Assembly (NCBI RefSeq): GCF_053078305.1 | Contig: NZ_CP166878.1 | DNA from: a plasmid | Reading direction: 5' to 3' (one strand) | DNA length: 32,715 bases | In this document: piece after piece, positions 1-32,715 of the stretch | Position numbering within the stretch: the first letter of the stretch is position 1 | Layout: every line of letters starts with the position of its first letter | The notes under the pieces: generated by a model | Told to the model about the DNA's origin: nothing | The model's database searches: none | What the model saw: only the letters and a program-made list of their open reading frames with translations | Translations under genes and position numbers: made by a program

Positions 1-1866
1 ATGCAAGCAAATGATGAGTTTCTTCGCTTGGTTTTTGAAAACATATGGCCATGGTGGACATATGCCTGGGTTTTAGTTTTTTCTTTGTTATGTGTGTTTA
101 CATTTTCGGGTCATGCAGAAAAAAGTGGTGATAAGAGTACTCTGCGTTTCATTATTGAAGCAGCCAGGAAGAAATTACTTGTTGCATGGATTTTATGTAC
201 TCTTTTGTTCTTTCTATTTGTGTACATAATAGCGTGGAAACACTTTGGGGAAGATTCACATAAAGCATCACTTTATATGGAGTTATTGTATGAGCGGATT
301 GGTGACAAATCTTTCTCATTTGGTGATTATTGTGGTATAGCATTTGTGCTACTTTTTCCCTATGCCTGTCAGATAATTAATCGCCGTCTTATAAGACCAA
401 AACTATCATCATGGCTTCGTCGTTTTCGTGTGTCTCAGACCTCGGATACTATGAGTGATATTCGTGTTGAGAAAGGTAAATATTCGCCTAAAAACTTCAA
501 TCCTTTAGATTATTATAAGGATGGTCATTTCTTTTTAGGATTAGATGAAAATGATAAAGCAATCTACGTTACAGATGACTATTTGTCTAAAGTAAATATT
601 AAAATTTTAGGCGCAACGCAAACGGGTAAAGGTGTTATTCAGGGGGTTATTGCAGACCAGGCAATATTGAAAAATTGGGGTTTGTGGTTCTGGGATCAGA
701 AACCAGATAAATTTATTTACTCGATTATGAAACAACGTTGTGAGTCAGAGGGGCGAGAAATATATGAAGTTGATTTGAATGGTGAAGGTATAGGTGATTA
801 TGCGCCATTTAAGAATGGTACAAAACGTGAAATTTTGGATAGGTTTTTTAATGCGTTTTCTCTTGAGACTGGCGGGACTGATGCAGACTATTACAAAAAT
901 AATGCACAGGAGGTTATGTACTATATATATACTTTTTGGGACCGTTCGTTAAACGATTTACAAAAATTGTTGTCTGGTAGTGATGATAGAATACCGGAGG
1001 AAAAACAGGAATGGATAGCTAAAAATGGAGCTAATATTCGAACGCAGCTTAATAAATGGTTAGAGCTTCCTTGTCTATCTCCCGCTGATGGTCAGGGATT
1101 AAATGTAACTGAACTGGTTAAGTCAGGTGCGGTTATTTATGTAAAAGGTAGCACAAAAGATAAGGTTGTCAGGGCTGTCTTAAAATCAATGTTGCGTGAG
1201 TGGTCTGCGGCTGTTATTCGTGAACAACCAAAAAATCATGTGTTGGGGATAATTGATGAGGCCCGTTTTGTTATCTCGTCAGAGGTTGCTGATAGTCTGG
1301 CAACTATATTATCCTCAAATGCAAGTTTGTCTATTGCATATCAAGAGAGAGATGACCTTTTAAATATACCGGATGAAAAACCGCAGATTGCTCAGTCAAT
1401 AAAAAAAGGGACGGAAACAAATACCAATTTGACACTTGTTTATCGTTGTAATGACGAGACGGCTGAATGGGTTGCCAAAAATTCTGGTACAACTGCGAAG
1501 AGTCTGACAAAACTTGAAGAAGTCGAAACTGACGGTTATGGCGCGGAAACATGGAAGGGACGACGAATGATTGGACAGGAAGAGGATTACTATATACCAG
1601 TAAATACGGTTCTTGCAGTTGAAGAACGAGTTGGTATTATGCAGACTATGTTTGAACTCAGTCGGGTTTTATTTACATGCTGGGTTCCTGTTCAACGTTT
1701 TTATACACTTCCGGCCCGCCCTCAAACGGAGCACGATAATGTTCAGGATTGTATAAAGAATGATGGTTCAATTTCTCCGAGTGATGAGGATTACTTTAAT
1801 CCTGACATGATTAGTGATGAAGAGCTAGCGATGATAAATAAAACAGTATCGTCAGACAGTAAATAA
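1..1866 (+). CDS. virD4: Type IV secretion coupling protein (VirD4/TraG-family ATPase)
   Basis: 621-aa ORF with Walker A-like GATQTGKG and Walker B-like hydrophobic-DE (LGIIDEARFV), N-terminal hydrophobic segments. ORF begins at window edge, so the true start may lie upstream. Confidence 0.7.
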   Translation: MQANDEFLRLVFENIWPWWTYAWVLVFSLLCVFTFSGHAEKSGDKSTLRFIIEAARKKLLVAWILCTLLFFLFVYIIAWKHFGEDSHKASLYMELLYERIGDKSFSFGDYCGIAFVLLFPYACQIINRRLIRPKLSSWLRRFRVSQTSDTMSDIRVEKGKYSPKNFNPLDYYKDGHFFLGLDENDKAIYVTDDYLSKVNIKILGATQTGKGVIQGVIADQAILKNWGLWFWDQKPDKFIYSIMKQRCESEGREIYEVDLNGEGIGDYAPFKNGTKREILDRFFNAFSLETGGTDADYYKNNAQEVMYYIYTFWDRSLNDLQKLLSGSDDRIPEEKQEWIAKNGANIRTQLNKWLELPCLSPADGQGLNVTELVKSGAVIYVKGSTKDKVVRAVLKSMLREWSAAVIREQPKNHVLGIIDEARFVISSEVADSLATILSSNASLSIAYQERDDLLNIPDEKPQIAQSIKKGTETNTNLTLVYRCNDETAEWVAKNSGTTAKSLTKLEEVETDGYGAETWKGRRMIGQEEDYYIPVNTVLAVEERVGIMQTMFELSRVLFTCWVPVQRFYTLPARPQTEHDNVQDCIKNDGSISPSDEDYFNPDMISDEELAMINKTVSSDSK

Positions 1867-1872
1867 AATAAA

Positions 1873-1901
1873 TCTGGCATCTAGCTGATGCCAGATTTTT
1901 T
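1873..1901 (+). terminator. Rho-independent terminator after coupling-protein gene
   Basis: Hairpin TCTGGCATC-TAGC-TGATGCCAGA followed by TTTTTT. Confidence 0.75.
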
Positions 1902-1922
1902 AGTTAATAATATGGTGTACAT

Positions 1923-2987
1923 ATGGATAAAAAGACAAAAACATATCCTTTTGGTGACATTGAGTTTTTTGACCAGTTAGAGGAACATGCATGGGACCAG
2001 ATTCATGATGGTATGCTACCAATTATGGATTTGTATCTTGATCCGACAGTAACCGATATATTTATAAACAGGTATGACAATATATATACATCTGTCAATG
2101 GCAAGTATGTAAAGACCGACAGTTCCTTTTCCAGTGAACGGGCACTTAAAGCCTGGATTGATCAAATCGCAACGGTGTTGAGGCAGCCATTTTCAACGTC
2201 AGGAAACTATAAATATGGTGATGTCATTGAGCCTGTACTTGATGCCCGATTTCCCGATGGTTCCCGGTTGATGTGTACAGACCCGGTGATTTCACCGCAG
2301 GGTTCTACGGTAAGTCTTCGTAAAGTACCTAAGCAAATACTGGAAGAAAAAGATTTTATAAATTCCGGTATGTTGACGAGAGATATTCTTGATTATCTCA
2401 TTAGTGTTATACAAAAACGGAAAAATTTTATTGTTGCTGGTAATACTGGTTCTGGCAAAACATCACTTTTACGCTTGCTCGCCAGGTATATTGATACGAT
2501 GGAGCGTGTTATCACCGCCGAAGACACTCAAGAACTTCATATACACAGGTATTTTCCGTTAGGGATTGCTCTGGAAGCTGCACATCGTAAAGATGTGAAT
2601 GCGGATCTTCCTTCTCTGGTTCACCTGACTATGCGTGGTAATCCCGATCGTGTATGGGTTGGGGAGGTAAGAACGGCAGAGGCTATAGCTGCTTATTACA
2701 TGGTTCTGGCAAGTGGAACTATAGGTAATGCTACAACTCTGCACTCCGTTACCCCTATGGGGGCAATACGCAAAATGACCTGGCTTATGTCAAGCTATCT
2801 CAGTATCGATTTTCAGATAGCTCAGGATTTAATTATGTCAGAGGTTGACGTGATTATTCAGTGCCGGAGAACATCAAAGCATGGAAGAAGAATTACAGAT
2901 ATCGTCGAAATACGTGAAGGGAAAATTGTTCCTATATTCAAGTTTGATGAAGAGCAAGAAGTACATGTCAGGTTTGACAAAAAATGA
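1923..2987 (+). CDS. virB11: VirB11-family secretion ATPase
   Basis: 354-aa ORF; Walker A GNTGSGKTS, downstream ITAEDTQEL and conserved His-box region typical of VirB11/TrbB traffic ATPases; ATG at 1923. Confidence 0.9.
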   Translation: MDKKTKTYPFGDIEFFDQLEEHAWDQIHDGMLPIMDLYLDPTVTDIFINRYDNIYTSVNGKYVKTDSSFSSERALKAWIDQIATVLRQPFSTSGNYKYGDVIEPVLDARFPDGSRLMCTDPVISPQGSTVSLRKVPKQILEEKDFINSGMLTRDILDYLISVIQKRKNFIVAGNTGSGKTSLLRLLARYIDTMERVITAEDTQELHIHRYFPLGIALEAAHRKDVNADLPSLVHLTMRGNPDRVWVGEVRTAEAIAAYYMVLASGTIGNATTLHSVTPMGAIRKMTWLMSSYLSIDFQIAQDLIMSEVDVIIQCRRTSKHGRRITDIVEIREGKIVPIFKFDEEQEVHVRFDKK

Positions 2988-3000
2988 ACATTTAGCATTA

Positions 3001-3080
3001 TATGCTTATATGCTTATATGCTTATATGCTTATATGCTTATATGCTTATATGCTTATATGCTTATATGCTTATATGCTTA
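3001..3080. repeat. Perfect tandem octamer microsatellite (TATGCTTA x10)
   Basis: Ten uninterrupted head-to-tail copies of TATGCTTA directly readable in sequence, starting 14 bp after the virB11 stop. Confidence 0.95.
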
Positions 3081-3105
3081 TATCATTGTGTTTGTGTGAA
3101 ATATT

Positions 3106-3299
3106 GCTGTAACATCGACGGTCTACGACCACCTACCACCTGAATAGCTGTAGGTTCCGTGCGGTCAGGCTTGGCAGGGGGCTGACGCGGTTCCTGGCGA
3201 CATGAAACTCCCTGGTTAGGGGTATCGGCGCGACCTGGCATCTGTGACTCTATAAAGCCATTTTTCGCGCCTTCCATGCCGCTAAAGCGGCATATTCCA
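3106..3299 (+). repeat. 194-bp repeat family, copy 1 (upstream of ccdA)
   Basis: Near-identical to 18900-19093 and ~90% identical to 3962-4155; begins GCTGTAACATCGACGGTCTACG and ends with hairpin ATGCCGC-TAAA-GCGGCAT then ATTCCA. Confidence 0.9.
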
Positions 3300-3366
3300 C
3301 ACTTCTAGATCCGGGGTTTTGGGTATATGCTATGTTTATATGCATAATTTATGTGGGGGGCTTGTT

Positions 3367-3612
3367 ATGAGAACAAATGTGGCAGTAAAAAAACGTAGTA
3401 TAAACGTATACTTAAATGCAGGGTTACTTGAAGAAGCAAAAGATCTTGATCTGAATGTTTCTGCTATCTCTAACAAAGCTCTCGAAAAAGCGGTAAGGGA
3501 GCGTAAGCGTGAACGCTGGATAGAAGAAAACCGTGCTGGCATTGAGGCATTAAACCGTTTTGTAGAAGATACCGGGATTTTTTCAGATGATGAAAATTTT
3601 GGGGTAATTTAG
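3367..3612 (+). CDS. ccdA: CcdA-family antitoxin
   Basis: Recognisable similarity to F-plasmid CcdA (VNISxxxxxxxxEARRxRAERWxxEN...FADENRDW pattern: NVSAISNKALEKAVRERKRERWIEENRAGIEALNRFVEDTGIFSDDENFG); ATG 3367 preceded by G-rich RBS; stop overlaps ccdB start. Confidence 0.85.
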   Translation: MRTNVAVKKRSINVYLNAGLLEEAKDLDLNVSAISNKALEKAVRERKRERWIEENRAGIEALNRFVEDTGIFSDDENFGVI

Positions 3613-3929
3613 TGAAACAATTTTCTGTCTACAAGAACAAATCGCGAAATAAACAGGCGTACCCCTATTTTATTGATATACAGGCAGAGATGCTTGCACA
3701 CCTTAACACCCGGTTGGTGATGCCTTTAACGCCAAAAGATAATTCAAACTCGCAGGTAAAGACGTTAACGCCAGTAATAAACATCAACCAGGTAGATTAT
3801 GTGGTTCTGACTACTATGATAACGACAACGGATGCAAAAAATCTGAACTCTGATAATGTCGTTATGGATGCTTCATATTTACGAGATCAACTGGTTTCTG
3901 CAATTGACATGATGATTCTGGGTATTTAA
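3612..3929 (+). CDS. ccdB: CcdB-family gyrase-poison toxin
   Basis: GTG start overlapping the ccdA stop by 1 nt; protein begins MKQFSVYKNKSRNKQAYPYFIDIQ and ends MMILGI, matching the CcdB family pattern ([21 protein letters not shown] ... LMFWGI). Confidence 0.85.
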   Translation: MKQFSVYKNKSRNKQAYPYFIDIQAEMLAHLNTRLVMPLTPKDNSNSQVKTLTPVININQVDYVVLTTMITTTDAKNLNSDNVVMDASYLRDQLVSAIDMMILGI

Positions 3930-3961
3930 TTTTTGCAGGGTAGTAAATAGTAAAAAATATC

Positions 3962-4155
3962 GCTGTAACATCGACGGTCTACGACCACCTACCAGCCGAG
4001 TGGCTGTCTGTTCCGTGCAAATGGGCTTTGCAGGGGGCTGGCGCGGTTCCTGGCGACCTGAAAGCCCCTGGTTAGGGGTATCGGCGCGACCTGGCATCTG
4101 TGACTCTATGAAACCATTTTTCGCGCCTTCCATGCCGCTAAAGCGGCATATTCCA
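3962..4155 (+). repeat. 194-bp repeat family, copy 2 (downstream of ccdB)
   Basis: Same length and ends as copy 1; about 20 substitutions clustered in hairpin-forming segments, several compensatory. Confidence 0.9.
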
Positions 4156-4233
4156 AACTTTGGAGCAGTTCTGCAATGTTGTTTGAATTGTTTCGTAGTC
4201 GTATCATTATTTTTTATGTGATGATTGTTTTTT

Positions 4234-4560
4234 TTATGTGTCTGACATTTTTCCAATCATGATTTCTGTGAGATTTGTATCAGCAAAATCTCCTTTCCCC
4301 GATTCAGTGTCAAAGTCGCCTGGCGTGAACTTATGTACGTCTTGCCAGACTGCGAAGCAGGTAGGGCATGTTACAGGTAGTTCGCCCTCCGCTATCTTTT
4401 CACAACTTTCTACCAGTTCTTGTTTCTCGTTGTACCTGATGTTATAGCCGCTTGTGCAAAGCGTTTCATACCCGTGAGCGCCCGTCACTATATGTGTGGC
4501 GGTTCTTTCTGTGATTTTTCCATCAACTAATAACTGTTCATGCGTTGTGATCGTTTGCAT
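4234..4560 (-). CDS. Hypothetical Cys-rich protein (108 aa)
   Basis: ORF with CxxC-type cysteines (CTSGY...CEKIAEGELPVTCPTC); no family recognised; lies between repeat copy 2 and the virB3-like gene. Confidence 0.45.
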   Translation of the reverse strand: MQTITTHEQLLVDGKITERTATHIVTGAHGYETLCTSGYNIRYNEKQELVESCEKIAEGELPVTCPTCFAVWQDVHKFTPGDFDTESGKGDFADTNLTEIMIGKMSDT

Positions 4561-4704
4561 GTCTGTCTCTCATAATTGTTGGTTTATGTGATTGTTGGGG
4601 CGACCGTAAAAATATACGCCAGATGATGGGAGAGCATCTTATTTCGTATTGCTCAAAAAAACATATGACAAATATCACAAAAATGAAGTGCAGGTATTGA
4701 CATC

Positions 4705-4717
4705 GGGGGGGGGGGGG
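4705..4717. repeat. Homopolymeric G13 tract in divergent intergenic region
   Basis: 13 consecutive G read directly, 71 bp upstream of the virB3-like start. Confidence 0.9.
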
Positions 4718-4787
4718 TAACGTAAAGATTATAAATATAAATTTTACAAAACGTAAAAATATACTACGTCATTCGGTAAGAAATCAA

Positions 4788-5120
4788 ATGGCTGAAATAA
4801 AAGGAAAAATAACCAATCCCGCACTGGTTAATGCAAAAGTTTTTTACAACAGACGAACAAAGCTGGGGATACCTACAGAGGTCTTTTTGATCCTGATGTT
4901 CCTGAATGTTTTTGCTGTTGTGCTGTGTGTTATGTATTTCAGCACATTTTCCGTTATTTCGCTGATTTTATTTGTTCTGGTATCGGTTGTTCCTATGAAG
5001 TTCGTTTTTCATGGCGATCCCGATGCTCATAAAGCTTGGATTTATGGTTATTTGTCACCTTCCAGGCTGAACAATACCCACGCAGTGAAGCGTCGTATCA
5101 CATTTATAGACGCTATTTAG
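4788..5120 (+). CDS. virB3: VirB3-like small inner-membrane T4SS protein
   Basis: 110 aa, hydrophilic N-terminus then one long hydrophobic region (GIPTEVFLILMFLNVFAVVLCVMYF...); position immediately upstream of pilin and VirB4 genes. Confidence 0.55.
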   Translation: MAEIKGKITNPALVNAKVFYNRRTKLGIPTEVFLILMFLNVFAVVLCVMYFSTFSVISLILFVLVSVVPMKFVFHGDPDAHKAWIYGYLSPSRLNNTHAVKRRITFIDAI

Positions 5121-5149
5121 GGATTTAACCAGTAAAAGAGGTGTATACA

Positions 5150-5497
5150 ATGCTCAATCGCATTTCCAGAAAGATATCAACATTCCAGATAATGCTTTAC
5201 GTAGCATTAGTGACAGGAAGTGTCACACCGGCTATGGCTGCTGGTAATAGTACAGTTAAACTTCCTACGCCGGATGATAGTTTTTTACAGAAAATCGTTA
5301 ACTGGATGCAAAGTATTCTGGATCTGGTTGGTGGGGCTGGAGCTTTGTTCTTTGCGTTTGTCAGTGGGTTTGCTTGTATTGTGTTGTGGGGACTTGCACC
5401 GCAACAGAGCCAGGCTATCGGGAAACTGTTTCGTGCTGCTGTTGCAGCAATTGCAGCGTTTAACCTGGCGTTCTTTATTGCCTGGCTGCAAAAATGA
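5150..5497 (+). CDS. virB2: VirB2/TrbC-like pilin precursor
   Basis: Long signal peptide ending AMAAG, two hydrophobic helices (GGAGALFFAFVSGFACIVLWGL; AAVAAIAAFNLAFFIAWL); ATG 5150 with AGAGG RBS (ORF track extends to GTG 5141). Confidence 0.65.
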   Translation: MLNRISRKISTFQIMLYVALVTGSVTPAMAAGNSTVKLPTPDDSFLQKIVNWMQSILDLVGGAGALFFAFVSGFACIVLWGLAPQQSQAIGKLFRAAVAAIAAFNLAFFIAWLQK

Positions 5498-5508
5498 GGT
5501 GATCCACG

Positions 5509-8109
5509 ATGGGGCAGAGCTATAACGAACATCTGAATCTGGCAGGCATCGAACAACATTCCGGGCAGGTGTATACCTATACTGGAGGTGCTTTTGGTGC
5601 TATTGAACTGACAGGTGTTGATCCAACGGGTGTTACCCCTTCTCAGGGTAGCCGTATTTCTTTATTACTTCGTAATATCGTTCAGTTACTGCCCCTTTCT
5701 GTCACACTGACTCAGTATTATATCCATAATGACGGCGTTAAGATCCGGCTGACAGGGCGTGATAATCAACGCAGTCAGTTACTTTCTATGCGTCGCCAGG
5801 CATATCTTAATAAATGTCGTAATTTAAATGCCTCAAGAATTATATGGACGCTGGATGTTCACCCGGAAGAGAATATTAATCGCCTGGCATCTGCCGAGTT
5901 TTTAAAGAATCTTTTTAACAGCATGTTTGATGACACAGCCAGACGTAAAGTCAGGCTGGCACTGTCAAATCGCGAATCGTTTATCATTGAGCGTCAGGCA
6001 TTTGAAAAACAGTGCCTGTTGCTGAAAGAAACATTACGCGATCTGGACTTACGCCTTTCTTTTATTTCAGAAGATAACAGGATTCTTGATTCAGAAGGGA
6101 TCTGGCGATTACAGAAGTTCCTTGCAACATTTAATCACCATTGGCTGGCTCCACGCCGTAAGGTCACTGTACCCAATGATATGTGGGATTGTCTGGCGAT
6201 TGAAGGTGACGATATCGAGGCCATTACCTGGCGTGGCGTTGATATGTTGAAGATCCAGGGGGTACGGCCTGTTTATGTTCGCCTGGCCAGTGTGTTGAAA
6301 ATAGGCGATGAATCTGTACCGGAATGTGCCTGGGCGCTGACAAATGGCAGACCAGTTTTACAGCGGGGTAACTACGTTTACTTCATGCGGTTCACTCCCG
6401 CCAGTGCCTTTAAGAAGTCACTGATGATCAGCGGGAAAGAAAACGAACTTGTCAGGACTCAAATCAGTTTGAGCGATTTAATGACTGACAGTACGAGCAA
6501 AGATATTCTCGATGAAAAATTGCGCAGAAATTCACATCTGATGAAGATGCGCGAAGAACTGGAGAATATTTCATATTCAGATGAGCGCCTGGGGATCTGC
6601 CAGGCCGGGATTGCTGTATTTAATACAGATCCCGATAAATTACTTGAGACTTGTGCGGATATTAACCGTAGTGTCTCTCAGACCATGCAAGTTGTATGGG
6701 AGACGGTAGCACAACTGGATGCTTACAAGGTTATGCAACCAGCCTACTCACGCAATACATTTCGTGCATTACAGCTTAACGCATCTCAGATGGGGGCGGC
6801 ATCCTTGTTCTTTAAATCCCATCCAGGTATTCCTGAATGGGAGCTAAATGGACGCATGGAGGAAGCCTTCTATATTCTTGAATCAGATGATGGCGTGCCG
6901 TTTTTCTTTACGCCAAAAGTTAAAGAAAAGCTACTGCTTCTTGGTAATGGGGCGACCCGTGGCGGCAAGACTTTTATGAAAAACTGTATTGCCAGCCATT
7001 TTATTAAATTCGGTGGTCTGTATAACTGTCTGGATATCGATCCTGGCTCTATCCCAATGGCTAATTTCTTTGGGGATGATGGGGCAGCATTTACCCTTGA
7101 TAGCGATTTTCAGTGTGGTTTTAACATGTTCAGTATGGCGCAAAGCAAGGATGACAGGGTATTTCTTGCGCATCTTATAGAGCAGTTAAAAGCAATGGCA
7201 GCAGAAAATGACAGTGAGCAGGATAAATATTTAACGCCTGATGAACTTGAAAATATAACAGTGTGTGCGAGTGATCTTCTTGTACAAAAATTTTCGCCGA
7301 ATGAGGGGCGTTTAAGCTCAATCACGTTGTCAACGCTGGTTTCTAAGTGTGGTCAGAGCGTTAAACGCAAGTTAGCGCCATTTATTAGTAATGGTATTTA
7401 TGGACGTTTATTTGATAACAAAGAGGACGCGATTGGTGTTCTTGATAAGCCGGTAGCTGTTTACAACCTTTCAGGTGTGAAAGATAACCATAATCTTGCG
7501 CGGCTTGTGCACCGTGAAATCTTCTTTCGTGTCGTTCGTTTGTTTGAATCACCGGAATATCGCACGATACCAAAGTTTTTTGAAATAGATGAGGCACAGT
7601 ACACCCTGTCTGTACCACATGCCGCAGAGTTCGCTACACAGAAAGCCCGAACCTGGTTTAAGCATGGTGGGGGTATGGGATTCTGGACTCAGAACCCGGA
7701 GCACTATTCATCACTGGATGAGTGGACTACGTTACGTTCCTCGGCGTCGGTGTTTATCTTTATGCCGGATAATGAGGCAACAGTTAAAGCATTCCATGAT
7801 GCTTATGGCTTCGATGAAGAAGAAGTGAATATTATTCGCAGCCTTAAGGTAAAACAGCAGTCGTATATAAAGATCCCGGACATGCAGATTGCAAAAGTGG
7901 TGAATCTGTTTGTTGAGGCTGAACAGTATGCTGTTTGTACATCAACGTCTAATGAAGCAGCCCTGGCAGCGGAAATATGGAAACGTGAATCAGATCCCGA
8001 TGTTGCAGTGCGACAGATTGTAGAAGGTCTGATAACGAAGTGTAATAAGGACTTGATCCCAACGCCTACAGAGACTGAAAAGGATAAAACGGAGGGGTTT
8101 TTCTTATGA
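5509..8109 (+). CDS. virB4: VirB4-family T4SS ATPase
   Basis: 866-aa ORF, Walker A GNGATRGGKT, size and position typical of VirB4/TrbE; RBS GAGGTGA. Confidence 0.9.
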   Translation: MGQSYNEHLNLAGIEQHSGQVYTYTGGAFGAIELTGVDPTGVTPSQGSRISLLLRNIVQLLPLSVTLTQYYIHNDGVKIRLTGRDNQRSQLLSMRRQAYLNKCRNLNASRIIWTLDVHPEENINRLASAEFLKNLFNSMFDDTARRKVRLALSNRESFIIERQAFEKQCLLLKETLRDLDLRLSFISEDNRILDSEGIWRLQKFLATFNHHWLAPRRKVTVPNDMWDCLAIEGDDIEAITWRGVDMLKIQGVRPVYVRLASVLKIGDESVPECAWALTNGRPVLQRGNYVYFMRFTPASAFKKSLMISGKENELVRTQISLSDLMTDSTSKDILDEKLRRNSHLMKMREELENISYSDERLGICQAGIAVFNTDPDKLLETCADINRSVSQTMQVVWETVAQLDAYKVMQPAYSRNTFRALQLNASQMGAASLFFKSHPGIPEWELNGRMEEAFYILESDDGVPFFFTPKVKEKLLLLGNGATRGGKTFMKNCIASHFIKFGGLYNCLDIDPGSIPMANFFGDDGAAFTLDSDFQCGFNMFSMAQSKDDRVFLAHLIEQLKAMAAENDSEQDKYLTPDELENITVCASDLLVQKFSPNEGRLSSITLSTLVSKCGQSVKRKLAPFISNGIYGRLFDNKEDAIGVLDKPVAVYNLSGVKDNHNLARLVHREIFFRVVRLFESPEYRTIPKFFEIDEAQYTLSVPHAAEFATQKARTWFKHGGGMGFWTQNPEHYSSLDEWTTLRSSASVFIFMPDNEATVKAFHDAYGFDEEEVNIIRSLKVKQQSYIKIPDMQIAKVVNLFVEAEQYAVCTSTSNEAALAAEIWKRESDPDVAVRQIVEGLITKCNKDLIPTPTETEKDKTEGFFL

Positions 8110-8924
8110 GAAAACAACTTGCAGTAGTCTTGTTTTCTGTAATGACAGGATTGATTACAACACCTGCTATTTCTGGCGTTCCTGTTGCGGATGCTGCTCA
8201 GATTCTTGGTCAGGCCAGGGCTATGATGCAGGATATCAAAAACTATAAAGAATATATGGAACAGACAATTCTCAATAATAAAGAATTGCTGGAAGCATAT
8301 AAGCAATACAACCAGATGCTTGAGGATTATAAGCAAATTTTACGTGAGGCCGAAGGGCTGAAAGATAAACTTTCATCGATTGACTATAAGAATTTTATGG
8401 ATGAAATAGCCCTTATCTCTAACCAGTTCGATCCCGTTTATGGCGGGGGGCGTATGGTTAAAAATACGGGTAATGCGCCGTGGGATAAAGCCTATGAGCG
8501 TAATTTGTTGCTTAATGGCTATGGGCTTACAAACGAAGAATATGCCGAAATGCTGGCAGCGATACCATATACGAGTGATGACCGCGAACGTGCCCGGCAG
8601 ATGTTTGAATATAGGCAGCGCAGGGTTGTTGAAGGGATTTCAAAAGATGCCTTTGTTGGTGAATTGCAAATACAATTAAAAAAGCAAGGAAAAACTCTAG
8701 GGGAATTACAGGAAAGACGTTTAAGGTTAGGTGATAACGATACGACAGCCTCTATCCAGTTTTTAGCTGAACAAAATGAACAACTGTTACAACAAATTCA
8801 GAGTTTACAGTTACAGCAAGCAGAGGCGATGAAATATAGTGGTCGTCTTGAGGATCACTATTTTAACAAGCGAGCGCAACAGGAAGAATTAAAGGCACGT
8901 CAGTTACAGAGGGCATGGCAATGA
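8106..8924 (+). CDS. VirB5-like secreted helical protein (minor pilus subunit candidate)
   Basis: Start overlaps virB4 stop (ATGA); signal peptide; helical/coiled-coil-rich 272 aa; positional inference. Confidence 0.5.
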   Translation: MRKQLAVVLFSVMTGLITTPAISGVPVADAAQILGQARAMMQDIKNYKEYMEQTILNNKELLEAYKQYNQMLEDYKQILREAEGLKDKLSSIDYKNFMDEIALISNQFDPVYGGGRMVKNTGNAPWDKAYERNLLLNGYGLTNEEYAEMLAAIPYTSDDRERARQMFEYRQRRVVEGISKDAFVGELQIQLKKQGKTLGELQERRLRLGDNDTTASIQFLAEQNEQLLQQIQSLQLQQAEAMKYSGRLEDHYFNKRAQQEELKARQLQRAWQ

Positions 8925-9388
8925 AAAAATATCTGATTCTTTTCTTCATGATGTTTTCAGCCTCGGCAATGGCTAAGATTGGCTATGTTGATGAGCATCA
9001 AAAGGAAGTTGACCTAAAAATTGACGCTCTGATTTCTAAATATGAAAAAGAATGTGAAGGTAAACGCAATAGTAATATGTGTAAATCCCAGGCATGGGAT
9101 AAGGCTCATTTTGAATATGAAGATGAATTTAGAGGCGAAGATAAATATAATCATAAGCATTATGATGGCCTGACAAAAGATCAGGCAGTCGCGAAGTTAC
9201 ATGAACTTATTAAATTGCATAATATTGTTTCTAAAGATGAACGCAATCCTGAAAGTTGGCCTGGAAAATTAGACACACTAACTATTAATGGTGAGATTAA
9301 CTATATAGTTAGAAAACACTGGCCAGCATGGATTAATCCATGTGATAAGATTTGTGCGGAACTGTTACTTAGACAAATAGGTAAATGA
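8921..9388 (+). CDS. Secreted protein between virB5- and virB6-like genes (possible entry-exclusion protein)
   Basis: Signal peptide MKKYLILFFMMFSASAMA; the equivalent position holds eex in pKM101-type clusters; function is inferred only from position. Confidence 0.4.
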   Translation: MKKYLILFFMMFSASAMAKIGYVDEHQKEVDLKIDALISKYEKECEGKRNSNMCKSQAWDKAHFEYEDEFRGEDKYNHKHYDGLTKDQAVAKLHELIKLHNIVSKDERNPESWPGKLDTLTINGEINYIVRKHWPAWINPCDKICAELLLRQIGK

Positions 9389-9429
9389 TGTAGCGTTTAA
9401 CAGGCTATATCTTTAATTTGGGGGCTATT

Positions 9430-10419
9430 ATGCTTCGAGGATTCTTTTTGTCTTTAATTAACAGACTCTTATTTGTAGTCCTGTTTTTATCTGTCTCATT
9501 TTATGCCAGTGCAGAAACAGCTATGCGCACAAACTTTCAGAATGGCGTAAGTGAGATGGTTAATAAAATACTAAATAGCCCGGATAGTGATTTACGTGTC
9601 TGGACTATTGCCGCATCAACTTTCCTGGCTGCGGTAACGGCATTCGTCTATTTCTGGCGGTTCGTGGAAAATGGTGGGGCGTTAGTTGATTTATTCACGC
9701 TTGCAATCATGTTTATGTTATCAATGTCATTGCTTGCTTCTTACTCAATGGTTGTTGATACTATCACAGGCGCTTTTTATGCGATATCAAATACACTACA
9801 GAAACTGGCGTTAGGTAATATTAAGCCGAGTTTTCTGCAAAATTTTGTAGAGGGCGTGTTAACAAAGGCTATTTCAGCACCATCGGTTGATATTTTTGAT
9901 GGCATGAATATGGTTGGCATGGCGCTCTTGTGGGAAATATGTTCTGCTATTTTGTCTGTTGCTATATATCTTGCTGATGTTTGGATTGATGTTGGGACAG
10001 CAATAGCAAAAATTACAGGTGTTATGTTTATTCCTTTTTTGGTTGCGCCAGCAACAAGAGGAATTTTTGATGGATGGTTTAAATTCTATATTGGATGGGG
10101 GCTTGCAGCGGTTGTACTTAAAATAACATCTATTGTGGTAATGATAATGATCAGGGCATCAATTAACTCTGCGGGTAGTTTCCAGGGCGCTGGCGATGTT
10201 ATCGCGTCAGATGGTACTGTTAATGGCGTTCTTAATATAACAGCTAATAATATCAGCTTGTTACGTGATATTTGTGCATATTCTGTAATCGCTGCAATTA
10301 TGGTGTTCAGTTGTTTTATATTTGCGTACATGATTGGTTCTGGTGTCGGCTCTGCAAGTCAGGGTTTGAATAATATGGCAGTAAAACTAGCCAAGAAAGC
10401 GGCTAAAGCATTATTGTAA
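9430..10419 (+). CDS. virB6: VirB6-like polytopic inner-membrane protein
   Basis: About 330 aa with multiple hydrophobic helices; ATG 9430 after GGGGG RBS (ORF track starts at TTG 9418). Confidence 0.65.
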   Translation: MLRGFFLSLINRLLFVVLFLSVSFYASAETAMRTNFQNGVSEMVNKILNSPDSDLRVWTIAASTFLAAVTAFVYFWRFVENGGALVDLFTLAIMFMLSMSLLASYSMVVDTITGAFYAISNTLQKLALGNIKPSFLQNFVEGVLTKAISAPSVDIFDGMNMVGMALLWEICSAILSVAIYLADVWIDVGTAIAKITGVMFIPFLVAPATRGIFDGWFKFYIGWGLAAVVLKITSIVVMIMIRASINSAGSFQGAGDVIASDGTVNGVLNITANNISLLRDICAYSVIAAIMVFSCFIFAYMIGSGVGSASQGLNNMAVKLAKKAAKALL

Positions 10420-10428
10420 GGTGAACGT

Positions 10429-11148
10429 ATGCTGCTTGAAAAAAAAGAAGTCGAAAAAGTAAATCGCACAGCCTTTAAGGATCGTGTTGGTGAACTAAAA
10501 AAAGACAGAAATTTGTTTTTCTGGATTGCCTTGCTTCTTGCCGGGACGACGATATATCAGTCATATTCTGTTCAGGAGGCAATAGAGAAAAGCCAGAATA
10601 CTACAGAAGTAGTATGGGTGAAATTATTGCCTGATGGTTCACATAAAATATCACAATTTACGCCAGACAATGAGCAGCCTATATATACACCAACAGTGAA
10701 CTCATTGCTGTCAAAGTATATGCAGAAGCGCTATGGACAGTTAAAAGAGACTATAGAACGGGATTATGCAGAAGCGGCAGTATTTATGTCTCCTGTACTT
10801 ACAGGGGAGTTTGCCGATCCCAAAGGGTTTAATGTCGCTCAGAAAGTTGTGGATATTCAGGCCGATATGGCAGCAAAAAGGATTGATATAGAAATAAAAG
10901 ATATTGACCATTATGACGCGATAGAAGGTCAGTTTGATGGTGATGTCAAACCTGTAATTCGAACGCTTGTTACTTATCAGGAGATAACAAGGGATTATCA
11001 GGGTAAAGAAATTTCATCGGTTCAACAAATGAGGCGTCTTCAATGGACGTTGTTACAACGTAACGAACTTAGTAAACAATCGCTGGACTGGCTTAACATC
11101 AATCCGCTGGGAATCCAGATTATTGATGATAAATCCGTACAACAGTAA
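10429..11148 (+). CDS. virB8: VirB8-like bitopic protein
   Basis: 239 aa, single N-terminal TM (LFFWIALLLAGTTIY), periplasmic domain; position after the virB6-like gene. Confidence 0.65.
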   Translation: MLLEKKEVEKVNRTAFKDRVGELKKDRNLFFWIALLLAGTTIYQSYSVQEAIEKSQNTTEVVWVKLLPDGSHKISQFTPDNEQPIYTPTVNSLLSKYMQKRYGQLKETIERDYAEAAVFMSPVLTGEFADPKGFNVAQKVVDIQADMAAKRIDIEIKDIDHYDAIEGQFDGDVKPVIRTLVTYQEITRDYQGKEISSVQQMRRLQWTLLQRNELSKQSLDWLNINPLGIQIIDDKSVQQ

Positions 11149-11160
11149 AGGAACTTAATC

Positions 11161-11994
11161 ATGTTAGCGAAAAGAACTCTCTTATTTTCTGGAGTCCTGG
11201 CTGTTGTCATGACTACGTTCAGTGCAACAGCACAGCAATGTAGAGTGGTTAACTGGCGGCCTGGAACAATAGTTAAAGTGCAGTCCGCTTTATATCTGGG
11301 AACTCGTATAGAACTGCCGGAAGGCTCAATGTTATTAACGAAAGAACCCTTTTCTTCTAATGCGCTATGGGCCAGCACGGGAGCCGCAAATCAGGTCATG
11401 ATTCAGCCTACCAGCGAAGAGCCGGAAGGGCTGAAAACGATGGTAACAGTATTTATGACTAACGGGCAGACGCTGGATATTGAGGCTGTTCGGGTATCTC
11501 AGAACCAGAATCAACAGTGTGTTCAGATCCGTGGTGCAGGTATGCGTTCCGCAGACAGAAGTGCATTAAACACGGCTTACAGTATGGGAGCATCCGGGGC
11601 TGATGTGGCTCGTTTACAGAATGAAGTGAATACATTGCGGAGTAACAGAGAAAGCGAAGTCAAAAACGCAGTTCTTGAAGCTCTTCGTCGATACCGATAT
11701 TTCATTTATACCCGTTATAACTGGACGACAGGTAAAGGTTTTAGCGGAAAGAATATGATCTCTGATGTTTATGATGACGGGCGTTTTACTTATATCCGTA
11801 TCGCAAAACCGAATCGTGGATTACTTGCGGTACATGCAGATGTCGGAGGAAAACCAGCGGTTATTCCTACCAAGTACGACGATGCATATGCCATTTATCA
11901 TATGTCAGGGATATATCCCAAATTTACCCTTACCCTGGATGGCGTAAAGCTGGAAGTCAGCCGTGCGGATAATGCGACTGATGGGGAGAGCTAA
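11161..11994 (+). CDS. virB9: VirB9-like outer-membrane channel subunit
   Basis: Signal peptide, 277 aa, C-terminal beta-rich region; order B8-B9-B10. Confidence 0.7.
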   Translation: MLAKRTLLFSGVLAVVMTTFSATAQQCRVVNWRPGTIVKVQSALYLGTRIELPEGSMLLTKEPFSSNALWASTGAANQVMIQPTSEEPEGLKTMVTVFMTNGQTLDIEAVRVSQNQNQQCVQIRGAGMRSADRSALNTAYSMGASGADVARLQNEVNTLRSNRESEVKNAVLEALRRYRYFIYTRYNWTTGKGFSGKNMISDVYDDGRFTYIRIAKPNRGLLAVHADVGGKPAVIPTKYDDAYAIYHMSGIYPKFTLTLDGVKLEVSRADNATDGES

Positions 11995-11996
11995 TT

Positions 11997-13403
11997 ATGG
12001 AAGAACGTCAGGAGAAAGTAGAAGAAAAACCAGCTACTTACCGTAAAAAAATACAGTATTACGCTTTTGGTACTTTTGGTGTGATCCTGGTAATTCTTTT
12101 TATCAATATGGTGATAAGTATTGCCTCAAGGAACGAGGAAGAACCAAAGGAAAATGCGAAACAGGAAACTGCCAGCACTGCGCCAAATACAACGGAAAAG
12201 TTTAATGCGTTACTGAAAAACAGTGGTGCACGTCCTTCTGCCTCCGTTAATCAGGCTAATACGGTTGGAAATAAGGATAGTGCCAGTAATGGAAATCCGA
12301 ATAGTGAAACAGATAAAAAACCTGTTCACCCTTACAGCCGGGAAAAAGAGGCGTCTCAGGAGAGGGGGGCGAGAGCAAGTGATGCGGGGTCACCTGATGA
12401 AATCAGGGCACGCTTTAAGGCTGATGAGATTAACCGAGCACTGCGTGCCAGGTCAGATAAAACAAATTTTGACAGCACTAAAAATACGGTTGCGGGTAGT
12501 GGTAATGCATATGCCCCGGCAGCATCGTTTACCGGAAACCGGACTAATGCGCAGCGTATCAGCGATATAAACGCAGAGCAGAATGGATTGCAGGAACGTA
12601 TCCAAATGATGGAATCAAAAGTTCGTGCTGATGAAGCCGCTTTGCCTGGACGACTGGAAGAAGCCCGGATACGTGGGGAACAGCAATTTGCAGAAGCCCG
12701 ACAGGGTGGAGCAGGAAGTAACGCGACATCGGTAACTAAGGGGAGTACCCAGAGCGTACCGTCCGGTGTTGTGGGATATACAGCCAGTAATCCTTATGGG
12801 GCAAGTGTTGATGGAATGATGAAGTTGCCAGTAGGTACGGTCCTGAATGCCATTACCACATTTACGGCTATTTCTGATTATTCCGGCGGCTCAATGAAGG
12901 CCATGCTTACGCATGATATCTATGATGCGACGCATAGCTACATTCTTGCGCCTAAAGGAAGTGAGTTCGTTATCAGGGTCGTTAAAGCCTCCCAGGTAAA
13001 CGAAATCCTTCAAAGCCGTATTGGATTCCAGGTTACATGGCTTGTATTGCCTGATGGTAACAGGGTCGATTTTAAAACCTCGTCGTCTCTTGACCGAATG
13101 GGGACTCCGGCGGTTGAAGGCGATGAGGTGGACAGGCATTTGCTCGCTCAGTTTCTTGGCGTAGCGGCCTATGCCCTTGTGGGGACGAAAACCAGCTACG
13201 AAGGCTCAGGTGATAGTAACGAGAGTTTTGCCGGGAATTTTGGCGAAGGCGCTCGTACTCAGGCAGGAAATATCGCTCAAAAATACCTCCAGGTTGTGCC
13301 TACAACAACGTTACATGCGGGAGCACCGATCAGGGTCTTTACCGAAGATGAGATATACATGAAGCCGTGGAGAAATATTTATGAAACGGATTATACGGGC
13401 TGA
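11997..13403 (+). CDS. virB10: VirB10-like protein
   Basis: 468 aa, N-terminal TM, Pro/Glu/Ala-rich linker, C-terminal beta-barrel-like domain. Confidence 0.75.
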   Translation: MEERQEKVEEKPATYRKKIQYYAFGTFGVILVILFINMVISIASRNEEEPKENAKQETASTAPNTTEKFNALLKNSGARPSASVNQANTVGNKDSASNGNPNSETDKKPVHPYSREKEASQERGARASDAGSPDEIRARFKADEINRALRARSDKTNFDSTKNTVAGSGNAYAPAASFTGNRTNAQRISDINAEQNGLQERIQMMESKVRADEAALPGRLEEARIRGEQQFAEARQGGAGSNATSVTKGSTQSVPSGVVGYTASNPYGASVDGMMKLPVGTVLNAITTFTAISDYSGGSMKAMLTHDIYDATHSYILAPKGSEFVIRVVKASQVNEILQSRIGFQVTWLVLPDGNRVDFKTSSSLDRMGTPAVEGDEVDRHLLAQFLGVAAYALVGTKTSYEGSGDSNESFAGNFGEGARTQAGNIAQKYLQVVPTTTLHAGAPIRVFTEDEIYMKPWRNIYETDYTG

Positions 13404-13875
13404 AATATTGTTTTTTGCTGCATTCTTTGCATTTTCCTGTCAGGCAGCAAGAAGTCCTTTCCAGGTAGACAGGATGCGAGAAAGTGCGCCTGTTCAGATA
13501 TCACAGCAGGATGTGCATGTGCAGGGAAACTTTCAGGAGTTACAACCACTGGACAGGAACCAGAAAGATCCTCGCTGGCAGTATATCGATCCGTTGAGTG
13601 TTTACATGCGTACAGTTTGGCCCGATAACATCAGGACTATCAGAGCAGCGGTGAACTATCTCCTTGAACCAACAGGATATCGCCTGGTAACGAGTCATCC
13701 GGCACCGCGTGAGGCTTCCCTTCTTGTTGATAAGCCATTACCGCCAATTGCCAGAATGCAACGCACAATGCCCGTAGTTGATGCTCTTCAGTTGCTGGTT
13801 GGGCTTGATAATTATGTTGTTATTGATCGTGCCCACAGGCTGGTTTCATTTCAGAAAAATGGGGGCGGTGTATGA
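13381..13875 (+). CDS. Hypothetical exported protein within T4SS cluster
   Basis: Signal peptide MKRIIRAEILFFAAFFAFSCQA; 164 aa; overlaps virB10 end by 23 nt; no family recognised. Confidence 0.45.
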   Translation: MKRIIRAEILFFAAFFAFSCQAARSPFQVDRMRESAPVQISQQDVHVQGNFQELQPLDRNQKDPRWQYIDPLSVYMRTVWPDNIRTIRAAVNYLLEPTGYRLVTSHPAPREASLLVDKPLPPIARMQRTMPVVDALQLLVGLDNYVVIDRAHRLVSFQKNGGGV

Positions 13876-14096
13876 AGGAATGGTGTATGCGGATTATTTT
13901 TGTTGCTTTCCTGGCTATTGCAACGGTGATTCTTTGCTTATTTATGACGGGGTGTGCACAACGTTATGAGAGTGGTCATGATCAGCTTTTCGAACTGTCA
14001 GAACGCCATATCATTTACCGGGATCTGACTGTTCCGGCATCGATGAGCAATTTGCCGGAGAAGCAGCAGATAAGCGTACCGGGGATTGAGCCGTGA
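13872..14096 (+). CDS. Small lipoprotein (VirB7-like candidate)
   Basis: Lipobox LFMTGC after hydrophobic leader; 74 aa; start could instead be ATG 13887. Confidence 0.45.
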   Translation: MKEWCMRIIFVAFLAIATVILCLFMTGCAQRYESGHDQLFELSERHIIYRDLTVPASMSNLPEKQQISVPGIEP

Positions 14097-14770
14097 ACGT
14101 CCGGTTAATTTTCATGCTGGCGTTTCTGATATCTGGCGGTATCAGCGCATCAACGGATGAAGAAATTCTACTGGCGTCGATAACCGCGCCAGGAGTTACC
14201 AGCTTTACCGATGAATCACCTTCTTCGGAATGGATTACAGCGATGCAGGGACGTTGGGGGAGTACAACTGATATGAAGGATATGCGTAGTTTGCGCGAGA
14301 TAAGAGAAGCGGTGATTGCTGAAATTAATGCCGTATCAGAGCCGGTGGTGGAGAAAACAGGGCCAGAAAACAAAGAATCGACCACAGGAATAAAAATATC
14401 TGAAAAAATACAGGCGATAATCAATAAATACGCAGAAAAATATCAAATTAGTGAAACTTTGTTGAAAGCGTTAATTAAAACGGAGTCTGGATTTAATCCA
14501 AACGCTGTCAGCAGAAAAGGTGCAAAGGGACTGATGCAGTTAATGCCTGTACATACCAAAAGGCATAATGCTGATCCCTTTGATGTTGAAACCAATGTGA
14601 AAATTGGTACAGGGCATCTTTCATATCTTCTCGATAAATACGGGGATTTACGGCTTGCTCTGGCTGCATATAACGCTGGGGAAGGTGCTGTTGATAAATA
14701 TGGCGGTATCCCCCCTTATAAGGAAACACAACAGTATGTAAATAAGATCATGGCAATGTTAGGAGGTTAA
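14093..14770 (+). CDS. virB1: Lytic transglycosylase (VirB1-like, SLT domain)
   Basis: SLT catalytic motif region ALIKTESGFNPNAVSRKGAKGLMQLMP and AYNAGEGAV; GTG start. Confidence 0.8.
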   Translation: MNVRLIFMLAFLISGGISASTDEEILLASITAPGVTSFTDESPSSEWITAMQGRWGSTTDMKDMRSLREIREAVIAEINAVSEPVVEKTGPENKESTTGIKISEKIQAIINKYAEKYQISETLLKALIKTESGFNPNAVSRKGAKGLMQLMPVHTKRHNADPFDVETNVKIGTGHLSYLLDKYGDLRLALAAYNAGEGAVDKYGGIPPYKETQQYVNKIMAMLGG

Positions 14771-14772
14771 AT

Positions 14773-15132
14773 ATGACAAAAATAAAGATACTGATATTTG
14801 CAGCTTTTGTCTCATTTGGAACCGTGCATAGCGCCAGCGCGGAAAATGGAAGTGATGCTCTGTCACTGACAGGAGAATTTCTTGAGCAACCTGTTAACAG
14901 TAGTGATCCATGTACTGTTTTTCTCTGTATGGCTGGAATGCTTAAGGGGGAATCGCCTGGTGAATGTAGTGGGGCAAAGAAAAAATTTTTCAGCATTATC
15001 AAAAGGAAGCATGGCAGTTTTCATCCAGGAAGAACATTTAATGCCCGGAAAGCGTTTCTTGGTGATTGTCCGTCAGCACCTGGAGATATTGTAGGCAAGA
15101 TACTTGATAAATACGGAAAATTACGCTGGTAA
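14773..15132 (+). CDS. Hypothetical Cys-rich exported protein
   Basis: Strong AGGAGG RBS, signal peptide ending HSASA; 119 aa; unknown function. Confidence 0.5.
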   Translation: MTKIKILIFAAFVSFGTVHSASAENGSDALSLTGEFLEQPVNSSDPCTVFLCMAGMLKGESPGECSGAKKKFFSIIKRKHGSFHPGRTFNARKAFLGDCPSAPGDIVGKILDKYGKLRW

Positions 15133-15147
15133 CAGAAGGGGTAAACA

Positions 15148-15591
15148 GTGGCAAGAAAAGGTGTAAATGAAGTCACCCTAGTTGGTTTTGTTGGTAATGC
15201 TCCGGTGATATCTCAGGCCAGTAGCGGGGATAAGATCGCGGTTATTTCCGTTGCAACAACTGAAACATGGACGGACAGAAAGACAGGTGCTGAAAAAGAG
15301 AAAACCGAGTGGCATCGAGTTGTTATTTTCGGAAAAACAGCTGAGATAACGGAACAATATGTAAAAAAAGGCACATTGCTGTACATTCGCGGGAAACTGC
15401 AAACCCGTAAGTGGCTGGACCGAGACAATATAGAGCGTTACAGCACGGAAATTATTGTTAATCCGGCAGGGGGAGAAATGCAGATGCTGGGGAGTCGCCA
15501 GGATAAAGTAACCGGAGGAAAAGCCGGAAACGACATTCCTGAAAATGGCGCTGGCAGTACGGACAAGCAGCAAAGCAATGAAACCGACTAA
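15148..15591 (+). CDS. ssb: Single-stranded DNA-binding protein (plasmid SSB)
   Basis: OB-fold region matches the SSB family (MARKGVNEVTLVGFVG..., TEWHRVVIFGK, LQTRKW); C-terminus ends QQSNETD with no DDDIPF-type tip. Confidence 0.9.
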   Translation: MARKGVNEVTLVGFVGNAPVISQASSGDKIAVISVATTETWTDRKTGAEKEKTEWHRVVIFGKTAEITEQYVKKGTLLYIRGKLQTRKWLDRDNIERYSTEIIVNPAGGEMQMLGSRQDKVTGGKAGNDIPENGAGSTDKQQSNETD

Positions 15592-15611
15592 CGCGCCTTC
15601 GGCTTGTTCAA

Positions 15612-15665
15612 CCCCGGAGTCACTCAGAAGCAAGTTCCGAGTGACCCCGGCGTTTTTGGTTTTTA
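15612..15665 (+). terminator. Rho-independent terminator after ssb
   Basis: 12-bp stem CCGGAGTCACTC / GAGTGACCCCGG followed by CGTTTTTGGTTTTT. Confidence 0.75.
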
Positions 15666-15818
15666 CTACGGGGATGATAATACCCATGAGGTTGATACTT
15701 GGCAGAGTCAGCTTGTGGGCATTATCAGGGGACTATAAAAGCCCATTTAAATTGTATTTAAATCATCCGGTAACGGCAAGAAAAATAATGTGTCATTCAG
15801 GCATAAGTGCAGGGCCAT

Positions 15819-16787
15819 ATGATTAGTCCGGCAATTGATTATTTTGCGGCAAACTTGCCATACCGACCTTATCACGCGAATGAATTGCTCTATGGGCTTC
15901 GTATCGATAAGGCAGCTAAAGCAGTGCTGGCGCGTTATATACAGCATAATCCACCTCATGCAATGTACTGGCTTGTTTTTGACGTTGACAGGCCAGTTGC
16001 GGCGATTGACTGGAATGATCTTAATGCGCCCACACCTAATTTTACGGTCAAAAATCCGGTTAATGGTCATGCACACCTGTTTTATGGGTTAAAAACGGCA
16101 GTTCGTGTTGCCAAAGACGGTAGCATTAAGGCGATCGAGTTTGCTGCTGCGGTAGAGCGAGGATTACGTGACAAACTTAAATCAGATATCGGCTATGCAG
16201 GGCTGATCTGTAAAAATCCTCTCCATACATGCTGGCAGGTTGTTGAATGGCGTGGAGAACTTTATGAGTTAGCTGAACTGGCTGATTATGTTGATTTGTA
16301 CGCGTCAACAGCGGCTAACGATGAACAGGCATTCGATATCGACTTTAGTTATGGGCTTGGGCGAAATTGTTGGCTCTTCAATCTGACCCGTATCTGGTCA
16401 TATACAGCAATCCGGCAGGGCTGGCCTGATTTCCCGCAATGGAAAGAAGCGGTGATTCAGCGTGTCGAAATGTATAACGTGCAGTTAAGCGTGCCTTTGT
16501 CTCACAAAGAATGTGTATGCATTGGCTCCAGCATCGCCAAATGGACGCATAGACGCTTCACTGAAGCTGGATTTGAGCAATATGTAGCTGATACCCATAC
16601 ATCAGAAATTCAGGCTCGTAGAGGGCGTAAGAATCGCTCAGAAGTGCAGGCTGCTAAGGGGCGTAAAGGTGGGAAAATATCTAAAAGAGGGATTGTTGAG
16701 GATTCTGCGCGGAGTTTGAAACCGTGGGTAGAGTTAGGGATCAGTCGGGCAACCTATTATCGACGTAGGGCAAATGAGACCAAATAA
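15819..16787 (+). CDS. ColE2-type plasmid replication initiator (primase-type Rep, Replicase family)
   Basis: N-terminal region YRPYHANELLYGLRIDKAAKAVLARYIQHNPPHAMYWLVFDVDR is characteristic of ColE2-like Rep proteins as I recall them; basic HTH-like C-terminus; origin-like sequence overlaps the stop. Confidence 0.65.
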   Translation: MISPAIDYFAANLPYRPYHANELLYGLRIDKAAKAVLARYIQHNPPHAMYWLVFDVDRPVAAIDWNDLNAPTPNFTVKNPVNGHAHLFYGLKTAVRVAKDGSIKAIEFAAAVERGLRDKLKSDIGYAGLICKNPLHTCWQVVEWRGELYELAELADYVDLYASTAANDEQAFDIDFSYGLGRNCWLFNLTRIWSYTAIRQGWPDFPQWKEAVIQRVEMYNVQLSVPLSHKECVCIGSSIAKWTHRRFTEAGFEQYVADTHTSEIQARRGRKNRSEVQAAKGRKGGKISKRGIVEDSARSLKPWVELGISRATYYRRRANETK

Positions 16788-16815
16788 ACAACCTATATCA
16801 GATAACAGCACCGGA
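16775..16815 (+). promoter_or_regulatory. ColE2-like replication origin candidate
   Basis: GAGACCAAATAAACAACCTATATCAGATAACAGCACC resembles the ColE2 minimal ori (remembered as ...AGACCAGATAAGCCTTATCAGATAACAGCGCC), positioned at the rep stop as in ColE2 plasmids. Confidence 0.55.
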
Positions 16816-17015
16816 TCTTGATCCTTGCAGACAGATCCTTTGCCTTTAGTGATCTTCCGATTTTCAGGTATTGAGTCTTTTATGAGAGAGATGATAGCGC
16901 CCGCCGCAGCCCCAGCGACCGAACCGCCAGGTGAGCGAGTAGGCGAGGAGGCGCAAGGGAGTCAGAGGTTGATGTTTGCACTTACGCTCGATGTTTGAGC
17001 ACGGCAAGAAGACAA

Positions 17016-17291
17016 ATGGAGAGTATGATGATGGTCTGTATACTTGTTGTGTCAAATAACGGTCGGGAAGAATTGATTGATTTTAATCCCGATCATGATT
17101 TAGCGCACATTATCAAATCATACCGGACACCAGAAAACAGGATGGTATGTATTATCCAGGATGGTAAGCGCATTCTTCGTTGGGATCGCAGTTATGCTTC
17201 CCGTGCAAAAAATCACTGGCGTAAGGTAGATCCAGACAGTTTTGAGATTTTAGGGTCTGTTGAATATCTCCGCTATGTTGGTCAGGGTTAG
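17016..17291 (+). CDS. Hypothetical protein (91 aa)
   Basis: ORF from ATG 17016 (track begins at TTG 16995); no family recognised; stop abuts the Tn21-like repeat. Confidence 0.35.
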   Translation: MESMMMVCILVVSNNGREELIDFNPDHDLAHIIKSYRTPENRMVCIIQDGKRILRWDRSYASRAKNHWRKVDPDSFEILGSVEYLRYVGQG

Positions 17292-17293
17292 TT

Positions 17294-17340
17294 GGGGCGT
17301 TGAAAACGGAAAATAACCCACGCTAAGACTGTTTTTTAAC
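17294..17340 (+). repeat. Tn21-subfamily-like inverted repeat, left arm
   Basis: GGGGCGTTGAAAACGGAAAATAACCCACGCTAAG matches the inner 25 bp of the Tn21 IR (remembered ...CAGAAAACGGAAAATAAAGCACGCTAAG); inverted partner at 18563-18609. Confidence 0.6.
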
Positions 17341-17649
17341 CAGGCTATGATAATGCTATCTGTGACGGATGATGGTCGTTGCTCTTTTGTTAATGCTAAC
17401 GGATGCGTACATTAGCATTAACTTTTTGTGTTATGTTGCACGTGAATTTTTGAGTTTTAATATTTATATAATGTTATGAATATTAAAGATAAATGATGAA
17501 CATGCTTTGTGATGGCTTTTGGCGCATAGATTGATCTTAAGATCTGCGCATGTTATTTTTATGCGGTTTTGACGAATTTATAAGGGTAGGACGTTCCCGT
17601 AACAGCGTCCAGGGGAGGGGGTAGCGAATTTATAGCCCCCGGAATGCAA

Positions 17650-17710
17650 CAACCCCCTGATATCTCTCTTAGAGCTTTTGCGGGGCCAAAGAAGATAATC
17701 AGGGGGTCCA
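17650..17710 (+). promoter_or_regulatory. Long stem-loop in repA leader (candidate antisense-RNA target)
   Basis: Arms CCCCCTGATATCTCTCTT / AAGAAGATAATCAGGGGG around an 18-nt loop containing GCCAA (one base off the conserved IncFII/IncB loop hexamer); location upstream of leader peptide and repA. Confidence 0.45.
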
Positions 17711-17743
17711 AAGCAGGCTTTTGCCTGTAAAGGATTATAGCAA

Positions 17744-17800
17744 ATGCATTTTTCAATACAAGACTACTGCCCGGCAATAAGTGCGGGCGGTGGTGGCTGA
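17744..17800 (+). CDS. Leader peptide overlapping repA start (translational coupling candidate)
   Basis: 18-codon ORF MHFSIQDYCPAISAGGGG whose stop lies 17 nt inside repA, the arrangement seen for tap/repY-type leader peptides. Confidence 0.45.
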   Translation: MHFSIQDYCPAISAGGGG

Positions 17801-18506
17801 AAAGAACAATTCCTTAATCCCCCGCATATCGCCGTCAGGGGTGGCCAAACAAAGTCCATGCTATAACGTTGTGTCGCGTAAGCGACGCCGTTTCCTCAAT
17901 CGCTGGATTAAATCGCTGGCGACGGTCGCTGGGCGTGTCAAAATCAAAAACGAACTCCGCCGCCGTATCCGGCATAACCGATATTGGGTTAATGAGGCTA
18001 ACAAGTTTGGCATAGAGGCACTTTGCGAACTGATGTTAGCTATCCTGGATGATCTCGATTTACGCTCCTGGGAAACCAGGCATAACCTCGAAACACTGGC
18101 AGAACGTGCCGGACTGGTGACACGCAGTGACGCGGGGCGTAAATCTATTTCCCGTGCCAGTAGGGGATGTGATCGCCTGGTCTGGTTGAATGCGATCATT
18201 ACAGATAAAGCGCCGTTTAACCCCTATGATGCACGGTGTGCCTGTAAACACATTGAAGTAACCGAAGACTTCTTTGCCATACTCGGCATTCCGTTAAAAC
18301 TGGTTTATCGGGAACGTGCCAGGCTGTTAAAGGCAGATCCTAATGAAATGATTTACTCCGGGGATGCCAGACTGATAGCTATCAGAGTCCAGAACTGGAC
18401 ACGGAAAGCGGCAGCCGGATTAGCCCGGATGAAAGCGAAACGCGACGCAGCTCGACAACGCAAAAAAGAATATTACGCTCACCCACCTACCCCTATTCCG
18501 GTCTGA
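17781..18506 (+). CDS. repA: IncFII-family replication initiator RepA
   Basis: Segment LETLAERAGLVTRSDAGRKSISRASRGCDRLVWLNAIIT aligns with the RepA1 core of R100-type proteins (SITTLAIECGLATESAAGKLSITRATRALTFLSELGLIT); GTG start right after an in-frame stop. Confidence 0.75.
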   Translation: MRAVVAEKNNSLIPRISPSGVAKQSPCYNVVSRKRRRFLNRWIKSLATVAGRVKIKNELRRRIRHNRYWVNEANKFGIEALCELMLAILDDLDLRSWETRHNLETLAERAGLVTRSDAGRKSISRASRGCDRLVWLNAIITDKAPFNPYDARCACKHIEVTEDFFAILGIPLKLVYRERARLLKADPNEMIYSGDARLIAIRVQNWTRKAAAGLARMKAKRDAARQRKKEYYAHPPTPIPV

Positions 18507-18562
18507 TACAGGCTAACTTACCGCCTTATGGGGCGGTGTATCGCCACGTCCATAATAAAAAG

Positions 18563-18609
18563 CTGTACAAAAAATAGTCTTGGCGTGGGTTATTTTCCGT
18601 TTTCCATGC
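18563..18609 (-). repeat. Tn21-subfamily-like inverted repeat, right arm
   Basis: Reverse complement reads GCATGGAAAACGGAAAATAACCCACGCCAAGACTATTTTTT, matching the left arm over ~36 bp with 2 mismatches; outer GGGG is absent. Confidence 0.6.
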
Positions 18610-18659
18610 TCAGAAAAGAGCAGTTATAAGCTGTATCATTGGGTAAACAATGCACAGGT

Positions 18660-18668
18660 TGTGGATAA
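18660..18668 (-). promoter_or_regulatory. Consensus DnaA box (TTATCCACA)
   Basis: Forward TGTGGATAA is the exact complement of the 9-mer consensus; lies about 150 bp downstream of repA. Confidence 0.5.
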
Positions 18669-18705
18669 TCATACTTAAAGTGCAAACGATATGCCGCAAT
18701 TACTC

Positions 18706-18750
18706 TTTTGCTTCTCTTTTAGTTACTTACGTACTAAAAGAGAAGCAAAA
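18706..18750. repeat. 18-bp perfect inverted repeat with 9-nt spacer (origin-region hairpin candidate)
   Basis: TTTTGCTTCTCTTTTAGT - TACTTACGT - ACTAAAAGAGAAGCAAAA; no T-run on either strand, so not a terminator. Confidence 0.8.
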
Positions 18751-18899
18751 AAGAAAAACATTACTGTTATCCCCTTTAACAAGTGAATAACCTAAAAACA
18801 TCGGCGCAAGCGCCTCAAAAGTAGCACCCCTCGCAAGCTCGGGGCATTAGAAACAACAGCATCCCATCATCACAATCGAACTATTATTCATCTATCTTC

Positions 18900-19093
18900 G
18901 CTGTAACATCGACGGTCTACGACCACCTACCACCTGAATAGCTGTAGGTTCCGTGCGGTCAGGCTTAGCAGGAGGCTGACGCGGTTCCTGGCGACATGAA
19001 ACTCCCTAGTTAGGGGTATCGGCGCGACCTGGCATCTGTGACTCTATAAAGCCATTTTTCGCGCCTTCCATGCCGCTAAAGCGGCATATTCCA
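18900..19093 (+). repeat. 194-bp repeat family, copy 3
   Basis: Differs from copy 1 by only a few substitutions; same orientation; sits between the repA origin region and the next gene. Confidence 0.9.
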
Positions 19094-19196
19094 TAAGAAT
19101 TTACATGAGCGTATACTTTATAATCAGTATCAATGAAAGTTGCTTGTCCAAATCAGGGGCAACAATCGCATCAAATAACTTGCGCAGGTGAAAATT

Positions 19197-19505
19197 ATGG
19201 AGACTTTCGATACAGATAAATTTCGCTCAGAACTGGATCTTTTATCAAAAAAGATCATGCCTGGTTGTGGTCTTGTTTTTGAGCTGTATCAACGTCGTTT
19301 GAGCGCTGCGATTGATGAATTTGTCGCCAGATTGCCGAAAGAACAACATGCTCAGGCGTTTGAACTGGCTCGCCAGGAGTTTGATTATCTTTCTGCAGAA
19401 GAGATTGCAGATGAAATACGCCGAGACGCAGAAAAAGGCTATTGTTGCCACGGCATTGATCGCGATTGCTGCCCTCTTGGTTGCGGTGATTTAGATGATT
19501 ATTAA
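19197..19505 (+). CDS. Hypothetical protein with Cys-rich C-terminus
   Basis: ATG 19197 after AGGTGA RBS; C-terminus GYCCHGIDRDCCPLGCGD; unknown family. Confidence 0.5.
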   Translation: METFDTDKFRSELDLLSKKIMPGCGLVFELYQRRLSAAIDEFVARLPKEQHAQAFELARQEFDYLSAEEIADEIRRDAEKGYCCHGIDRDCCPLGCGDLDDY

Positions 19506-19570
19506 TTTAAAGGGATAAATATATTTACATACTGAAAATATAGGCTGTTTTTTTCTGGTGAAGAGGAAAA

Positions 19571-20221
19571 ATGATGGTTAATTCAAAAAAATTTGTGATA
19601 ATTGCGTTAAGTTCATTATTGTTGGCAGGGTGTGACTCATCGAAGGATGCCAATAAAGCAAACTTTGAAAAAGCGATTAATACGAAACTTGAGAAGGAAT
19701 GCATTACAATCAGTCCTCTTGGGAGGTTTGATAGTAAGCCTTATCCAGTTCAATTATCTGTCGCCCAAACTAATCGATATACATCTCAGGAACAGGCAGA
19801 CGAAATAAATACCAAAGAGTTTTCCATGTTTGATGCACTGGTTAAAGCTGGTTTATTGACAGTAAAAGATACCCTAGTTGATGAAACTATCGGATTTTCT
19901 AAAACAGGTAAAAAAGTGCCTGGGCGTGAATATGCTCTGACAGAGAATGGGAAAAAATATCTGAAATCTCCAGAGCGCCCTGATTTCTGTATTGGTCATT
20001 ATAAGGTTGATGAGATCATTGATTTTACTGAACCTGGTGATGCGATGGGAATGAAAATAACAAGGGTCAATTACACATTCAGTCCTACGAATATTGCTGA
20101 ATGGGCAAAGAGCGATGATATTCAGGCAGCATTTCCACTTCTTAAGTTTAATTTGAAAGAGAAACAGAAAAACCGTCTATCTCTGGTTTTGAAAAATGAT
20201 GGATGGTCCGCTGAACGATAG
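19571..20221 (+). CDS. Hypothetical lipoprotein
   Basis: Lipobox LLLAGC after hydrophobic leader; 216 aa; RBS GAGGAAAAATG. Confidence 0.6.
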   Translation: MMVNSKKFVIIALSSLLLAGCDSSKDANKANFEKAINTKLEKECITISPLGRFDSKPYPVQLSVAQTNRYTSQEQADEINTKEFSMFDALVKAGLLTVKDTLVDETIGFSKTGKKVPGREYALTENGKKYLKSPERPDFCIGHYKVDEIIDFTEPGDAMGMKITRVNYTFSPTNIAEWAKSDDIQAAFPLLKFNLKEKQKNRLSLVLKNDGWSAER

Positions 20222-20340
20222 GTAGATAAATGACGTTGCTACGTGGTCTCCCTCTTTTGCTGATTTCACGTAGCACTCTCACTCTGCCGCTACTTCTCGT
20301 TATTCTGAACAGATGATTGAAAAATAAGGAGAATCAAATA

Positions 20341-20379
20341 ATCTCTTGATTTTATAATCCTATGATTATAAGATTGTTG
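20341..20379 (+). promoter_or_regulatory. Operator-like block P1 (CTTGATTTTATAATCCTATGATTATAAGATTGTT)
   Basis: About 85% identical over ~38 bp to 23919-23956 and related to the TGATT-repeat region upstream of parA. Confidence 0.5.
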
Positions 20380-20387
20380 TGTATGAG

Positions 20388-20409
20388 TGTTTGGATAGAG
20401 AATTATTGT
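20388..20409 (+). repeat. GTTTGGATA(TA)GAGAATT motif, copy a
   Basis: One of three direct copies (with 21113-21130 and 22086-22109); this copy lacks the TA dinucleotide. Confidence 0.8.
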
Positions 20410-20431
20410 AATCAAGTGGGAGATATTATTT

Positions 20432-20920
20432 ATGAATAATTTACGTGATAAAAAATCAAATCCTGTTATTACATTAATTGTTGTTGTTATTTCTTTATTC
20501 CTCCTTCCTGCAATCGTCGCGGGACTAGGAACTATGGGAGTGATTTACATTGATGGTCTGCGAGAATTACCGTCTTTTTGTATAAAGGCAATAAGTGTAG
20601 CAATCTGGATGCTTGTAGTTGCATACCTGATGTGTCGTATCATGAAAGCTAAGAAAGATTTTATTCGCTTACCTGCAAAACTGACGCTTATTGGAGCAGT
20701 TCTCTTGCCTCTGATAAGCAGTTTTAATAATGTAGTGACTACTATGTCATCTCCAGATGTTTCCACCAGAACAGACTTTCATGCAGCACTTATAAAAGGT
20801 CTGGACACAATGGAAAGTGAATTTATGTTTATAGTACCTGCTTTATTATGTGCAATAGCTTCCATTATGCTGGCTGTTGGAATGATAAATATTTTACGTA
20901 ATCGTTATATGGGGCGCTAA
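20432..20920 (+). CDS. Hypothetical polytopic membrane protein (162 aa)
   Basis: Several hydrophobic helices; RBS GGGAG; preceded by block P1 and motif copy a. Confidence 0.55.
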   Translation: MNNLRDKKSNPVITLIVVVISLFLLPAIVAGLGTMGVIYIDGLRELPSFCIKAISVAIWMLVVAYLMCRIMKAKKDFIRLPAKLTLIGAVLLPLISSFNNVVTTMSSPDVSTRTDFHAALIKGLDTMESEFMFIVPALLCAIASIMLAVGMINILRNRYMGR

Positions 20921-20955
20921 TCTGATGTGCGGTGATTGTGAGGTTGATTATAGAA

Positions 20956-21127
20956 GGGATTTAATGTGGAACTGATAACAGATAATTTTTTTGAGTGGGT
21001 GGTGGCTCTCGCTATTTTGAATTTTATCGTCACGTTGAAATCTAAAGAGAAAATAACTTTGTTGTTAACGACGATAATTAGCCTACTTATTGCTTCAATT
21101 ATATTGAGGGCAGTTTGGATATAGAGA
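20956..21127 (+). CDS. Possible small membrane protein (56 aa)
   Basis: GTG-start ORF with two hydrophobic stretches; its stop codon lies inside motif copy b; weak call. Confidence 0.25.
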
Positions 21128-21130
21128 ATT
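21113..21130 (+). repeat. GTTTGGATATAGAGAATT motif, copy b
   Basis: Identical core to copy c; shares preceding GGG-CAG context with copy c. Confidence 0.8.
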
Positions 21131-21211
21131 TTACAAAATGAACTGTGCTATTTATCAATATCATTGATAAACACACTCTAATAATCACTCTTTACAGGAA
21201 ATGTACTCACT

Positions 21212-21529
21212 ATGATTATTAATCGAGAAAAATTTGAAATTATCAGAAAAATCATTCATGACACTCTGCTGGGTAATATTGCGCTCGTCGTTATTGCATT
21301 AATGTCTCCGGTTCTGTTAGATAAAATAGCGGAGCCTTTTAATATTATTATAGCTTCCGCCATGTCGATTTCCTTTATATTTATTCTTTGCTGGCTGGCT
21401 TCTTCAATCTGGTTGTACGCAGGAGAACTTGCGAAAAATAAAAGTTTAAGATGTACTCTTTTTATACTATGGGCACTGAGTGCTGAGGGTTCAATTATTT
21501 TAACTGCGAGAGATATTATTTTATGGTAA
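21212..21529 (+). CDS. Hypothetical membrane protein (105 aa)
   Basis: Two to three hydrophobic helices; no family recognised. Confidence 0.5.
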   Translation: MIINREKFEIIRKIIHDTLLGNIALVVIALMSPVLLDKIAEPFNIIIASAMSISFIFILCWLASSIWLYAGELAKNKSLRCTLFILWALSAEGSIILTARDIILW

Positions 21530-21583
21530 TGATCGTGGCGCGATTGCCAGCGAGCTAGGGGTTCCGTGGGAATTTCTGCGATA

Positions 21584-21621
21584 GGGGTTTGAAGCCCAAC
21601 CGTACGAAAACGTACGCTAAG
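21584..21621 (+). mobile_element. Tn1000/Tn3-family 38-bp terminal inverted repeat
   Basis: GGGGTTTGAAGCCCAACCGTACGAAAACGTACGCTAAG, close to the gamma-delta/Tn3 IR consensus (GGGG...ACGAAAAC...ACG.TAAG); a resolvase gene remnant ends 2 bp away. Confidence 0.75.
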
Positions 21622-21622
21622 T

Positions 21623-21862
21623 TCATTTCTTGAACAACCTGGCTGACTCTATGTATTTGTACAGCGTTGGCCTCGATATCCCCATCAACACACAAATCTG
21701 CGCAACGGTATGTTTTTTCTCGTTATAGAGTTGAACAGCAAGGGCCTGTTTATCCTTACTCAGTGTTTTCGGCCTGCCGCCCTTACGTCCTCTGGCTCGT
21801 GCTGCTTGAAGCCCGGCCTGAGTTCTCTGGGGGGTCGCGCCCATTTCCTCTAAAAGTCTCAC
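21623..21862 (-). pseudogene. Serine recombinase (resolvase/invertase) C-terminal HTH fragment
   Basis: 79-aa ORF containing GRKGGRPK...HTVAQICVLMGISRPTLYKY, the C-terminal DNA-binding domain only; the catalytic N-terminal domain is missing. Confidence 0.7.
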
Positions 21863-21885
21863 CTTGCTTAGGTAATTAATTGAAT

Positions 21886-22100
21886 TTATTTATAAAACAT
21901 TGCAATTTTAGCATCATTTTTTATTGTTCTTTTTAACCTGAAGTACGTCGATCGAGAGATACCTGTTTTTTCTGTCACACTGCCCAGAGATTCTCCCTGT
22001 GATATAAGCTCCAACGCTGTAGGCGTTCGTGGATGCTTCTTCCTGCCAAATTTTACGCCTGCGGCAAGTGCCGCTATTGGGGTCAGTTTGGATATAGAGA
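21886..22100 (-). pseudogene. Second recombinase-like HTH fragment (no start codon)
   Basis: Minus-strand frame encodes ...AALAAGVKFGRKKHPRTPTALELISQGESLGSVTEKTGISRSTYFR, resembling a serine-recombinase C-terminus; the frame runs into motif copy c with no initiator. Confidence 0.4.
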
Positions 22101-22109
22101 ATTATTGTA
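22086..22109 (+). repeat. GTTTGGATATAGAGAATTATTGTA motif, copy c
   Basis: Third direct copy; lies at the 5' truncation point of the recombinase-like fragment. Confidence 0.8.
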
Positions 22110-22404
22110 CGGCAAGCCTGTTTTTTGAACAGACTTACCTATCGCGATAGGGTGTACTCCCGTGCTATACGGCGTTTTCAGGGGCTTTGGCCTTAATCGG
22201 ATAACCTAAATGCGACATAGCAAGAGCGATAACTTAAAGGCGATAGCCGCTGATGTTAAATCAATACGTTAGAATCTTAAATTGATTAAATAATGCGCTT
22301 AACGTACAAAAATTTCCGTTTCCCAAACCGCCCCCATATTGTACGTTTCCCTAACCGACCCCTTACTGGTCGCGGAAAAATCCAGGTTTCCGGCCTGGAA
22401 CCCC

Positions 22405-22536
22405 TATACAATCACTTGATTCGATAATTATAAAATTAAGTGATTTTATGATTGCATGATTCTATGAGCATGGGATTATTAGAATGTTTGGCAGAGGTAC
22501 TATGTGAACAAAGGGGAGGGGAAAATGCCTAAAGTT
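22405..22536 (+). repeat. Orphan duplicate of par promoter-operator plus first 4 parA codons
   Basis: About 94% identical over 132 bp to 24844-24975, including RBS and ATGCCTAAAGTT, then diverges; the operator inverted repeat is degenerate in this copy. Confidence 0.85.
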
Positions 22537-22614
22537 GGAGCAGCGGGAGCGTTCGAACAGAGACTTACGGTTTCGTTCTTTGTGCAGCAGTTGAAACCGT
22601 AATTATTTGTTTTA

Positions 22615-22865
22615 GGGGTTTGAGGCTCAGTGGAACAATAACCGCCGTTAAGCGGTCATTTTAAATAGCCAAAAATCAACCAGCCAATTTACATCGTGAA
22701 TCTGCGTTCTTGGCTATCTGTTTTGGGGGGCCAAGTTGGCTTTACTCATCCTGGCCGTTTGCGGAACAAAAGACGTTGTTGATCTCAACAGATTGATTAA
22801 CCTGTTATTGACCATTCAATTGAACCGCTTAACCGCCTTTTGAGTTCCACTACTCCCCAAACCCC
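22615..22865. mobile_element. Miniature Tn3-family element (TIME-like), 251 bp, with 5-bp target-site duplication
   Basis: 38-bp IRs GGGGTTTGAGGCTCAGTGGAACAATAACCGCCGTTAAG (22615-22652) and inverted GGGGTTTGGGGAGTAGTGGAACTCAAAAGGCGGTTAAG (22828-22865); flanked by direct repeat TTTTA on both sides; no ORF inside. Confidence 0.8.
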
Positions 22866-22882
22866 TTTTATGCCAAGTAGAA

Positions 22883-23091
22883 GGGGTTTGAGGGCCAACC
22901 GTACGAAAACGTACGGTAAGAGGAAAATTATCGTCTTAAAAATCGATTAGTAGACAATGCCGTCCGTTAAGTGCCAATTTTCGATTAAAAAGACACCGTT
23001 TTGATGGCGTTTTTCTATGTCCATTATGTTTTGATATATCAGACAGTTACTTCACTAACGTACGTTTTCGTTCCATTGGACTTCAGCCCCC
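22883..23091. mobile_element. Second miniature Tn3-family element (TIME-like), 209 bp, with 5-bp target-site duplication
   Basis: IR GGGGTTTGAGGGCCAACCGTACGAAAACGTACGGTAAG (22883-22920) and an inverted IR at 23054-23091 that contains TGGAACGAAAACGTACGTTA; flanked by TAGAA on both sides. Confidence 0.75.
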
Positions 23092-23111
23092 TAGAATACG
23101 TCAGATGTGTT

Positions 23112-23333
23112 CTACCTAGATTGTAGAGACTGAATTAGTGCTTCTACTGCCCAATCAGGACAGGTTCTGGAGCTTGGTTTATCCGGGTCATTAATCCAGG
23201 AACGGATAGTTCTTACAGAGCATGGTCGGTGAGTGTATTCACAAATTAGGTTCGCGGCTTGCGCCTGGGTTAACCCGTTATCAGTCAGTAACGTTATAAA
23301 TGCGGCACGGTTATCTGACACTATAAACCCCAT
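23112..23333 (-). CDS. Small putative DNA-binding protein (73 aa)
   Basis: HTH-like segment LTQAQAANLICEYTHRPCSVRTIRSWIN; overlaps the end of the upstream membrane-protein gene by 23 nt. Confidence 0.45.
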   Translation of the reverse strand: MGFIVSDNRAAFITLLTDNGLTQAQAANLICEYTHRPCSVRTIRSWINDPDKPSSRTCPDWAVEALIQSLQSR

Positions 23334-23805
23334 CTTTTTTGAACGTAATGCTAACCTGCCCTTCTGTCGGAACCTCCATTACTTCCCGGATCTTTTTATT
23401 TATGGCAATTTCGGTAGCGCTCACAAAGATCGGAATCCCTTTTGCCGCTATGCTGATAGCTACGGCAATAACCGTCAAAGCAATACAGTAGTATGTTATT
23501 ACTCTAATAATTTCAGCTATATTCTCAGAGGGGGAGTTTCTTAGAAATGTTATTAAATGTATTAATTCTGCTTGATGATAAATAGAATAAAACATAATAG
23601 AGGCAATAAATATTGCGAAACCATGAACAAAATAATGCCAGAGTTTAAGGGGTATTCTCCAAGCAAATCCAATGTAACTGAAAACTGAAGCCACATGAGT
23701 TCTCCAGTCTTTTTTTACTGATTTAACTATTTCTTCATATTGTGATATTGGCATTGAGCCGACTTCAATATTATTGACTTTAACTATCGCTATGCCCTCT
23801 TGCAT
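23311..23805 (-). CDS. Hypothetical membrane protein
   Basis: Start placed at the ATG preceded by a consensus AAGGAG RBS (ORF track extends to 23898); three to four hydrophobic helices. Confidence 0.55.
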   Translation of the reverse strand: MQEGIAIVKVNNIEVGSMPISQYEEIVKSVKKDWRTHVASVFSYIGFAWRIPLKLWHYFVHGFAIFIASIMFYSIYHQAELIHLITFLRNSPSENIAEIIRVITYYCIALTVIAVAISIAAKGIPIFVSATEIAINKKIREVMEVPTEGQVSITFKKDGVYSVR

Positions 23806-23918
23806 GACTTTGTTCTCCTTCTGCCATGATAAAAGATCTTGTTTTACATACCATGATAGGCACATGTGCCTGTTTGGTGCAACATGCTTTACAAACATAA
23901 GAATAATAAAAGGATATA

Positions 23919-23956
23919 ATCCCTTGATTTTGTAATCATATGATTATATGATTGTT
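23919..23956 (+). promoter_or_regulatory. Operator-like block P2 in divergent promoter region
   Basis: ATCCCTTGATTTTGTAATCATATGATTATATGATTGTT, homologous to P1 (20341-20379); lies between divergently oriented genes. Confidence 0.5.
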
Positions 23957-23985
23957 TTTGAGCGTGAATTATTCAGGAGGGAGTT

Positions 23986-24261
23986 ATGAGCCAGTATCGT
24001 TTAACAGGAAAATCAGCATCGCGTAGTTATGAACTTCTGGTTGGCTGGGATACCCCGCTTTCCAGGTTTTTTCTTGTTATTGAGCCAGAACTTGACGAGC
24101 CGGTATATTCGAATATTTATGAGAAAGATCCATCATCTTTGACGCTTGAGTTTTTTCAGTCAGTTCTTGAACGTTACGGGATAGAGAATGTATCTCTGCT
24201 GCCTGGTCATGAGTCAGGTTTGTATGAGAAATTGCATGATGATAGAAGAAATAATAACTAG
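23986..24261 (+). CDS. Hypothetical protein (91 aa)
   Basis: Strong AGGAGGGAG RBS; no family recognised. Confidence 0.55.
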   Translation: MSQYRLTGKSASRSYELLVGWDTPLSRFFLVIEPELDEPVYSNIYEKDPSSLTLEFFQSVLERYGIENVSLLPGHESGLYEKLHDDRRNNN

Positions 24262-24293
24262 CGGTTTTTAATGGAATATGCAGGAATATTGCG

Positions 24294-24644
24294 ATGAAAA
24301 TAAAACTAGGGTCAGGTTCGGTATCTGTAAATGGTGTTGTGTATGAAGGAAAGGGGAAAATTATTTCCATATTAAATAATGAAGTCATTATTGATGGTGT
24401 CGTTCATGGGAAAGCCGTAGCTCTTCCTGAAATTACTGTTATTGTTAATGGTCATGTTGATTCATTACATACCGAGTTGGGAAATATAATCATTAATGGT
24501 AATGCTGGTATGGTTAAAACTGCATCGGGGGATGTTTCTTGTGAAAATGTTTCAGGAAATGTTGAGTCTATGAGTGGTAATGTTAATTGTAAAAATGTTT
24601 ATGGTGGAGTTAAAACATTATCTGGAAACATATATAAAGAATGA
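24294..24644 (+). CDS. Repetitive beta-strand protein (bactofilin-like?)
   Basis: 116 aa with recurring V/I-x-G-x-V and SGNV motifs typical of beta-helical repeat proteins; the bactofilin assignment is a guess. Confidence 0.45.
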   Translation: MKIKLGSGSVSVNGVVYEGKGKIISILNNEVIIDGVVHGKAVALPEITVIVNGHVDSLHTELGNIIINGNAGMVKTASGDVSCENVSGNVESMSGNVNCKNVYGGVKTLSGNIYKE

Positions 24645-24843
24645 GTTCATTAAAACCCCGTACAATATATTGTACGGGGGTAGTACAGAAGAGGTATTGG
24701 GTTGCTACATTTCCAGGTTATATGCAGAAACCATTTTTATTTTATCAGGTATTTATTTTTTCTTAATGAGATAGTTCACAAAATCATCAATCCAGGGACT
24801 GTTTTTCGTTATCTGCCGTATCTGCGTACCCCTGATTTTTTGG

Positions 24844-24963
24844 TATACAATCACTTGATTCGATAATCATAAAATCAAGTGATTTTATGATTGCATAATT
24901 TTATGAGTATGAGATTATTAGAATGTTTGGCAGAGGTACTATGTGAACAAAGGGGAGGGGCAA
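24844..24963 (+). promoter_or_regulatory. par promoter-operator (candidate centromere/operator)
   Basis: Perfect 12-bp inverted repeat AATCACTTGATT ... AATCAAGTGATT plus reiterated TGATT motifs directly upstream of parA. Confidence 0.6.
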
Positions 24964-25587
24964 ATGCCTAAAGTTATAGCATTTTTAAATGGTAAGGGGG
25001 GGGTGTCTAAGACAACCTCGGCAGTCAATATTGCTACTGCTCTTGCTCGTAAGGGATACAAAGTTGTCGTTGTGGATACCGATCCTCAGGGAAGTGTTAG
25101 TAACTGGTATGATGACAGTAAGTGTGTTTTTGATGTAGCAGAAGCTACGACAGAAAAAGAAATTTACCGTTTGCGGAAGGCGCTTCCTTTGCACGATTTT
25201 ATCATTATTGATGGTGCTGCGGCGATTTCGGCGATATCGGCAGCTGCTGTTATGGTTTCTGATCTTGTCATTATCCCAGTTACTCCTTCGCCGCTTGATT
25301 TTGCTGCATGTGGCGCGATATTGGCAGTGATAGAAGCTCGGCAGGATTTACGCCCGGTGATTGCTCGCTTTTTGATTACTAAAAAAGTACAGCAAACGCA
25401 TATGCTATCTTTGCTGAAAGAATCTATTGCAGAAACAAGCATACCAGCATTAAAAACAGGAACGTCGTACAGGCAGTCATATATAAAGTCTATGCTAGAT
25501 GGTGGTACTATATTTGATACAAAAGATAGTGCTGCTAAAGGTGAAATATCAGTCATTACAGAAGAAATACTTGGACTATTAAAATGA
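24964..25587 (+). CDS. parA: ParA-family partition ATPase (ParF-like)
   Basis: Deviant Walker [19 protein letters not shown]; ATG 24964 with GGGGAGGGG RBS (ORF track begins at upstream GTG 24943). Confidence 0.9.
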
Positions 25588-25793
25588 GTAAAATGAAACT
25601 TGGGAATCATAAGGCAACAAACACCGCTCTGGATGCACTAAAGAAACCTGCTGGAGCAACCAGGAAATTACAAATGAATATTCCAGAAGAGTTACACCTT
25701 GCATTTAAGTTAGCTTGTGTGGAAGATGGTGTCGATATGACACAGGTAAATATAGAACTAATTCAAAACTGGTTGAAGAGTCGTAACTTATAG
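25584..25793 (+). CDS. ParG-like ribbon-helix-helix centromere-binding protein
   Basis: 69 aa; start overlaps parA stop; C-terminal region [39 protein letters not shown] resembles ParG of TP228 as remembered. Confidence 0.65.
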
Positions 25794-25821
25794 TTTTTGT
25801 TATGATGCATATGGAGGATTT

Positions 25822-26313
25822 ATGGAGTATACACCAATAGCGTTAAGTCCAGGAGCTATGTTGCATAAAGGGAAATTCATTGGTTATGTCATGAAGATCA
25901 GATTTTCCGAGTGTTCTGGAGATCATCTTTTTTATTTGAGATATGATATGGTTGTTGAACTTGCAAGAGCATTAGCAAGAAAAACACACCAGATGTATCT
26001 TAAAGGGACTTTTAGTACAGATGAAAGTAGTCAGGCTACGTTAGAAATGGAAAAGGATTATAAGCAGCATGATATTCATTTAACAAGTGATGAAATATCG
26101 TCACCATCTGTAAATAACTTTGTTGCATTGTTAGATTATAATGTAAGGGATGCATCATTATTATTATCACTAATCAAAAATGATAATTCTAAAATTGATA
26201 TTAGTATACCAGAAGCAGCGGTGGAAATATTTACAGGTTATATGATGAATACTGTTATTAAGGCAGGGGGAGAAGCTTTATCTGAAAAACTTATATCAGA
26301 TATTGGAGTTTAA
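25822..26313 (+). CDS. Hypothetical protein (163 aa)
   Basis: ORF with GGAGG RBS; no family recognised. Confidence 0.5.
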   Translation: MEYTPIALSPGAMLHKGKFIGYVMKIRFSECSGDHLFYLRYDMVVELARALARKTHQMYLKGTFSTDESSQATLEMEKDYKQHDIHLTSDEISSPSVNNFVALLDYNVRDASLLLSLIKNDNSKIDISIPEAAVEIFTGYMMNTVIKAGGEALSEKLISDIGV

Positions 26314-26343
26314 TTATTGCTGCCAGGTAAACGCGAACGCTCA

Positions 26344-26370
26344 GAAAAGGGGCTTTTCGCCCCTTTTGAA
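26344..26370. terminator. Bidirectional terminator between convergent genes
   Basis: AAAAGGGGC-TTTTC-GCCCCTTTTG: hairpin with A/T runs on both sides. Confidence 0.75.
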
Positions 26371-26458
26371 CCAAATCTTAAAGGCCACTCGCTTTCCGGT
26401 AGGGGGCAACATCCAGGCTTAACCTTCCGTCCTCCACAACATCAGGCCATGGAGGATT

Positions 26459-26737
26459 TCAACCCTTTATAGACGAAGTGAAGTCAGACCACTGTTCAAT
26501 CCTGAATGCTCTGATATCCCTGACTGAATTTGGGAACCATTCAAGAGCTTTTAATGCGTTCATAGCCTGAAAAAGGTTTGCCATATTTTCATCGCTATTT
26601 GTGTACAGGCTTCCCTGGATTCGCTCAAATCCGTACCTTTTAAGGGTCGAACTTATATCGTTGTAAGCCTGTGACACGCCTTTCGGATGGTGTTTTTCTG
26701 TATCTGCAACGGTTAAATCAAATGATATTGCGTACAT
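26459..26737 (-). CDS. vapD: VapD-family endoribonuclease (Cas2-like fold)
   Basis: MYAISFDL N-terminus, QGSLYTN and SVRDIRAF motifs match VapD proteins as remembered. Confidence 0.85.
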   Translation of the reverse strand: MYAISFDLTVADTEKHHPKGVSQAYNDISSTLKRYGFERIQGSLYTNSDENMANLFQAMNALKALEWFPNSVRDIRAFRIEQWSDFTSSIKG

Positions 26738-26740
26738 AAC

Positions 26741-27031
26741 TTACTCTGCATCAGGATCTTGTAATAGTTTTGAAAGTTTGTACAACTCTTTCTCACCTGT
26801 CTGAACCAGTATAATGTTGACAAGAATATCACCATCAGGTAGTTCTTGGGCTGGCTCTCCTACCTCGTAAGGAATACCAAGCAGCCCGAATGTCTTAATC
26901 GTACCTGTTGGAATTTGCACTGTATTCATTGTTTTCGCTCCGATTTCCAGCCTCATCTTATCAGTCATAGCTTTGATAATAGCCTGACTGTCAGGTGACT
27001 GGGCCGCAATTACTTCTTCTAATGTTCTCAT
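26741..27031 (-). CDS. Hypothetical protein immediately upstream of vapD (possible cognate partner)
   Basis: 96 aa, 3-bp gap to vapD in the same operon; no sequence-level assignment possible. Confidence 0.5.
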   Translation of the reverse strand: MRTLEEVIAAQSPDSQAIIKAMTDKMRLEIGAKTMNTVQIPTGTIKTFGLLGIPYEVGEPAQELPDGDILVNIILVQTGEKELYKLSKLLQDPDAE

Positions 27032-27049
27032 CTGTTGATGCCCAATTTT

Positions 27050-27349
27050 TTACAGGTGGAAAGCCATACGCTTGCCTGTAGGCAATGTCACGTCCAGGCT
27101 TAACTCGCCGCCCAAAGCTTTTACATAACGTTTAAGCGTCGATATTCTCGGATCGTTGTCAGTTTGCTCCATCCTGGCAACTGATGGTTGTTTTACTCCC
27201 ATCATTGTAGCCAGTTCGGTTTGGGATATGTTCAGTTCATCACGTAAAGCACTAAGTGCGAGCTGAATGCTGGCTTTTTCAACTCGGTCGGCTACGTGCG
27301 CCTGCATTTCAGGACTCTCTTTAGCCAGTAGTTCTCTGTAGGTAGCCAT
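27050..27349 (-). CDS. XRE-family helix-turn-helix protein (HigA-like antitoxin/regulator candidate)
   Basis: HTH segment NISQTELATMMGVKQPSVARME and C-terminal LKRYVKALGGEL; start set at the ATG preceded by GGAGAAA RBS (ORF track extends to 27400). Confidence 0.65.
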   Translation of the reverse strand: MATYRELLAKESPEMQAHVADRVEKASIQLALSALRDELNISQTELATMMGVKQPSVARMEQTDNDPRISTLKRYVKALGGELSLDVTLPTGKRMAFHL

Positions 27350-27720
27350 GTTATTTCTCCAGTTTTGCAAGATGTTCACGGTATTCATTATATACTGCAT
27401 TATAACGAATACACTATAATTTCCAGAAGAACAGGGCTATTTAACATAATGGACGTTATCAGCACCACCGGATCACAGTTCGTTGTCAGATCTGAAAAAT
27501 CCGCTCAAAAGATCATGTTTTCCTGGGCGTTTTTCGTCGTTTTTTATGTTGCTTATTTGTTAATAAAATCTCGTTTCTTGTTTTGGCTGAATTTGGATGT
27601 GAAAGCCTTATATTTGCAAGTTATCCGGTGAAGGGAGGTAGCCGAGACTGAGGATTGATTGTTTTGTACAAGTTCTAATGCATAATGTGTACATATAGTA
27701 GCGTTAGCATAGGGCGTAGT

Positions 27721-28224
27721 ATGCACCAAGAGCAGGATATAGCAGATGCACTTCATGAATCCCTAGCCTATTTCAATCGATATTGTCGCTATTCGCTAAA
27801 AAGGCTTGCTGCGGATTATCAGGAAGAGATTGATAACTACCAGGATGATGTATGGGAGGCTCCGCAGCGCGCTGCGCGGTTAAGTGCAGCGGTAAAAAAC
27901 TATAAAACCTCACGGATGATTGAGTTTATTTTTTATATGGCTATAAAGCTCAATCTTGATTTAACCCCGCTGGTTGTTAAGCGTTTATGTTCTTGTCTTT
28001 TTCAGCGTACTGGTAGCCAGGAGCTTATTGTTGAGATTTTTGGAAAAAAGCAGCGTGTAAATCGTAGTGCTGATAATACAATGGAACGAATCAATGACGT
28101 GACTGAACGTTATCGTAAATCGGCCACAAGACATTGGCGTAAGACATTATCAGATATAGAAAAAGTTAAAAAAGGCTATCAGAAAGAAATACGTGCACGG
28201 AGAAAAAAGAAAAGCGGTAAATGA
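27721..28224 (+). CDS. Hypothetical protein with basic C-terminal tail
   Basis: ORF ending KEIRARRKKKSGK; start placement uncertain (ORF track 27685). Confidence 0.45.
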   Translation: MHQEQDIADALHESLAYFNRYCRYSLKRLAADYQEEIDNYQDDVWEAPQRAARLSAAVKNYKTSRMIEFIFYMAIKLNLDLTPLVVKRLCSCLFQRTGSQELIVEIFGKKQRVNRSADNTMERINDVTERYRKSATRHWRKTLSDIEKVKKGYQKEIRARRKKKSGK

Positions 28225-28350
28225 AGTGAACTCACTCACTACAAAGGTTGTGGGGGGAGAGTGGATATCTTTTAATCATTAGTGTATCTTTTTTCTGTCT
28301 GCGGGATAGGGAAGGGCAGACTGTAACCTATCATTAACCAATTCTCTGTC

Positions 28351-28384
28351 GAGGCAACGTTACGTTGCCTCTGGCAGCGTAACG
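28351..28384 (+). promoter_or_regulatory. Palindrome module 1 (GAGGCAACGT-T-ACGTTGCCTC + TGGCAGCGTAACG)
   Basis: 21-bp perfect palindrome followed by a conserved 12-mer, ending 26 bp upstream of ATG 28411; repeated at 28885-28917. Confidence 0.7.
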
Positions 28385-28410
28385 TGATCCTCTTGTTTGA
28401 GGTAAACGTT

Positions 28411-28761
28411 ATGAAAGACAATCAAAACCAATCACTCCAGGTAGGTGACGCAACTATTCGTATTGGTGACATTTTTCATACCCATTGGGGCTATGAGCAA
28501 ACTAATATCGAGTTTTATCAAGTTGTTTCACTACATGGAAAGAAAACAGTAGGGCTTCGGGAGATTGCTAGGGAAGTCGTAGAGCACACCAGTTGGTGTA
28601 GTGCAGAGATTCGCCCTGTTCCTGATAAGTTTATTGATGAAGCCATCCATAAACGCCGGGTTATCGCAAAATGGGGGTCTGTCCTTGTACGGTTCAGTGA
28701 TGTAACCAATGCATGGCGAACTTCACCAGAAGCTTTACACCATTGTTCCTGGGGATACTAA
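28411..28761 (+). CDS. Hypothetical protein (116 aa)
   Basis: ATG with GAGGT RBS; followed by a terminator; unknown family. Confidence 0.5.
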   Translation: MKDNQNQSLQVGDATIRIGDIFHTHWGYEQTNIEFYQVVSLHGKKTVGLREIAREVVEHTSWCSAEIRPVPDKFIDEAIHKRRVIAKWGSVLVRFSDVTNAWRTSPEALHHCSWGY

Positions 28762-28770
28762 ACGTTGTGA

Positions 28771-28796
28771 GAAGGCGCAGTTGCGCCTTCTTCTTT
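28771..28796 (+). terminator. Rho-independent terminator
   Basis: GAAGGCGCA-GT-TGCGCCTTC followed by TTCTTT. Confidence 0.7.
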
Positions 28797-28884
28797 ATGC
28801 GTGATAGATTGGTTCTGTCAGATGATGCAGCATCAATTTTGATGTTCTGACGTTTCAGCATCAAAGAACATTCACACAACTGTC

Positions 28885-28917
28885 GAAGCAACGTTACGTT
28901 GCTTCGGCAGCGTAACG
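28885..28917 (+). promoter_or_regulatory. Palindrome module 2 (GAAGCAACGT-T-ACGTTGCTTC + GGCAGCGTAACG)
   Basis: Same architecture and same spacing to the ATG as module 1, with a symmetric G/C to A/T change that preserves the palindrome. Confidence 0.7.
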
Positions 28918-28943
28918 CAGCTTCTGAATACAGGAGTCTGGTT

Positions 28944-29303
28944 ATGACTAGTGTTATAAACAATTTATCATCGTTAAACCTGATCCCTTGCAGATCTCCA
29001 TTTGATTCTGTAATGGGAGAACGATGCTATCAGTCGATTGTTTCTGTTGATACATTCACTGATTTCATTGTTGAGGCTCAAGCTGATGGTATGCTGAATG
29101 AATGCAATCTTCGCGAAAATGATAGGTATTCTCGATTATTGAGAACATATCTTTTCAGGAGTATGGCAGTTATTCATGCTGTAATTGATCTACGAGCAGG
29201 TATTGTTCATTTGATTGTATACTCGCTCGTGACAAATGAGATTACGGAGTTTGAAGCCGAATATTTCATTTGTCAGATTCGTCAGAATCTAGACCGTTAT
29301 TGA
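28944..29303 (+). CDS. Hypothetical protein (119 aa)
   Basis: ATG 28944 with AGGAG RBS (ORF track starts at TTG 28899 inside the palindrome); followed by terminator. Confidence 0.5.
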   Translation: MTSVINNLSSLNLIPCRSPFDSVMGERCYQSIVSVDTFTDFIVEAQADGMLNECNLRENDRYSRLLRTYLFRSMAVIHAVIDLRAGIVHLIVYSLVTNEITEFEAEYFICQIRQNLDRY

Positions 29304-29320
29304 TCTGATTCTGAACTGTA

Positions 29321-29349
29321 AGGGAATGCTATTGCATTCCCTTTTTTTC
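29321..29349 (+). terminator. Rho-independent terminator
   Basis: AGGGAATGC-TATT-GCATTCCCT followed by TTTTTTT; the convergent minus-strand gene's last codons overlap the hairpin. Confidence 0.7.
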
Positions 29350-29925
29350 TATCAGTGTTGAAAGTTTTTCGCTGTATTCTTTTCGATTATGATGTAATTT
29401 TAGCCTAACGTTAGAAAACTTTTTAAGAACAACTCTTCTATTGCTATAGAAGTCCTTTTTTGATATTTCTCCACAAAGATAAAGAATCCGTTGTTGCTTA
29501 ATGATGTTATCTGTAAGGGTGATAAGGGATATCATCATCATAACAACAGGCGATATAAGAACAGGTATTTTTATTTTTTTGTTATCATTATTTATATGGT
29601 TGTATATATCTTTATAATTTGGTATTTCTGAAACAGTTTGTTTTAAGTGTTCGTAATGCGACGAAAACTCATCTTTTTGAATACGGATAATTTCTTCTGC
29701 TTTTGGCAATAATGATTTTGCAACTATATGTTTTATATAGTGCTCTTTGTTTTTATAACGTTTTAGATTGCTTGATGTAAAAAGAATTTCAAGATATTTA
29801 ATTGTATTAATCGCATCGGTAACATGATGCTTGTGAATAAGTTTTTCACTATGTAATTTGTTGTCAATTTCTCCAATAAGAAATTGATCATTTATTCTTA
29901 AATTAAGTTGTTTTCTCTCCATCAT
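29329..29925 (-). CDS. Hypothetical protein with single central TM helix (198 aa), second gene of AT-rich operon
   Basis: ORF with AAGGTGG RBS embedded in the upstream gene's end; hydrophobic segment IPVLISPVVMMMISLITL; unusually AT-rich relative to neighbours. Confidence 0.55.
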   Translation of the reverse strand: MMERKQLNLRINDQFLIGEIDNKLHSEKLIHKHHVTDAINTIKYLEILFTSSNLKRYKNKEHYIKHIVAKSLLPKAEEIIRIQKDEFSSHYEHLKQTVSEIPNYKDIYNHINNDNKKIKIPVLISPVVMMMISLITLTDNIIKQQRILYLCGEISKKDFYSNRRVVLKKFSNVRLKLHHNRKEYSEKLSTLIEKKGMQ

Positions 29926-30380
29926 ATATACCCACCTTTTTCTTCAACTAGTGTCAGTTTATCAGTCGATGCGATTTTGTTACCACTCATAAAAAACATA
30001 CTGACCCATAAGTACAAATCTGATTCATAGTAAAATCCTTCGTGTTTTTTTAGTTTGCTTAAAGTGCTATAATGTTCATCCTTATTTTTTGCATAATAAA
30101 GTTTGACAATAAGGTAACACTCTTCCTGTGTTCCCTTTGATAAACACCAATCGAATATTCCATCCCATGAGATATTTTCTAAGCTAAAAAAGTTCTGTTT
30201 TCTTAATTTCTGGCGTTGTCTGTTTAAAAGAATGCTTTGTTGAGTATCGTTGTATTGCTGGGCACCAAGAACAGGATCTTCACAGCGAACGCCACGAACA
30301 GGGCGTTTGTCAAATGACAGTTCCCATAGGTTAATATCTGGTATGAACTCGTAATCTTCCGGTTTCGCCAGACGGAACAT
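29922..30380 (-). CDS. Hypothetical protein (about 152 aa), first gene of AT-rich operon
   Basis: Start set at the ATG preceded by AAGGA RBS (ORF track extends to TTG at 30449); stop overlaps the downstream gene start (ATGA-type coupling); no family recognised. Confidence 0.5.
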   Translation of the reverse strand: MFRLAKPEDYEFIPDINLWELSFDKRPVRGVRCEDPVLGAQQYNDTQQSILLNRQRQKLRKQNFFSLENISWDGIFDWCLSKGTQEECYLIVKLYYAKNKDEHYSTLSKLKKHEGFYYESDLYLWVSMFFMSGNKIASTDKLTLVEEKGGYI

Positions 30381-30460
30381 AACGCTATCCTTTGTCTGTT
30401 GTGTGTTCGGTAGTTCTGGTTTACCGTAAAACAAAAATTTTTTCAACAAAGGTGTTTAAT

Positions 30461-30676
30461 ATGAGCGATAAGATCCAAGAAATCACACAAAAAATTGAGA
30501 AATTGCAGATAAAATTGAGCAAAATTGAAGAGGAAAAAAACAAGATACAATCAAAGCTGGTTAAGTTAGAAGAAGAGAAAAAATCAATACAGCGCAAGCT
30601 GATTCTACAGGAGAAAAGAGAAGAGCTTGAAATGCTTTTAGACAAAGAAAGTTTTGATATTTTATTCAATAAATGA
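30461..30676 (+). CDS. Small coiled-coil protein (71 aa)
   Basis: Heptad-like K/E/I/L-rich sequence (IQEITQKIEKLQIKLSKIEEEKNKIQSKLVKLEEEKKSIQRKL); AAAGGTG RBS; divergent from the AT-rich operon. Could be a chance ORF in AT-rich DNA. Confidence 0.4.
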   Translation: MSDKIQEITQKIEKLQIKLSKIEEEKNKIQSKLVKLEEEKKSIQRKLILQEKREELEMLLDKESFDILFNK

Positions 30677-30692
30677 GCATGATTTTTGGGAG

Positions 30693-30721
30693 AATTGCCC
30701 TCTGATTATCAGAGGGCAATT
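30693..30721. other. 29-bp palindrome (AATTGCCCTCTGAT-T-ATCAGAGGGCAATT)
   Basis: Perfect 14-bp arms; weak T-run, so a terminator or protein-binding site is equally possible. Confidence 0.6.
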
Positions 30722-30974
30722 TGTCATTGGTAGTGCCTATTACCGTTAGTTATGATCACGAAAAACGCGATGATTGTTCATTACAATGCCCTATCGTTAG
30801 ACAGGACATGTGAGCGTTTTATCAACAACGTAAGCAGAATTTTTTGCAGAAATGATCCTGCATCAATACTGAAAATCGTTGTTGTCTTACATGTGTTAAA
30901 CATGATTTTTTAGTCAATTTCATAACAAAATATACCTACGTTTTTTTGGGAAGTCCTCTTACTGAACCAACAGA

Positions 30975-31885
30975 AAGAGGACGAAAAAGAGGAAACATGA
31001 ATGTTTCCTCTGCCATGTTACTACCGTGAATTTTCAGCTACTTATCTGTACTGGTTGCCTCCAGTATTTTCAGATTCATCTACAGACTTCGGCTATATCG
31101 TCTGTAGATTTTTGCGCCTACTCGTTCACTCTCCCACACTCAGGAATGTAATTTCGGTGCCACCCGAAATTTTCCAGAGTGCTTCCCACGTTAGCTGATC
31201 TTGTCGGGATAACCCGCCACTGGCTCAGACAAACTACTAGGCTACGCCTTACCATTTCTGGCTTTCAGGGGGCCGAGATTCCAAAGCACCTCCCTTACTC
31301 ATAATTTGCCGTCAACACCATAGCCAGACACTTAAGTCATGGCTGGTTATCACTTACCCGAATGCGACCTCTTCGGACGCAATTACAGGCTTGAGCTTTA
31401 CAGCGATCTGCAAAGGTTGCCCCTCACAGTACCGACGTTTCCAGGTTTCCCCTCAACGCCCTGACACCTCACGATGCCCTCAGCAGCCCACCTGTCGGGA
31501 ATATGTTGTACCTTCTCAAGCACCCCATATTCGGGATTTTCACCCGTTCAAGATCAACAGGGATCACGTAGTCACCTACGTTCCCGTTTCCGTGTCGCCC
31601 AGTCTCACGCTTTGGCGTGGATTGGGTCGGACAGGGGAGTTTCACCCCCGAACGCCCTTCGTAGCCGTACCAGCCCAATTACAGGCATACGGCTTCGGCA
31701 GTAACTGTTATCAGGGTTGGCAGTCCTGATAACTCACCTTCGTTTGGCAGACGAAGGCTTTTGGCTTTTTTCGTCTTTCGACTTCCCAAAAATGCGTCGA
31801 GAGTTGGCAGCTCGCAACGCACGTTTTGTTACGTAAGCGATGCTTGATAGTCCGGCGCCCGAAAGGCTCGCATCGAGCCGGACAT
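30975..31885 (-). ncRNA. Candidate ~900-nt structured non-coding RNA (unclassified)
   Basis: ORF-free, G-rich on the minus strand; minus-strand sigma70-like promoter (-35 TTGCGC, 17-bp spacer, -10 TATTAT at 31918-31890) and a minus-strand terminator (GAGGAAACAU-UC-AUGUUUCCUC then UUUUU) at 31003-30975; many internal hairpins. Confidence 0.3.
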
Positions 31886-31996
31886 CAGTATAATATTTAA
31901 CCTGTAAGCGCAGCGCAAGGAATCTCTTTATAAGGTATTCCCATATGTTGATTTCTTTTATGTAGCGGTTACTACATAGCTTTTATGAGGATTTCG

Positions 31997-32689
31997 ATGA
32001 TTTACCGTTTTAAAACCGATTTTATGCGTCAGATAGCCATGCTGTTTTCGCTGGGATATACAAGGTGGTTTGGTGGCGAAATTCCTCTAAACCCTCACTA
32101 TAAATTCGTGTCACTAAAAGCACGTTTTGATGAACTCTACGCTATCAATGCAACAGCACAACAACGTTTCAGGAGAAGAGAAAAAGGAGTAGCAAACTGC
32201 AAATTTCTTGTCTGGTTTGATGAAAAAAATGCAACTCTTTTATGGGTGTTACTTGCAACAGAAGGGGATGTATACAATGAAGAGAAATTTTATGATGGTA
32301 TGAATAAAAAAACTCGTATTTCTGTTTCAGGTTATGAACTAAAAACAGTTCCACATCGAGGTAGAAAACCTAGCGTTTCATGGGCTATGAAGAAAGAAAC
32401 TTATGAAAAGTGGCATGCGGATATAAAGAAGTCGATAAGAACAAGAAATGATGAGAATATAGAAAAATTATGGTATTCACTCAGGAGGGTGGCAGGGTTT
32501 AGTGAGTTACGTAGACAGGTATTTAAGTTACAGAGATATGCAATGACAGAGTGGAAACGCTCCAGAAGAGGTGAATATCCTTATGAGAAGATTTTTGTTG
32601 GATGGTTAGGACGATTTAAACAAAGTGAAACCATCACAGATGAAGAGCTTTTGTTAATATCGAAGTCAAAAAAAGCTGATATCTTTTAG
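31997..32689 (+). CDS. Hypothetical protein (about 230 aa), basic/aromatic-rich
   Basis: ORF with GAGGA RBS before ATG 31997 (track start 31985); preceded by inverted repeat ATGTAG-N6-CTACAT; no family recognised. Confidence 0.5.
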   Translation: MIYRFKTDFMRQIAMLFSLGYTRWFGGEIPLNPHYKFVSLKARFDELYAINATAQQRFRRREKGVANCKFLVWFDEKNATLLWVLLATEGDVYNEEKFYDGMNKKTRISVSGYELKTVPHRGRKPSVSWAMKKETYEKWHADIKKSIRTRNDENIEKLWYSLRRVAGFSELRRQVFKLQRYAMTEWKRSRRGEYPYEKIFVGWLGRFKQSETITDEELLLISKSKKADIF

Positions 32690-32715
32690 TTTTATCAACA
32701 TAGCGTGAGGTGCTT

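Follow-up and report, generated by a model that had tools for sequence, protein, structure and literature searches.

Bacterial VNTR/MLVA-type loci are short tandem repeats that vary by whole units, and plasmid-borne loci of this kind are used to type E. coli O157. Contingency loci include the TAAA tract upstream of the promoter of Neisseria nadA and the TA tract between the -35 and -10 hexamers of Haemophilus hif. Repeated protein-binding sites form another group. In the metboxes bound by MetJ and in the TP228 ParG site the period is 8 bp, and the sites of omega are 7-bp heptads. A+T-rich unwinding regions belong to iteron-type origins such as lambda ori and plasmid oriV. The repeat array described here was compared with each of these systems.

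The window, which is the whole 32,715-nt stretch of DNA that was analyzed, appears to be an entire ~32.7-kb plasmid from a family of 27-35-kb E. coli plasmids. An octanucleotide VNTR, to which no strand is assigned, occupies positions 2998-3083 and consists of ten copies of TTATATGC followed by a partial TTATAT (77% A+T). Tandem Repeats Finder reports a period of 8, 10.8 copies, 100% matches and 0% indels with the consensus TTATATGC and a score of 172, compared with 57 for the runner-up tandem repeat in the window. A separate repeat search of the window returned the same register. In the other register the array reads as ten exact copies of TATGCTTA at 3001-3080. The initial annotation had described a perfect tenfold octamer at these positions, and both direct reading and Tandem Repeats Finder bear this out. 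The octamer occurs 14 times in the window compared with 2.07 ± 1.57 expected from dinucleotide shuffles, a count that was reached in 0 of 100 shuffles. The locus is thus a short unit in head-to-tail copies, as a VNTR should be.

The array lies just downstream of a gene for a VirB11/TadA/CpaF-like secretion ATPase (1923-2987, + strand). The gene was identified from the open reading frame list, a match to Pfam PF00437 (T2SSE; E = 3.5e-25) and the RefSeq names of its counterparts in relatives, where it is called TadA, CpaF or a 'T2SS/T4P/T4SS family' ATPase. A coupling-protein-like open reading frame of 621 residues (1-1866) is located 5' of the ATPase gene. The ATPase stop codon TGA is at 2985-2987 and the array begins 11 nt downstream. 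On its 3' side the order is a 15-nt spacer, copy A of a portable ~200-nt element, the ccd promoter/operator, ccdA (3367-3612, + strand; Pfam PF07362, E = 1.2e-24), ccdB (3612-3929, + strand; Pfam PF01845, E = 5.8e-27) and copy B of the element. A reverse-strand open reading frame (4234-4560) follows copy B, and the VirB3-like gene (4788) and VirB4 (5509-8109) come next. The nearest outgroup is a set of Providencia/Proteus plasmids whose ATPase is 60% identical. In these plasmids a small reverse-strand gene and VirB3 stand directly after the ATPase gene, and the array, the portable element and ccdAB are all missing. The initial annotation held that ccdAB interrupts the type IV secretion operon. 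The cassette does lie between the ATPase gene and the VirB3-like gene, but the claim is overstated: the same gap also holds the reverse-strand gene at 4234-4560, and a gene on the reverse strand is found at this place in the Providencia relative too.

Several other features of the plasmid were recorded. A 13-G run at 4705-4717 stands just after a TTGACA (4697-4702) and ~70 nt 5' of the VirB3-like gene; the run has 12 or 13 G in relatives and is interrupted in one of them. The G run in the ribosome-binding region of ccdA (3355-3360) ranges from 6 to 8 G among relatives. These length differences may be real slippage or homopolymer sequencing error. There are two replication-type genes. One encodes a PF03090 'Replicase family' protein (15807-16787) at the end of the type IV secretion block, and the other is IncFII_repA-like (17781-18506) and is preceded by a PK-repBA pseudoknot (17651-17778). 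The pseudoknot is the only Rfam match in the window at the gathering threshold. At E <= 10 the portable element gave no match, and the array gave only miRNA-hairpin matches that are far below threshold and meaningless. No recognizable relaxase was found on the plasmid, and its relatives are typed as 'non-mobilizable'. A near-consensus Xer core, GGTGCTGATAA-CGTCCA-TTATGTTAAAT, is located at 27439-27466 on the - strand, agrees with the dif consensus at 20 of 22 positions around a 6-nt spacer and is probably the multimer resolution site of the plasmid.

Array alleles were parsed from 31 sequences: the window, 10 complete plasmids, 2 metagenome contigs and 18 contigs from NCBI/ENA assemblies. The relatives are ~30-kb E. 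coli plasmids or contigs, and the family is 97-99% identical. The array is at the same place between conserved flanks in all 31 alleles and contains 4-17 units with a median of 8. Eight units are found in 8 alleles, 6 units in 5, 10 and 11 units in 4 each, 4 units in 3, 7 and 12 units in 2 each, and 9, 15 and 17 units in 1 each. Match lengths in further complete RefSeq plasmids imply arrays of 5, 7 and 13 units. Unit counts from draft assemblies may be distorted by assembly, but the complete plasmids alone still span 4-17 units. Every array difference among the 31 alleles is a whole number of units, and whole-unit copy-number differences between conserved flanks identify the locus as a VNTR. 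No allele with 0-3 units occurs among the 31, which carries little weight in a family this young (97-99% identical). The initial annotation had suggested that a change in copy number could shift the spacing of downstream control elements. There is no sign of a helical-phase constraint, since all counts from 4 to 12 occur (5 only from match length), and no paired element was found across the array.

The rate of change was judged from pairs of alleles. All 10 pairs with no substitution over up to 2,243 nt of flanking sequence differ in unit number, by a mean of 3.3 units, and the difference does not rise with flank divergence. These two results indicate that unit number is saturated and changes far faster than point substitutions accumulate. 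Variant units are also found within the array. The variant TATGCCTA is at the 3' end in three relatives (L004, L022 and L062) and internal in a fourth (L053), and the variant TATGCTCA has spread through two other arrays, where it makes up 7 of 8 units (L010) and 3 of 4 units (L071). This turnover of variant units is as expected for slippage. Two short-read contigs stop exactly at the start of the array. The initial annotation had called the tract slippage-prone and proposed that its copy number be compared across relatives. The copy number is not identical among them, and the 4-17-unit range, together with differences between plasmids that share unchanged 2.2-kb flanks, substantiates the proposal.

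We consider it probable, at about 0.6, that the array is a genuine fast-evolving VNTR that is driven by slippage, is neutral or nearly so, lies in a non-coding spacer and is independent of ccdAB. Both slippage and neutrality are inferred from the pattern of variation, and neutrality is an argument from the absence of evidence. Slipped-strand mispairing, at replication or repair, would add and remove units. The non-coding spacer belongs to a common family of ~30-kb E. coli plasmids with a type IV secretion system. The array comes after the ATPase stop codon and 15 nt before the portable element, so changes in unit number would alter no reading frame and no -35/-10 spacer. Points that count against the neutral reading are the abutting promoter-like site (10/12), the exact match of the unit to half of the ccd operator palindrome, the low duplex stability of the tract and the arrays in phage contigs, each of which is taken up below. 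Long perfect repeats are also, to our knowledge, uncommon in E. coli, and this was counted against neutrality as well.

The portable element next to the array is present in three copies. Copy A (3099-3304, + strand) is a non-coding direct repeat with 58-63% G+C in a surround of 26-40% G+C. Copy B (3955-4160, + strand) shares 90% identity with A and has a middle part of the pKL1/Col(MG828) type. Copy C (18900-19093, + strand) was located by BLAST and is 98.5% identical to A; it lies ~390 nt 3' of the IncFII_repA-like gene. The origin segment, which contains the single perfect DnaA box (18660-18668), ends ~45 nt before copy C. Homology of the replicon with other plasmids stops at about 18848, and the origin of the plasmid itself is at about 18650-18850. 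The spacing from repA to the element is the same in 24-kb plasmids as it is here. The element is found in 648-845 PLSDB records, most of which are 1.5-kb plasmids of the pKL1/Col(MG828) type. It is also carried by 4.2-kb plasmids that encode a Rep_1 rolling-circle initiator, by 24-kb MOBC/MPF_T plasmids and by one 104-kb plasmid, and identity to the element in hundreds of pKL1/Col(MG828)-type, Rep_1, 24-kb MOBC and other plasmids is 80-96%. The copies differ by 1-nt and 7-nt indels that break any frame, which indicates that the element is non-coding. The same indels led us to reject a protein-coding element, for which minus-strand open reading frames at 3083-3277 and 3879-4256 and the label 'rep protein' in one record had been the candidates. 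Copy B is a mosaic. Its middle part is 90% identical to the element of pG-EA11, and in relatives A and B are 97-98% alike, a pattern that suggests exchange between plasmids at the portable element.

Our best guess is that the element is a portable single-strand priming signal of the ssi/sso type. The guess draws only on position and on consistent orientation across four replicon types: here and in the 24-kb plasmids the element lies just past the origin, pKL1-type plasmids have it 3' of repA, and a Rep_1 rolling-circle plasmid also carries it. Single-strand folding gave weak z-scores of -0.7 and -1.5. Comparison of the copies revealed a compensatory change in one hairpin, and RNAalifold found no compensatory pairs in the element alignment. 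Other identities were rejected. As an Xer/cer site the element would need a core, and none of at least 15/22 was found, nor any similarity to ColE1; the real core of the plasmid is the one at 27439-27466. Identity as an oriT was rejected on two grounds. The pKL1-type plasmids have a separate R64-like oriT consisting of an inverted repeat and CACATCCTG/TCCCG, and in the 24-kb plasmids the element adjoins repA, far from mobC and the coupling-protein gene. A phage G4-type origin was also dismissed, as the matches in the phage collection were only mis-filed pKL1-type plasmids (three records).

The pKL1-type sequences gave observations of their own. The R64/IncI-like oriT, with its inverted repeat and then CACATCCTG/TCCCG, is seen at about 895-960 in one of them (L019), and it accounts for the typing of pKL1-type plasmids as 'mobilizable' although they have no relaxase gene. 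A scan of genome contigs with a 17-mer of the element returned mostly chance matches; the true matches were pKL1-type contigs, often in unlikely hosts. Assemblies of Streptomyces, Streptococcus, Corynebacterium, Mycobacterium, Rhizobium and Pseudomonas contain the 1.5-kb sequence on small contigs, often of low coverage (L025, L026, L032, L034, L038-L041, L046, L048, L049 and L051). Its presence in these hosts and in the phage collection is probably contamination or mis-filing. A literature search on the element, the repeat sequences, pKL1 and Col(MG828) yielded nothing usable.

Where ccdAB-plus and ccdAB-minus plasmids differ, the array is close to the left end of the differing region, and the initial annotation had placed it at the ccdAB junction, perhaps as an insertion scar. 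An origin of the array as a scar or junction product of cassette insertion is extremely improbable. Five relatives lack ccdAB and keep the array with 4-12 units (L004, 10 units; L009, 11; L022, 8; L062, 4; L063, 12). The cassette ends fall inside the two 206-nt direct repeats and not at the array, which is 15 nt outside the left repeat, and the 15-nt spacer that separates the array from copy A does not differ between the two types of plasmid. The array therefore neither accompanies the cassette exclusively nor marks its boundary, and a scar would do both. Plasmids without ccdAB carry one hybrid element, flanked as copy A is on the left and as copy B is on the right, which points to gain or loss of the cassette when the two direct element copies around it recombine, whether homologously or site-specifically. 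The array would be older than the cassette or independent of it. In another relative (L005) the cassette is interrupted by an IS3-family element, and ccdA does not give an intact translation. A role for the array in transcription was also considered. A sigma-70 promoter-like site (2974-3001, + strand), assigned by consensus match only, consists of a perfect -35 TTGACA (2974-2979), a 16-nt spacer and CATTAT (2996-3001), for a total of 10/12. The -10 overlaps the first array unit, and the start site would fall inside the array. This hexamer is CATCAT, CAGTAT or AATCAT among relatives, and most (CATCAT, CATTAT, AATCAT) retain a 4/6 match with A2 and T6. A scan found no terminator-like site between the ATPase gene and ccdA, making read-through transcription over the array plausible. 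Under this proposal, unit number would set the length or structure of a leader and thereby modulate downstream expression, as in a plasmid contingency locus; the transcript would come from the promoter at the 3' end of the ATPase gene or from read-through of the ATPase operon and would span the array, element A and ccdAB. All three + strand frames are open through the array, with an AUG in each unit, and hypervariability of this kind is displayed by contingency loci. However, open reading frames through the array are short and start out of frame, and promoter-like sites in the region are no commoner than in shuffled sequence (4 found, 6.1 expected). The -35 is in coding sequence and is conserved for that reason, and ccdAB has its own conserved promoter/operator 240 nt downstream. 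In plasmids without ccdAB the array is kept, yet only a convergent gene lies downstream. A tunable leader is thus unlikely. Position also speaks against a phase-variable contingency locus: the array is in neither an open reading frame nor the -35/-10 spacer, and the ccd promoter is 240 nt 3' of it.

Binding of the array by a protein was weighed in the same way. Ribbon-helix-helix (RHH) proteins coat tandem sites, and an 8-bp period would fit such coating by CcdA with or without CcdB, or by a ParG/omega-like regulator, so that the array could act as an extended operator, a decoy or an extra centromere. The ccdAB promoter/operator region (3319-3366, + strand) contains the palindrome TTATATGCATAA at 3336-3347. 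Its first 8 nt are the VNTR unit (3336-3343): TTATATGC matches the left half of the operator palindrome at 8/8 positions, and this is one of only 4 occurrences outside the array in 32.7 kb. The palindrome, TTATG..CATAA, is conserved in an alignment of Klebsiella and Pantoea ccd upstream regions. In the register TGCTTATA the unit is also identical at 7/8 positions to TGATTATA and at 6/8 to TGATTNTA. The TGATTNTA repeats are spaced at an 8-bp period in front of parA and of a second operon, TGATTNTA is enriched in the window (21 found, 8.6 expected), and a gene for a 69-residue RHH-like protein (25584-25793) follows parA. Nevertheless, binding is very unlikely. The array persists in plasmids without ccdAB, and array and binding partners do not co-vary: the operator region is invariant in all relatives and CcdA is essentially unchanged, whereas the unit has drifted to TATGCTCA in L010 and L071. 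The TGATT core is missing from all units, unit sequence and copy number look unconstrained, and the matches were found post hoc in A+T-rich DNA. The TGATTNTA repeats lie in two near-identical ~100-nt segments (22400-22500 and 24840-24950, the latter upstream of parA at 24943-25587) that carry TGATT/AATCA repeats with an 8-bp period. A small global regulator appears to use both segments as a shared operator or centromere. The final alternative concerns duplex stability. Among non-overlapping 86-bp stretches of the plasmid the array ranks fourth from the bottom in stability (-1.09 kcal/mol per step, about 2.6 sd from the mean of -1.32), and it might melt under negative supercoiling as a DNA-unwinding-type tract, exposing or loading the adjacent element, 15 nt away, as an ssi/sso-like priming signal. 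An identical (TATGCTTA)n array is present in two unrelated IMG/VR viral contigs, L073 (3670-3733) and L072 (408-500), directly beside four to five copies of CCTGTGGATAAC in the former and beside TATACCCGA-type repeats in the latter. These clusters of direct repeats are like the iterons or DnaA boxes typical of origins. The element itself is near origins or repA or on a rolling-circle plasmid, and in each of these settings its orientation is consistent. On the other side, such an array is missing from all of the hundreds of other element copies, including B and C, and no DnaA box or iteron was found near the array in the window. The plasmid has further stretches that match or exceed the array in instability, and two phage contigs are anecdotal. 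The ssi/sso role of the element is itself putative, given the weak fold scores and the RNAalifold result. A melting tract is therefore distinctly unlikely. That the array is a functional element tunable by copy number in any of these forms, as a leader or unwinding pad or as near-cognate RHH sites, and hence a contingency locus of an E. coli plasmid, is on the whole unlikely.

The preferred reading, a nearly neutral VNTR, has practical consequences. The array is a fast, high-resolution typing marker for a widespread family of small E. coli plasmids, one ATPase protein variant of which is indexed in more than 3,000 blocks of an assembly collection. It is also a predictable breakpoint in short-read assemblies. 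The searchable literature gave no record of this locus on this plasmid family. If unit number did affect ccdAB expression, priming or protein binding, the array would be a rare repeat-driven contingency switch on an enterobacterial plasmid. The surroundings of the repeat may outrank it in interest, namely a toxin-antitoxin cassette bracketed by a portable element that is also found beside the origin and on hundreds of small plasmids.

Comparison with the known systems places the array closest to the VNTRs. It resembles the RHH arrays of MetJ, TP228 ParG/parH and pSM19035 omega in its 8-bp period, its many contiguous units, the presence of plasmid-encoded CcdA and a ParG-like protein, and the likeness of its unit to the ccd operator half-site. 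It differs from them in the drift of unit number and sequence, its retention without ccdAB and its lack of the TGATT core. Low duplex stability and the occurrence of an identical array by iteron-like clusters in two phage contigs are shared with the unwinding regions of iteron origins, whereas the array has no initiator sites beside it and the plasmid origin is elsewhere, at about 18650-18850. Like the nadA and hif contingency loci, the array is a hypermutable intergenic repeat next to a promoter-like site. Unlike them, it is neither between the promoter hexamers nor in an open reading frame, and a separate promoter 240 nt away serves the next gene. The 8-nt unit and the run of up to 17 perfect copies are unlike the usual E. 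coli VNTRs. In its perfect units, conserved flanks, whole-unit polymorphism among close relatives, non-coding location and spread of variant units, the array matches the VNTR/MLVA loci.

Follow-up and report, generated by a model that had tools for sequence, protein, structure and literature searches.

The window, by which we mean the whole 32,715-nucleotide stretch of the plasmid contig NZ_CP166878.1 that was analysed, carries an intact ccdA/ccdB pair bracketed by two copies, A and B, of a repeated element, with a VirB11-like gene on one side and a conserved open reading frame on the other. The features of this region are the following:

1923-2987, plus strand: VirB11/TrbB-type ATPase gene, left neighbour of the cassette.
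3099-3304, template on the minus strand: copy A of the element, 206 nt, found by repeat search and by profile (E 2.5e-61); proposed priming signal (G site).
3106-3299: 194-nt family core of copy A.
3175-3177, minus strand: invariant CTG of copy A, inside the conserved block CCCCCTGCCAAGCC; proposed primer start.
3305-3366, plus strand: ccd upstream region, putative promoter/operator.
3367-3612, plus strand: ccdA antitoxin gene, 81 codons (NCBIfam CcdA, NF010264, E 8.9e-11).
3612-3929, plus strand: ccdB toxin gene, 105 codons (NCBIfam CcdB, NF010262, E 8.5e-12, full length).
3955-4160, template on the minus strand: copy B of the element, with its 194-nt core at 3962-4155.
3995-4071, no strand: 77-bp tract of copy B that resembles the small-plasmid version of the element.
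4031-4033, minus strand: CTG of copy B, within CTGCAAAGCC.
4234-4560, minus strand: conserved 108-codon open reading frame (orf108), right neighbour of the cassette, annotated in all relatives.

An earlier note on this DNA had described the toxin-antitoxin pair as embedded in the T4SS operon. The pair does lie beside the virB11-like gene, but the operon is interrupted at this point by the reverse-strand orf108, beyond which the next T4SS genes begin at 4788; the description is therefore imprecise, as the site of the cassette is a convergent intergenic gap. The product of orf108 matched no NCBIfam family, and an NCBIfam search found no integrase or relaxase near the cassette. The relaxase and the oriT of the plasmid were also sought, in a search meant to fix the transferred strand, and neither was found: the 234-aa and 621-aa proteins of the plasmid gave no informative Pfam or NCBIfam match, nor any similarity to a MobC relaxase. 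Short inverted repeats are clustered at 30690-31110, which is only a candidate oriT.

CcdAB modules are type II toxin-antitoxin systems, made of a gyrase poison and a labile antitoxin. In the window, the GTG start codon of ccdB overlaps the stop codon of ccdA, and the annotation of relatives also assigns ccdA to the CcdA family. The CcdA and CcdB scores (42-45 bits) fall below the curated cut-offs of 100-147, and the pair is, as judged from its sequence, a distant member of the CcdAB family. The DNA identity of ccdB reaches at least 99.2% in 13 E. coli plasmids, while the closest relatives of the module, on Klebsiella and Pantoea plasmids, share 78-81% DNA identity with it, the similarity to the Klebsiella locus beginning at about 3329. 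No close copies of the element surround the Klebsiella and Pantoea homologues. On Klebsiella plasmids, ccdAB (80% identity) lies about 1 kb downstream of a diverged element copy, and two repeats in a Klebsiella plasmid are diverged, partial copies detected by profile only.

The repeat search resolved copies A and B as direct repeats of 206 nt, with 90% identity and a spacing of 856 bp, and such identity over such a length is far beyond chance. The presence of same-orientation direct repeats around ccdAB, as claimed by the earlier note, was thus confirmed, with limits now set at 3099-3304 and 3955-4160. The 194-bp element that it had delimited holds good as the core common to copies A, B and C, the last of which (18900-19093) it had missed. 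Indeed, the profile search revealed exactly three copies of the element in the window, in one orientation throughout, copy C being 98% identical to copy A. The repeat is consequently not tied to the ccdAB cassette, since it occurs at this third place and on hundreds of other plasmids. Copy C belongs to a different neighbourhood, with the following features:

17651-17778, plus strand: PK-repBA regulatory pseudoknot (Rfam RF01089, 86.4 bits).
17781-18506, plus strand: IncFII/LM-type repA (NCBIfam RepA_IncFII_LM, E 2e-14).
18893-19098, template on the minus strand: copy C of the element, core 18900-19093, part of the replicon module.
18969-18971, minus strand: CTG of copy C, from which a primer would extend away from repA.

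Copy C is found about 395 bp downstream of the end of repA and about 300 bp past a DnaA-box-like site at 18660, its CTG block being 302 bp past that site. This places it downstream of the origin with the CTG on the minus strand, an arrangement in which the primed strand would run away from repA. A block spanning 17600-19093 aligns in one piece, with 89% identity, to the backbone of an unrelated 24-kb plasmid, and plasmids of that 24-kb type carry the element about 380 bp downstream of a RepA-family gene, as is the case for copy C. Because the block is common to both backbones and the position downstream of repA is kept, copy C can be considered as part of the replicon module.

Across the plasmid collection, 608-648 records contain the element, as do 714 (about 13%) of the 5426 complete E. 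coli genomes. The majority of carriers are Col(MG828) plasmids of 1.5 kb. The element is also present in plasmids of 4.2 kb, in a RepL plasmid and in a 24-kb family of MOBC/MPF_T conjugative plasmids, and hundreds of plasmids of 1.5-4 kb host it. Three or more distinct replication proteins are found with it, among them a RepA-type protein, the HTH protein of Col(MG828) and RepL, and its presence with such unrelated proteins makes it more likely that it serves a host factor than a plasmid protein. In the 1.5-kb Col(MG828) plasmid, it occupies positions 295-471, separate from the ColE1-type nic region at 1370-1435, which we take to be such by likeness to the ColE1 sequence. A ColE1-type oriT was considered as an identity for the element and rejected, as the nic region of the 1.5-kb plasmids, so read, lies elsewhere. 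One open reading frame covering the element is annotated in Col(MG828) plasmids, and some small plasmids label it 'rep protein'.

The window was compared with ten related plasmids of 27-35 kb, oriented alike. The arrangement A-ccdAB-B, with identical junctions, was found in seven of them; in one of these (NZ_CP124463.1), the 3' end of ccdB is in addition interrupted by an IS3-family insertion. In the three others (CP088743.1, CP088440.1 and NZ_AP046548.1), a single copy of the element is present without ccdAB, and the interval is shorter by about 856 bp. Relatives of this kind, with one copy and no ccdAB, had been predicted by the earlier note, and the search for them was successful. Among complete RefSeq E. 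coli genomes, 13 plasmids of the family have ccdAB and one lacks it. Every family member has an element site between the virB11-like gene and orf108, and this site is duplicated in most. The single copy that survives in the ccdAB-less plasmids is chimeric: columns 7 and 81 read as in the left copy, and columns 159 and 202, with the flank to their right, read as in the right copy. The crossover may accordingly lie anywhere between columns 81 and 159, a latitude that homologous recombination would be expected to leave. A single crossover of this kind between the two repeats accounts for the ccdAB-less form without extra mutations. The claim that recombination between the repeats would remove the toxin-antitoxin pair precisely is therefore upheld by natural variants, which lack 856 bp and retain a chimeric copy.

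The direction of this polymorphism was then read from a tree built on 14.3 kb of the T4SS block (449 variable sites, midpoint root). Two deep clades were obtained, with ccdAB-positive plasmids in both. The three ccdAB-less plasmids, separated from one another by 8-11 SNPs, stand beside the window, NZ_CP124463.1 and CP061000.1. They show 92-114 differences from these three ccdAB-positive neighbours, which differ among themselves by 97-104, and 201-272 differences from the other ccdAB-positive clade. The direction so read rests on the midpoint root and on the four diagnostic sites, and recombination between plasmids could distort such a tree. With this in view, ccdAB was most likely lost once, in the lineage of the three sequenced plasmids, by homologous recombination between the repeats.

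The opposite direction, in which a single copy was ancestral and a circle or linear segment carrying ccdAB and one element integrated at the resident copy, appears unlikely. Some such event must have made the duplication once, and the integration of a one-copy circle would yield exactly A-ccdAB-B; copies A and B nevertheless share 6 nt and 4 nt of flanking sequence that are absent from copy C, which favours duplication in place over import. Capture is the less likely direction for the present polymorphism because the ccdAB-less plasmids form one tight clade (8-11 SNPs) nested among ccdAB-positive plasmids, at 92-114 differences from the nearest of them. Single-copy ancestry would need an unlikely position of the root, even though the four differences between the a and b copies could be mutations that arose after the duplication. 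Finally, the nearest other ccdAB (80%, Klebsiella) does lie about 1 kb downstream of a diverged element copy, but no small plasmid or other replicon was found with this particular ccdAB beside the element. Loss of ccdAB from a duplicated ancestor remains the direction that we prefer.

Copy B bears the trace of another exchange. Its 77-bp tract is identical at 72 of 77 positions to the element of a 4.2-kb plasmid and at 61 of 77 to copy A, while the rest of copy B is identical at 82 of 84 positions to copy A and at 57 of 84 to the 4.2-kb plasmid. This tract explains why copies A and B are only 90% identical in the window, when the two flanking copies of relatives are 97-98% identical to each other; it is absent from the ten relatives compared. 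Such a pattern suggests gene conversion from a co-resident small plasmid.

The nature of the element itself may be approached through known priming signals. E. coli primase starts at 5'-CTG-3', and known G4-type ssi signals are situated downstream of oriR in R1/R100, near ori in ColIb-P9, and close to oriT in F and R100. Masai and Arai reportedly described, in 1989, priming of the R1/R100 leading strand by primase alone, at a 'G site'. Nomura and colleagues are said to have located G4-type ssi signals near origins and in the leading regions of F and R100 in 1991, a year in which Tanaka and colleagues reportedly also contributed to the description of plasmid G sites or G4-type ssi signals. According to a later article by Tanaka and colleagues (1994), plasmid G sites reportedly share sequence blocks, and only short homology to G4 is said to exist, near the primer start.

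An nhmmer profile built from seven close family members only gave matches at such places. In R100, it matched positions 46148-46222, about 780-850 bp downstream of repA (E 1e-3), and in R64 positions 2196-2331, about 700-850 bp downstream of repZ (E 9e-5); both of these ori-proximal matches are weak, at E 1e-3 to 1e-4, and extend over only half to two-thirds of the element. A second R100 match (E 3e-6) lies next to oriT, where it is flanked by the DUF932 gene and by the SLT (transglycosylase) gene. The F plasmid was matched at the same oriT-side place (E 1.5e-29) by a broader profile that already contains the R100 oriT-side sequence. The matched loci of R100 and R64 are presumably the published G sites, and the CTG block of R100 is 543 bp past the oriR DnaA box.

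Several blocks are common to all these relatives on the minus strand, namely a 5' hairpin followed by GGAAGGCG, then CC.CCTGC.A.CC and GCACGG. The CTG is invariant in all seven family members as well as in the R100, R64 and Klebsiella relatives. Moreover, the 10-mer CTGCAAAGCC of copy B is identical (10/10) to positions 3996-4005 of phage G4, a match that concerns a short motif and was noticed after the fact; copies A and C match it at nine of ten positions, and so do the versions found in the 24-kb plasmid, in R64 and in Klebsiella. In the G4 record, the primer is annotated at 3970-3997 and the origin at 3998, and the 10-mer begins with CTG at the primer start. No BLAST-level similarity was found between the element and G4, and BLAST against phages including G4 returned only three short records (1.4-1.9 kb), which resemble misfiled small plasmids. 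In view of the homology to R100, R64 and F, of the invariant CTG and of the G4 10-mer, we have good confidence that the element is a primase-dependent priming signal of the plasmid type (G site or G4-type ssi), an identification based on homology and on the literature of 1989-1994.

Some other cis-acting site of the origin region, such as one where a PriA-dependent primosome assembles, where replication ends or pauses, or to which a plasmid protein binds, would be an improbable identity for the element. Homology to R100 and R64 shows shared ancestry and leaves the choice of host factor aside, but the invariant CTG falls in the best-conserved block and is part of the 10/10 match to the G4 start site. 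The hexamer AAGCGG, which occurs in n'-type sites, is present on the plus strand in the terminal hairpin; in addition, the Col(MG828) element lies about 115 bp beyond a stretch that appears to resemble the primosome assembly region of ColE1. The position and orientation of the element relative to repA, on the other hand, match the leading-strand start of R1/R100, and the unrelated Rep proteins found with the element speak against a site for one plasmid protein.

The folding of the element was not unusual, with a z of about -1.7 on either strand, and only two of 37 predicted pairs covary in the family alignment, both being weak signals of structure. The terminal hairpin persists with stems that vary in sequence (ATGCCGC/GCGGCAT versus ATGCCC/GGGCAT). 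Rfam was searched, in gathering and E-value modes, with the window, with the cassette region and with two small plasmids; no family was obtained for the element, and PK-repBA, outside it, was the only match. Protein coding on the minus strand of the element was also considered and ruled out, because family members are separated by indels that would shift the frame, their lengths not being divisible by three; examples are the 11-nt insertion of the RepL plasmid version and the larger insertions of R100 and R64.

The earlier note had proposed a captured or excisable cassette. The involvement of dedicated cassette sites (integron attC, Xer/pdif, or a duplicated oriT/nic), with ccdAB moving as a circular cassette, is very unlikely. 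A unit made of the cargo and one repeat (856 bp) does have the geometry of a site-specific system, and toxin-antitoxin genes are common cargo of integrons and pdif modules, but the element is equally found at repA, on small plasmids and at the R100, R64 and F loci, and no other cargo was seen between such repeats. No dif-type Xer site (three mismatches at most), nor any cer site, was found inside the repeats, the sole XerCD-like site of good quality in the window being at 27439-27463. Inspection by eye revealed no inverse core/core pair (RYYYAAC ... GTTRRRY), no long palindrome was found, and the ends of the element (GCTGTAAC... and ...ATTCCA) are unlike integron core sites. No integrase or relaxase is encoded nearby, the nic region of the 1.5-kb plasmids, recognised by likeness to ColE1, is separate from the element, and the crossover may fall anywhere in columns 81-159. 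Lastly, we give hardly any credence to a non-autonomous mobile element (MITE or IS remnant) or to a gene for a small protein or sRNA, since the minus-strand open reading frames covering the element (3083-3277 and 3879-4256), the one annotated in Col(MG828) plasmids and the high copy number of the element across plasmids are outweighed by family indels that are not multiples of three, by the lack of terminal inverted repeats at the element ends and of target duplications in the flanks of the three copies, by its fixed position in the replicon module and by the lack of any matching Rfam family.

From a mechanistic point of view, sites to which the host's DnaG primase is recruited have been described on some plasmids (PMC4595007), and ssi-like sequences have been noted on small plasmids (PMC6854812). 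In the present plasmid, when the minus strand of the window becomes single-stranded, DnaG would begin an RNA primer at the conserved CTG, from which DNA would be synthesised rightwards; from copy A, this direction leads through ccdAB. Copy C would be the replicon's own site, at which, by homology with R1/R100, leading-strand synthesis would be primed. As for the site that lies between virB11 and orf108, it may correspond, by analogy only, to the sites near oriT in F and R100, which strand reasoning would place on the transferred strand. In most family members, a self-contained ccdAB module would thus be lodged between duplicated copies of this second site. As these copies are 206-bp direct repeats, ccdAB and one copy could be deleted by ordinary homologous recombination, and the same homology would permit exchange with co-resident small plasmids, as the tract of copy B may illustrate. 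A toxin of this type should select against cells that lose ccdAB, which would explain its retention in most family members. We have moderate confidence in this explanation as a whole, i.e., an element of the G-site family whose copies make ccdAB deletable by homologous recombination.

These observations most likely reflect ordinary plasmid evolution, with no new cassette system or mobility mechanism. The parts are all of known kinds, namely the plasmid G-site/ssi family, the CcdAB family and direct-repeat deletion. We know of no earlier description of a toxin-antitoxin module placed between duplicated priming sites, an arrangement that needs no new mechanism. The locus nevertheless offers a natural, documented case of the loss of a toxin-antitoxin module through recombination between two copies of a proposed cis element, and a natural example of a conjugative plasmid and small co-resident plasmids that would exchange sequence at this element. 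The latter is without a label in annotation pipelines and in Rfam, although about 13% of complete E. coli genomes carry it. A broader role, with G sites acting as portable homology for the exchange or loss of modules between unrelated plasmids, or as timers of early ccdAB expression in the recipient, is quite a speculative proposal, which we regard as improbable; what speaks here for portable homology is the deletion of ccdAB and the tract of copy B that resembles the small-plasmid version. If the minus strand is the one transferred, a primer at copy A would make ccdAB duplex first in the new host; early expression of the addiction module would follow, and such early priming would be, if true, a primase-based counterpart of the single-strand promoters in the leading regions of F-like plasmids.

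Comparison with known systems places each part of the locus. The ccdAB module has the same gene order, stop/start overlap and sizes (81 and 105 codons) as that of the F plasmid, with full-length matches to the CcdA and CcdB models, but it lies in an intergenic gap among T4SS genes and not beside the replicon. Like the G4 origin (oric), the element has a hairpin on the 5' side of the template; by contrast, G4 forms three strong stem-loops (z -5.65), while the folding of the plasmid element does not exceed that of shuffled sequence. With regard to plasmid G sites, profile-level homology was found to loci of R100, R64 and F where such sites are expected, the site lies a few hundred bp downstream of an IncFII-type origin, with synthesis directed away from repA in both cases, and R100, like the present plasmid, has multiple copies in the same orientation. 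However, the version found in the window is only distantly similar to the origin sites of R100 and R64, with partial coverage, its subfamily is carried mainly by E. coli plasmids of 1.5-4 kb, and one site is here duplicated around a toxin-antitoxin module. Finally, the 206-bp direct repeats, the precise 856-bp deletion and the chimeric surviving copy are those of RecA-dependent, repeat-bounded deletable modules, with the difference that the repeats are here proposed replication-priming signals instead of IS elements or dedicated sites.

The two element copies (~200-bp repeats, a proposed priming signal) that flank ccdAB are accompanied by other repeats and sites in the plasmid, among them the following.

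2998-3085, octamer TTATATGC (8 bp) repeated in tandem
4705-4717, run of 13 G with a TTGACA-like hexamer on one side and, on the other, the T4SS gene block that starts at 4788
27439-27463, minus strand, XerC/XerD-type site GCTGATAACGTCCATTATGTTAAAT, found with a dif-based pattern

The Xer-type site has a perfect XerD arm and two mismatches to the dif-based pattern, was judged a good site, and had no counterpart in 100 shuffles searched for such a pattern. It is probably the multimer-resolution site of the plasmid, without relation to the repeats flanking ccdAB. The octamer array begins 10 bp past the stop codon of the virB11-like gene and ends about 13 bp short of the first element copy; it comprises 10 perfect units here and from 3 to 17 across ten relatives, and one further octamer (3341-3348), together with a 7/8 variant (3328-3335), lies upstream of ccdA. 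The G run, with a length of 12 or 13 in the relatives, may be prone to slippage or may have arisen as an artefact of sequencing. In one relative, NZ_CP124463.1, an IS3-family element lies within the 3' end of ccdB, at the equivalent of about 3871-3887, with the loss of roughly the last 14-19 toxin codons. Such an insertion would offer a second way to disarm the ccdAB module.

Elsewhere in the plasmid, replication genes and two further repeat pairs were located.

15807-16787, gene for a 326-aa 'replication initiation protein'
17781-18506, IncFII/LM-type RepA gene
17297-17355 and 18551-18609, pair of inverted repeats (59 nt, 80% complementarity) on either side of the PK-repBA/repA unit (regulatory pseudoknot and repA)
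22405-22542 and 24844-24981, 138-nt direct repeats, 93% identity, each with an internal inverted repeat

The two initiator genes adjoin each other, the 326-aa product having no NCBIfam match, and the plasmid may carry two replicons. MOB-suite classes the plasmid family as non-mobilizable, although a complete VirB-like T4SS is present, as is a gene like those for coupling proteins. The 138-nt direct repeats are separated by 2.4 kb and enclose several small ORFs, and the pair ends immediately upstream of a ParA-like gene (24943-25587).

The element was also found in other plasmids. Klebsiella pneumoniae NZ_CP032210.1 harbors two nearly identical diverged copies (231-299 and 2995-3063) in direct orientation, 2.76 kb apart, which enclose three small ORFs and a gene for a J-domain protein, with a ccdAB homologue (80% identity) about 1 kb downstream. 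In Escherichia coli NZ_AP045792.1 (32,327 bp), seven places match the query, but the true copy number is uncertain because the query itself holds two copies; this molecule is possibly a small-plasmid multimer or an assembly artefact. In Col(MG828) plasmids, an ORF annotated 'rep protein' (1-585 in the 1.5-kb L005) spans the priming-signal element and, as judged by eye, a stretch resembling the ColE1 primosome-assembly region. This annotation is probably spurious, and the opposite-strand HTH-domain gene (L005 667-1143) is more likely to encode the replication protein of these plasmids.

Follow-up and report, generated by a model that had tools for sequence, protein, structure and literature searches.

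What a non-coding sequence of 194 nt, present three times on one plasmid, might do there is the question raised by a repeat family in a 32,715-nt stretch of plasmid DNA (RefSeq assembly GCF_053078305.1, contig NZ_CP166878.1; hereafter, the window). A repeat search of the window places three direct copies at 3106-3299 (copy 1), 3962-4155 (copy 2, 91% identity), and 18900-19093 (copy 3, 98%). When the flanks are included in the alignment, the repeat borders are sharp and the sequences around the three copies are unrelated, so the family announced in a preliminary description of this DNA is real. Copies 1 and 3, described there as nearly identical, differ at only 3 positions. For copy 2, presented as the divergent copy with about 20 substitutions, 18 differences from copy 1 are found, 16 of them inside element positions 34-104. 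A coding role was considered and rejected; the indels among family members are not multiples of three, in keeping with a non-coding sequence, and the minus-strand open reading frames had already been described as not conserved. Each copy is, instead, quite probably a G4-type signal at which primase initiates synthesis on single-stranded DNA, i.e., a plasmid “G site”. Such folded priming signals of single-stranded DNA have been known since about 1990 from plasmids R1/R100 and ColIb-P9 and from phages G4 and alpha3. The element forms a new sequence subfamily within a class represented by R1/R100, ColIb-P9, F, and the G4-like phages.

The window is near-identical to E. coli plasmids of about 30 kb, e.g., pEc631_3. 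The plasmid is of a conjugative type, with a VirB-type secretion system, ssb, ccdAB, and parFG-like genes; an oriT or a relaxase was not found in the window, where a 234-aa and other candidate ORFs have no NCBIfam or Pfam match. Two replicons are present, one with a ‘Replicase’-family Rep (15807-16787) and one with an IncFII/IncI-type repA (17781-18506). Copy 3 stands beside the latter, a plus-strand replicon (17651-18852) composed of a repBA pseudoknot (17651-17778, Rfam RF01089), repA, a DnaA box TGTGGATAA 3′ of repA (18661-18669), and, after this box, an A+T-rich origin region extending to about 18852. The copy starts 394 bp past the stop codon of repA, about 50 bp after the origin homology ends (~18850). 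Copies 1 and 2 bracket the plus-strand genes ccdA (3367-3612) and ccdB (3612-3929), identified from the annotation of pEc631_3, with copy 1 ending 68 bp upstream of ccdA.

The element is best described on the minus strand, the putative template (active) strand for all three copies. It comprises, in this order, hairpin C (ATGCC...GGCAT), a G(G/T)AA linker, hairpin B, a GA(A/T/C)N linker, hairpin A, a spacer, and a start block. In copy 1, the predicted fold gives hairpin C (ATGCCGC-loop-GCGGCAT) at 3276-3293. Hairpin B lies at 3227-3271, with an outer stem GGCGCGA/TCGCGCC around 31 nt and an inner stem TGGC/GCCA, and hairpin A (CCCT-loop-AGGG), seen both in the predicted fold and in an anchor-based parse, at 3210-3222. 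The start block CCCCTGCCAAGCC follows at 3168-3180, and is the same block as that of the annotated G4 primer start. The corresponding features are located at 4132-4149 (C), 4083-4127 (B), 4065-4078 (A), and 4024-4036 (start block, by block search) in copy 2, and at 19070-19087, 19021-19065, 19004-19016, and 18962-18974 in copy 3. Across the family, the outer stem of hairpin B begins with GGCG or GGCC and encloses 30-34 nt in every member, while hairpin A has 4-5 bp and is separated from the start block by about 35-55 nt of spacer. Although the interiors are unrelated between lineages, hairpin C lies at an almost constant distance from the block (93-113 nt). The block itself, CC(C/T)CCTGCnAAGCC, is found on the minus strand of every member, including the three window copies, and its CCTG is invariant in 27-30 aligned sequences.

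Folding the three copies, as had been proposed, gives hairpins C and B in all of them. Hairpin A is predicted in copies 1 and 3, and the R100 members also show all three hairpins, but in the minimum-energy fold of copy 2 hairpin A is replaced; it is also degenerate in F and absent from the GC-rich variants described below. The overall folding energy is modestly below that of shuffled sequences (z between -1.3 and -3.3). On the 3′ side of the start site on the template, stem comparison reveals a distal hairpin (3131-3155 in copy 1), with the stem ACCTAC/GTAGGT in copies 1 and 3 and CAGCC/GGCTG in copy 2. The window copies and the pKL1-like plasmids have this conserved 60-nt distal part in common, whereas it is missing or different in the members from R100, F, and ColIb-P9.

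Relatives of the element are abundant. Comparison with plasmid sequences by blastn retrieves it in 650 plasmid records, most of the matches (80-84% identity) being Col(MG828)-type, pKL1-like E. coli plasmids of 1.3-1.6 kb, of which there are about 600. In these, the element lies about 170-220 bp downstream of a small HTH RepA gene, in the same orientation, and in 24-kb MOBC plasmids it lies 397 bp downstream of an IncFII-like repA. This position 3′ of a rep gene, with constant orientation, is thus shared by the window, pNORD1_2, and the pKL1-like plasmids. More distant members occur in a 5.2-kb Shigella plasmid, a Symbiopectobacterium plasmid, and metagenome contigs. In R100, local alignment shows that CGCCTTCCATGCCGCTGATGCGGCATAT, about 820 bp downstream of repA, agrees with the element's 3′ end in 26 of 28 nt, and the surrounding sequence contains the same hairpin series; a second R100 copy, in the leading region beside oriT, was detected by nhmmer.

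A covariance model (R1) of the minus-strand core, seeded from plasmid copies only, scores the window copies at 110-122 bits (112.7 bits for copy 1, at 3166-3294; 122.5 for copy 2; 110.3 for copy 3). It also matches R100 (L029) at 45387-45520 with 91 bits, 350-400 bp beyond the DnaA-box region of oriR (44848-45035), and at 4806-4939 in the leading region with 79 bits. In ColIb-P9 (L153), which is absent from the seed, the match at 2198-2331 reaches 93.5 bits and lies 710 bp downstream of repZ, in antisense. The F leading region is matched with 58 bits, next to oriT (L150, 15395-15529, corresponding to NC_002483 65395-65529). The leading-region members of F and R100 are located between a DUF932 gene and an SLT gene, on the transferred strand, and would be the first structured element to enter the recipient.

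The argument for a selected structure had initially rested on copies 1 and 2, whose differences were said to be paired changes restoring pairing. The stems of copy 2 are indeed perfect, TGCAAA/TTTGCA being paired at 6 of 6 positions in copy 2 versus 3 of 6 in copy 1, and CAGCC/GGCTG at 5 of 5 versus 4 of 5. Nevertheless, copies 1 and 3 form other local stems, namely ACCTAC/GTAGGT (6 of 6) and GTCAG/CTGAC, the latter enclosing the CTG block. Copy 2 carries the pKL1-like consensus base at 17 of the 18 positions differing from copy 1, while, in the 3′ third, copies 1 and 2 have about 30 differences from this consensus in common. Copy 2 is, therefore, a recombinant mosaic, pKL1-like at positions 1-104 and of the window type in its 3′ part, and the supposedly compensatory changes are mostly alleles imported by recombination. 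Moreover, the hairpins with the strongest covariation (A, B, and C) do not vary among the window copies. The conclusion of a structured element, here a single-stranded DNA initiation (ssi) element, holds owing to covariation across the wider family, and the argument from copies 1 and 2 is weak.

In this wider family, lineages differ in stem sequence and retain pairing, as seen in the anchor-based parse. The outer stem of hairpin B occurs as GGCGCG/CGCGCC, GGCGA/TCGCC, GGCGG/CCGCC, and GGCCA/TGGCC, the stem of hairpin A as CCCCT/AGGGG, CCCGC/GCGGG, CCGCC/GGCGG, and CCGGC/GCCGG, and the stem of hairpin C as ATGCCGC, ATGCCC, and ATGCCCC. The parse was used for stem comparison in place of MAFFT alignments, in which hairpins C and A are misaligned between lineages, so that RNAalifold saw only 7 pairs. 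In a model-made alignment of 58 matches, 86% of the cells are paired and 5 of the 15 pairs have double changes. The covariation score exceeds that of each of 500 shuffles, and in slid controls pairing drops to 35-48%. As hairpin A is still misregistered in this alignment, covariation is understated. The covariation test with more homologues, suggested at the outset, thus comes out in favor of a selected structure.

The strand can also be assigned. With G.T pairs allowed, 17 of 20 distinct family sequences can form the complete CAGCC/GGCTG stem on the minus strand, against 2 of 20 on the plus strand, and the A.C mismatches found at 18 pair positions on the plus strand (summed over the 20 sequences) correspond to G.T on the minus strand. 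This favors folding of the element as the minus strand. The strand modelled is, in R100, F, and ColIb-P9, antisense to repA and the template for the leading-region genes, i.e., it is the transferred strand. Relative to repA, the window element is oriented as it is in R100 and ColIb-P9, and the modelled strand may be the transferred one in this plasmid too.

The start block provides the link to phage origins, whose complementary-strand synthesis, in G4, alpha3, St-1, and phiK, needs only DnaG and SSB. The G4 record annotates the primer at 3970-3997 and the origin at 3998, with the local sequence GGACGGCGAAAGCCGCCGTCCCTACTGCAAAGCC, which sets the start of the G4 primer at the T of CTG in CTACTGCAAAGCC. 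The equivalent block reads CCCCCTGCAAAGCC in copy 2 and the pKL1-like plasmids, CCTCCTGCTAAGCC in copy 3, and CCCTCCTGCTAAGCC in alpha3. The best alpha3 match of the plasmid-only model falls between genes G and H (viral strand, 4986-5078), with 14 bits (E=0.019 in 261 kb, and 8.7e-4 in the 11.6 kb of the two phages with filters off), and its best G4 match, with 6.9 bits, is the annotated primer site. Outside the shared blocks, the likeness to the phage origins is, thus, weak. The phage link came only via the conserved blocks and the covariance model: blastn against phages returned no microvirus, only mislabelled plasmid-like records of 1.4-1.9 kb. The signature GGA[AC]GGC[GC]...C[CT]NCTG[CA]NA[AG][GA]C[CT] has a single occurrence in G4, in alpha3, and in each of the leading regions of F and R100, and three occurrences in the window.

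The alpha3 match includes GGAAGGCGTTAGCCGCCTTCCCTCCTGCTAAGCC, which can be read as GGAAGGCG-TTA-GCCGCCTTCC, i.e., hairpin I with its GCGTTAGC mini-hairpin. A hairpin I with this GCGTTAGC mini-hairpin is described for St-1 and alpha3 (PMC13037366). The plasmid linker and the 5′ arm of hairpin B (GGAAGGCG) are identical to the 5′ arm of the phage hairpin I, so that the plasmid element resembles a phage origin with an enlarged hairpin I and about 50 nt inserted before the start. Plasmid and phage elements share the start block CT(A/C)CTGC(A/T)AAGCC, with the CTG of the primer start, and the GGA(A/C)GGCG arm of hairpin I. In phages, however, hairpin I is a compact 8-bp stem abutting the start, whereas in plasmids hairpin B encloses 30-34 nt and is followed by about 35-55 nt, including hairpin A, before the start. 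With hairpin A and the spacer inserted, the geometry met by primase in plasmids is unlike that in phages. In the pKL1-type copies and in copy 2, the predicted fold allows the TG of CTG to pair within the TGCAAA/TTTGCA stem.

Among plasmids, the closest functional precedents are two signals near replication origins. Masai and Arai are said to have shown in 1989 that the G site of R1/R100 is a primase-dependent start of the leading strand downstream of oriR; by its position, we take the R100 match at 45387-45520 to be this site. The window element is homologous to it, with the same order of hairpin C, GGAAGG, hairpin B, hairpin A, spacer, and CCCTGCnAGnCC, the same strand relative to repA, and the same location downstream of the origin. 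It differs in that the hairpin interiors are unrelated and the stems are GGCGCG instead of GGCGG and CCCCT instead of CCGGC; it is also nearer to the origin, has the extra conserved 60 nt 3′ of the start, and is present in three copies. Tanaka et al. reportedly found in 1991 an ssi signal near the replication origin of ColIb-P9, which, again from its position, is presumably the match at 2198-2331. This is a full-length member on the antisense (transferred) strand, followed, like copy 1, by a toxin-antitoxin pair, although it is of the R100 sequence type. The ssiA and ssiB signals of RSF1010 are likewise hairpin priming signals of single-stranded plasmid DNA, but they are 40-nt hairpins used by a plasmid-encoded primase, RepB′, and their sequence is unrelated (PMC13037366).

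In the mechanism proposed here for the window, hairpins C, B, and A would remain folded when the minus strand is single-stranded and coated by SSB, and would mark the site. DnaG primase would begin the RNA primer at the T of CTG in CC(C/T)CCTGCnAAGCC, at predicted positions 3176, 4032, and 18970 (plus-strand CAG at 3175-3177, 4031-4033, and 18969-18971, respectively). The template would be copied toward its 5′ end, i.e., rightwards in window coordinates, and the primer then extended by DNA polymerase III. Copy 3, just beyond the IncFII/IncI-like origin, would template synthesis away from repA and, thus, provide a leading-strand start; in R1, the leading strand reportedly starts at a primase site beyond oriR. 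Copies 1 and 2, on the same strand, could prime complementary-strand synthesis wherever this strand is exposed, most plausibly as the transferred strand after conjugation. If this is the transferred strand, as it is in F, R100, and ColIb-P9, an Okazaki-like piece primed at each site would cover the DNA that had entered immediately ahead of it, including the gene at its right. Complementary-strand synthesis in F recipients is discontinuous and survives rifampicin, which implies that priming not carried out by RNA polymerase must exist (bioRxiv 10.64898/2026.01.09.698686). The proposed priming fits such discontinuous, rifampicin-resistant conversion of incoming F DNA. Same-polarity arrays of the element upstream of or between genes in two metagenome contigs (L074 and L083, see below) also fit priming on a transferred strand.

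The repeats bear, in addition, on the ccdAB genes. Plasmids CP088743 and CP088440 match the region minus exactly one repeat period (856 bp). The single element of CP088743 is flanked upstream as copy 1 is and downstream as copy 2 is, with ccdAB absent, and carries copy-1 bases at positions 34-104 and copy-2 bases at 149 and 152. Such a state is expected either as the product of homologous recombination between the copies or as a precursor into which a ccdAB circle later recombined. In the preferred reading, the copies also serve as substrates for homologous recombination, by which the ccdAB cassette was added or removed, and the repeats account for the presence/absence polymorphism of ccdAB.

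Several other readings of the element have to be weighed against a G4-type priming signal. A promoter of the Frpo/ssp kind, where RNA polymerase reads the folded transferred strand and expresses the downstream gene early, with the transcript as a possible primer, would account for the location of the copies: every window copy is followed by plus-strand genes of suitable polarity (ccdAB for copy 1), and genes also follow the ColIb-P9 and R100 copies. In the metagenome contigs, the L074 copies are found ~120-240 bp upstream of same-polarity genes, near an orphan methylase, and those of L083 between genes of the same polarity, including a DndB-like gene. Polarity shared with downstream genes is, however, expected for any transferred-strand element, and the gene after the leading-region copies of R100 and F lies on the opposite strand. 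The single-stranded DNA promoters of classes 1-3 are large stem-loops that reconstitute -35 and -10 boxes (PMC12672017). They resemble the element in being folded, repeated, located on the transferred single strand in intergenic regions upstream of genes, and able to provide primers, but they are long single hairpins (about 150-330 nt) in which -35/-10 boxes are rebuilt and read by RNA polymerase, with no similarity of sequence or architecture. The element consists of short separate hairpins, with no long one, and no -35/-10 pair occurs within any copy in 2950-4800, while the F repeat at the Frpo position folds as one hairpin of about 310 nt (z=-6.5). At E<=10, model R1 finds no match at the Frpo repeats of F (8015-8621 and 13403-14011, which stand upstream of ssb and of the next gene cluster), nor in the intergenic regions of the ColIb-P9 leading region. 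A promoter of this kind is, thus, improbable, and of the “Frpo/ssi type” initiation element first proposed, the ssi part is retained and the Frpo part abandoned. Even less probable is a PriA-dependent primosome assembly site of the phiX174 type forming all or part of the element. Its candidate would be the conserved 60 nt 3′ of CTG, which the window copies share with pKL1-like plasmids and in which a hairpin is kept by G.T-compatible changes. Such sites have no sequence consensus by which to recognize or reject them; yet R100, F, and ColIb-P9 lack this distal part or have a different sequence there, and nothing ties it positively to PriA.

A structured minus-sense RNA, be it a small RNA, an antisense RNA, or a cis-regulatory RNA, would leave identical traces in the alignment, i.e., minus-strand covariation and G.U-compatible changes. 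The Rfam search recommended earlier gives the element no family, even at permissive E-values. The sole gathering-score match of Rfam 15 in the window, PK-repBA (RF01089), is outside the element, and a permissive scan adds only the TTATATGC simple repeat (a spurious microRNA) and a weak CrcZ match that overlaps the end of copy 2 (15.9 bits, where the gathering score is 95). Promoter-like or terminator-like sites are lacking in and beside the copies, the conserved blocks are those of the phage DNA origins where primase starts, and the element adjoins replication and transfer origins. The small RNA once suggested has, therefore, been dropped, and we give an RNA of any of these types a very slim chance. 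The slimmest chance is that of a recombination or transfer site, either a cer-like dimer resolution site or an oriT. It would fit a ccdAB indel bounded by copies 1 and 2 and the fact that many 1.5-kb plasmids carrying the element are typed ‘mobilizable’. Nevertheless, the crossover in the single-copy relative may lie anywhere in element positions 105-148, as for homologous and not site-specific recombination, and plasmids with two or three copies are typed non-mobilizable. As 1.5-kb carriers of the element are found in both mobility classes, mobility typing does not track the element.

With a G4-type priming signal as the preferred reading, the elements are of practical interest for annotation, as they are unannotated in all the records examined and, in some, overlain by spurious CDS calls. 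They make up more than one tenth of very common 1.5-kb E. coli plasmids and, in F, R100, and ColIb-P9, adjoin an origin of replication or of transfer. The definition of the family by its start block, three hairpins, and fixed spacing would permit their annotation and, for conjugation, would offer concrete candidate sites for the rifampicin-resistant priming that converts incoming DNA to double strand. A broader, more doubtful proposal is that G-site modules are widespread, overlooked portable priming elements of the transferred strand, a primase-based counterpart of Frpo/ssp, whose repeats act as homology cassettes. If so, modules upstream of toxin-antitoxin, methylase, and other early genes would set which incoming stretches become double-stranded first, and these stretches could be the first to be expressed from ordinary promoters. 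Their repetition would, likewise, offer homology cassettes for the capture or loss of small modules, e.g., ccdAB.

The element shortly precedes a toxin-antitoxin pair in three plasmids, namely yacAB in ColIb-P9 (2198-2942 for element and pair), pemIK in R100, with one gene between (45387-46946), and ccdAB in the window (3106-3929). The Symbiopectobacterium plasmid NZ_PEHF01000101 (L016) carries two full-length copies in opposite orientations, at 13142-13268 (+) and 8613-8746 (-), as well as weaker partial matches to the model. In GC-rich, plasmid-like metagenome contigs, a shorter variant is present in 3 copies (Ga0207696_1000571, L074) or at least 7 copies (SKEA01000360.1, L080-L083), almost all sharing one orientation. 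Every L074 copy lies 120-240 bp upstream of a gene and the L083 copies lie between minus-strand genes, the neighboring genes including those of a cytosine methylase, a DndB/DGQHR protein, and umuC. The pattern CGCCTTNCATGCCN{3,12}GGCAT used on metagenomes matched mostly GC-rich coding DNA by chance, and true members were separated by nhmmer and the start block.

A scan of genome contigs added little diversity, as it returned mostly the same 1.5-kb plasmid as small stand-alone contigs of unrelated assemblies (e.g., from Streptomyces, Micromonospora, Clostridium, Flagellimonas, and Mycobacterium), which looks like reagent or laboratory contamination. The ‘Escherichia phage’ records OR844749, OR844798, and OX638291 (1.4-1.9 kb) are actually this plasmid type. 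In NZ_CP134357, the annotation has a 219-aa ‘rep protein’ CDS running over the element in the opposite direction (L002, 499-1158), which is probably spurious.

The window has further features of its own. Its second replicon adjoins ssb (15148-16787) and encodes a 326-aa Rep matching Pfam ‘Replicase’ (PF03090, E=5.7e-43), with a faint PriCT_1 match, which suggests a ColE2-like, primase-type initiator alongside the IncFII-like repA. Between the stop of a VirB11-like ATPase gene (1923-2987) and copy 1, about 11 tandem copies of the 8-mer TTATATGC occupy 2998-3085; this array is also found in CP088743, with one variant unit. Finally, a second family of direct repeats, 138 nt long and 93% identical, is present at 22405-22542 and 24844-24981, 2.4 kb apart, its second copy being just upstream of a ParA-like gene (24943-25587).

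What the first reader, a model, noticed from the sequence alone, without database searches (positions are those of the whole stretch)
4705..4717. G13 homopolymer in the divergent promoter region upstream of the pilin/VirB4 operon
Homopolymeric G tracts of this length are classic phase-variation switches. Here the tract lies between a minus-strand gene and the virB3-like gene, where length changes could modulate T4SS expression. It could equally be an assembly artefact.
Basis: partly seen in the sequence, partly recalled or inferred. Interest (0 to 1): 0.45.

Follow-up and report, generated by a model that had tools for sequence, protein, structure and literature searches.

The report
Slippery G-run in plasmid T4SS promoter
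A real, conserved run of 12-13 G's sits next to a perfect promoter -35 box upstream of the mating-channel (type IV secretion) genes of a very common cryptic E. coli plasmid, where it plausibly acts as a mutational dimmer switch, though on/off switching has not been shown.

Summary
The G13 run at 4705-4717 is real and far beyond chance (0 of 100 shuffles). It is not an assembly artefact. The same tract is present in 45 independent assemblies of this ~30 kb E. coli plasmid family: G13 in 24, G12 in 18, and an interrupted 13-mer in 3. Identical flanking haplotypes carry either length. Low-coverage metagenome contigs show G9 and G6, and many short-read contigs break at the tract.

It lies 2 nt after a perfect TTGACA that opens a 91-bp block (4697-4787), invariant apart from tract length, ending at the virB3-like start codon. 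The 136 bp to its left are highly polymorphic. All relatives of this T4SS lack the tract and instead carry a divergent HTH regulator gene, which this family has lost.

With TTGACA as the -35, G12/G13 give 14-15 bp spacers to TAACGT, the worst register. Longer or shorter tracts would bring -10-like hexamers to 16-18 bp.

Best reading (about 0.4): a slippage-prone promoter spacer that keeps T4SS expression low and throws off rare higher-expressing variants. Expression switching, transcription starts and within-culture heterogeneity are untested, and ±1 calls may be sequencing error. It would be a new member of a known kind.

The parts
4705..4717 (+). G13 homopolymer (C13 on the minus strand). 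G12 or G13 in related plasmids, rarely G9, G6 or interrupted.
4697..4702 (+). Perfect -35 consensus TTGACA, 2 nt upstream of the tract. It is the first bases of the invariant block. One relative has TTGATA.
4718..4723 (+). TAACGT, a -10-like hexamer (TAnnnT). It is 15 bp from TTGACA at G13 and 14 bp at G12; it would be 17 bp at G15.
4724..4732 (+). Alternative -10-like hexamers AAAGAT (4724-4729), AAGATT (4725-4730) and GATTAT (4727-4732). They would sit 17 bp from TTGACA at G9, G8 and G6.
   Evidence: for n=8-18; the G6 register is by arithmetic
4697..4787 (+). Block invariant except for tract length in 27 compared family sequences. It is the presumed promoter/operator/5'UTR of the T4SS operon. 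One search tested 4697-4704 and 4718-4787.
4728..4757 (-). Best-scoring consensus promoter of the region, on the minus strand: TTTACG (4757-4752), 18 bp, TATAAT (4733-4728). The predicted +1 is near 4721, so C13 would be +5 to +17 of a transcript toward the 108-aa gene.
4561..4696 (.). Polymorphic left half of the intergenic region: 13 of 136 sites polymorphic, pi 0.034.
4655..4661 (+). Second length-variable homopolymer, A7 here and A6-A9 among plasmids. Its length does not compensate for G-tract length.
4605..4617 (+). Copy 1 of the 13-nt perfect direct repeat CGTAAAAATATAC.
4752..4764 (+). Copy 2 of CGTAAAAATATAC. It contains TATAC(T), another -10-like element 23-28 nt upstream of the virB3-like ATG.
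4788..5120 (+). virB3-like gene (110 aa, two hydrophobic segments), first gene of the T4SS operon.
5150..5497 (+). Pilin-like (VirB2/TrbC-like) gene, 115 aa. The profile match is weak.
5509..8109 (+). VirB4-family ATPase.
4234..4560 (-). Divergent 108-aa gene with CxxC motifs and no family match. Homologues at 76-79% DNA identity occur in many IncF/IncI plasmids. It occupies the place of the HTH regulator found in relatives.

Best explanation
The tract is an inherited, slippage-prone G:C run that forms most of the spacer of the only consensus-type promoter candidate for the T4SS operon: TTGACA (4697-4702), then TC plus G(n), then TAACGT (4718-4723). At the lengths seen in isolates (n=12 or 13) the spacer is 14-15 bp. 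That is too short for efficient sigma-70 use, so the operon is held at low or no expression.

Replication slippage changes n. Gains to 14-16 would bring TAACGT to 16-18 bp. Losses to about 8-10 or 6 would bring AAAGAT, AAGATT or GATTAT to 16-18 bp. Either way, rare cells would express the mating channel more strongly, and the change is reversible.

This plasmid family has lost the divergently encoded HTH regulator that all relatives keep at this position. The tract may therefore have taken over the job of keeping a costly T4SS mostly silent.

Shown: the tract, its conservation, its length polymorphism, its position against TTGACA, the invariance of the flanks, and the loss of the regulator. 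Inferred: that TTGACA is the -35 in use, that length sets expression, and that switching occurs within cultures.
For: 1. The tract is real and non-random.
2. It is present in all 45 independent family assemblies: G13 in 24, G12 in 18, and a 13-mer with one substitution in 3.
3. G12 and G13 both occur on three different haplotypes that are otherwise identical over about 780 bp. This means repeated change, or repeated miscalling.
4. G9 occurs in three contigs and G6 in two contigs from metagenome or SRA assemblies.
5. The tract is uninterrupted in 42 of 45 and confined to two lengths. The intrinsically more stable A7 tract 50 bp away shows four lengths. This suggests selection on G-tract length.
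6. The flanking blocks 4697-4704 and 4718-4787 have 0 of 78 polymorphic sites, against 13 of 136 immediately to the left. The conserved block begins exactly at TTGACA.
7. In a consensus scan with n=8-18, TTGACA is the only -35 whose partner lies across the tract. n=12 and 13 are the only lengths in the scanned range with no -10-like hexamer at 16-19 bp.
8. Nine loci of relatives at three divergence levels lack any G-run in the intergenic region. Of these, eight carry a gene divergent from virB3-like at this position. The five of those genes that were compared are mutually homologous HTH-type genes. The window has no homologue anywhere.
9. With G13+TAAC removed, the window's TTGACATC-GTAAAGATTATAAATATAAAT aligns to the TTGACTCAGTAAAGTTTATATATAAAT of the Enterobacter and Salmonella relatives (z=4.0; 2 of 300 shuffles reach the score).
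10. Homopolymer spacers that set promoter strength are established in N. meningitidis opc (PMC6389960) and Bordetella fim genes (PMC1891110).
Against: No isolate shows a length that would give a 16-18 bp spacer, so an ON state has never been observed. No G14-G16 was seen at all.

Only two adjacent lengths occur in isolates, far narrower than the 5-6 lengths reported for Bordetella fim2 and fim3 (PMC1891110). A 12-versus-13 difference is within the error of short- and long-read homopolymer calling. Many short-read contigs break at the tract, which shows the reads there are problematic.

The G9 and G6 contigs have very low coverage (one is labelled cov 1.76) and could be visible only for n divisible by 3.

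TAACGT is a weak -10 (3 of 6). The tool's own promoter scan found no plus-strand promoter here, and its best hit is on the minus strand.

The relatives' own TTGAC motifs do not have clean -10 partners either, so TTGAC might be an operator half-site rather than a -35.

The family is tight (97% identity or more), so conservation of the tract has limited evolutionary depth.
Confidence: 0.4

Rival explanations
1. The tract is a static promoter-disabling insertion or a passenger. A G-run expanded once in the spacer and pushed the -35 out of register. This perhaps compensated for the lost repressor, or perhaps was simply tolerated. It has since been inherited by a young, successful plasmid lineage. 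The 12/13 differences are mostly homopolymer miscalls or inconsequential slippage, and there is no adaptive switching.
For: Isolate-level assemblies show only 12 or 13. The family is at least 97% identical. PLSDB holds no intermediate relative between 99% or more and less than 60% VirB4 identity. The 72-85% VirB3-like relatives lack the tract. Short-read assemblies often break at the tract, and one Logan contig carries substitutions inside it. No productive spacer length has been observed.
Against: A 13-G run with no selection on its length would be expected to drift, shrink or acquire interruptions. It is uninterrupted in 42 of 45 assemblies. Its length range is narrower than that of the nearby A7 tract, even though the adjacent left region has accumulated 13 SNP sites. 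G9 and G6 each occur in two separately accessioned metagenome assemblies. Differences of 4 and 7 nt from G13 are not typical sequencing errors.
Confidence: 0.27
2. The tract acts on the minus-strand gene. Transcription from TTTACG-18-TATAAT (4757-4728, minus strand) would start near 4721 and read straight into C13 at +5 to +17. Tract length or transcriptional slippage there would modulate promoter escape or the 5'UTR of the 108-aa gene's mRNA.
For: This is the highest-scoring consensus promoter in the region, with 10 of 12 matches. It lies inside the invariant block.
Against: The predicted 161-nt leader has no significant structure, and C13 is unpaired in it (z=-0.42). Most of that leader lies in the polymorphic left region. 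In IncF/IncI plasmids, homology to the 108-aa gene ends about 13 bp upstream of the ORF, so those copies share no DNA with this tract-bearing region. I know of no precedent for a C-run leader switch.
Confidence: 0.12
3. The tract is a structural or spacing element. The rigid G:C run (A-like helix, potential G-quadruplex or i-motif) would insulate the two divergent promoters. Alternatively, it would set the helical phase between the repeated CGTAAA(A/G)AT motifs at 4605, 4721 and 4752, which a regulator might bind.
For: There is a 13-nt perfect direct repeat at 4605 and 4752, and a related G-run plus CGTAAA unit at 4597 and 4713.
Against: The A tract and the G tract both lie between the repeats. 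Their summed length ranges from 14 to 22 with no compensation, so no fixed phasing is kept. No candidate regulator was identified. The motif is not found elsewhere on the plasmid above chance.
Confidence: 0.08
4. The tract is an assembly or sequencing artefact and does not exist in the plasmid.
For: Poly-G is a known artefact of some sequencing chemistries (my own knowledge). Contigs often end at the tract.
Against: The same tract, between the same flanks, is present in 45 assemblies from many laboratories and platforms. These include hybrid Nanopore/Illumina closed plasmids, such as pEc631_3 (PMC7249450).
Confidence: 0.01

Closest known systems
Neisseria meningitidis opc promoter poly-C tract. 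The porA poly-G spacer is a second example, cited from my own knowledge.
   Same: A G:C homopolymer of about 11-14 nt lies inside a sigma-70-type promoter, and its length tunes transcription by slippage. PMC6389960 reports shifts from 11C to 12C or 14C in 5 of 17 analysed clones and cites Sarkari et al. 1994.
   Different: Length-dependent expression and in-culture switching are demonstrated in Neisseria and untested here. Here the host is mismatch-repair-proficient E. coli, the gene set is a plasmid T4SS operon, and the lengths observed fall in the non-productive register.
Bordetella fim2, fim3 and fimX promoter 'C-stretch'
   Same: A long C/G tract (10-18 nt) lies between an upstream recognition element and the -10 region of genes for a surface filament, and it is polymorphic among isolates (PMC1891110).
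   Different: Bordetella tracts span 5-6 lengths among strains and work with the activator BvgA. Here only 12 and 13 are seen in isolates, and no activator is known.
Haemophilus influenzae hifA/hifB divergent promoters with TA repeats (my own knowledge; van Ham et al. 1993)
   Same: A repeat tract lies in a divergent intergenic region upstream of pilus genes, and repeat number sets the -35/-10 spacing.
   Different: There the repeat lies in the overlapping spacers of both promoters. Here only the plus-strand candidate spans the tract.
Repressor-controlled divergent T4SS promoters of the related plasmids (pKPC_UVA01 type; the Enterobacter and Salmonella ~31 kb plasmids). pLS20 is a general example (PMC4207663, title and abstract only).
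   Same: The gene order VirB11-like, divergent small gene, virB3-like, pilin-like, VirB4 is the same, with a TTGAC motif at the left edge of the intergenic region.
   Different: Relatives encode a conserved HTH regulator there and have no homopolymer. The window has an unrelated 108-aa gene, no homologue of that regulator, and the G tract.

Membership tests
Simple-sequence-repeat contingency locus (transcriptional phase variation) | A repeat tract long enough to be hypermutable by slipped-strand mispairing | tested here: met
   An uninterrupted run of 12-13 G, the longest run in the window, and absent from 100 shuffles. That runs of this length are slippage-prone is established knowledge, not measured here.
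Simple-sequence-repeat contingency locus (transcriptional phase variation) | The tract lies within or between functional promoter elements of the controlled gene | tested here: inconclusive
   The tract lies between a perfect TTGACA and -10-like hexamers inside an invariant block 70 nt upstream of the virB3-like ATG. No transcription start is mapped, and the consensus scan reports no plus-strand promoter at the observed length.
Simple-sequence-repeat contingency locus (transcriptional phase variation) | Tract length is polymorphic among closely related isolates, independently of phylogeny | tested here: met
   G12 and G13 both occur on three otherwise identical haplotypes, and G9 and G6 occur in metagenome contigs. 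Caveat: a ±1 difference may be a sequencing error.
Simple-sequence-repeat contingency locus (transcriptional phase variation) | Length heterogeneity within a clonal culture, with high-frequency reversible switching | not testable with these tools
   There is no access to raw reads. Frequent contig breaks at the tract fit either heterogeneity or poor read quality.
Simple-sequence-repeat contingency locus (transcriptional phase variation) | Expression of the downstream gene changes with tract length | not testable with these tools
   This needs reporter fusions or RNA data.
VirB/Trb-like (P-type) type IV secretion gene cluster | VirB4 ATPase together with VirB8, VirB9, VirB10, VirB11 and coupling-protein homologues in one cluster | tested here: met
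   VirB4 matches TIGR00929 (E=2e-36), VirB9 matches TIGR02781, VirB10 matches NF038091, VirB11/TrbB reach E about 1e-36, and a TraD-like coupling protein is present. RefSeq annotation names VirB8/TrbF, TrbG/VirB9, TrbI/VirB10 and TrbM. All scores are below the NCBIfam curated cut-offs, so this is a divergent member.
VirB/Trb-like (P-type) type IV secretion gene cluster | VirB3 and VirB2 (pilin) homologues immediately upstream of VirB4 | tested here: inconclusive
   Pfam VirB3 E=0.0029 and T4SS_pilin E=0.076. Size, hydrophobic pattern and position fit. A 54%-VirB4 relative has the equivalent gene annotated as VirB3 family.
Self-transmissible (conjugative) plasmid | A recognisable relaxase and oriT | tested here: not met
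   MOB-suite types all ten PLSDB members as non-mobilizable. The 234-aa ORF upstream of the coupling protein has no family match. The 237-aa protein encoded next to VirB11 in pKPC_UVA01 has no homologue in the window. The plasmid is nevertheless found in very many E. coli and in a Salmonella Poona record.

The most novel reading that the evidence does not exclude
A widespread cryptic E. coli plasmid lost the repressor that controls its relatives' mating-channel operon. It replaced that regulated control with a mutational one. The hypermutable G-run in the promoter spacer keeps nearly all carriers silent and continually generates a small transfer-competent minority. This would be a natural simple-sequence contingency locus in Enterobacteriaceae and, as far as I could find, the first reported to govern a plasmid T4SS.
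Probability: 0.25. Interest if true: 0.7.

Novelty: new member of a known kind. Interest (0 to 1): 0.45.

Why it matters
E. coli is generally described as using DNA inversion and Dam methylation for phase variation, not simple-sequence repeats (my own knowledge). Plasmid transfer genes are normally described as controlled by repressors.

If this tract does set T4SS expression, it would show a plasmid using mutational bet-hedging to balance the cost of its mating apparatus against the need to spread. The plasmid family is large: its VirB3-like protein is indexed in about 3,500 blocks of the assembly collection.

There is also a practical point. The tract is a systematic breakpoint and length-error site in short-read assemblies of these plasmids. 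ORF callers also produce spurious N-terminally extended 'VirB3-like' proteins when the call is G12.

Tried and rejected
- **Exact-pattern scans.** JGI metagenome contigs were scanned with two patterns and the species-representative genomes with one. All returned 0 hits, so they gave no extra tract lengths.
- **Sensitive blastn.** The intergenic region plus the first genes, searched against PLSDB, found only the same ten family members. DNA-level comparison beyond the family was not possible.
- **Multiple alignment.** A MAFFT alignment of the intergenic regions of relatives was uninformative. Only a targeted local alignment with G13+TAAC removed gave a modest signal.
- **The 108-aa divergent protein.** Pfam and NCBIfam gave no family. 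Its context in an IncI-type plasmid was uninformative.
- **Rfam.** The whole-window search found only the PK-repBA replication pseudoknot, and nothing at the tract.
- **RNA fold.** The putative minus-strand leader has no significant structure.
- **DNA looping or phasing.** The idea that the A and G tracts compensate to keep the repeated motifs in helical phase was rejected. Their summed length varies from 14 to 22.
- **Relocated regulator.** The idea that the plasmid's other HTH protein (27050-27397) is the relocated T4SS regulator was rejected, as there is no similarity.
- **oriT at the tract.** This was considered and not pursued. No relaxase could be identified, and nothing nic-like was tested.
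- **Literature.** Searches found no description of this tract or of homopolymer control of a plasmid T4SS in E. coli.

Full report
**What is there.** Window 4705-4717 is a run of exactly 13 G. It is the longest homopolymer in the 32.7-kb window. No G13 or C13 occurs in 100 dinucleotide-preserving shuffles. It lies in a 227-bp intergenic region between two genes:
- a minus-strand 108-aa ORF (4234-4560);
- a plus-strand 110-aa virB3-like ORF (4788-5120), followed by a pilin-like ORF (5150-5497), VirB4 (5509-8109) and VirB8, VirB9 and VirB10 homologues.

The VirB3 and pilin assignments rest on weak profile matches, gene order, and a relative's annotation. The VirB4, VirB9, VirB10 and VirB11 assignments are clear, although divergent.

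**What the window is.** It is essentially a whole member of a tight family (97% identity or more) of 27-35 kb cryptic E. coli plasmids. PLSDB holds 10 records and complete RefSeq E. coli genomes hold 14. One member, pEc631_3, was published as an 'IncFII family' plasmid with no resistance genes, from a hybrid Nanopore/Illumina assembly (PMC7249450). The exact VirB3-like protein is indexed in about 3,500 blocks of the assembly collection, so the plasmid is very common. A Salmonella Poona record also carries it. MOB-suite calls the family non-mobilizable, and I could not identify a relaxase.

**Artefact or real?** I extracted the tract from 45 independent assemblies: closed plasmids, draft genomes and plasmid-sized metagenome contigs. 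All have it between the same flanks.

| Tract | Assemblies |
|---|---|
| G13 | 24 |
| G12 | 18 |
| 13-mer with one substitution (GTG11, G12A, G6AG6) | 3 |

 The tract is therefore a genuine inherited feature.

Its length is not tied to phylogeny. Three haplotypes that are identical over about 780 bp each occur with both G12 and G13.

ORF callers create an N-terminally extended VirB3-like protein when the tract length is a multiple of three. This let me look at a protein cluster for other lengths. It contains G12 forms, G9 forms (three contigs) and a G6 form (two contigs), all from low-coverage metagenome or SRA assemblies.

Short-read assemblies have trouble at this site:
- Eight of 29 sampled contig places end within about 50 nt of the tract.
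- 'Partial' VirB3-like ORFs that start at a contig edge just downstream of the tract stand for dozens of contigs, for example 43 for a single break point.

So tract length really differs between records, but a ±1 difference in any one record cannot be told from homopolymer miscalling without the reads.

**Anatomy around the tract.** Two nucleotides upstream is a perfect TTGACA (4697-4702). In 27 compared family sequences, 4697-4704 and 4718-4787 have 0 of 78 polymorphic sites. The 136 bp immediately to the left have 13 polymorphic sites (pi 0.034), several times the diversity of the flanking coding regions. The conserved block thus begins exactly at TTGACA and runs to the virB3-like ATG.

A second homopolymer, A7 at 4655-4661 in the variable part, occurs as A6, A7, A8 and A9. 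A much less slippage-prone tract therefore shows more length states than the G tract. This argues that G-tract length is under selection.

I rebuilt the region with n = 8-18 G and scanned both strands for consensus promoters. TTGACA is the only -35 whose partner lies across the tract.

| -10-like hexamer | Spacer from TTGACA | n giving a 17-bp spacer |
|---|---|---|
| TAACGT | n+2 | 15 |
| AAAGAT | n+8 | 9 |
| AAGATT | n+9 | 8 |
| GATTAT | n+11 | 6 |

In the scanned range, n = 12 and 13 are the only lengths with no -10-like hexamer at 16-19 bp. At those lengths the spacer to TAACGT is 14-15 bp.

The tool's own scan finds no plus-strand promoter at the native length. Its best hit is on the minus strand: TTTACG, 18 bp, TATAAT (4757-4728). 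A transcript from there would start near 4721 and read into C13. That leader has no significant predicted structure.

**Relatives.** PLSDB has no intermediate relatives at the DNA level. The protein database does have VirB3-like proteins at 72-85% identity, from about 31-kb contigs of Enterobacter hormaechei and Salmonella Bullbay and from metagenomes. More distant plasmids, at 36-54% VirB4 identity, include pKPC_UVA01, a Providencia plasmid, and Vibrio and Pseudomonas plasmids.

None of these has a G-run in the corresponding intergenic region. Eight loci (pKPC_UVA01, the Providencia plasmid and six of the 72-85% relatives) carry a small gene divergent from virB3-like. The five of those genes that were compared are mutually homologous HTH-type genes (29-55% identity, E down to 1e-38). 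They also have a TTGAC motif a few bases from that gene's start.

The window has no homologue of this regulator anywhere (tblastn E > 0.4). Its other HTH protein is unrelated. In place of the regulator it has the 108-aa gene, which it shares with many IncF/IncI plasmids.

If G13+TAAC is removed, the window's TTGACATC-GTAAAGATTATAAATATAAAT aligns with the TTGACTCAGTAAAGTTTATATATAAAT of the Enterobacter and Salmonella relatives (z = 4.0; 2 of 300 shuffles reach the score). This is modest evidence that the tract is an insertion or expansion inside an ancestral promoter region.

**Most likely mechanism (confidence about 0.4).** The tract is the spacer of the T4SS operon promoter. In this lineage the conserved repressor was lost. 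A G-run in the spacer now holds the -35 out of register, so expression of a costly surface apparatus stays low. Because the run is slippage-prone, cells with longer or shorter tracts and a better-spaced promoter arise continually and can revert.

Deviation in either direction would raise expression. Selection in bulk populations would therefore pin the modal length at 12-13, which would explain the narrow distribution despite hypermutability.

The sequence facts are shown. Use of TTGACA as the -35, the dependence of expression on length, and switching within cultures are all inferred. The main weaknesses are these:
- No productive length has been seen in an isolate.
- No G14-G16 was seen at all.
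- TAACGT is a weak -10.
- The relatives' own TTGAC motifs lack clean -10 partners, so TTGAC could be an operator half-site instead.

**Rivals.**
- **Static promoter-disabling insertion or passenger (0.27).** The tract is inherited by a young lineage and its length differences are noise.
- **Action on the minus-strand 108-aa gene through a C13 leader (0.12).**
- **Structural or phasing element (0.08).** This would work between the repeated CGTAAA(A/G)AT motifs at 4605, 4721 and 4752. It is weakened because the summed A and G tract length varies from 14 to 22 without compensation.
- **Pure artefact (0.01).**

**Comparison with known systems.** In mechanism this would resemble the promoter homopolymers of N. 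meningitidis opc (PMC6389960) and of Bordetella fim2, fim3 and fimX (PMC1891110). It would also resemble porA and the H. influenzae hifA/hifB divergent promoters, both cited from my own knowledge.

Of the defining features of a contingency locus, two are met here: a hypermutable tract, and length polymorphism independent of phylogeny. Location within a mapped promoter is inconclusive. Within-culture switching and length-dependent expression could not be tested.

I found no report of such a tract controlling a plasmid T4SS, or of this tract in particular. If confirmed, it would be a new member of a known kind in an unusual host and gene context.

**Verdict.** The artefact explanation is rejected. 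The phase-variation reading is plausible and partly supported by comparative evidence, but it remains unproven. Interest is moderate (0.45).

Noticed in passing
window 2998-3083: A perfect 8-bp tandem repeat, (TTATATGC) x 10.8, lies between the end of the VirB11-like gene and ccdA. Copy number differs among related plasmids: 3, 7, 9, 10, 12 and 15 copies. This is a second hypervariable repeat on the same plasmid, of unknown function.
   Followed up: partly
window 4655-4661: An A7 tract in the same intergenic region occurs as A6, A7, A8 and A9 among family members. Its length partly follows haplotype, and it does not compensate for G-tract length.
   Followed up: yes
window 4605-4617 and 4752-4764 (also 4597-4613 versus 4713-4729): There is a 13-nt perfect direct repeat, CGTAAAAATATAC, on both sides of the G tract. 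A related unit, GGGGCGACCGTAAAAAT versus GGGGGTAACGTAAAGAT, suggests the G13 may have grown from a short G-run in a duplicated unit. These could be operator sites. The motif is not enriched elsewhere on the plasmid.
   Followed up: partly
window 4234-4787 compared with L054-L062, L030 and L031: Every relative of this T4SS checked at this position except the Vibrio and Pseudomonas plasmids has a small gene divergent from virB3-like, and the five compared are homologous HTH-type regulators. This plasmid family has no homologue anywhere. It carries an unrelated 108-aa CxxC protein there, shared with IncF/IncI plasmids.
   Followed up: yes
window 4683-5120 and proteins P0001, P0002, P0022-P0031: When the tract is called G12 (or G9 or G6), gene callers produce spurious N-terminally extended VirB3-like proteins of 143-165 aa that contain a poly-Gly stretch. 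Public protein clusters hold many of these, plus 'partial' forms that start at contig ends next to the tract.
   Followed up: yes
window 24996-25003: A G8 run lies inside the Walker A codons (GKGGVSKT) of the ParA-like partition ATPase ORF (24943-25587). It is the second-longest G run in the window. I did not check whether it varies.
   Followed up: no
window 17651-17778: Rfam matches the PK-repBA pseudoknot (86 bits). The replicon therefore uses the pseudoknot-type control of rep translation named in that Rfam family. This sits alongside the published 'IncFII family' typing (PMC7249450).
   Followed up: no
window 1-1866 and 31985-32689: The 621-aa protein is a divergent coupling protein, TraD-like and 45% identical to a 661-aa protein of pKPC_UVA01. 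No relaxase could be recognised, and the 234-aa ORF just upstream has no family match. How this very widespread plasmid moves is unclear.
   Followed up: partly
L036 (ERZ28595870 scaffold_1480), equivalent of window 4697-4702: One family member has TTGATA instead of TTGACA next to a G12 tract. It is the only change seen in the -35-like hexamer.
   Followed up: no

Follow-up and report, generated by a model that had tools for sequence, protein, structure and literature searches.

Putative VirB3 and VirB2-type pilin genes in swapped order within a divergent VirB/Trb-like secretion system of Escherichia coli plasmids

Two small genes precede virB4

We analysed a 32,715-nt stretch of plasmid DNA (contig NZ_CP166878.1), hereafter called the window. 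Positions 4788-5497 very probably encode VirB3 and VirB2 of a complete, divergent VirB/Trb-like conjugative type IV secretion system (T4SS), which belongs to the lineage of pKPC_UVA01 and the IncP-11 plasmid RP1-1 and is carried by an E. coli plasmid of ~30 kb. The genes follow a permuted B3-B2-B4 order, and virB11 lies upstream of them. On the + strand, two neighbouring ORFs are present at 4788-5120 and 5141-5497, and both the ORF coordinates and the hydropathy profiles bore out the initial annotation, according to which a gene for a 110-aa transmembrane protein comes first and a gene for a signal-peptide pilin second. The first gene (4788-5120) starts with ATG and encodes a 110-aa putative VirB3-family inner-membrane protein with a predicted two-helix hairpin. 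The second frame opens at a GTG at position 5141 (118 aa); the ATG at 5150 (115 aa) is the likelier true start, because the sequence AAAGAGG lies 8 nt 5′ of it and PGAP picks the same codon in near-identical plasmids. The putative TrbC/VirB2-type pilin gene thus spans 5150-5497 and encodes a 115-aa precursor in which two hydrophobic helices follow a signal peptide.

The genes are tightly packed. The gap between the VirB3-like and pilin genes is 29 nt, virB4 starts at 5509, 11 nt after the pilin ORF, and the pilin gene is the only one in the 389 nt that separate the VirB3-like gene from virB4. Across 12 loci, the B3-B2 distance ranged from a 14-nt overlap to a 44-nt gap, and the B2-B4 distance from a 1-nt overlap to a 13-nt gap. 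The B3, B2 and B4 genes are probably co-transcribed.

Region 4500-8200 of the window is at least 99% identical to ten E. coli plasmids of ~28-35 kb deposited in PLSDB, pLAU-OXA4 and pEc631_3 among them. We read eight near-identical E. coli plasmids, whose sources were humans, a sheep, a mollusc and river water and which came from five countries (Lebanon, Norway, Korea, China and Switzerland); each of the eight has intact B3, pilin and VirB4 genes. Both small genes are labelled as hypothetical proteins in these near-identical plasmids. Judging from the conservation of the proteins and of their order across plasmids of Enterobacterales, Pseudomonas, Vibrio and Acetobacteraceae, both small ORFs are real genes.

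The 227 bp upstream of the VirB3-like gene contain a perfect TTGACA (4697-4702) and, 2 nt further on, a 13-G homopolymer (4705-4717). Among the eight near-identical plasmids this tract consists of either 12 or 13 G. It could switch the expression of the T4SS operon by a slipped-strand mechanism; alternatively, the difference in length could be a homopolymer sequencing error. A strict sigma-70 scan found no + strand promoter at the TTGACA and G tract (4697-4735).

Assignment of the first gene to the VirB3 family

Hydropathy analysis of the 110-aa protein revealed a single unbroken hydrophobic stretch of ~50 residues (28-76), which we read as a two-helix hairpin, and the AF2 model placed helices at residues 30-50 and 53-73. 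Motifs G27-x-P29 and D77-P-D-A-H are conserved. When searched alone against the Pfam VirB3 family (PF05101), the protein gave an E-value of 0.0018 and 19 bits, below the gathering score of 23.9, and a word-based homologue search returned a handful of relatives, all of them enterobacterial. We took VirB3-like orthologues from plasmids located via their VirB4, namely pKPC_CAV1392, RP1-1, two Vibrio plasmids, a P. syringae plasmid, the captured plasmid Drgb7 and Gluconacetobacter pGDIPal5I, the set comprising 12 clade proteins. The orthologues could be aligned over their full length and have conserved G-x-P and D-P-x-A...W motifs. Nine of the 12 clade members matched Pfam VirB3 (best E = 2e-5), and none matched pilin models.

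A profile built from the 12 clade sequences was run against 1.84 billion representative proteins and yielded 130 matches, all of 72-141 aa. Pfam VirB3 was matched by 80 of the 127 proteins that were scanned (best E = 1.1e-9), any other family by at most two. Profile-profile comparison with hhalign aligned the clade with five canonical VirB3 proteins (R388 TrwM, R46, two from Sphingobium and one from Granulicella) with a probability of 78% and an E-value of 1.7e-5 over 66 columns, and found nothing when the same clade profile was compared with six canonical VirB2 proteins. In the opposite direction, an HMM of canonical VirB3 was searched against the 333 window ORFs of at least 40 aa, and ORF 4788-5120 was the sole significant match (E = 9e-4). 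PGAP names the pGDIPal5I orthologue as 'VirB3 family', and the depositors of RP1-1 named theirs tivB3. Sequence comparison thus supports the identification of ORF 4788-5120 as a divergent VirB3-family inner-membrane protein.

PGAP probably places the start of the VirB3-like gene of pKPC_CAV1392 (8290-8607 of L004; 91 aa) too far 3′; the tblastn alignment with the window protein begins 42 nt upstream of it.

Assignment of the second gene to the TrbC/VirB2-type pilins

Hydropathy analysis of the 115-aa protein showed a Sec-type signal peptide, a leader of residues ~1-31 ending in AMA directly before AG, followed by hydrophobic helices at ~56-84 and ~92-114 that are separated by the short polar loop APQQSQ. 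AF2 modelled a helical hairpin (helices 45-82 and 88-114) with a mean pLDDT of 70. A leader followed by two helices is the layout expected of a TrbC/VirB2 pilin (PF04956/PF18895). The family of this protein is narrow and nearly all of its members are unannotated, and the protein alone gave non-significant values against T4SS_pilin (E = 0.22) and TraA (E = 0.068). At the family level, Pfam TrbC was matched by 15 of the 41 members (best E = 6.9e-6) and T4SS_pilin by two of them. A search of the 41 members brought up no further family, other than an unrelated phage family that was matched once and marginally (E = 0.048).

Additional evidence came from metagenomic contigs that were reached through the genomic context of more distant matches to the VirB3 profile. 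Contigs L023, L024 and L026/L027 carry a VirB3-like gene, then a gene with a precomputed PF04956 TrbC annotation, and then VirB4. The pilin-family profile matched the TrbC-annotated orthologues of these contigs with E-values of 1e-21, 3e-18 and 1e-14. The same profile gave no match to VirB3 proteins, and when run across the window it found no second pilin-like ORF. We conclude that family-level similarity and gene context support ORF 5150-5497 as a divergent TrbC/VirB2-type pilin.

Could the 115-aa secreted protein be some other small envelope protein, such as one for exclusion or an accessory function, with the true pilin encoded elsewhere or absent, or with the two assignments reversed or wrong? 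We consider this very unlikely. The protein has no significant family match of its own; the HMM built from six canonical VirB2 sequences failed to detect it and had as its top match in the window, at a non-significant E-value of 0.044, ORF 20432-20920; and fold searches were uninformative, the structure searches with the pilin returning generic helical matches only. Yet 15 of its 41 homologues match TrbC and none matches another envelope family, its family profile is strongly homologous to the orthologues annotated with PF04956, and the protein lacks a lipobox and has the size, leader and two-helix topology of a pilin. The role of an exclusion protein is, moreover, already filled by the TrbK homologue at 8915-9388. 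As for ORF 20432-20920, it was rejected as a pilin candidate, being a 162-aa multi-pass membrane protein without the pilin layout.

Other comparisons were less informative. Alignment of the pilin family with the six canonical VirB2 proteins by hhalign was weak (probability of 11%, 20 columns), and hhalign against the single sequences of TrwL and TrwM was too weak for use, except for A5 versus TrwM (E = 0.0015). Sequence searches of PDB chains with both proteins and with their family profiles gave no meaningful match, and a PHROGs scan returned nothing.

The VirB3 and pilin assignments are both transitive, because neither window protein alone reaches a curated cut-off; the profile searches that the initial annotation had proposed as a check were thus sub-threshold for the window proteins themselves and positive for their relatives, which match VirB3 and TrbC. 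Taking the Pfam and hhalign results jointly, the identities that it had given to the two genes appear to hold and not to be reversed.

B3-B2-B4 is the standard layout of the lineage

The canonical MPF_T systems, R388 (Trw), R46/pKM101 (Tra) and VirB of A. tumefaciens, comprise the same subunits as the window lineage (a B1-like SLT protein, B2-B6, B8-B11 and a coupling protein, T4CP). VirB3 motifs of canonical MPF_T systems align with those of the window lineage, although overall sequence similarity is very low. The order B2-B3-B4 was found in all five canonical systems that we examined (R388, R46, two Sphingobium plasmids and Granulicella pACIX905, where the gene counted as B2 is annotated merely as hypothetical), in line with the premise of the initial annotation that most VirB clusters are arranged in this way. 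R388 and R46 have virB11 after virB10. In contrast to the canonical B2-B3-B4 ... B10-B11, the window reads virB11 ... B3-B2-B4-B5/TrbJ-TrbK-B6-B8-B9-B10. The window lineage also differs from canonical MPF_T by its extra PilL-like and TrbM genes and by a T4CP that is missed by the Pfam T4CP models.

When relatives were inspected, every one that we read had B3-B2-B4. These relatives comprised seven distinct plasmid types (L002-L008: pKPC_UVA01, RP1-1, two Vibrio plasmids, the P. syringae plasmid, Drgb7 and pGDIPal5I) and five metagenomic contigs (L020, L022, L023, L024 and L026), and virB11 was located upstream of B3-B2-B4 wherever their upstream sequence was long enough. A tblastn search with VirB4 recovered 154 PLSDB plasmids; about 150 of these encode a VirB4 of the lineage, with at least 30% identity over nearly the full length. 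Compared with typed clusters, therefore, the synteny of the window departs from all five canonical systems and agrees with all the relatives read. B3-B2-B4 is the conserved standard layout of the whole T4SS lineage and not an oddity of the window, so that the architecture, which the initial annotation had called atypical, is atypical with respect to the textbook systems (Ti, R388, pKM101/R46) and the rule within its own lineage. Our literature searches found no statement on a B3-before-B2 order, nor on the tivB nomenclature in this lineage.

The clade has inherited the swapped order as a feature of its synteny, and we see no sign that it alters function or mechanism; at most, it affects translational coupling. 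VirB3-VirB4 fusions occur in some other systems, and the B3-B2-B4 order implies that they cannot form here by simple read-through. As a synteny marker, the permutation is useful for recognising the clade; taken alone, it gives no hint of a new mechanism.

The remaining T4SS genes and the closest known systems

Downstream of the two small genes, a full set of T4SS genes is encoded on the + strand. The 866-aa VirB4 ATPase (5509-8109) matched TIGR00929 with E = 2.3e-36 and 125 bits, against a cut-off of 643, and is 54% identical to VirB4 of pKPC_UVA01. It is followed by a VirB5/TrbJ-like gene (8106-8924), whose product shows 42% identity to TrbJ of pKPC_UVA01 and weak matches to the Pfam T4SS and TrbJ families, and by a TrbK-like entry-exclusion gene (8915-9388; 31% identity to TrbK of pKPC_UVA01, E = 6e-13). 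The virB6/trbL, virB8, virB9 and virB10 genes occupy 9418-13403 (Pfam TrbL 6.7e-4, VirB8 3.7e-4, CagX 1.2e-10 and TrbI 2.6e-22), in a block that is collinear with pKPC_UVA01 at 38-61% identity. Region 13381-15132, also collinear with pKPC_UVA01, encodes a PilL-like protein (TIGR03748, 6.5e-12), a 74-aa putative lipoprotein, an SLT transglycosylase that is VirB1-like (Pfam SLT, 5.6e-31) and TrbM (2.1e-8), as assigned by TIGR03748, Pfam and synteny. The TIGR03748 model was built from ICEs of the PFGI-1 class.

The TrbK-like protein (157 aa) has an N-terminal signal-like leader, and its gene sits between the VirB5/TrbJ-like and VirB6/TrbL-like genes. The PilL-like and 74-aa putative lipoprotein genes, which lie after virB10 (13381-14096), are kept across the lineage. 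The latter product, with an LFMTGC lipobox motif, is possibly a VirB7-like protein or an analogue of VirB7.

According to established knowledge of VirB systems, the pilin precursor would be inserted into the inner membrane through Sec and its signal peptide would be removed after the AMA motif, the mature pilin then being stored in the inner membrane before its polymerisation into a conjugative pilus. By the same analogy, the two-helix VirB3 would bind the N-terminal part of the VirB4 ATPase and stabilise VirB4 in the inner-membrane complex.

The closest characterised system is that of pKPC_UVA01, a blaKPC plasmid of Klebsiella, Enterobacter and Citrobacter (Kamruzzaman et al. 2022, PMC8923210). 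This plasmid transfers itself by conjugation at about 1e-4 per donor and cannot do so without trbJ (VirB5-like) or trbL (VirB6-like), and TrbK was shown experimentally to be its entry-exclusion protein; its B2 and B3 genes were left unnamed (PMC8923210). Its genes follow the order of the window: B3, pilin, VirB4, TrbJ, TrbK, TrbL, B8, B9, B10, PilL-like, small lipoprotein, SLT, TrbM and SSB. In a tblastn comparison of all window T4SS ORFs with pKPC_CAV1392, a 43,621-bp blaKPC plasmid of the pKPC_UVA01 type, protein identity was 31-62% and collinearity extended from B3 through SSB. Both plasmids have virB11 upstream and homologous T4CPs (46% identity) with the same GKG P-loop. They differ in that pKPC_UVA01 carries a MobC-family (MOBC) relaxase directly 5′ of virB11 and a divergently oriented T4CP gene; the window has a + strand T4CP gene immediately 5′ of virB11, ccdAB before B3 and an unrelated 234-aa ORF in place of a recognisable relaxase.

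The IncP-11 plasmid RP1-1 of P. aeruginosa (LC700336.1) also shares the order of the window, with tivB11 ... tivB3, a 111-aa ORF, tivB4, B6, B9 and B10. The 111-aa ORF between tivB3 and tivB4 is unnamed in the record and matches Pfam TrbC with E = 0.002. RP1-1 is more distant, with a VirB4 that is 36% identical to that of the window and a T4CP N-terminus that is 34% identical, and it differs in its host and in the presence of a MobC-family relaxase.

The findings matter chiefly for annotation. Nearly every record of the lineage, that of the clinically important blaKPC plasmid pKPC_UVA01 included, gives 'hypothetical protein' for the two genes that precede virB4, and MOB-suite and similar tools frequently classify the plasmids as non-mobilizable or no more than mobilizable. 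Naming these genes as VirB3 and then VirB2 pilin would complete the parts list of the experimentally conjugative pKPC_UVA01 system, and the pilin so identified would be a likely target of pilus-specific phages or inhibitors.

Genes upstream of the B3-B2-B4 block

The initial annotation had also placed virD4 and virB11 upstream of the block. For virB11 this proved correct: the gene at 1923-2987 (+ strand) encodes an ATPase of the VirB11/TrbB family (Pfam T2SSE 3.5e-25, TIGR02782 TrbB 5.9e-37, TIGR02788 VirB11 5.2e-36). The 'virD4' label of 1-1866 (+ strand) is acceptable in the sense of a divergent T4CP, an assignment that rests on homology. The predicted protein (621 aa) has N-terminal transmembrane segments and a P-loop, GATQTGKG. 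No Pfam T4CP model matched it, and its match to TIGR03743 SXT_TraD was weak (8e-7, 27.8 bits against a cut-off of 366). It is 46% identical to a 661-aa ORF of pKPC_UVA01, 34% identical at its N-terminus to 'cpl' of RP1-1 (E = 4e-69) and 29% identical (E = 8e-74) to the pGDIPal5I protein that PGAP names 'TraM recognition domain-containing protein'. The location of the T4CP gene on the + strand directly 5′ of virB11 is peculiar to the E. coli plasmids, whereas the relatives that we read carry it divergently.

Walker A motifs normally have Ser or Thr at the position that is Gly in the P-loop of the coupling protein (GATQTGKG, residues 204-211). This GKG P-loop is common to pKPC_UVA01, RP1-1, pGDIPal5I and a metagenomic relative; TrwB and R46 TraJ have GKS and GKT.

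The interval between virB11 and B3 contains ccdAB (3319-3929; Pfam 2e-24 and 6e-27) and a - strand ORF at 4234-4560 that encodes a Cys-rich protein of 108 aa without a family assignment. The ccdA/ccdB toxin-antitoxin pair is absent from the equivalent position in pKPC_UVA01, RP1-1, pGDIPal5I and Drgb7. Most relatives carry a conserved, mutually homologous gene of 81-92 aa that is divergent from the B3-B2-B4 operon (- strand; 7415-7672 in L002, 1916-2161 in L006, 5698-5943 in L007, 3614-3877 in L022 and 3591-3869 in L023) and that may be a regulator. ORF 4234-4560 was considered as a counterpart of this gene and rejected, since it is unrelated to the family found in RP1-1, the P. syringae plasmid, Drgb7, L022 and L023.

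Relaxase slot and conjugative status

Family searches recognised no relaxase anywhere in the window. The relaxases of RP1-1 and pKPC_UVA01 match the MobC model NF041423 (2.7e-18 and 1e-15), and tblastn with these two MobC relaxases detected no homologue in the window. An ORF of 234 aa is present at 31985-32689; it matches no Pfam, NCBIfam or PDB entry, and its homologue in pGDIPal5I (29% identity, E = 2e-24) is the ORF immediately 5′ of virB11. In RP1-1, pKPC_UVA01 and Drgb7 the same slot is occupied by a MobC-family relaxase. The 234-aa ORF was rejected as kin of the MobC relaxases of RP1-1 and pKPC_UVA01, to which it is unrelated.

The T4SS cluster of the E. coli plasmid might be regarded as a decaying remnant, whose layout (T4CP flipped, ccdAB inserted, no relaxase) arose by rearrangement and degradation. 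Such a history would fit the lack of a relaxase family match in the window, the MOB-suite typing of all ten matching E. coli records as non-mobilizable, and the T4CP orientation and ccdAB insertion that set the window apart from its relatives. We consider it unlikely, however: the T4SS ORFs that we compared with pKPC_UVA01 are all intact and in the same order, B3, pilin and VirB4 remain intact in the eight E. coli plasmids from the sources and countries listed above, and pGDIPal5I has a conserved counterpart of the 234-aa ORF that occupies the relaxase slot. Functional relatives share the B3-B2-B4 order, which is therefore not a product of decay. A complete conjugative T4SS is thus the reading that we prefer.

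Since no relaxase is recognisable in the window, the 234-aa ORF may encode an unrecognised relaxase or an accessory protein. A further proposal, which we put forward tentatively and hold to be rather doubtful, is that the systems described here form a distinct, under-annotated VirB-like sub-lineage, within which the ~30-kb E. coli plasmids and pGDIPal5I would use an unrecognised relaxase, the protein of 234-264 aa in the relaxase slot, in place of the MobC-type enzyme of their relatives. The marks of this sub-lineage would be the B3-B2 swap, the upstream virB11, the deviant GxxxxGKG P-loop and a pilin family left as 'hypothetical'. If the unrecognised relaxase were real, plasmids typed as 'non-mobilizable' would be self-transmissible.

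Just upstream of the 234-aa ORF, at 31707-31757, lie two short inverted repeats, a possible oriT. The window also contains two replication-protein genes, at 15807-16787 and 17781-18506, one being of the Replicase/PriCT type (Pfam 3.8e-43) and the other IncFII RepA-like (7e-7).

What the first reader, a model, noticed from the sequence alone, without database searches (positions are those of the whole stretch)
13381..15132. Unassigned exported proteins embedded in the T4SS cluster
Besides the recognisable VirB homologues, the cluster carries three exported proteins (13381-13875, 13872-14096 lipoprotein, 14773-15132 Cys-rich) and one between the virB5- and virB6-like genes (8921-9388). These are candidate entry-exclusion, secretin-pilot or recipient-recognition factors specific to this system.
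Basis: inference. Interest (0 to 1): 0.3.

Follow-up and report, generated by a model that had tools for sequence, protein, structure and literature searches.

The report
Accessory exported proteins of a plasmid T4SS
The four "unassigned" exported proteins in this E. coli plasmid's DNA-transfer machine are real and conserved; by homology, fold or sequence features they are most likely an entry-exclusion protein, a small outer-membrane lipoprotein anchor, a ring-forming N0-fold partner for it, and an adhesin-like helper, so the finding is mostly ordinary with one structurally interesting twist.

Summary
The window is essentially a whole ~30-kb E. coli plasmid carrying a divergent VirB/Trb-like T4SS of the pKPC_UVA01 type. 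All four ORFs are real. They have signal peptides, are under purifying selection, and keep their positions from Enterobacterales to Pseudomonas.

- **8921-9388** is the orthologue of pKPC_UVA01 "trbK", an experimentally proven entry-exclusion gene. In E. coli it occurs as two old alleles (78% aa identity) on near-identical backbones, linked to a variable patch in the VirB5/TrbJ-like gene.
- **14773-15132** is a short TrbM/KikA/Pep-family protein. It passes the Pfam threshold and has the four hallmark cysteines.
- **13887-14096** is a small lipoprotein (47-aa mature form) with a highly conserved (H/N)V(I/V)YRDLT motif. It is the missing VirB7 equivalent by inference only; there is no profile hit.
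- **13381-13875** is a non-lipidated periplasmic protein of the PilL/TcpQ/BfpG family. Its modelled N0 fold (pLDDT 92) most resembles DotD, the Xanthomonas VirB7 globular domain and BfpG.

There is no secretin on the plasmid, so "secretin pilot" is wrong. The likeliest role of the last two is a two-gene version of an N0-bearing VirB7 that decorates the VirB9/VirB10 outer-membrane complex.

Interest is modest.

The parts
8921..9388 (+). X157: exported 155/157-aa protein between the virB5/trbJ-like and virB6/trbL-like genes; orthologue of the pKPC_UVA01 TrbK entry-exclusion protein. The ORF may also start at 8915.
   Evidence: The signal peptide has no lipobox. The family contains 36 proteins, all from this plasmid family, with no Pfam, NCBIfam or PDB hit. 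It is 31% identical to the pKPC-type 152-aa protein (E 3e-13). It has the same position and overlaps as described for trbK in PMC8923210. A Pseudomonas homologue sits at the same position (hhalign 95%). E. coli carries two alleles, 7 plasmids with A and 7 with B. dS is 0.85 against 0.01-0.06 in the backbone.
8600..8810 (+). Variable patch inside the VirB5/TrbJ-like gene (8106-8924), roughly aa 187-223, which co-segregates with the X157 allele.
   Evidence: Sliding identity against L020 falls to 56-64% only at about 8650-8750 and 9000-9350, within an otherwise ~100% identical 11-kb backbone. The same 7 of 14 E. coli plasmids carry the divergent form of both patches.
13381..13875 (+). PilL/TcpQ/BfpG-family periplasmic protein: signal peptide, variable linker, then a ~100-aa N0-fold domain. 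It overlaps the virB10 stop by 23 nt.
13887..14096 (+). Small lipoprotein; the ORF is open from 13872. Lipobox LFMTG-C, mature form 47 aa, conserved motif G-x-(L/F)F-x-L-(S/T)-x-R-(H/N)-V-(I/V)-Y-R-D-L-T-x-P...N-x-P-E. Proposed VirB7 equivalent.
   Evidence: The alignment of 16 family members is. There is no Pfam or NCBIfam family hit. Distant relatives have the same motif in a 45-aa lipoprotein (L023). In L022 the same motif is in a lipoprotein fused to a weak TcpQ-like domain. Size and lipobox match the VirB7 definition in PMC3093366. No other VirB7 candidate exists in the cluster.
14093..14770 (+). Lytic transglycosylase (VirB1-like). Given as context; it is part of the same translationally coupled block.
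   Evidence: Pfam SLT, E 5.6e-31.
14773..15132 (+). Short TrbM/KikA/Pep (MpfK) family protein: Sec signal plus a four-cysteine domain.
   Evidence: Pfam TrbM PF07424 scores 34.8 bits against a gathering score of 21, but covers only profile positions 10-58 of 156. RefSeq names it TrbM/KikA/MpfK. C47, C52, C65 and C99 are invariant in relatives, and four disulfide-forming cysteines are the family hallmark (PMC13311141).
11161..13403 (+). virB9 (11161-11994) and virB10 (11997-13403): proposed outer-membrane-complex partners of the lipoprotein and the N0 protein.
   Evidence: Pfam CagX, E 1.2e-10, and TrbI, E 2.6e-22.

Best explanation
The four ORFs are genuine Sec-exported components of a divergent VirB/Trb-like conjugative T4SS of the pKPC_UVA01 type. 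Each has a separate role.

1. **8921-9388** is the entry-exclusion protein (TrbK_pKPC_UVA01 orthologue). It is dispensable for transfer. When present, it blocks entry of a plasmid of the same exclusion type. Two ancient alleles circulate on one E. coli backbone.
2. **13887-14096** is the VirB7-type lipoprotein. [quoted passage not shown] Its extended, conserved (H/N)V(I/V)YRDLT segment binds the VirB9 C-terminal domain, the N0 protein, or both.
3. **13381-13875** is a soluble periplasmic N0-fold subunit, a paralogue of the type IVb pilus secretin partners PilL/TcpQ/BfpG. The lipoprotein recruits it into a peripheral ring around the VirB9/VirB10 outer-membrane core. Together the two genes do what the single N0-bearing VirB7 of Xanthomonas or DotD of Legionella does.
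4. **14773-15132** is a short TrbM/KikA/Pep-type, disulfide-stabilised accessory protein that enhances mating.

What is shown: the genes, signals, conservation, synteny, family and fold assignments, orthology to the tested trbK, and the allele dimorphism. What is inferred: every physical interaction and every function in this particular plasmid.
For: **Context.** The window matches ten ~30-kb E. coli plasmids at 97-99%. The cluster encodes VirB11, VirB3/2-like proteins, VirB4, VirB5/TrbJ-like, VirB6, VirB8, VirB9, VirB10 and SLT. The related pKPC_UVA01 T4SS (46-62% identity for the four shared T4SS-associated proteins compared, against 31% for the exclusion protein) transfers at about 1e-4. 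Its trbJ and trbL are essential (PMC8923210).

**Exclusion protein.** It is orthologous to the tested gene. It is the fastest-evolving protein of the cluster. It is dimorphic on otherwise identical backbones, with dS 0.85 against ~0.03.

**Lipoprotein.** The lipobox is conserved, the mature form is 47 aa, and the motif is invariant from E. coli to Pseudomonas. This fits the VirB7 definition. In L022 the same motif-bearing lipoprotein carries a TcpQ-like domain, which is the Xanthomonas VirB7 architecture.

**TrbM-like protein.** It scores above the Pfam gathering threshold and has the four hallmark cysteines.
Against: No interaction was tested. Both structure-prediction jobs went on the N0 protein, so neither a VirB9-lipoprotein nor an N0-lipoprotein complex was modelled.

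The lipoprotein has no profile hit to any VirB7 family. It lacks the P-[ILV]-N-K motif of pKM101 TraN. It lies after virB10 rather than between virB6 and virB8.

The exclusion orthologue is only about 31% identical to the tested protein. Neither protein has the lipobox cysteine that the published paper implies.

MOB-suite types the window's plasmid family as non-mobilizable, and I found no relaxase. Whether this particular plasmid still conjugates, and so whether exclusion matters for it, is unknown.

The TrbM match covers only a third of the Pfam profile, and the gene was not detected in the Pseudomonas-group relatives (L007-L016).
Confidence: 0.7

Rival explanations
1. The PilL-like gene, and perhaps the lipoprotein, is a leftover of a type IVb (R64 thin-pilus-like) pilus cluster once linked to this T4SS. 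It has no role in the T4SS itself, or it works only with a chromosomal or co-resident secretin. This is the true 'secretin pilot/partner' reading.
For: The protein belongs to the PilL/TcpQ/BfpG family, whose characterised members bind lipoprotein secretins. The plasmid also keeps an isolated pilI-like gene at 16995-17291. In the metagenomic relative L022 the T4SS cluster runs straight into a complete TcpQ-secretin-PilO-ATPase-pilin cluster.
Against: The window and its close relatives have no secretin or other pilus-assembly gene. The gene is kept immediately after virB10, overlapping it, in every relative examined, with or without a pilus cluster. It is one of the most conserved genes of the cluster, with dN/dS 0.04-0.09. 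L022 has a separate bona fide TcpQ next to its secretin in addition to the post-virB10 copy.
Confidence: 0.1
2. The 157-aa protein is not primarily an exclusion factor. It is a periplasmic partner, chaperone or co-adhesin of the VirB5/TrbJ-like pilus-tip protein. The dimorphism would then reflect selection on recipient or phage recognition rather than on exclusion groups.
For: Its alleles co-segregate perfectly with a variable patch in the adjacent VirB5-like gene. It is not a lipoprotein and is twice the size of classical TrbK/Eex proteins. In pKPC_UVA01 the protein is also needed in the donor for exclusion to be seen, which implies a donor-side presence on or near the apparatus.
Against: Deleting the pKPC_UVA01 orthologue changed transfer frequency by about 2- to 4-fold at most, while the cloned gene in recipients gave 200-400-fold exclusion. 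The two patches lie within ~300 bp of each other, so linkage may be purely physical. dN/dS of 0.15 gives no sign of positive selection.
Confidence: 0.15
3. The 74-aa lipoprotein is not a VirB7 analogue. It is an independent small lipoprotein, for example a second exclusion or immunity factor, or a regulator or anchor of the adjacent lytic transglycosylase.
For: It has no VirB7 profile hit, no PVNK motif, and a non-canonical gene position directly upstream of and overlapping the SLT gene. Classical exclusion proteins of VirB/Trb systems are small lipoproteins.
Against: Its core motif is nearly invariant across genera, the opposite of what exclusion or immunity factors show; compare X157. The cluster otherwise lacks any VirB7 candidate, and VirB7 is needed to stabilise VirB9/VirB10 in studied systems. 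In L022 it is fused to an N0/TcpQ-like domain, as in Xanthomonas VirB7.
Confidence: 0.12

Closest known systems
TrbK of pKPC_UVA01 (entry exclusion; Kamruzzaman, Mathers & Iredell 2022, PMC8923210)
   Same: It occupies the same slot between the trbJ/virB5-like and trbL/virB6 genes. Size is similar (151-152 against 155-157 aa), and both have a Sec signal and conserved residues, including two cysteines. Homology is detectable (31% identity, E 3e-13; the profile search retrieves both groups). The rest of the T4SS is syntenic.
   Different: Identity is only about 31%. Exclusion has not been tested for the window's protein. The window's lineage is dimorphic (78% aa identity between alleles), with a linked VirB5 patch. 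By my reading of the sequences neither protein has a lipobox Cys, although the paper calls the signal lipoprotein-like.
Xanthomonas citri VirB7 (XAC2622) and Legionella DotD: T4SS outer-membrane lipoproteins carrying an N0 domain
   Same: These are the N0-fold hits closest in kind to the 13381 protein. Their logic is a lipid anchor, a short extended segment and an N0 domain decorating the VirB9/VirB10 (or DotC/DotH) outer-membrane complex.
   Different: In the window the lipid anchor with its extended motif and the N0 domain are two separate polypeptides. They are encoded N0-first, after virB10. The N0 protein has its own SPase-I-type signal and no sequence similarity to VirB7_XAC or DotD (9-15% identity in structural alignments). 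No bacterial-killing effectors were looked for or seen.
BfpG / TcpQ / PilL (type IVb pilus secretin partners; PMC12531336)
   Different: There is no secretin on the plasmid. The score is below the family cut-off and there is no Pfam TcpQ hit. The gene is embedded after virB10 in a T4SS operon. Where a pilus cluster is present (L022) it has its own separate TcpQ.
TrbM (RP4/R751), KikA (R388), Pep (pKM101), TivB12 (R6K)
   Same: It hits Pfam TrbM above the gathering threshold. It has a Sec signal and four conserved cysteines: C-x4-C-x12-C-x33-C here, C-x4-C-x9-C-x28-C in RP4. Like R6K TivB12 it is short and lacks the C-terminal extension.
   Different: It is 119 aa against 199 aa. Only about a third of the Pfam profile aligns. 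It is far below the NCBIfam TrbM equivalog cut-off (26.6 against 259 bits). Its function here is untested.
VirB7 / TraN (pKM101) small lipoproteins
   Same: It has a signal peptide with a lipobox and a mature length of 47 aa (VirB7s are typically 30-45 aa). It is encoded within the T4SS operon and is the only candidate for this role.
   Different: There is no sequence or profile similarity and no PVNK motif. The gene lies after virB10 rather than between virB6 and virB8. Binding to VirB9 was not tested.

Membership tests
TrbK_pKPC_UVA01-type entry-exclusion protein | Gene located between the trbJ/virB5-like and trbL/virB6-like genes of the T4SS operon | tested here: met
   8921-9388 lies between 8106-8924 (weak TrbJ/T4SS hits) and 9418-10419 (TrbL/VirB6). 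The arrangement is the same in pKPC_CAV1857-43 and pECAZ161_KPC.
TrbK_pKPC_UVA01-type entry-exclusion protein | Sequence homology to the characterised 151-aa protein | tested here: met
   tblastn gives 30.7% identity over 127 aa, E 2.8e-13. The profile of the window's group retrieves the pKPC-type group at E 1e-50. The alignment has 32 invariant columns.
TrbK_pKPC_UVA01-type entry-exclusion protein | Exclusion activity in recipients, dependent on the C-terminus | not testable with these tools
   Only known for the pKPC_UVA01 protein.
Classical TrbK/Eex small inner-membrane lipoproteins (RP4, IncN) | Lipobox cysteine; about 60-80 aa; profile similarity | tested here: not met
   There is no Cys in the first 46 residues. 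The protein is 155-157 aa. There is no Pfam or NCBIfam hit at E<=1.
PilL / TcpQ / BfpG family (NCBIfam TIGR03748, Pfam PF10671) | Profile match above the curated cut-off | tested here: not met
   TIGR03748 scores 45.5 bits (E 6.5e-12) against a cut-off of 64.15. Pfam TcpQ gives no hit. Of the wider relatives, 127 of 146 match TIGR03748 at E<=1e-3, but only 2 match Pfam TcpQ.
PilL / TcpQ / BfpG family (NCBIfam TIGR03748, Pfam PF10671) | Signal peptide plus a single N0-like fold domain | tested here: met
PilL / TcpQ / BfpG family (NCBIfam TIGR03748, Pfam PF10671) | Encoded with, and partnering, a type IVb pilus lipoprotein secretin | tested here: not met
   There is no secretin or pilus-assembly gene in the window or in the annotated sister plasmids. 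The gene is always next to virB10.
VirB7 (T4SS outer-membrane lipoprotein) | Signal peptide with lipobox; mature length about 30-45 residues; encoded in the T4SS locus | tested here: met
   Lipobox LFMTG-C28 is conserved in 16 sequences. The mature form is 47 aa. The gene lies within the operon.
VirB7 (T4SS outer-membrane lipoprotein) | Sequence or profile similarity to known VirB7/TraN proteins, including the P-[ILV]-N-K motif | tested here: not met
   There are no Pfam or NCBIfam hits. The motif is absent from the mature sequence. VirB7s are known to be highly divergent.
VirB7 (T4SS outer-membrane lipoprotein) | Binds the VirB9 C-terminal domain and stabilises VirB9/VirB10 | not tested
This needs a multimer model or an experiment.
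N0-bearing T4SS lipoproteins (Xanthomonas VirB7, DotD) | Lipid anchor and N0 domain in one polypeptide | tested here: not met
   They are two separate genes in the window. A fused form (lipobox + motif + weak TcpQ-like domain, Pfam E 8e-4, below cut-off) exists in relative L022.
TrbM / KikA / MpfK (Pfam PF07424) | Profile match at or above the gathering score | tested here: met
   34.8 bits against a gathering score of 21, E 2.1e-8, but only profile positions 10-58 of 156 align. The NCBIfam equivalog PRK13893 scores 26.6 against 259, so that test is not met.
TrbM / KikA / MpfK (Pfam PF07424) | Sec signal peptide and four conserved disulfide-forming cysteines | tested here: met
   C47, C52, C65 and C99 are invariant in 9 family members. 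The hallmark is described in PMC13311141. Disulfide formation itself was not tested.

The most novel reading that the evidence does not exclude
This widespread plasmid T4SS lineage, which includes the KPC vector pKPC_UVA01, has recruited a paralogue of the type IVb-pilus secretin partner (PilL/TcpQ/BfpG). It uses it as a free periplasmic N0 subunit that a conserved mini-lipoprotein clamps onto the VirB9/VirB10 core: a 'split VirB7' not yet described for conjugative VirB-type machines. Separately, the variable patch of the VirB5/TrbJ-like protein would be the long-sought donor-side specificity partner of the TrbK-type exclusion protein. That would define two exclusion groups among otherwise identical E. 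coli plasmids.
Probability: 0.3. Interest if true: 0.55.

Novelty: new variant of a known kind. Interest (0 to 1): 0.35.

Why it matters
The same T4SS family drives the spread of blaKPC on pKPC_UVA01-type plasmids, so knowing its full parts list matters for any attempt to block transfer.

The work assigns probable roles to three genes that RefSeq mostly calls "hypothetical". It corrects a truncated start and a "type VI secretion protein" label.

It links a tested exclusion gene to a much wider family with two co-existing alleles, which makes exclusion-group specificity directly testable.

The N0-protein and mini-lipoprotein pair would add a third way, after the Xanthomonas VirB7 fusion and DotD, in which T4SS outer-membrane complexes acquire an N0 ring. 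It also points to an evolutionary exchange between type IVb pilus and T4SS gene clusters.

Tried and rejected
- **First structure model.** The first AF2 run on the full-length 164-aa protein, with 26 close homologues, was unusable (pLDDT 51.7). It was replaced by a 146-sequence alignment from the exhaustive profile search.
- **Solved-structure sequence searches.** Searches with the 164-aa protein, its domain profile, the 157-aa family profile and the 621-aa ORF gave only chance-level hits.
- **Profile libraries.** Pfam and NCBIfam gave nothing meaningful for the 157-aa and 74-aa proteins.
- **Foldseek.** Against the PDB it ranked DotD, Xac VirB7 and BfpG first, but with non-significant E-values. 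The AFDB50 library was unavailable.
- **Secretin-pilot reading.** Rejected because there is no secretin.
- **N0 protein as a lipoprotein.** The AFSC sequence suggested it, but the Cys is absent in nearly all homologues.
- **Positive selection on the exclusion gene.** Rejected: dN/dS is 0.15 with dS 0.85. This points to exchange of old alleles, not recent diversification.
- **Literature.** Searches for a PilL/TcpQ-like subunit in VirB-type T4SSs found nothing.


Full report
**What the window is.** The 32.7-kb window matches ten circular ~28-35-kb E. coli plasmids at 97-99% identity over 51-100% of the 8-kb query (full length in six). MOB-suite types all of them as non-mobilizable.

One strand carries a T4SS cluster:
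- a VirB11-type ATPase (1923-2987)
- ccdAB
- VirB3-like and VirB2-like genes
- VirB4 (5509-8109)
- a VirB5/TrbJ-like gene (8106-8924)
- the 157-aa ORF
- VirB6/TrbL, VirB8, VirB9, VirB10 (to 13403)
- the 164-aa ORF, the 74-aa ORF, an SLT lytic transglycosylase (14093-14770) and the 119-aa ORF
- then ssb and a replicase

Most of the VirB matches are weak. This is a divergent system.

**Check of the observation.** All four ORFs are present, and each begins with a signal-like hydrophobic segment. They are packed without gaps:
- the 164-aa ORF overlaps the virB10 stop by 23 nt;
- the 74-aa ORF overlaps its predecessor's stop (ATGA), although Met6 at 13887 is the start shared with relatives;
- the SLT ORF overlaps the lipoprotein's stop.

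Orthologues in the same order occur in Klebsiella and Citrobacter plasmids, Huaxiibacter, Morganella, several Pseudomonas, Stutzerimonas, and Marinobacter/Halopseudomonas assemblies. Substitution patterns show strong purifying selection.

**The gene between virB5 and virB6 (8921-9388).** It has no Pfam, NCBIfam or PDB relative. Sequence and profile searches of 5.8 billion proteins return only 36 proteins, all from this plasmid family. A very divergent homologue sits in the same slot in Pseudomonas plasmids (hhalign probability 95%).

The family includes the 152-aa gene of the pKPC_UVA01-type plasmids. Its size, its one-base overlap with the upstream gene and its GenBank distribution match the published description of pKPC_UVA01 "trbK". 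The paper reports (PMC8923210):
- the cloned gene excludes the plasmid 200-400-fold when expressed in recipients;
- its C-terminus is required;
- it is dispensable for transfer;
- it is needed in the donor as well.

The window's protein is about 31% identical to it. Entry exclusion is therefore the best-supported function.

One point differs from the paper. Neither protein has a cysteine in its signal region, so neither can be a lipoprotein by the lipobox rule.

**A dimorphic exclusion module.** Contig L020 is ~100% identical to the window over 11 kb, except for two patches. One lies in the 3' half of the VirB5-like gene and the other covers most of the 157-aa gene.

Synonymous divergence there is 0.85 (0.30 for virB5 as a whole), against 0.01-0.06 in the neighbouring genes. 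dN/dS is 0.15. These are old alleles moved by recombination, not recent positive selection.

Among 14 complete E. coli plasmids, seven carry each allele. The same seven carry the matching VirB5 patch. The N0 and lipoprotein genes stay 98-99.7% identical in all 14.

Across the whole family this protein is the least conserved of the cluster, followed by VirB6, VirB5 and the TrbM-like protein. This is what a specificity determinant should look like. It raises the untested idea that the VirB5/TrbJ patch is its donor-side partner.

**The Cys-rich 119-aa protein (14773-15132).** It passes the Pfam TrbM gathering score (34.8 against 21 bits), although only the N-terminal third of the profile aligns. 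RefSeq names it TrbM/KikA/MpfK.

Its four cysteines (47, 52, 65, 99) are invariant in relatives. Their spacing mirrors the four disulfide-forming cysteines that define the family in RP4 TrbM (PMC13311141).

That paper describes the family as Sec-exported and adhesin-like. Members enhance conjugation and conjugation-associated killing. R6K TivB12 is a short member lacking the C-terminal extension, as here. This is a new, short member of a known family.

**The 74-aa lipoprotein (13887-14096).** No profile hits it. Its lipobox, its 47-residue mature length and a remarkably constant motif, G-x-(L/F)F-x-L-(S/T)-x-R-(H/N)-V-(I/V)-Y-R-D-L-T-x-P...N-x-P-E, are conserved from E. coli to Pseudomonas. 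More distant metagenomic relatives have the same motif (L023).

The cluster has no other VirB7 candidate. VirB7 proteins are defined as small lipoproteins of 30-45 mature residues that wrap the VirB9 C-terminal domain (PMC3093366).

I therefore read it as the VirB7 equivalent. This is an inference: it lacks the TraN PVNK motif and sits after virB10.

**The 164-aa protein (13381-13875).** NCBIfam's ICE PilL2 domain matches at E 6.5e-12 but below its cut-off; Pfam gives nothing. An exhaustive profile search found 392 representative relatives. Of 146 tested, 127 match the PilL2 model and only two match Pfam TcpQ.

- secretin N0 domains, TonB-dependent-receptor signalling domains and phage baseplate hubs

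Foldseek ranks DotD, Xanthomonas VirB7 and BfpG first, without statistical significance. The protein is not a lipoprotein, because the Cys is not conserved.

It follows virB10 in every relative examined. It is among the best-conserved genes of the cluster: 41-57% identity to the Pseudomonas-group loci, against 33-47% for VirB10 and 38-41% for VirB4.

No secretin exists on the plasmid. That excludes the pilot or partner role its family name suggests.

**How the pair probably works.** BfpG and TcpQ are signal-peptide-plus-N0 proteins. They bind an extended segment next to the lipid anchor of a lipoprotein secretin by strand addition and form a ring (PMC12531336).

Xanthomonas VirB7 combines a lipobox, a short VirB9-binding segment and an N0 domain that forms an extra ring on the core complex. 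It is needed for VirB9/VirB10 stability (PMC3093366).

In the metagenomic relative L022, the lipoprotein with the same HVAYRDLT motif is fused to a weak TcpQ-like domain (Pfam E 8e-4, below cut-off). It lies between the post-virB10 N0 gene and a complete TcpQ-secretin-pilus cluster.

The simplest reading has three steps:
- the mini-lipoprotein anchors in the outer membrane;
- it binds VirB9 and/or the N0 protein through its conserved strand;
- the N0 protein then forms a peripheral ring.

This would be a two-gene version of an N0-bearing VirB7, probably derived from a type IVb pilus secretin partner. None of these contacts was tested here.

**Verdict.**
- Exclusion is right for 8921-9388 and already known in a relative.
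- Recognition or adhesion is plausible for the TrbM-like protein.
- Secretin piloting is wrong.

Most of the finding resolves into known kinds. The split N0/lipoprotein arrangement and the two-allele exclusion module are modestly new and testable.

I found no paper in the held library describing a PilL/TcpQ-like subunit in a VirB-type T4SS. That is weak evidence of absence.

Noticed in passing
window 2998-3083: A perfect tandem array of an 8-bp unit (TTATATGC x 10.8, 100% matches) lies immediately after the virB11 stop and before ccdA. Its function is unknown; it could be a binding-site array or a slippage-prone spacer.
   Followed up: no
window 1-1866: A 621-aa ORF just upstream of virB11 has no Pfam hit. 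It has a weak match to the SXT TraD coupling-protein model (E 8e-7, residues 135-257). It is 45.5% identical to the 661-aa 'hypothetical protein' of pKPC_UVA01-type plasmids, so it is probably a very divergent T4CP.
   Followed up: partly
whole window: I recognised no relaxase, and MOB-suite types all sister plasmids as non-mobilizable. The related pKPC_UVA01 type is called 'mobilizable, MOBC' yet is experimentally self-transmissible. The window has no homologue of that plasmid's ParB-N-domain protein.
   Followed up: partly
window 16995-17291: An isolated pilI-like gene (R64 thin-pilus operon; Pfam PilI in sister contig L020) sits downstream of the replicase gene with no other pilus gene nearby. 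It may be a remnant of a type IVb pilus cluster like the one adjoining the T4SS in L022.
   Followed up: partly
window 15807-16787 and 17651-18506: There are two replication modules: a Replicase-family (PF03090) initiator, and an IncFII/IncL-M-like RepA preceded by a PK-repBA regulatory pseudoknot (Rfam RF01089, 86 bits, 17651-17778).
   Followed up: no
window 8106-8924 and 13381-13875 (annotation in public records): In several GenBank/RefSeq records the VirB5/TrbJ-like gene is labelled 'type VI secretion protein'. The PilL-like gene is started at an internal Met, which removes its signal peptide.
   Followed up: yes
L001/L017 (NZ_CP054365.1 28022-30010): In sister plasmid pSCU-171-2 an IS3-family element is inserted in the virB11 gene, splitting it. 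At least some members of the family therefore carry an inactivated T4SS.
   Followed up: no
L025/plasmid hits: The pKPC_UVA01-type trbK also falls into two sequence classes among 78 plasmids: 37 at >=99% and 41 at 90-95% nucleotide identity (93.5% in the three listed). This echoes the dimorphism seen in the E. coli lineage, though the classes are much less divergent.
   Followed up: no
L007:11254-11562: In Pseudomonas relatives the slot after the SLT gene holds an unrelated Cys-rich exported 102-aa protein instead of a detectable TrbM homologue.
   Followed up: no

Follow-up and report, generated by a model that had tools for sequence, protein, structure and literature searches.

A plasmid-encoded single-stranded DNA-binding protein lacking the C-terminal docking tip at the end of a type IV secretion gene row in Escherichia coli

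The window analysed here, a stretch of 32,715 nucleotides, represents essentially the whole of a ~30 kb plasmid. It carries a VirB-like type IV secretion system (T4SS) set, including VirB11 (1923–2987) and a co-directional, tightly packed T4SS row (5509–15591). According to Pfam and RefSeq, the row comprises VirB4 (5509–8109, plus strand), followed by TrbL/VirB6, VirB8 and CagX/VirB9, then TrbI/VirB10 (11997–13403, plus strand) and a PilL-like gene, an SLT transglycosylase (14093–14770, plus strand), a TrbM-like gene (14773–15132, plus strand; stop codon at 15130–15132) and, as its last member, ssb. The ssb coding sequence (15148–15591, plus strand, coordinates including the stop codon; ORF list, Pfam, TIGR and RefSeq) has a GTG start and specifies 147 amino acids. 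A Shine-Dalgarno-like AAGGGG, read from the sequence, is located at 15136–15141 (plus strand), 6 nt 5′ of the GTG. We take this start to be correct, since the N-terminus MARKGVNEV agrees with MANKGVNEV of the nearest relatives (pattern MA[RN]KGVNEV). An antisense ORF of 169 codons (15178–15687, minus strand) that spans nearly all of ssb is without supporting evidence and is probably spurious. Downstream of ssb are the gene for a 326-aa Replicase-family PF03090 protein (15807–16787, plus strand; Pfam E = 3.8e-43; “replication initiation protein” in RefSeq), a PilI-like gene, and the gene for an IncFII-type RepA (17781–18506), which is preceded by an Rfam PK-repBA pseudoknot (17651–17778, 86 bits). 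The window has these two replication-type genes (PF03090 and RepA); the sister plasmids described below carry one or the other. No relaxase or coupling protein was recognisable by Pfam, RefSeq or a PDB sequence search of the large unannotated ORFs, and MOB-suite assigns the plasmid family to the class “non-mobilizable” despite the full VirB-like set.

The ssb product belongs to the bacterial SSB family: Pfam PF00436 matches over residues 6–113 (E = 3e-31; 108 bits, cut-off 26), TIGR00621 matches with 131 bits (cut-off 54), and phmmer aligned the protein to the E. coli SSB structures 1EQQ/1EYG with E = 2e-39. Residues W41, W55, H56, F61 and W89 correspond to W40, W54, H55, F60 and W88 of E. coli SSB; the alignments show that the ssDNA-stacking aromatics (W, W, F, W) and the tetramer-interface His are all kept. 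An AlphaFold2 model based on 35 homologues shows an OB barrel (residues 4–116, pLDDT >94). From the 1EQQ alignment, the family alignment, the model and the point at which DNA homology ends, the OB-fold ssDNA-binding/tetramerisation domain was assigned to residues 1–116 (15148–15495, plus strand). The first-pass annotation had called the OB fold clearly that of an SSB, and each of these lines of evidence supports it. RefSeq holds the identical 147-aa coding sequence, already annotated as ssb (WP_000101376.1); a literature search for WP_000101376 found no publication.

The C-terminus of the protein reads ...GNDIPENGAGSTDKQQSNETD followed by the stop codon, the final residues being QQSNETD. In place of a terminal Phe with free carboxylate preceded by Pro, the protein ends in N-E-T-D, and in place of an Asp/Glu run before I/L-P-F, the acidic residues of the tail are scattered (E145, D147) with no D-D-D block; the net charge of the tail is about −2. 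The motif [DEN]x[ILVMP]P[FYW] is absent from all three forward frames between 15440 and 15830, an interval that covers 240 nt downstream of the stop codon. The absence of the acidic, IPF-type tip, which had been claimed from the letters of the window, was thus confirmed by direct reading of the C-terminus, the frame scan and the RefSeq coding sequence, and a tip in an alternative frame, named beforehand as a finding that would overturn the claim, did not turn up in this interval. The suggested alignment against chromosomal and plasmid SSBs found mostly tip-bearing relatives of a tipless window protein. Among the best 120 homologue clusters at 90% identity, 104 end in x-[ILVMP]-P-F and 6 contain an internal tip followed by an extension; the 10 with neither include 4 that are the window protein itself or fragments of it. 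Judged from these sequences, absence of the tip is unusual among close relatives. In a representative library at 50% identity, 60 of 148 sequences were without the canonical end, mostly obvious frameshift or chimera sequences; this library is enriched in frameshifted singletons and unsuited to estimating tip frequency.

Plasmids of Salmonella enterica and from metagenomes, here called sister plasmids, have the same gene order as the window (...TrbI-PilL-SLT-TrbM-SSB). Their SSBs (145–156 aa) are ~55–62% identical to the window SSB in the multiple alignment and 62–68% identical in BLAST local alignments, and have the C-termini FNDEIPF, FDDQIPF, ESDEVPF, FDDQLPF and DDPPPF. The Salmonella sister SSBs (clusters P0004–P0013) resemble the window protein in position (SLT-TrbM-SSB), OB fold and length. 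In contrast, D-x-[IVL]-P-F closes their sequence and cargo genes come next, whereas the window SSB has an unrelated tail ending in NETD and its frame runs straight into a conserved downstream module. Since sister plasmids of the same synteny encode tip-bearing SSBs, the tip loss is derived and occurred on the branch of the E. coli plasmids. No SSB relatives of 68–99% identity, which would represent intermediates, were present among the homologues found.

Residues 117–147 (SRQDKVTGGKAGNDIPENGAGSTDKQQSNETD; 15496–15588, plus strand) constitute a lineage-specific, mildly acidic tail with no terminal Pro-Phe, predicted to be disordered (AlphaFold2 pLDDT <50 over residues 120–140). Its length of 31 residues is constant in all full-length variants listed. 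Sequence searches with the tail peptide and with 86 nt of tail-coding DNA returned no relatives outside its own lineage; derivation of the tail from a fragment of another gene was rejected, the tail search having returned solely its own fragment. DNA similarity to the sisters ends at 15491–15495, where the OB domain ends, and resumes at 15578–15588 in the conserved module. This module (15589–15664, plus strand), defined by its fold and by comparison with the sisters, is composed of a TAA stop codon (TAACGCGCCTTCGGCTTGTTCAACCCCGGAG...), a hairpin (~15610–15654; ΔG −27.8 kcal/mol, z −2.8) and a T-run (15653–15664), and looks like the terminator of the T4SS-ssb transcript. In the sisters, it is found 0.4–1.1 kb further downstream behind cargo genes, namely a 76-aa ORF, an SNase gene plus a 109-aa ORF, or a DUF1496 gene. 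The ssb frame of the window enters the module directly and takes the module TAA as its stop codon. The module copies of the window (15589–15664) and of the sister plasmids L002 (11562–11672) and L005 (10824–10890) supply the stop codons of ssb, the 109-aa ORF and the DUF1496 gene, respectively, so that TAACGCGCCTTCGGCTTGTTCAACCCCGGAG plus hairpin terminates a different upstream reading frame in each of three plasmid lineages. The sequences of these three copies differ by apparently compensatory changes in the hairpin stem, and only the window copy has the T-run. A 28-nt exact match to the module is also present on a plasmid of Duffyella gerundensis. The module marks the edge of a variable cargo slot. 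It is possible that the tail arose by deletion or recombination in this slot, or by slow erosion of the tip.

Two stretches of the tail were considered as remnants of a former tip. For NDIPE (residues 128–132), the idea that it is what D-D-I-P-F left behind after read-through is not supported: the stretch aligns with the mid-linker of the sister SSBs (QIEPDYGG / QNAPAQSG), and the variants D129E and P131L circulate. The terminal QQSNETD, read together with its stop codon as a possible point-mutated QESDEVPF plus stop, matches L005 at only 12 of 24 nucleotides, and its stop codon is part of the downstream module, found in L005 ~390 nt past the ssb stop.

The only string of the form [ILVMP]PF followed by a stop codon in the six frames of the window is RLLHSFYEDFDDLPF, located at 31966–32013 (plus strand), 16 kb away from ssb. 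Ending in EDFDDLPF, it has the appearance of a near-perfect SSB tip. It was rejected as the missing tip of ssb: the string is 15 codons long, has no start codon and is preceded by TAG, and it overlaps both the GAGGA (Shine-Dalgarno) and the ATG (31997) of the next gene, which encodes an unannotated 230-aa protein (31997–32689, plus strand). The sister plasmids do not have the string. Coincidence is the probable explanation, a relic of the lost ssb 3′ end being conceivable.

The gene for the 230-aa protein is situated 3′ of a conserved non-coding element of ~430 nt (window ~31300–31775, plus strand). Copies that are 66–95% identical to it occur on plasmids of Thiothrix, Halomonas, Azotobacter, Paraphotobacterium, Ralstonia and Paraburkholderia as well as on ~3-kb RepL plasmids of E. 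coli. It had no match in Rfam 15, even at E ≤ 1. Covariation was strong: in a 7-sequence alignment, 56 of the 114 predicted pairs had compensatory changes, 91.3% of cells were paired as against 75.6% in shuffles, and the covariation score was 0.464 as against 0.162 in shuffles (0 of 500 reached it; slid controls gave 0.04–0.11). G-U pairs and a terminal hairpin with a T-run point to the plus strand as the one on which the element is read. A profile search detected the near-full-length element in 47 of 120 species-representative loci, and in 28 of these 47 a homologue of the 230-aa protein is encoded 0.3–0.9 kb downstream on the same strand. On the 3-kb plasmids the element occurs but the protein gene does not; one strain harbours both kinds of plasmid. 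A 621-aa ORF at the other end of the window (1–1866) has no family match; its homologues adjoin the non-coding element in 4 other loci. The protein could be RT-like and the element its RNA; alternatively, the element could be a folded signal acting in cis in transfer or replication, and the protein a new Tyr enzyme. This pair may matter more than the tipless SSB.

The ssb gene was found in 14 of 5426 complete E. coli genomes, with 98.8–99.8% nucleotide identity. As the first-pass annotation had proposed, it is plasmid-borne: the carrier replicons in these 14 genomes are always 27–35 kb plasmids, and no chromosomal place was found. Ten PLSDB plasmids are 98–99% identical across the 3-kb ssb neighbourhood. 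The exact 147-aa SSB is encoded on at least 1000 public contigs, and single-residue variants on 201, 125, 79 and 73 contigs. A frameshift or sequencing error, likewise named beforehand as a way in which the claim of tip absence could fail, is not borne out, since complete assemblies made independently, and at least 1000 contigs, have the same tail. The full-length tipless ORF is present on >1500 contigs and each frameshifted form on 1–5; one of the 14 complete plasmids has an ssb annotated as “frameshifted”. The tip loss is real and stably inherited.

To what extent the gene is under selection can be read from its differences. Comparison of the window with four other complete tipless plasmids gave 6 distinct synonymous differences and no non-synonymous one in OB codons 1–115, and one synonymous and one non-synonymous change in the tail. 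Among the listed protein variants, distinct replacements numbered 9 in the 32 tail residues and 6 in the 115 OB residues (Fisher p = 0.0008), the amino-acid variation of the tail being ~5 times that of the OB domain. These patterns indicate purifying selection on the OB domain after the loss of the tip, with little constraint on the tail, and the 6:0 pattern combined with the rarity of frameshifts argues that the gene is maintained. Relative to the sisters, synonymous sites are saturated (pS 0.75–0.9; pN ~0.2), which makes the lineage an old one, whatever the date of the tip loss. With E. coli SSB as outgroup, private OB replacements numbered 13 in the window protein and 2 in the sisters (p = 0.007). 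Residues 15–35 (window 15190–15252), in the β1–β2 region, hold ten of the 13: L15V, D18A, E20V, R22S, Y23Q, P25S, G28D, A29K, V30I and L35V. The site of R22S is conserved in at least 90% of the family alignment. Relaxed constraint, altered binding, co-adaptation to the tip loss and a recombined segment are possible causes of this cluster.

Accessory SSBs without a tip, plasmid-encoded ones included, are known from other systems. The SSB of the IncP plasmid R751 (WP_000019167.1, 113 aa, ending ...DTKAPGGGQ), of which RK2 protein P116 is presumably the equivalent, resembles the window SSB in having no linker tip and in being encoded on a TrbI/TrbM-type T4SS plasmid next to a replication initiator gene (upstream of trfA in R751). 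In contrast to the window SSB, it consists of the OB fold only, has no 31-residue tail, and is transcribed with trfA, not at the end of the T4SS row. The two proteins are only 27% identical over 96 residues, and the nearest relatives of the window SSB are tip-bearing SSBs; the R751 protein is therefore considered an independent case in another clade. Similarly, Bacillus subtilis SsbB (113 aa) is, like the window SSB, a secondary SSB without an interaction tail beside a canonical SSB. SsbB protects incoming ssDNA, and its interaction with RecO was not detected (PMC3384303). It differs from the window SSB in being a chromosomal, competence-regulated protein of Firmicutes with no residual tail. 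Truncated SSBs were also reported in Anabaena (PMC3976300). The window protein shares the absence of the tip with such tail-less accessory SSBs and, unlike them, does not end right after the OB fold (~113 aa). We infer that it resembles them in function while being unrelated by descent and keeping its 31-residue tail.

The leading-region SSBs of F-like and IncI plasmids presumably keep the canonical tip. Their genes are in the leading region with psiB/ardA and ssDNA promoters, whereas the window ssb closes the T4SS row and its product is tipless; no psiB/ardA-type gene is annotated beside it (RefSeq, and Pfam of the neighbours). They are plasmid accessory SSBs tied to conjugation, as the window SSB would be, and their production or translocation reduces the SOS response to mating (PMC8406263). 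The chromosomal SSB of E. coli is ~50% identical to the window SSB in the OB domain, with the key aromatics conserved, and has a linker of ~60 residues compared with 31. Since ssb is essential in E. coli, each host is presumed to have its own chromosomal copy. The laboratory constructs SSB-deltaC8 and SSB-deltaF are the engineered analogue of the natural tipless protein; SSB without the terminal Phe or the last 8 residues no longer binds its partners and is lethal as the sole SSB (PMC10164576). The lethality of tip loss does not apply to the window SSB because this is an extra, plasmid copy.

We consider, with a probability of roughly 0.6, that this T4SS plasmid of E. coli (~30 kb) encodes a functional accessory SSB from which the SSB-Ct docking tip has been lost in this lineage. 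With the homotetramer-type OB fold kept, the protein would bind ssDNA, presumably as a tetramer. It would be made together with the mating-pair-formation genes, since ssb is the last gene in the row, starts 15 nt past the trbM-like gene and is followed by the putative terminator. It would coat single strands of the plasmid, for example the transfer strand or replication intermediates. Partners receive the canonical SSB-Ct at a hydrophobic pocket (terminal Phe), a basic lip (its carboxylate) and a basic ridge (Asp residues) (PMC10164576). All three of the corresponding determinants are missing from the plasmid SSB, so that the best-supported reading is a coat that does not recruit host partners, as had been suggested from the sequence alone; the protein would not dock in the Phe pocket and basic lip of ExoI, RecO, RecQ, RecG, PriA, chi or Pol IV, and the host’s own SSB would handle recruitment and the essential functions. 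It is conceivable that the protein forms mixed tetramers with the tip-bearing SSB of the host, or that the tail has a new partner. In F-type systems, the SOS response that mating induces is dampened by plasmid SSB, whether delivered or expressed during conjugation (PMC8406263). The window SSB may confer a similar benefit, which could be tested. A role of the protein in conjugation is only putative, since neither a relaxase nor a coupling protein could be recognised on the plasmid.

Among the observations that go against this reading are the accelerated OB replacement (13 versus 2) and the one frameshifted ssb in 14 complete plasmids. Both would be in line with a tip that was removed as a neutral by-product of rearrangement in the cargo slot, leaving a dispensable gene that has not decayed so far. 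This would also account for an ORF that stops on the TAA of a module found in the sisters 0.4–1.1 kb on, behind other genes, and for a tail without relatives that varies ~5 times as much as the OB domain. Frameshifted ssb alleles do exist, and plasmid ssb deletions were mild in other systems: knock-outs in F-like plasmids and in pCF10 had no mating defect, making dispensability plausible. However, about 3 in 4 of the OB differences should have been non-synonymous under neutrality, as against none of the 6 observed (p ~ 2e-4). Intact ORFs far outnumber broken ones, and the lineage is old (pS 0.75–0.9 versus the sisters). We regard a merely undecayed gene as unlikely, if worth keeping in view.

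A functional accessory SSB could also have profited from losing its tip. An adaptive, “insulating” coat, unable to recruit RecO/RecFOR, ExoI or RecQ, would reduce the loading of RecA and the SOS response, restrict processing by the host, or evade defence systems that sense foreign tip-bearing SSB-like proteins. DRT10 is triggered by an SSB-like phage protein whose tip reads FDDDIPF (bioRxiv 10.64898/2026.04.29.721553). The changes in residues 15–35 of the OB domain would then represent co-adaptation after loss of tip-to-OB self-binding. We hold this adaptive version to be improbable.

Alternatively, the tail may have been re-targeted to serve as a binding or export signal, for a plasmid partner such as the PF03090 protein or for T4SS translocation. 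The location of ssb between the T4SS row and the Replicase-family gene, the constant 31-residue length in the full-length variants listed, and the translocation of plasmid SSB by F-type T4SSs (PMC8406263) are in line with this idea. On the other hand, disorder is predicted for the tail, neither a conserved motif nor a homologue of it was found, and variant density is highest there, even in the NDIPE stretch (D129E, P131L); moreover, sisters with the same neighbours use an ordinary tip. Re-targeting of the tail is improbable. Finally, the chance that a frameshift from sequencing or assembly masks a normal tail, or that a tip is supplied from another frame or by recoding, is practically nil: nothing was found in its favour, with no tip motif in any frame over 15440–15830, EDFDDLPF as the sole tip-like string of the window, and a tail that is identical across the independent assemblies and contigs.

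An accessory SSB without a tip is known in kind, from the IncP SSB and SsbB, and the significance of the present case is modest in this respect. If the function proposed here holds true, the plasmid SSB would be a natural, widely circulating counterpart of the laboratory proteins SSB-deltaC8 and SSB-deltaF, and the tip-bearing sisters would provide built-in controls for what the tip costs or gains a mobile element. It would then open questions on SOS induction, on the recruitment of nucleases and on the sensing of SSBs by defence systems.

Follow-up and report, generated by a model that had tools for sequence, protein, structure and literature searches.

Two replicons of unrelated families, ColE2-type and IncFII-type, in tandem on a ~30-kb Escherichia coli plasmid

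Two replication-initiator genes standing side by side on one plasmid raise the question of whether each belongs to a complete replicon, and of how the pair came together. The window analyzed here, a stretch of 32,715 nucleotides (contig NZ_CP166878.1 of assembly GCF_053078305.1), comes from a ~30-kb E. coli plasmid with a VirB/Trb-type T4SS, and an earlier note had placed two unrelated replication modules next to each other at 15819-18506. Profile, structure-sequence, Rfam and comparative evidence, with E-values far past chance, agrees with this: very probably the plasmid carries two complete theta replicons of unrelated families, arranged in tandem, in the same orientation and about 1 kb apart. 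Module 1 spans about 15600-16812 and module 2 about 17380-18870. Both rep genes lie on the plus strand at the positions first given for them, whereas the right end of 18506 proved too short, because the origin of module 2 lies downstream of it. The spacing, first put at about 1 kb, measures 1005 bases (16788-17792) between the stop of Rep1 (16787) and the conserved start of RepA (17793). Both modules are members of known families; multi-replicon plasmids are common and the arrangement is well understood.

The gene rep1 (15819..16787, plus strand) encodes a ColE2-type primase-initiator of 322 aa, as had been proposed. Profile search found an AEP-type primase ('Replicase') domain in Rep1 (Pfam PF03090, E 5.5e-43, model positions 2-130 of 130), and residues 182-316 match the DNA-binding domain of the ColE2-P9 Rep (PDB 3VW4, E 7.2e-39), the C-terminal HTH origin-binding domain of Rep1 being homologous to it. 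Of the Replicase and PriCT domains named in the earlier note, the former is thus present over the entire model, whereas PriCT_1 gave a weak match (E 0.13, residues 181-243) over the same stretch that aligns to 3VW4. The combination of AEP primase and C-terminal HTH is that of the ColE2-P9, ColE3-CA38 and Col156-type initiators (class C theta). However, the 3VW4 match falls into two stretches, 182-253 and 274-316, separated by an insertion of ~20 aa that precedes the DNA-binding helix and contains a duplicated RGRK motif, which sets Rep1 apart from the ColE2-P9 domain; and Rep1 is only ~60% identical in amino acids to its nearest small-plasmid counterpart, the sole Rep of 5-6 kb Col156/colicin plasmids.

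The origin-like sequence earlier seen at the Rep stop could be delimited as a ColE2-type minimal origin, ori1 (16776..16812, plus strand), since it aligns with the sequences around the rep stops of L003 and L004 and its left half covaries with the Rep C-terminus across the plasmid family. It overlaps the stop codon of rep1 (TAA 16785-16787), and its sequence GAGACCAAATAAACAACCTATATCAGATAACAGCACC aligns with TAGACCAAATAAGCCTATATCAGATAACAGCGCC at the rep stop of 5-6 kb Col156/colicin plasmids; the sequences compared are those of Col156 and colicin plasmids, supplemented by secondary citations. The conserved core reads CCTATATCAGATAACAGC, with AGA at 16800-16802, and as in ColE2-P9, ColE3-CA38 and Col156-type plasmids a minimal origin at the rep stop combines a core containing TATCAGATAACAGC with an AGA primer site. 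Two sources give the minimal origin of ColE2 as 32-bp and its primer as AGA (PMC3163176; PMC5304414). Compared with Col156, the two halves of ori1 are separated by 2-3 additional bases.

Initiator and origin differ jointly within the plasmid family. Among ten near-identical backbones, three matched variants were found that comprise the C-terminal ~45 aa of Rep and the left half of the origin, while the right half is constant, which is the pattern expected from a working initiator-origin pair. The DNA-binding part of Rep and the left origin half were replaced together at least twice, always with an intact ORF and an unchanged origin core, and an exchangeable specificity pair of this kind is a feature of ColE2-type replicons. 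Donors of the module or of the specificity cassettes were sought in PLSDB, which holds none beyond the plasmid family; its other matches to the ColE2 module are only ~70% identical and belong to small Edwardsiella plasmids.

Directly upstream of module 1 lies ssb (15148..15591, plus strand; NCBIfam TIGR00621, 131 bits, above cut-off, and annotated as ssb in relatives), the last gene of a T4SS-linked operon. It is followed by a G+C-rich hairpin and a U-run (15612..15650, plus strand), a probable ssb terminator, which forms the left edge of the control region of module 1. In the ColE2 paradigm an antisense RNA acts against the rep 5' UTR (PMC5304414), and the layout of the rep1 leader suggests the same: a candidate antisense unit on the minus strand (15673..15779) consists of a promoter-like site from 15779 to 15751 (TTGCCG-17-TACAAT) and a long stem-loop at 15673-15731 (minus-strand fold z = -3.4). 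No Rfam family of ColE2 antisense RNA covers this leader; mir-155 and other eukaryotic Rfam 'hits' were palindromes with scores below threshold and were discarded. The leader shares no nucleotide similarity with those of L003 and L004, and the upstream control region of module 1 differs in sequence from that of small ColE2-type plasmids.

In module 2 the antisense-target stem-loop of the earlier reading is strongly confirmed. A repBA-type translational control region (17651..17778, plus strand) matches the full Rfam model RF01089 PK-repBA with 86.4 bits (gathering score 45, E 4e-18). It includes, besides a small hairpin, the antisense-target stem-loop I (17652-17707) and, as distal partner of the pseudoknot, GCCCGGCAA (17769-17777). 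Pseudoknot loop and distal complementarity vary together between lineages; the window pairing consists of 4+4 bp with a central G-G mismatch, its core being UUGC.GGGC/GCCC.GCAA versus GGCG/CGCC in the IncB, IncI-alpha and IncL/M systems. When measured against shuffled loops, the complementarity was not significant in any single sequence, and a formal count of pseudoknot pairs on a MAFFT alignment was dropped, as the loop columns were misaligned. A leader-peptide ORF of 28 codons (17644..17730, plus strand), also claimed before, runs through stem-loop I; 9/9 related replicons keep this ORF despite indels, always with the same ATG, while length and sequence vary and the window ORF stops earlier than those of its relatives.

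On the opposite strand an antisense RNA of the RNAI/Inc/CopA-like kind is predicted at 17645..17739 (minus strand, with estimated transcript ends). Its -10 element is a perfect TATAAT (minus strand, 17739-17734) within the block GGATTATAGCAAATGCA, which is invariant in 9/9 relatives; the -35 element is weak and the promoter site was uncalled by the consensus scan. The putative transcript is complementary to stem-loop I, ends in a hairpin and a U-rich tail, and folds with z = -3.5. A stem-loop I target with a leader ORF running through it, a conserved putative antisense promoter on the opposite strand and a loop-to-distal complementarity beside the repA start are all shared with IncB pMU720, IncI-alpha ColIb-P9 and IncL/M.

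The initiator gene of this module, repA (17793..18506, plus strand), encodes an IncFII-superfamily protein of 237 aa. Its open frame reaches up to 17781, and the GTG at that position was rejected as start, since relatives carry GTT, GTA or GTC there; GTG 17793 is conserved in 9/9 relatives and is also the start in recent PGAP annotation. The match of RepA to Pfam IncFII_repA (PF02387) is weak (E 8e-7) and reproducible, the family being matched by 8/8 relatives scanned (7 at E <= 0.001, best 1.6e-8), and the original assignment to the IncFII type therefore holds. Against NCBIfam RepA_IncFII_LM the protein scored 53.8 bits, below the cut-off of 70, and compared with the RepA of IncL/M (355 aa) it is short and barely alignable, the similarity being scarcely detectable by BLASTP. 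MOB-suite types the relatives as IncFII, and this RepA is their only typed replicon except in L022, which additionally has rep_cluster_1418.

Just 3' of repA sits a conserved hairpin (18520..18537, plus strand; ACCGCC-TTATGG-GGCGGT) with a stem invariant across relatives, in the position of a putative CIS element or terminator. Alignment of nine replicons downstream of repA revealed a non-coding block (18650..18870) whose conservation exceeds that of the repA gene. It contains the DnaA box TTATCCACA (the complement of 18660-18668), a second DnaA-like box at 18782-18790, an A+T-rich 51-nt hairpin (18703-18753) and a GC hairpin, and its position and conservation, typical of IncFII-type replicons, suggest that it is the origin, ori2. 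An IncFII_repA superfamily RepA, a DnaA-box origin downstream and a layout that fits low-copy antisense control are features in common with IncFII R1 and R100.

The RepA module is part of a ~1.7-kb block (about 17380-19093) common to 24-kb plasmids that are otherwise different and have a different backbone. It is the only replicon of these conjugative E. coli/Klebsiella plasmids and is shared at about 90% nucleotide identity, with 97% aa identity for RepA, a likeness to the 24-38 kb 'IncFII'-typed MPF_T plasmids. Its left limit is a 32-bp palindrome (17390..17421), conserved with the 24-kb plasmids, which may be an operator; to the right, the shared DNA ends with copy 3 of 3 of a 194-nt repeat (18900..19093, plus strand). 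The HTH regulator gene found upstream of the module in the 24-38 kb relatives is absent from the window plasmid, its place being taken by an ORF of the PilI family and by a 59-nt copy, in inverted orientation, of the region after repA. The ORF (17025..17291, plus strand, 88 aa; Pfam PilI PF10623, 9.5e-33) lies in the spacer between the replicons; it was considered as a CopB/RepC-like copy-number regulator and proved to be a full-length PilI-family protein that resembles neither IncL/M RepC nor the small ORFs preceding RepA in L014. The inverted copy (left arm 17297..17355, right arm 18551-18609, arms 80% complementary) brackets repA and its control region, and its left arm has a match, in inverted orientation, in the region on the CIS side of the 24-kb plasmid L002. 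Just right of ori1, the spacer also contains a 79-nt element (16882..16960, plus strand) shared with the 1.5-kb Col(MG828) and other small plasmids, and related copies flank the RepA module of L002. The shared 194-nt and 79-nt elements prompted a search for a third replicon of Col(MG828)/pKL1 type; no such Rep homologue exists in the window.

Both modules were present in 12/12 family plasmids read, namely ten from PLSDB (in one of which, L006, rep1 is split), the window plasmid and the 27.5-kb pSK1402M2. Among 5,426 complete E. coli genomes, module 1 occurs in 14, always on plasmids of 27-35 kb, the presence of RepA among the new hits having been checked in pSK1402M2 alone; no family member with rep1 and without repA was found among the ten PLSDB members and pSK1402M2. 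In L014, a relative by its backbone (VirB4 54% aa identity), ssb is followed by a distant RepA, and a ColE2 rep is missing. The completeness, identity and conservation of both modules are demonstrated by these data, and so, by comparative evidence, is the sufficiency of module 2. No ColE2-type rep exists in the complete 24-kb plasmid L026, whose RepA has 97% aa identity, and RepA is the only intact Rep in L006, a plasmid that persists although a Tn3-family insertion of 3.84 kb, bounded by 38-bp inverted repeats and flanked by a 5-bp duplication, interrupts rep1. As judged from these two plasmids, the RepA module appears sufficient for maintenance, and the L006 insertion shows that rep1 can be dispensed with.

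How the two units would work follows from their homologues. Module 1 is a class C, ColE2-type replicon, in which the C-terminal HTH of Rep1 would bind the ~35-bp origin overlapping its own stop; Rep1 would then open ori1 and, by analogy with ColE2, synthesize a short AGA primer, ppApGpA in replicons of this class, for extension by DNA polymerase I, its own synthesis probably being limited by an antisense RNA against the rep leader. Module 2 belongs to the IncFII superfamily, and its control follows the pattern of the IncB/IncI/IncL/M group: stem-loop I of the repA leader would be paired by a short antisense RNA, translation of RepA presumably needs both leader-peptide translation and the loop-to-distal pseudoknot beside the repA start, and RepA would act at the DnaA-box origin just downstream of its own gene. 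The biochemical steps of both modules are thus modelled on related systems, by which module 1 would also be active in the window plasmid. No new mechanism is implied.

A second initiator that can be lost invites the view that the IncFII-type module alone drives replication and that the ColE2-type module was picked up as a passenger, which is silent, redundant or in slow decay. The destruction of rep1 in one still existing family member speaks for this, as do truncated ColE2-type rep fossils in large IncF plasmids and the consensus scan, which predicted no plus-strand promoter upstream of rep1. Selection on rep1 is also weaker: its within-family dN/dS of 0.17-0.49, in itself a point in favor of module 1, though calculated from only 3-7 substitutions of each class, compares with 0.06-0.21 for repA (0.06 against the 24-kb plasmid copy). 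Furthermore, the plasmid possesses a ParA/ParG partition system, and such a system is typical of low-copy control. However, rep1 is full-length and without frameshifts in 9/10 PLSDB members compared and in pSK1402M2, and the joint replacement of Rep C-terminus and origin left half, with the ORF kept intact, is hard to explain if the gene were dead; the unchanged origin core likewise disagrees with decay. We therefore consider a mere passenger unlikely, if still plausible.

Quite improbable is a role of Rep1 mainly in transfer, as a primase that starts complementary-strand synthesis at its own site in the new cell while RepA carries out steady-state replication. Conjugative plasmids often pair ssb with a primase, and rep1 follows ssb at a distance of 228 bp, in the orientation of the T4SS genes. 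The ColE2 Rep, moreover, is a sequence-specific primase (PMC5304414). However, ssb in the L014 backbone is followed by RepA without a primase, and rep1 thus looks like an insertion rather than a part of the transfer operon; module 1 has all the parts of a ColE2 replicon, a double-strand origin included, no relaxase was identified on the window plasmid, and oriT and the leading region were not located.

A true cointegrate, in which a whole small ColE2-type plasmid fused with a whole IncFII-type plasmid, has very little probability: the two replicons are adjacent and the 79-nt and 194-nt small-plasmid elements lie at or near module borders, but the DNA that resembles small ColE2-type plasmids covers only about 15851-16812 and stops at the origin, this DNA is accompanied by no mob, colicin/immunity or cer genes, there is no IS at the junctions, and PLSDB offers no donor. 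Of the 'cointegrate or multi-replicon backbone' first suggested, the multi-replicon part stands and the cointegrate is not supported, as only ~1 kb of rep and ori is of ColE2 type. In the light of its sequence the window plasmid is a mosaic multi-replicon plasmid, whose pair of replicons would have arisen by modular recombination and not by fusion of two whole plasmids. Close modules on one backbone and modular exchange are also known from other multi-replicon plasmids (IncF with FII+FIA+FIB; the Pseudomonas pPT23A family with ColE2-like RepA); what differs is the specific pairing, here of a ColE2-type with an IncFII-like module, and in contrast to the 5-7 kb Col plasmids, module 1 resides in a ~30-kb T4SS plasmid. 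Among 24,000 plasmids surveyed, fusion of larger plasmids with Col-like replicons, Col156 for example, was consistently infrequent (bioRxiv 10.64898/2026.05.05.722934).

A stronger reading of two complete replicons, which we offer tentatively and regard as rather doubtful, is that the ColE2-type cassette is an actively used second replicon whose initiator-origin specificity has been switched repeatedly, the three variants occurring among about ten plasmids otherwise 97-99% identical. If true, switching would let the plasmid escape incompatibility with Col156/ColE2-type small plasmids of the same E. coli hosts, and a division of work would be possible, with primase-driven establishment after transfer followed by low-copy maintenance of the IncFII type.

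MOB-suite and PLSDB give no replicon type for the window plasmid family, and replicon-typing surveys would miss it because it is untyped; a literature search on the family yielded one typing table only, and one paper labels a member simply 'IncFII family'. The value of the finding is thus mainly one of annotation, as the second, ColE2-type replicon of the family has so far been unrecorded. At the same time the family, with its naturally occurring rep1 knock-out and its three variants of initiator-origin specificity, is a compact natural system in which a primase replicon of high-copy type coexists with a low-copy, antisense-controlled replicon on one molecule.

The ORF at 15819-16787 on the plus strand, coding for the 322-aa initiator Rep1, matched the full Pfam Replicase model (E 5.5e-43) and, only weakly, PriCT, and its C-terminal third could be aligned to the solved DNA-binding domain of ColE2-P9 Rep (3VW4; E 7e-39) with an insertion of about 20 aa, so that profile searches bear out the ColE2-type Rep proposed in the earlier note. 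Col156 and colicin plasmids of 5-6 kb encode a single Rep, to which Rep1 is about 60% identical; at the nucleotide level, the window resembles small ColE2-type plasmids over ~15851-16812 only, and this similarity ends directly after the origin (ori1). The origin-like sequence noticed at the rep1 stop codon was likewise recovered: region 16776-16812 is alignable to the rep-stop sequence of the Col156/colicin plasmids, with which ori1 has the core ...CCTATATCAGATAACAGC... in common, including AGA at 16800-16802, but in the window 2-3 additional bases separate the left and right halves. In the literature, ColE2 replicons are characterised by a 32-bp origin adjoining rep, a primer of sequence AGA and an antisense RNA directed at the leader of rep (PMC3163176; PMC5304414). 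Upstream of rep1, a candidate promoter-like site on the minus strand (15779-15751) and a candidate stable stem-loop (15673-15731) agree with this layout. Judged by these comparisons, module 1 (rep1 and ori1) is a ColE2-type replicon. The Rep1 insertion (window 16576-16700, residues ~253-294) precedes the DNA-binding helix, is absent from ColE2-P9 Rep and duplicates an RGRK motif (ARRGRKNRSEVQAAKGRKGG); family variant C displays a different, longer linker at this position.

The second initiator, RepA (237 aa), matched Pfam IncFII_repA weakly (8e-7), as did 8/8 relatives scanned, which upholds an IncFII-type RepA; its NCBIfam score was under the cut-off, and IncL/M RepA was barely alignable to it. 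The whole Rfam PK-repBA model was found at 17651-17778 (86.4 bits vs a gathering score of 45). The replicon of the window was aligned with eight others, one from an E. coli plasmid of 24 kb and seven, typed as IncFII by MOB-suite, from plasmids of 26-113 kb in Salmonella, Pantoea, Klebsiella and Enterobacter. In this alignment the leader ATG at 17644 is invariant and stem-loop I (17652-17707) is seen, in line with the leader peptide and antisense-target stem-loop suggested before; block GGATTATAGCAAATGCA is invariant as well, and its complement is a perfect -10 for the inferred antisense RNA. As RepA start, GTG 17793 is conserved in 9/9 replicons, whereas the upstream GTG 17781 is not and was rejected. 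In every lineage the apical loop is complementary to the sequence directly 5' of the repA start, with a core varying by lineage: seven relatives have UGGCG(G)/(C)CGCCA (loop/distal), the 24-kb plasmid has UUGCCGG/CCGGCAA and the window UUGC-G-GGGC/GCCC-G-GCAA; compared with shuffled loops, this complementarity was significant in no single case. Downstream of repA a conserved hairpin (18520-18537) is followed by a non-coding block (~18650-18870) conserved above the repA gene itself, in which TTATCCACA (complement of 18660-18668) is joined by a second DnaA-like box; we take this block to be the putative origin. Both Reps lie within the span 15819-18506 first assigned to the two modules, but this putative origin lies outside it. 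Overall, the features of module 2 identify it as an IncFII-superfamily replicon with predicted repBA-type control.

Regarding the carrier of both modules, the nearest relatives of the window plasmid in PLSDB, ten E. coli plasmids of 28-35 kb, show 97-99% identity over the region, and module 1 was found in 14 of 5,426 complete E. coli genomes, each time on a 27-35 kb plasmid. The backbone codes for a VirB4/B8/B9/B10/TrbM-type T4SS, ssb, ParA/ParG and toxin-antitoxin pairs. By MOB-suite the family plasmids receive no replicon type and are non-mobilizable; one member, pEc631_3, was entered as 'IncFII family' (PMC7249450). Across the whole window plasmid no relaxase was recognisable, although the T4SS looks full, and ORF1 (1-1866, 621 aa) had no Pfam domain and resembled a coupling protein (TraD) only faintly. 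Between a VirB11/TrbB-like ATPase gene and the first copy of a 194-nt repeat, the octamer TTATATGC forms a tandem array (2982-3101) of 10 perfect units with degenerate ends. A 138-nt direct repeat (22405-22542 and 24844-24981, 93% identity), each copy with an internal palindrome and the second directly upstream of parA (24943-25587), could represent a partition site or an operator.

The earlier note had read the two adjacent modules as a cointegrate or multi-replicon backbone. A cointegrate of two whole plasmids is not what was found, since additional small-plasmid genes are absent and the module junctions hold no IS; the window plasmid is a mosaic multi-replicon. In the backbone relative L014 (VirB4 54% aa identity), which is without a ColE2-type rep, ssb is followed by two small ORFs and a distant RepA (27% aa identity). 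This order makes it look as if the place after ssb was first held by a RepA-type replicon and the rep1-ori1 cassette was inserted later. Module 2 is itself shared, as ~17380-19093 is common to the window and otherwise different 24-kb plasmids; its right edge falls on a 194-nt repeat, and in the 24-kb plasmid the module has related short elements on either side.

The 194-nt element is a direct repeat present three times (3106-3299, 3962-4155, 18900-19093; 91-98% identical); two of the copies bracket a ccdAB toxin-antitoxin pair, while the third marks the right boundary of the shared RepA module. Hundreds of small plasmids, those of Col(MG828) type with 1.5 kb among them, contain this element at 80-90% identity; it could serve as a site of recombination, transfer or priming. 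Directly right of the ColE2-type origin lies a 79-nt element (16882-16960) that recurs in plasmids of 1.5-5.7 kb, Col(MG828) among them, where about 100 bp separate it from the 194-nt element. The RepA module of L002, a 24-kb plasmid, is bordered on both sides by related copies, at 11708-11767 (-) and 13672-13728 (+), in inverted orientation. The gene repA, together with its control region, lies between the arms of a 59-nt inverted repeat (17297-17355 and 18551-18609, 80% complementary). The left arm, an inverted copy of the sequence directly after the repA terminator, is missing from the 24-kb relatives; the repeat could be a scar of recombination or bind a protein. Between the two replicons a full-length PilI-family ORF (17025-17291; Pfam 9.5e-33) stands alone, distant from any pilus genes; the 24-kb plasmids have a 70% identical copy elsewhere on their backbone.

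Comparative evidence that module 2 is functional is strong: complete conjugative plasmids of 24 kb have as their only Rep one with 90% nucleotide and 97% protein identity to it, with a repA dN/dS of 0.06 (40 synonymous, 9 non-synonymous changes). In the family member pAVS0947-C (NZ_CP124463.1), a 3.84-kb Tn3-family element (31517-35356) with resolvase, transposase and 38-bp inverted repeats splits rep1, flanked by the 5-bp duplication CATTA corresponding to window 16124-16128. This plasmid must therefore depend on RepA, and rep1 is clearly dispensable. The record contains many homopolymer frameshifts, for which reason its small-scale gene disruptions, including that of repA, look like sequencing errors. 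Support for a functional module 1 is indirect. Apart from pAVS0947-C, all nine PLSDB members compared have an intact rep1, as does one additional RefSeq member that was inspected; the within-family dN/dS of the gene is 0.17-0.49, with few changes underlying. Within the family, the last ~45 residues of Rep1 (its origin-recognition helix region) and the left origin half occur as three matched variants, the right half being constant; these cassettes were not found at high identity elsewhere in PLSDB. In ColE2-related plasmids the specificity determinants of initiator and origin are known to be replaced jointly (Hiraga et al. 1994, cited in PMC5304414), and such co-replacement is hard to reconcile with a dead rep1.

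ColE2-type sequences were also met on other plasmids. The large IncF plasmid L027 (NZ_LR898875.1) carries an unannotated, truncated rep remnant at 5001-5645 (residues 41-261, ~65% aa identity), adjoining a colicin/microcin immunity gene and a TonB-dependent receptor/senB region, and such remnants recur in comparable E. coli IncF plasmids of 98-178 kb; MOB-suite still scores the truncated remnant as replicon rep_cluster_2131. Strain 631, host of a family member, also has two Col156-type plasmids (PMC7249450). Solely from adjacent accession numbers, a 5.2-kb ColE2-type plasmid (NZ_CP124465.1) may be co-resident with pAVS0947-C, as may an untyped plasmid of 4.1 kb (NZ_CP045285.1) with pLAU-OXA4 (NZ_CP045281.1). 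If true, co-resident ColE2-type plasmids would bear on variation in Rep-origin specificity.

Both modules belong to well-described families, and several replicons, often close together, are present in >30% of 24,000 non-redundant plasmids (bioRxiv 10.64898/2026.05.05.722934). In the same survey Col-like replicons seldom fuse with larger plasmids, which makes the pairing of ColE2-type and IncFII-type replicons somewhat unusual; the family is missing from such surveys because it is untyped. What is of note in this family is confined to the turnover of specificity cassettes and the natural knock-out of rep1.
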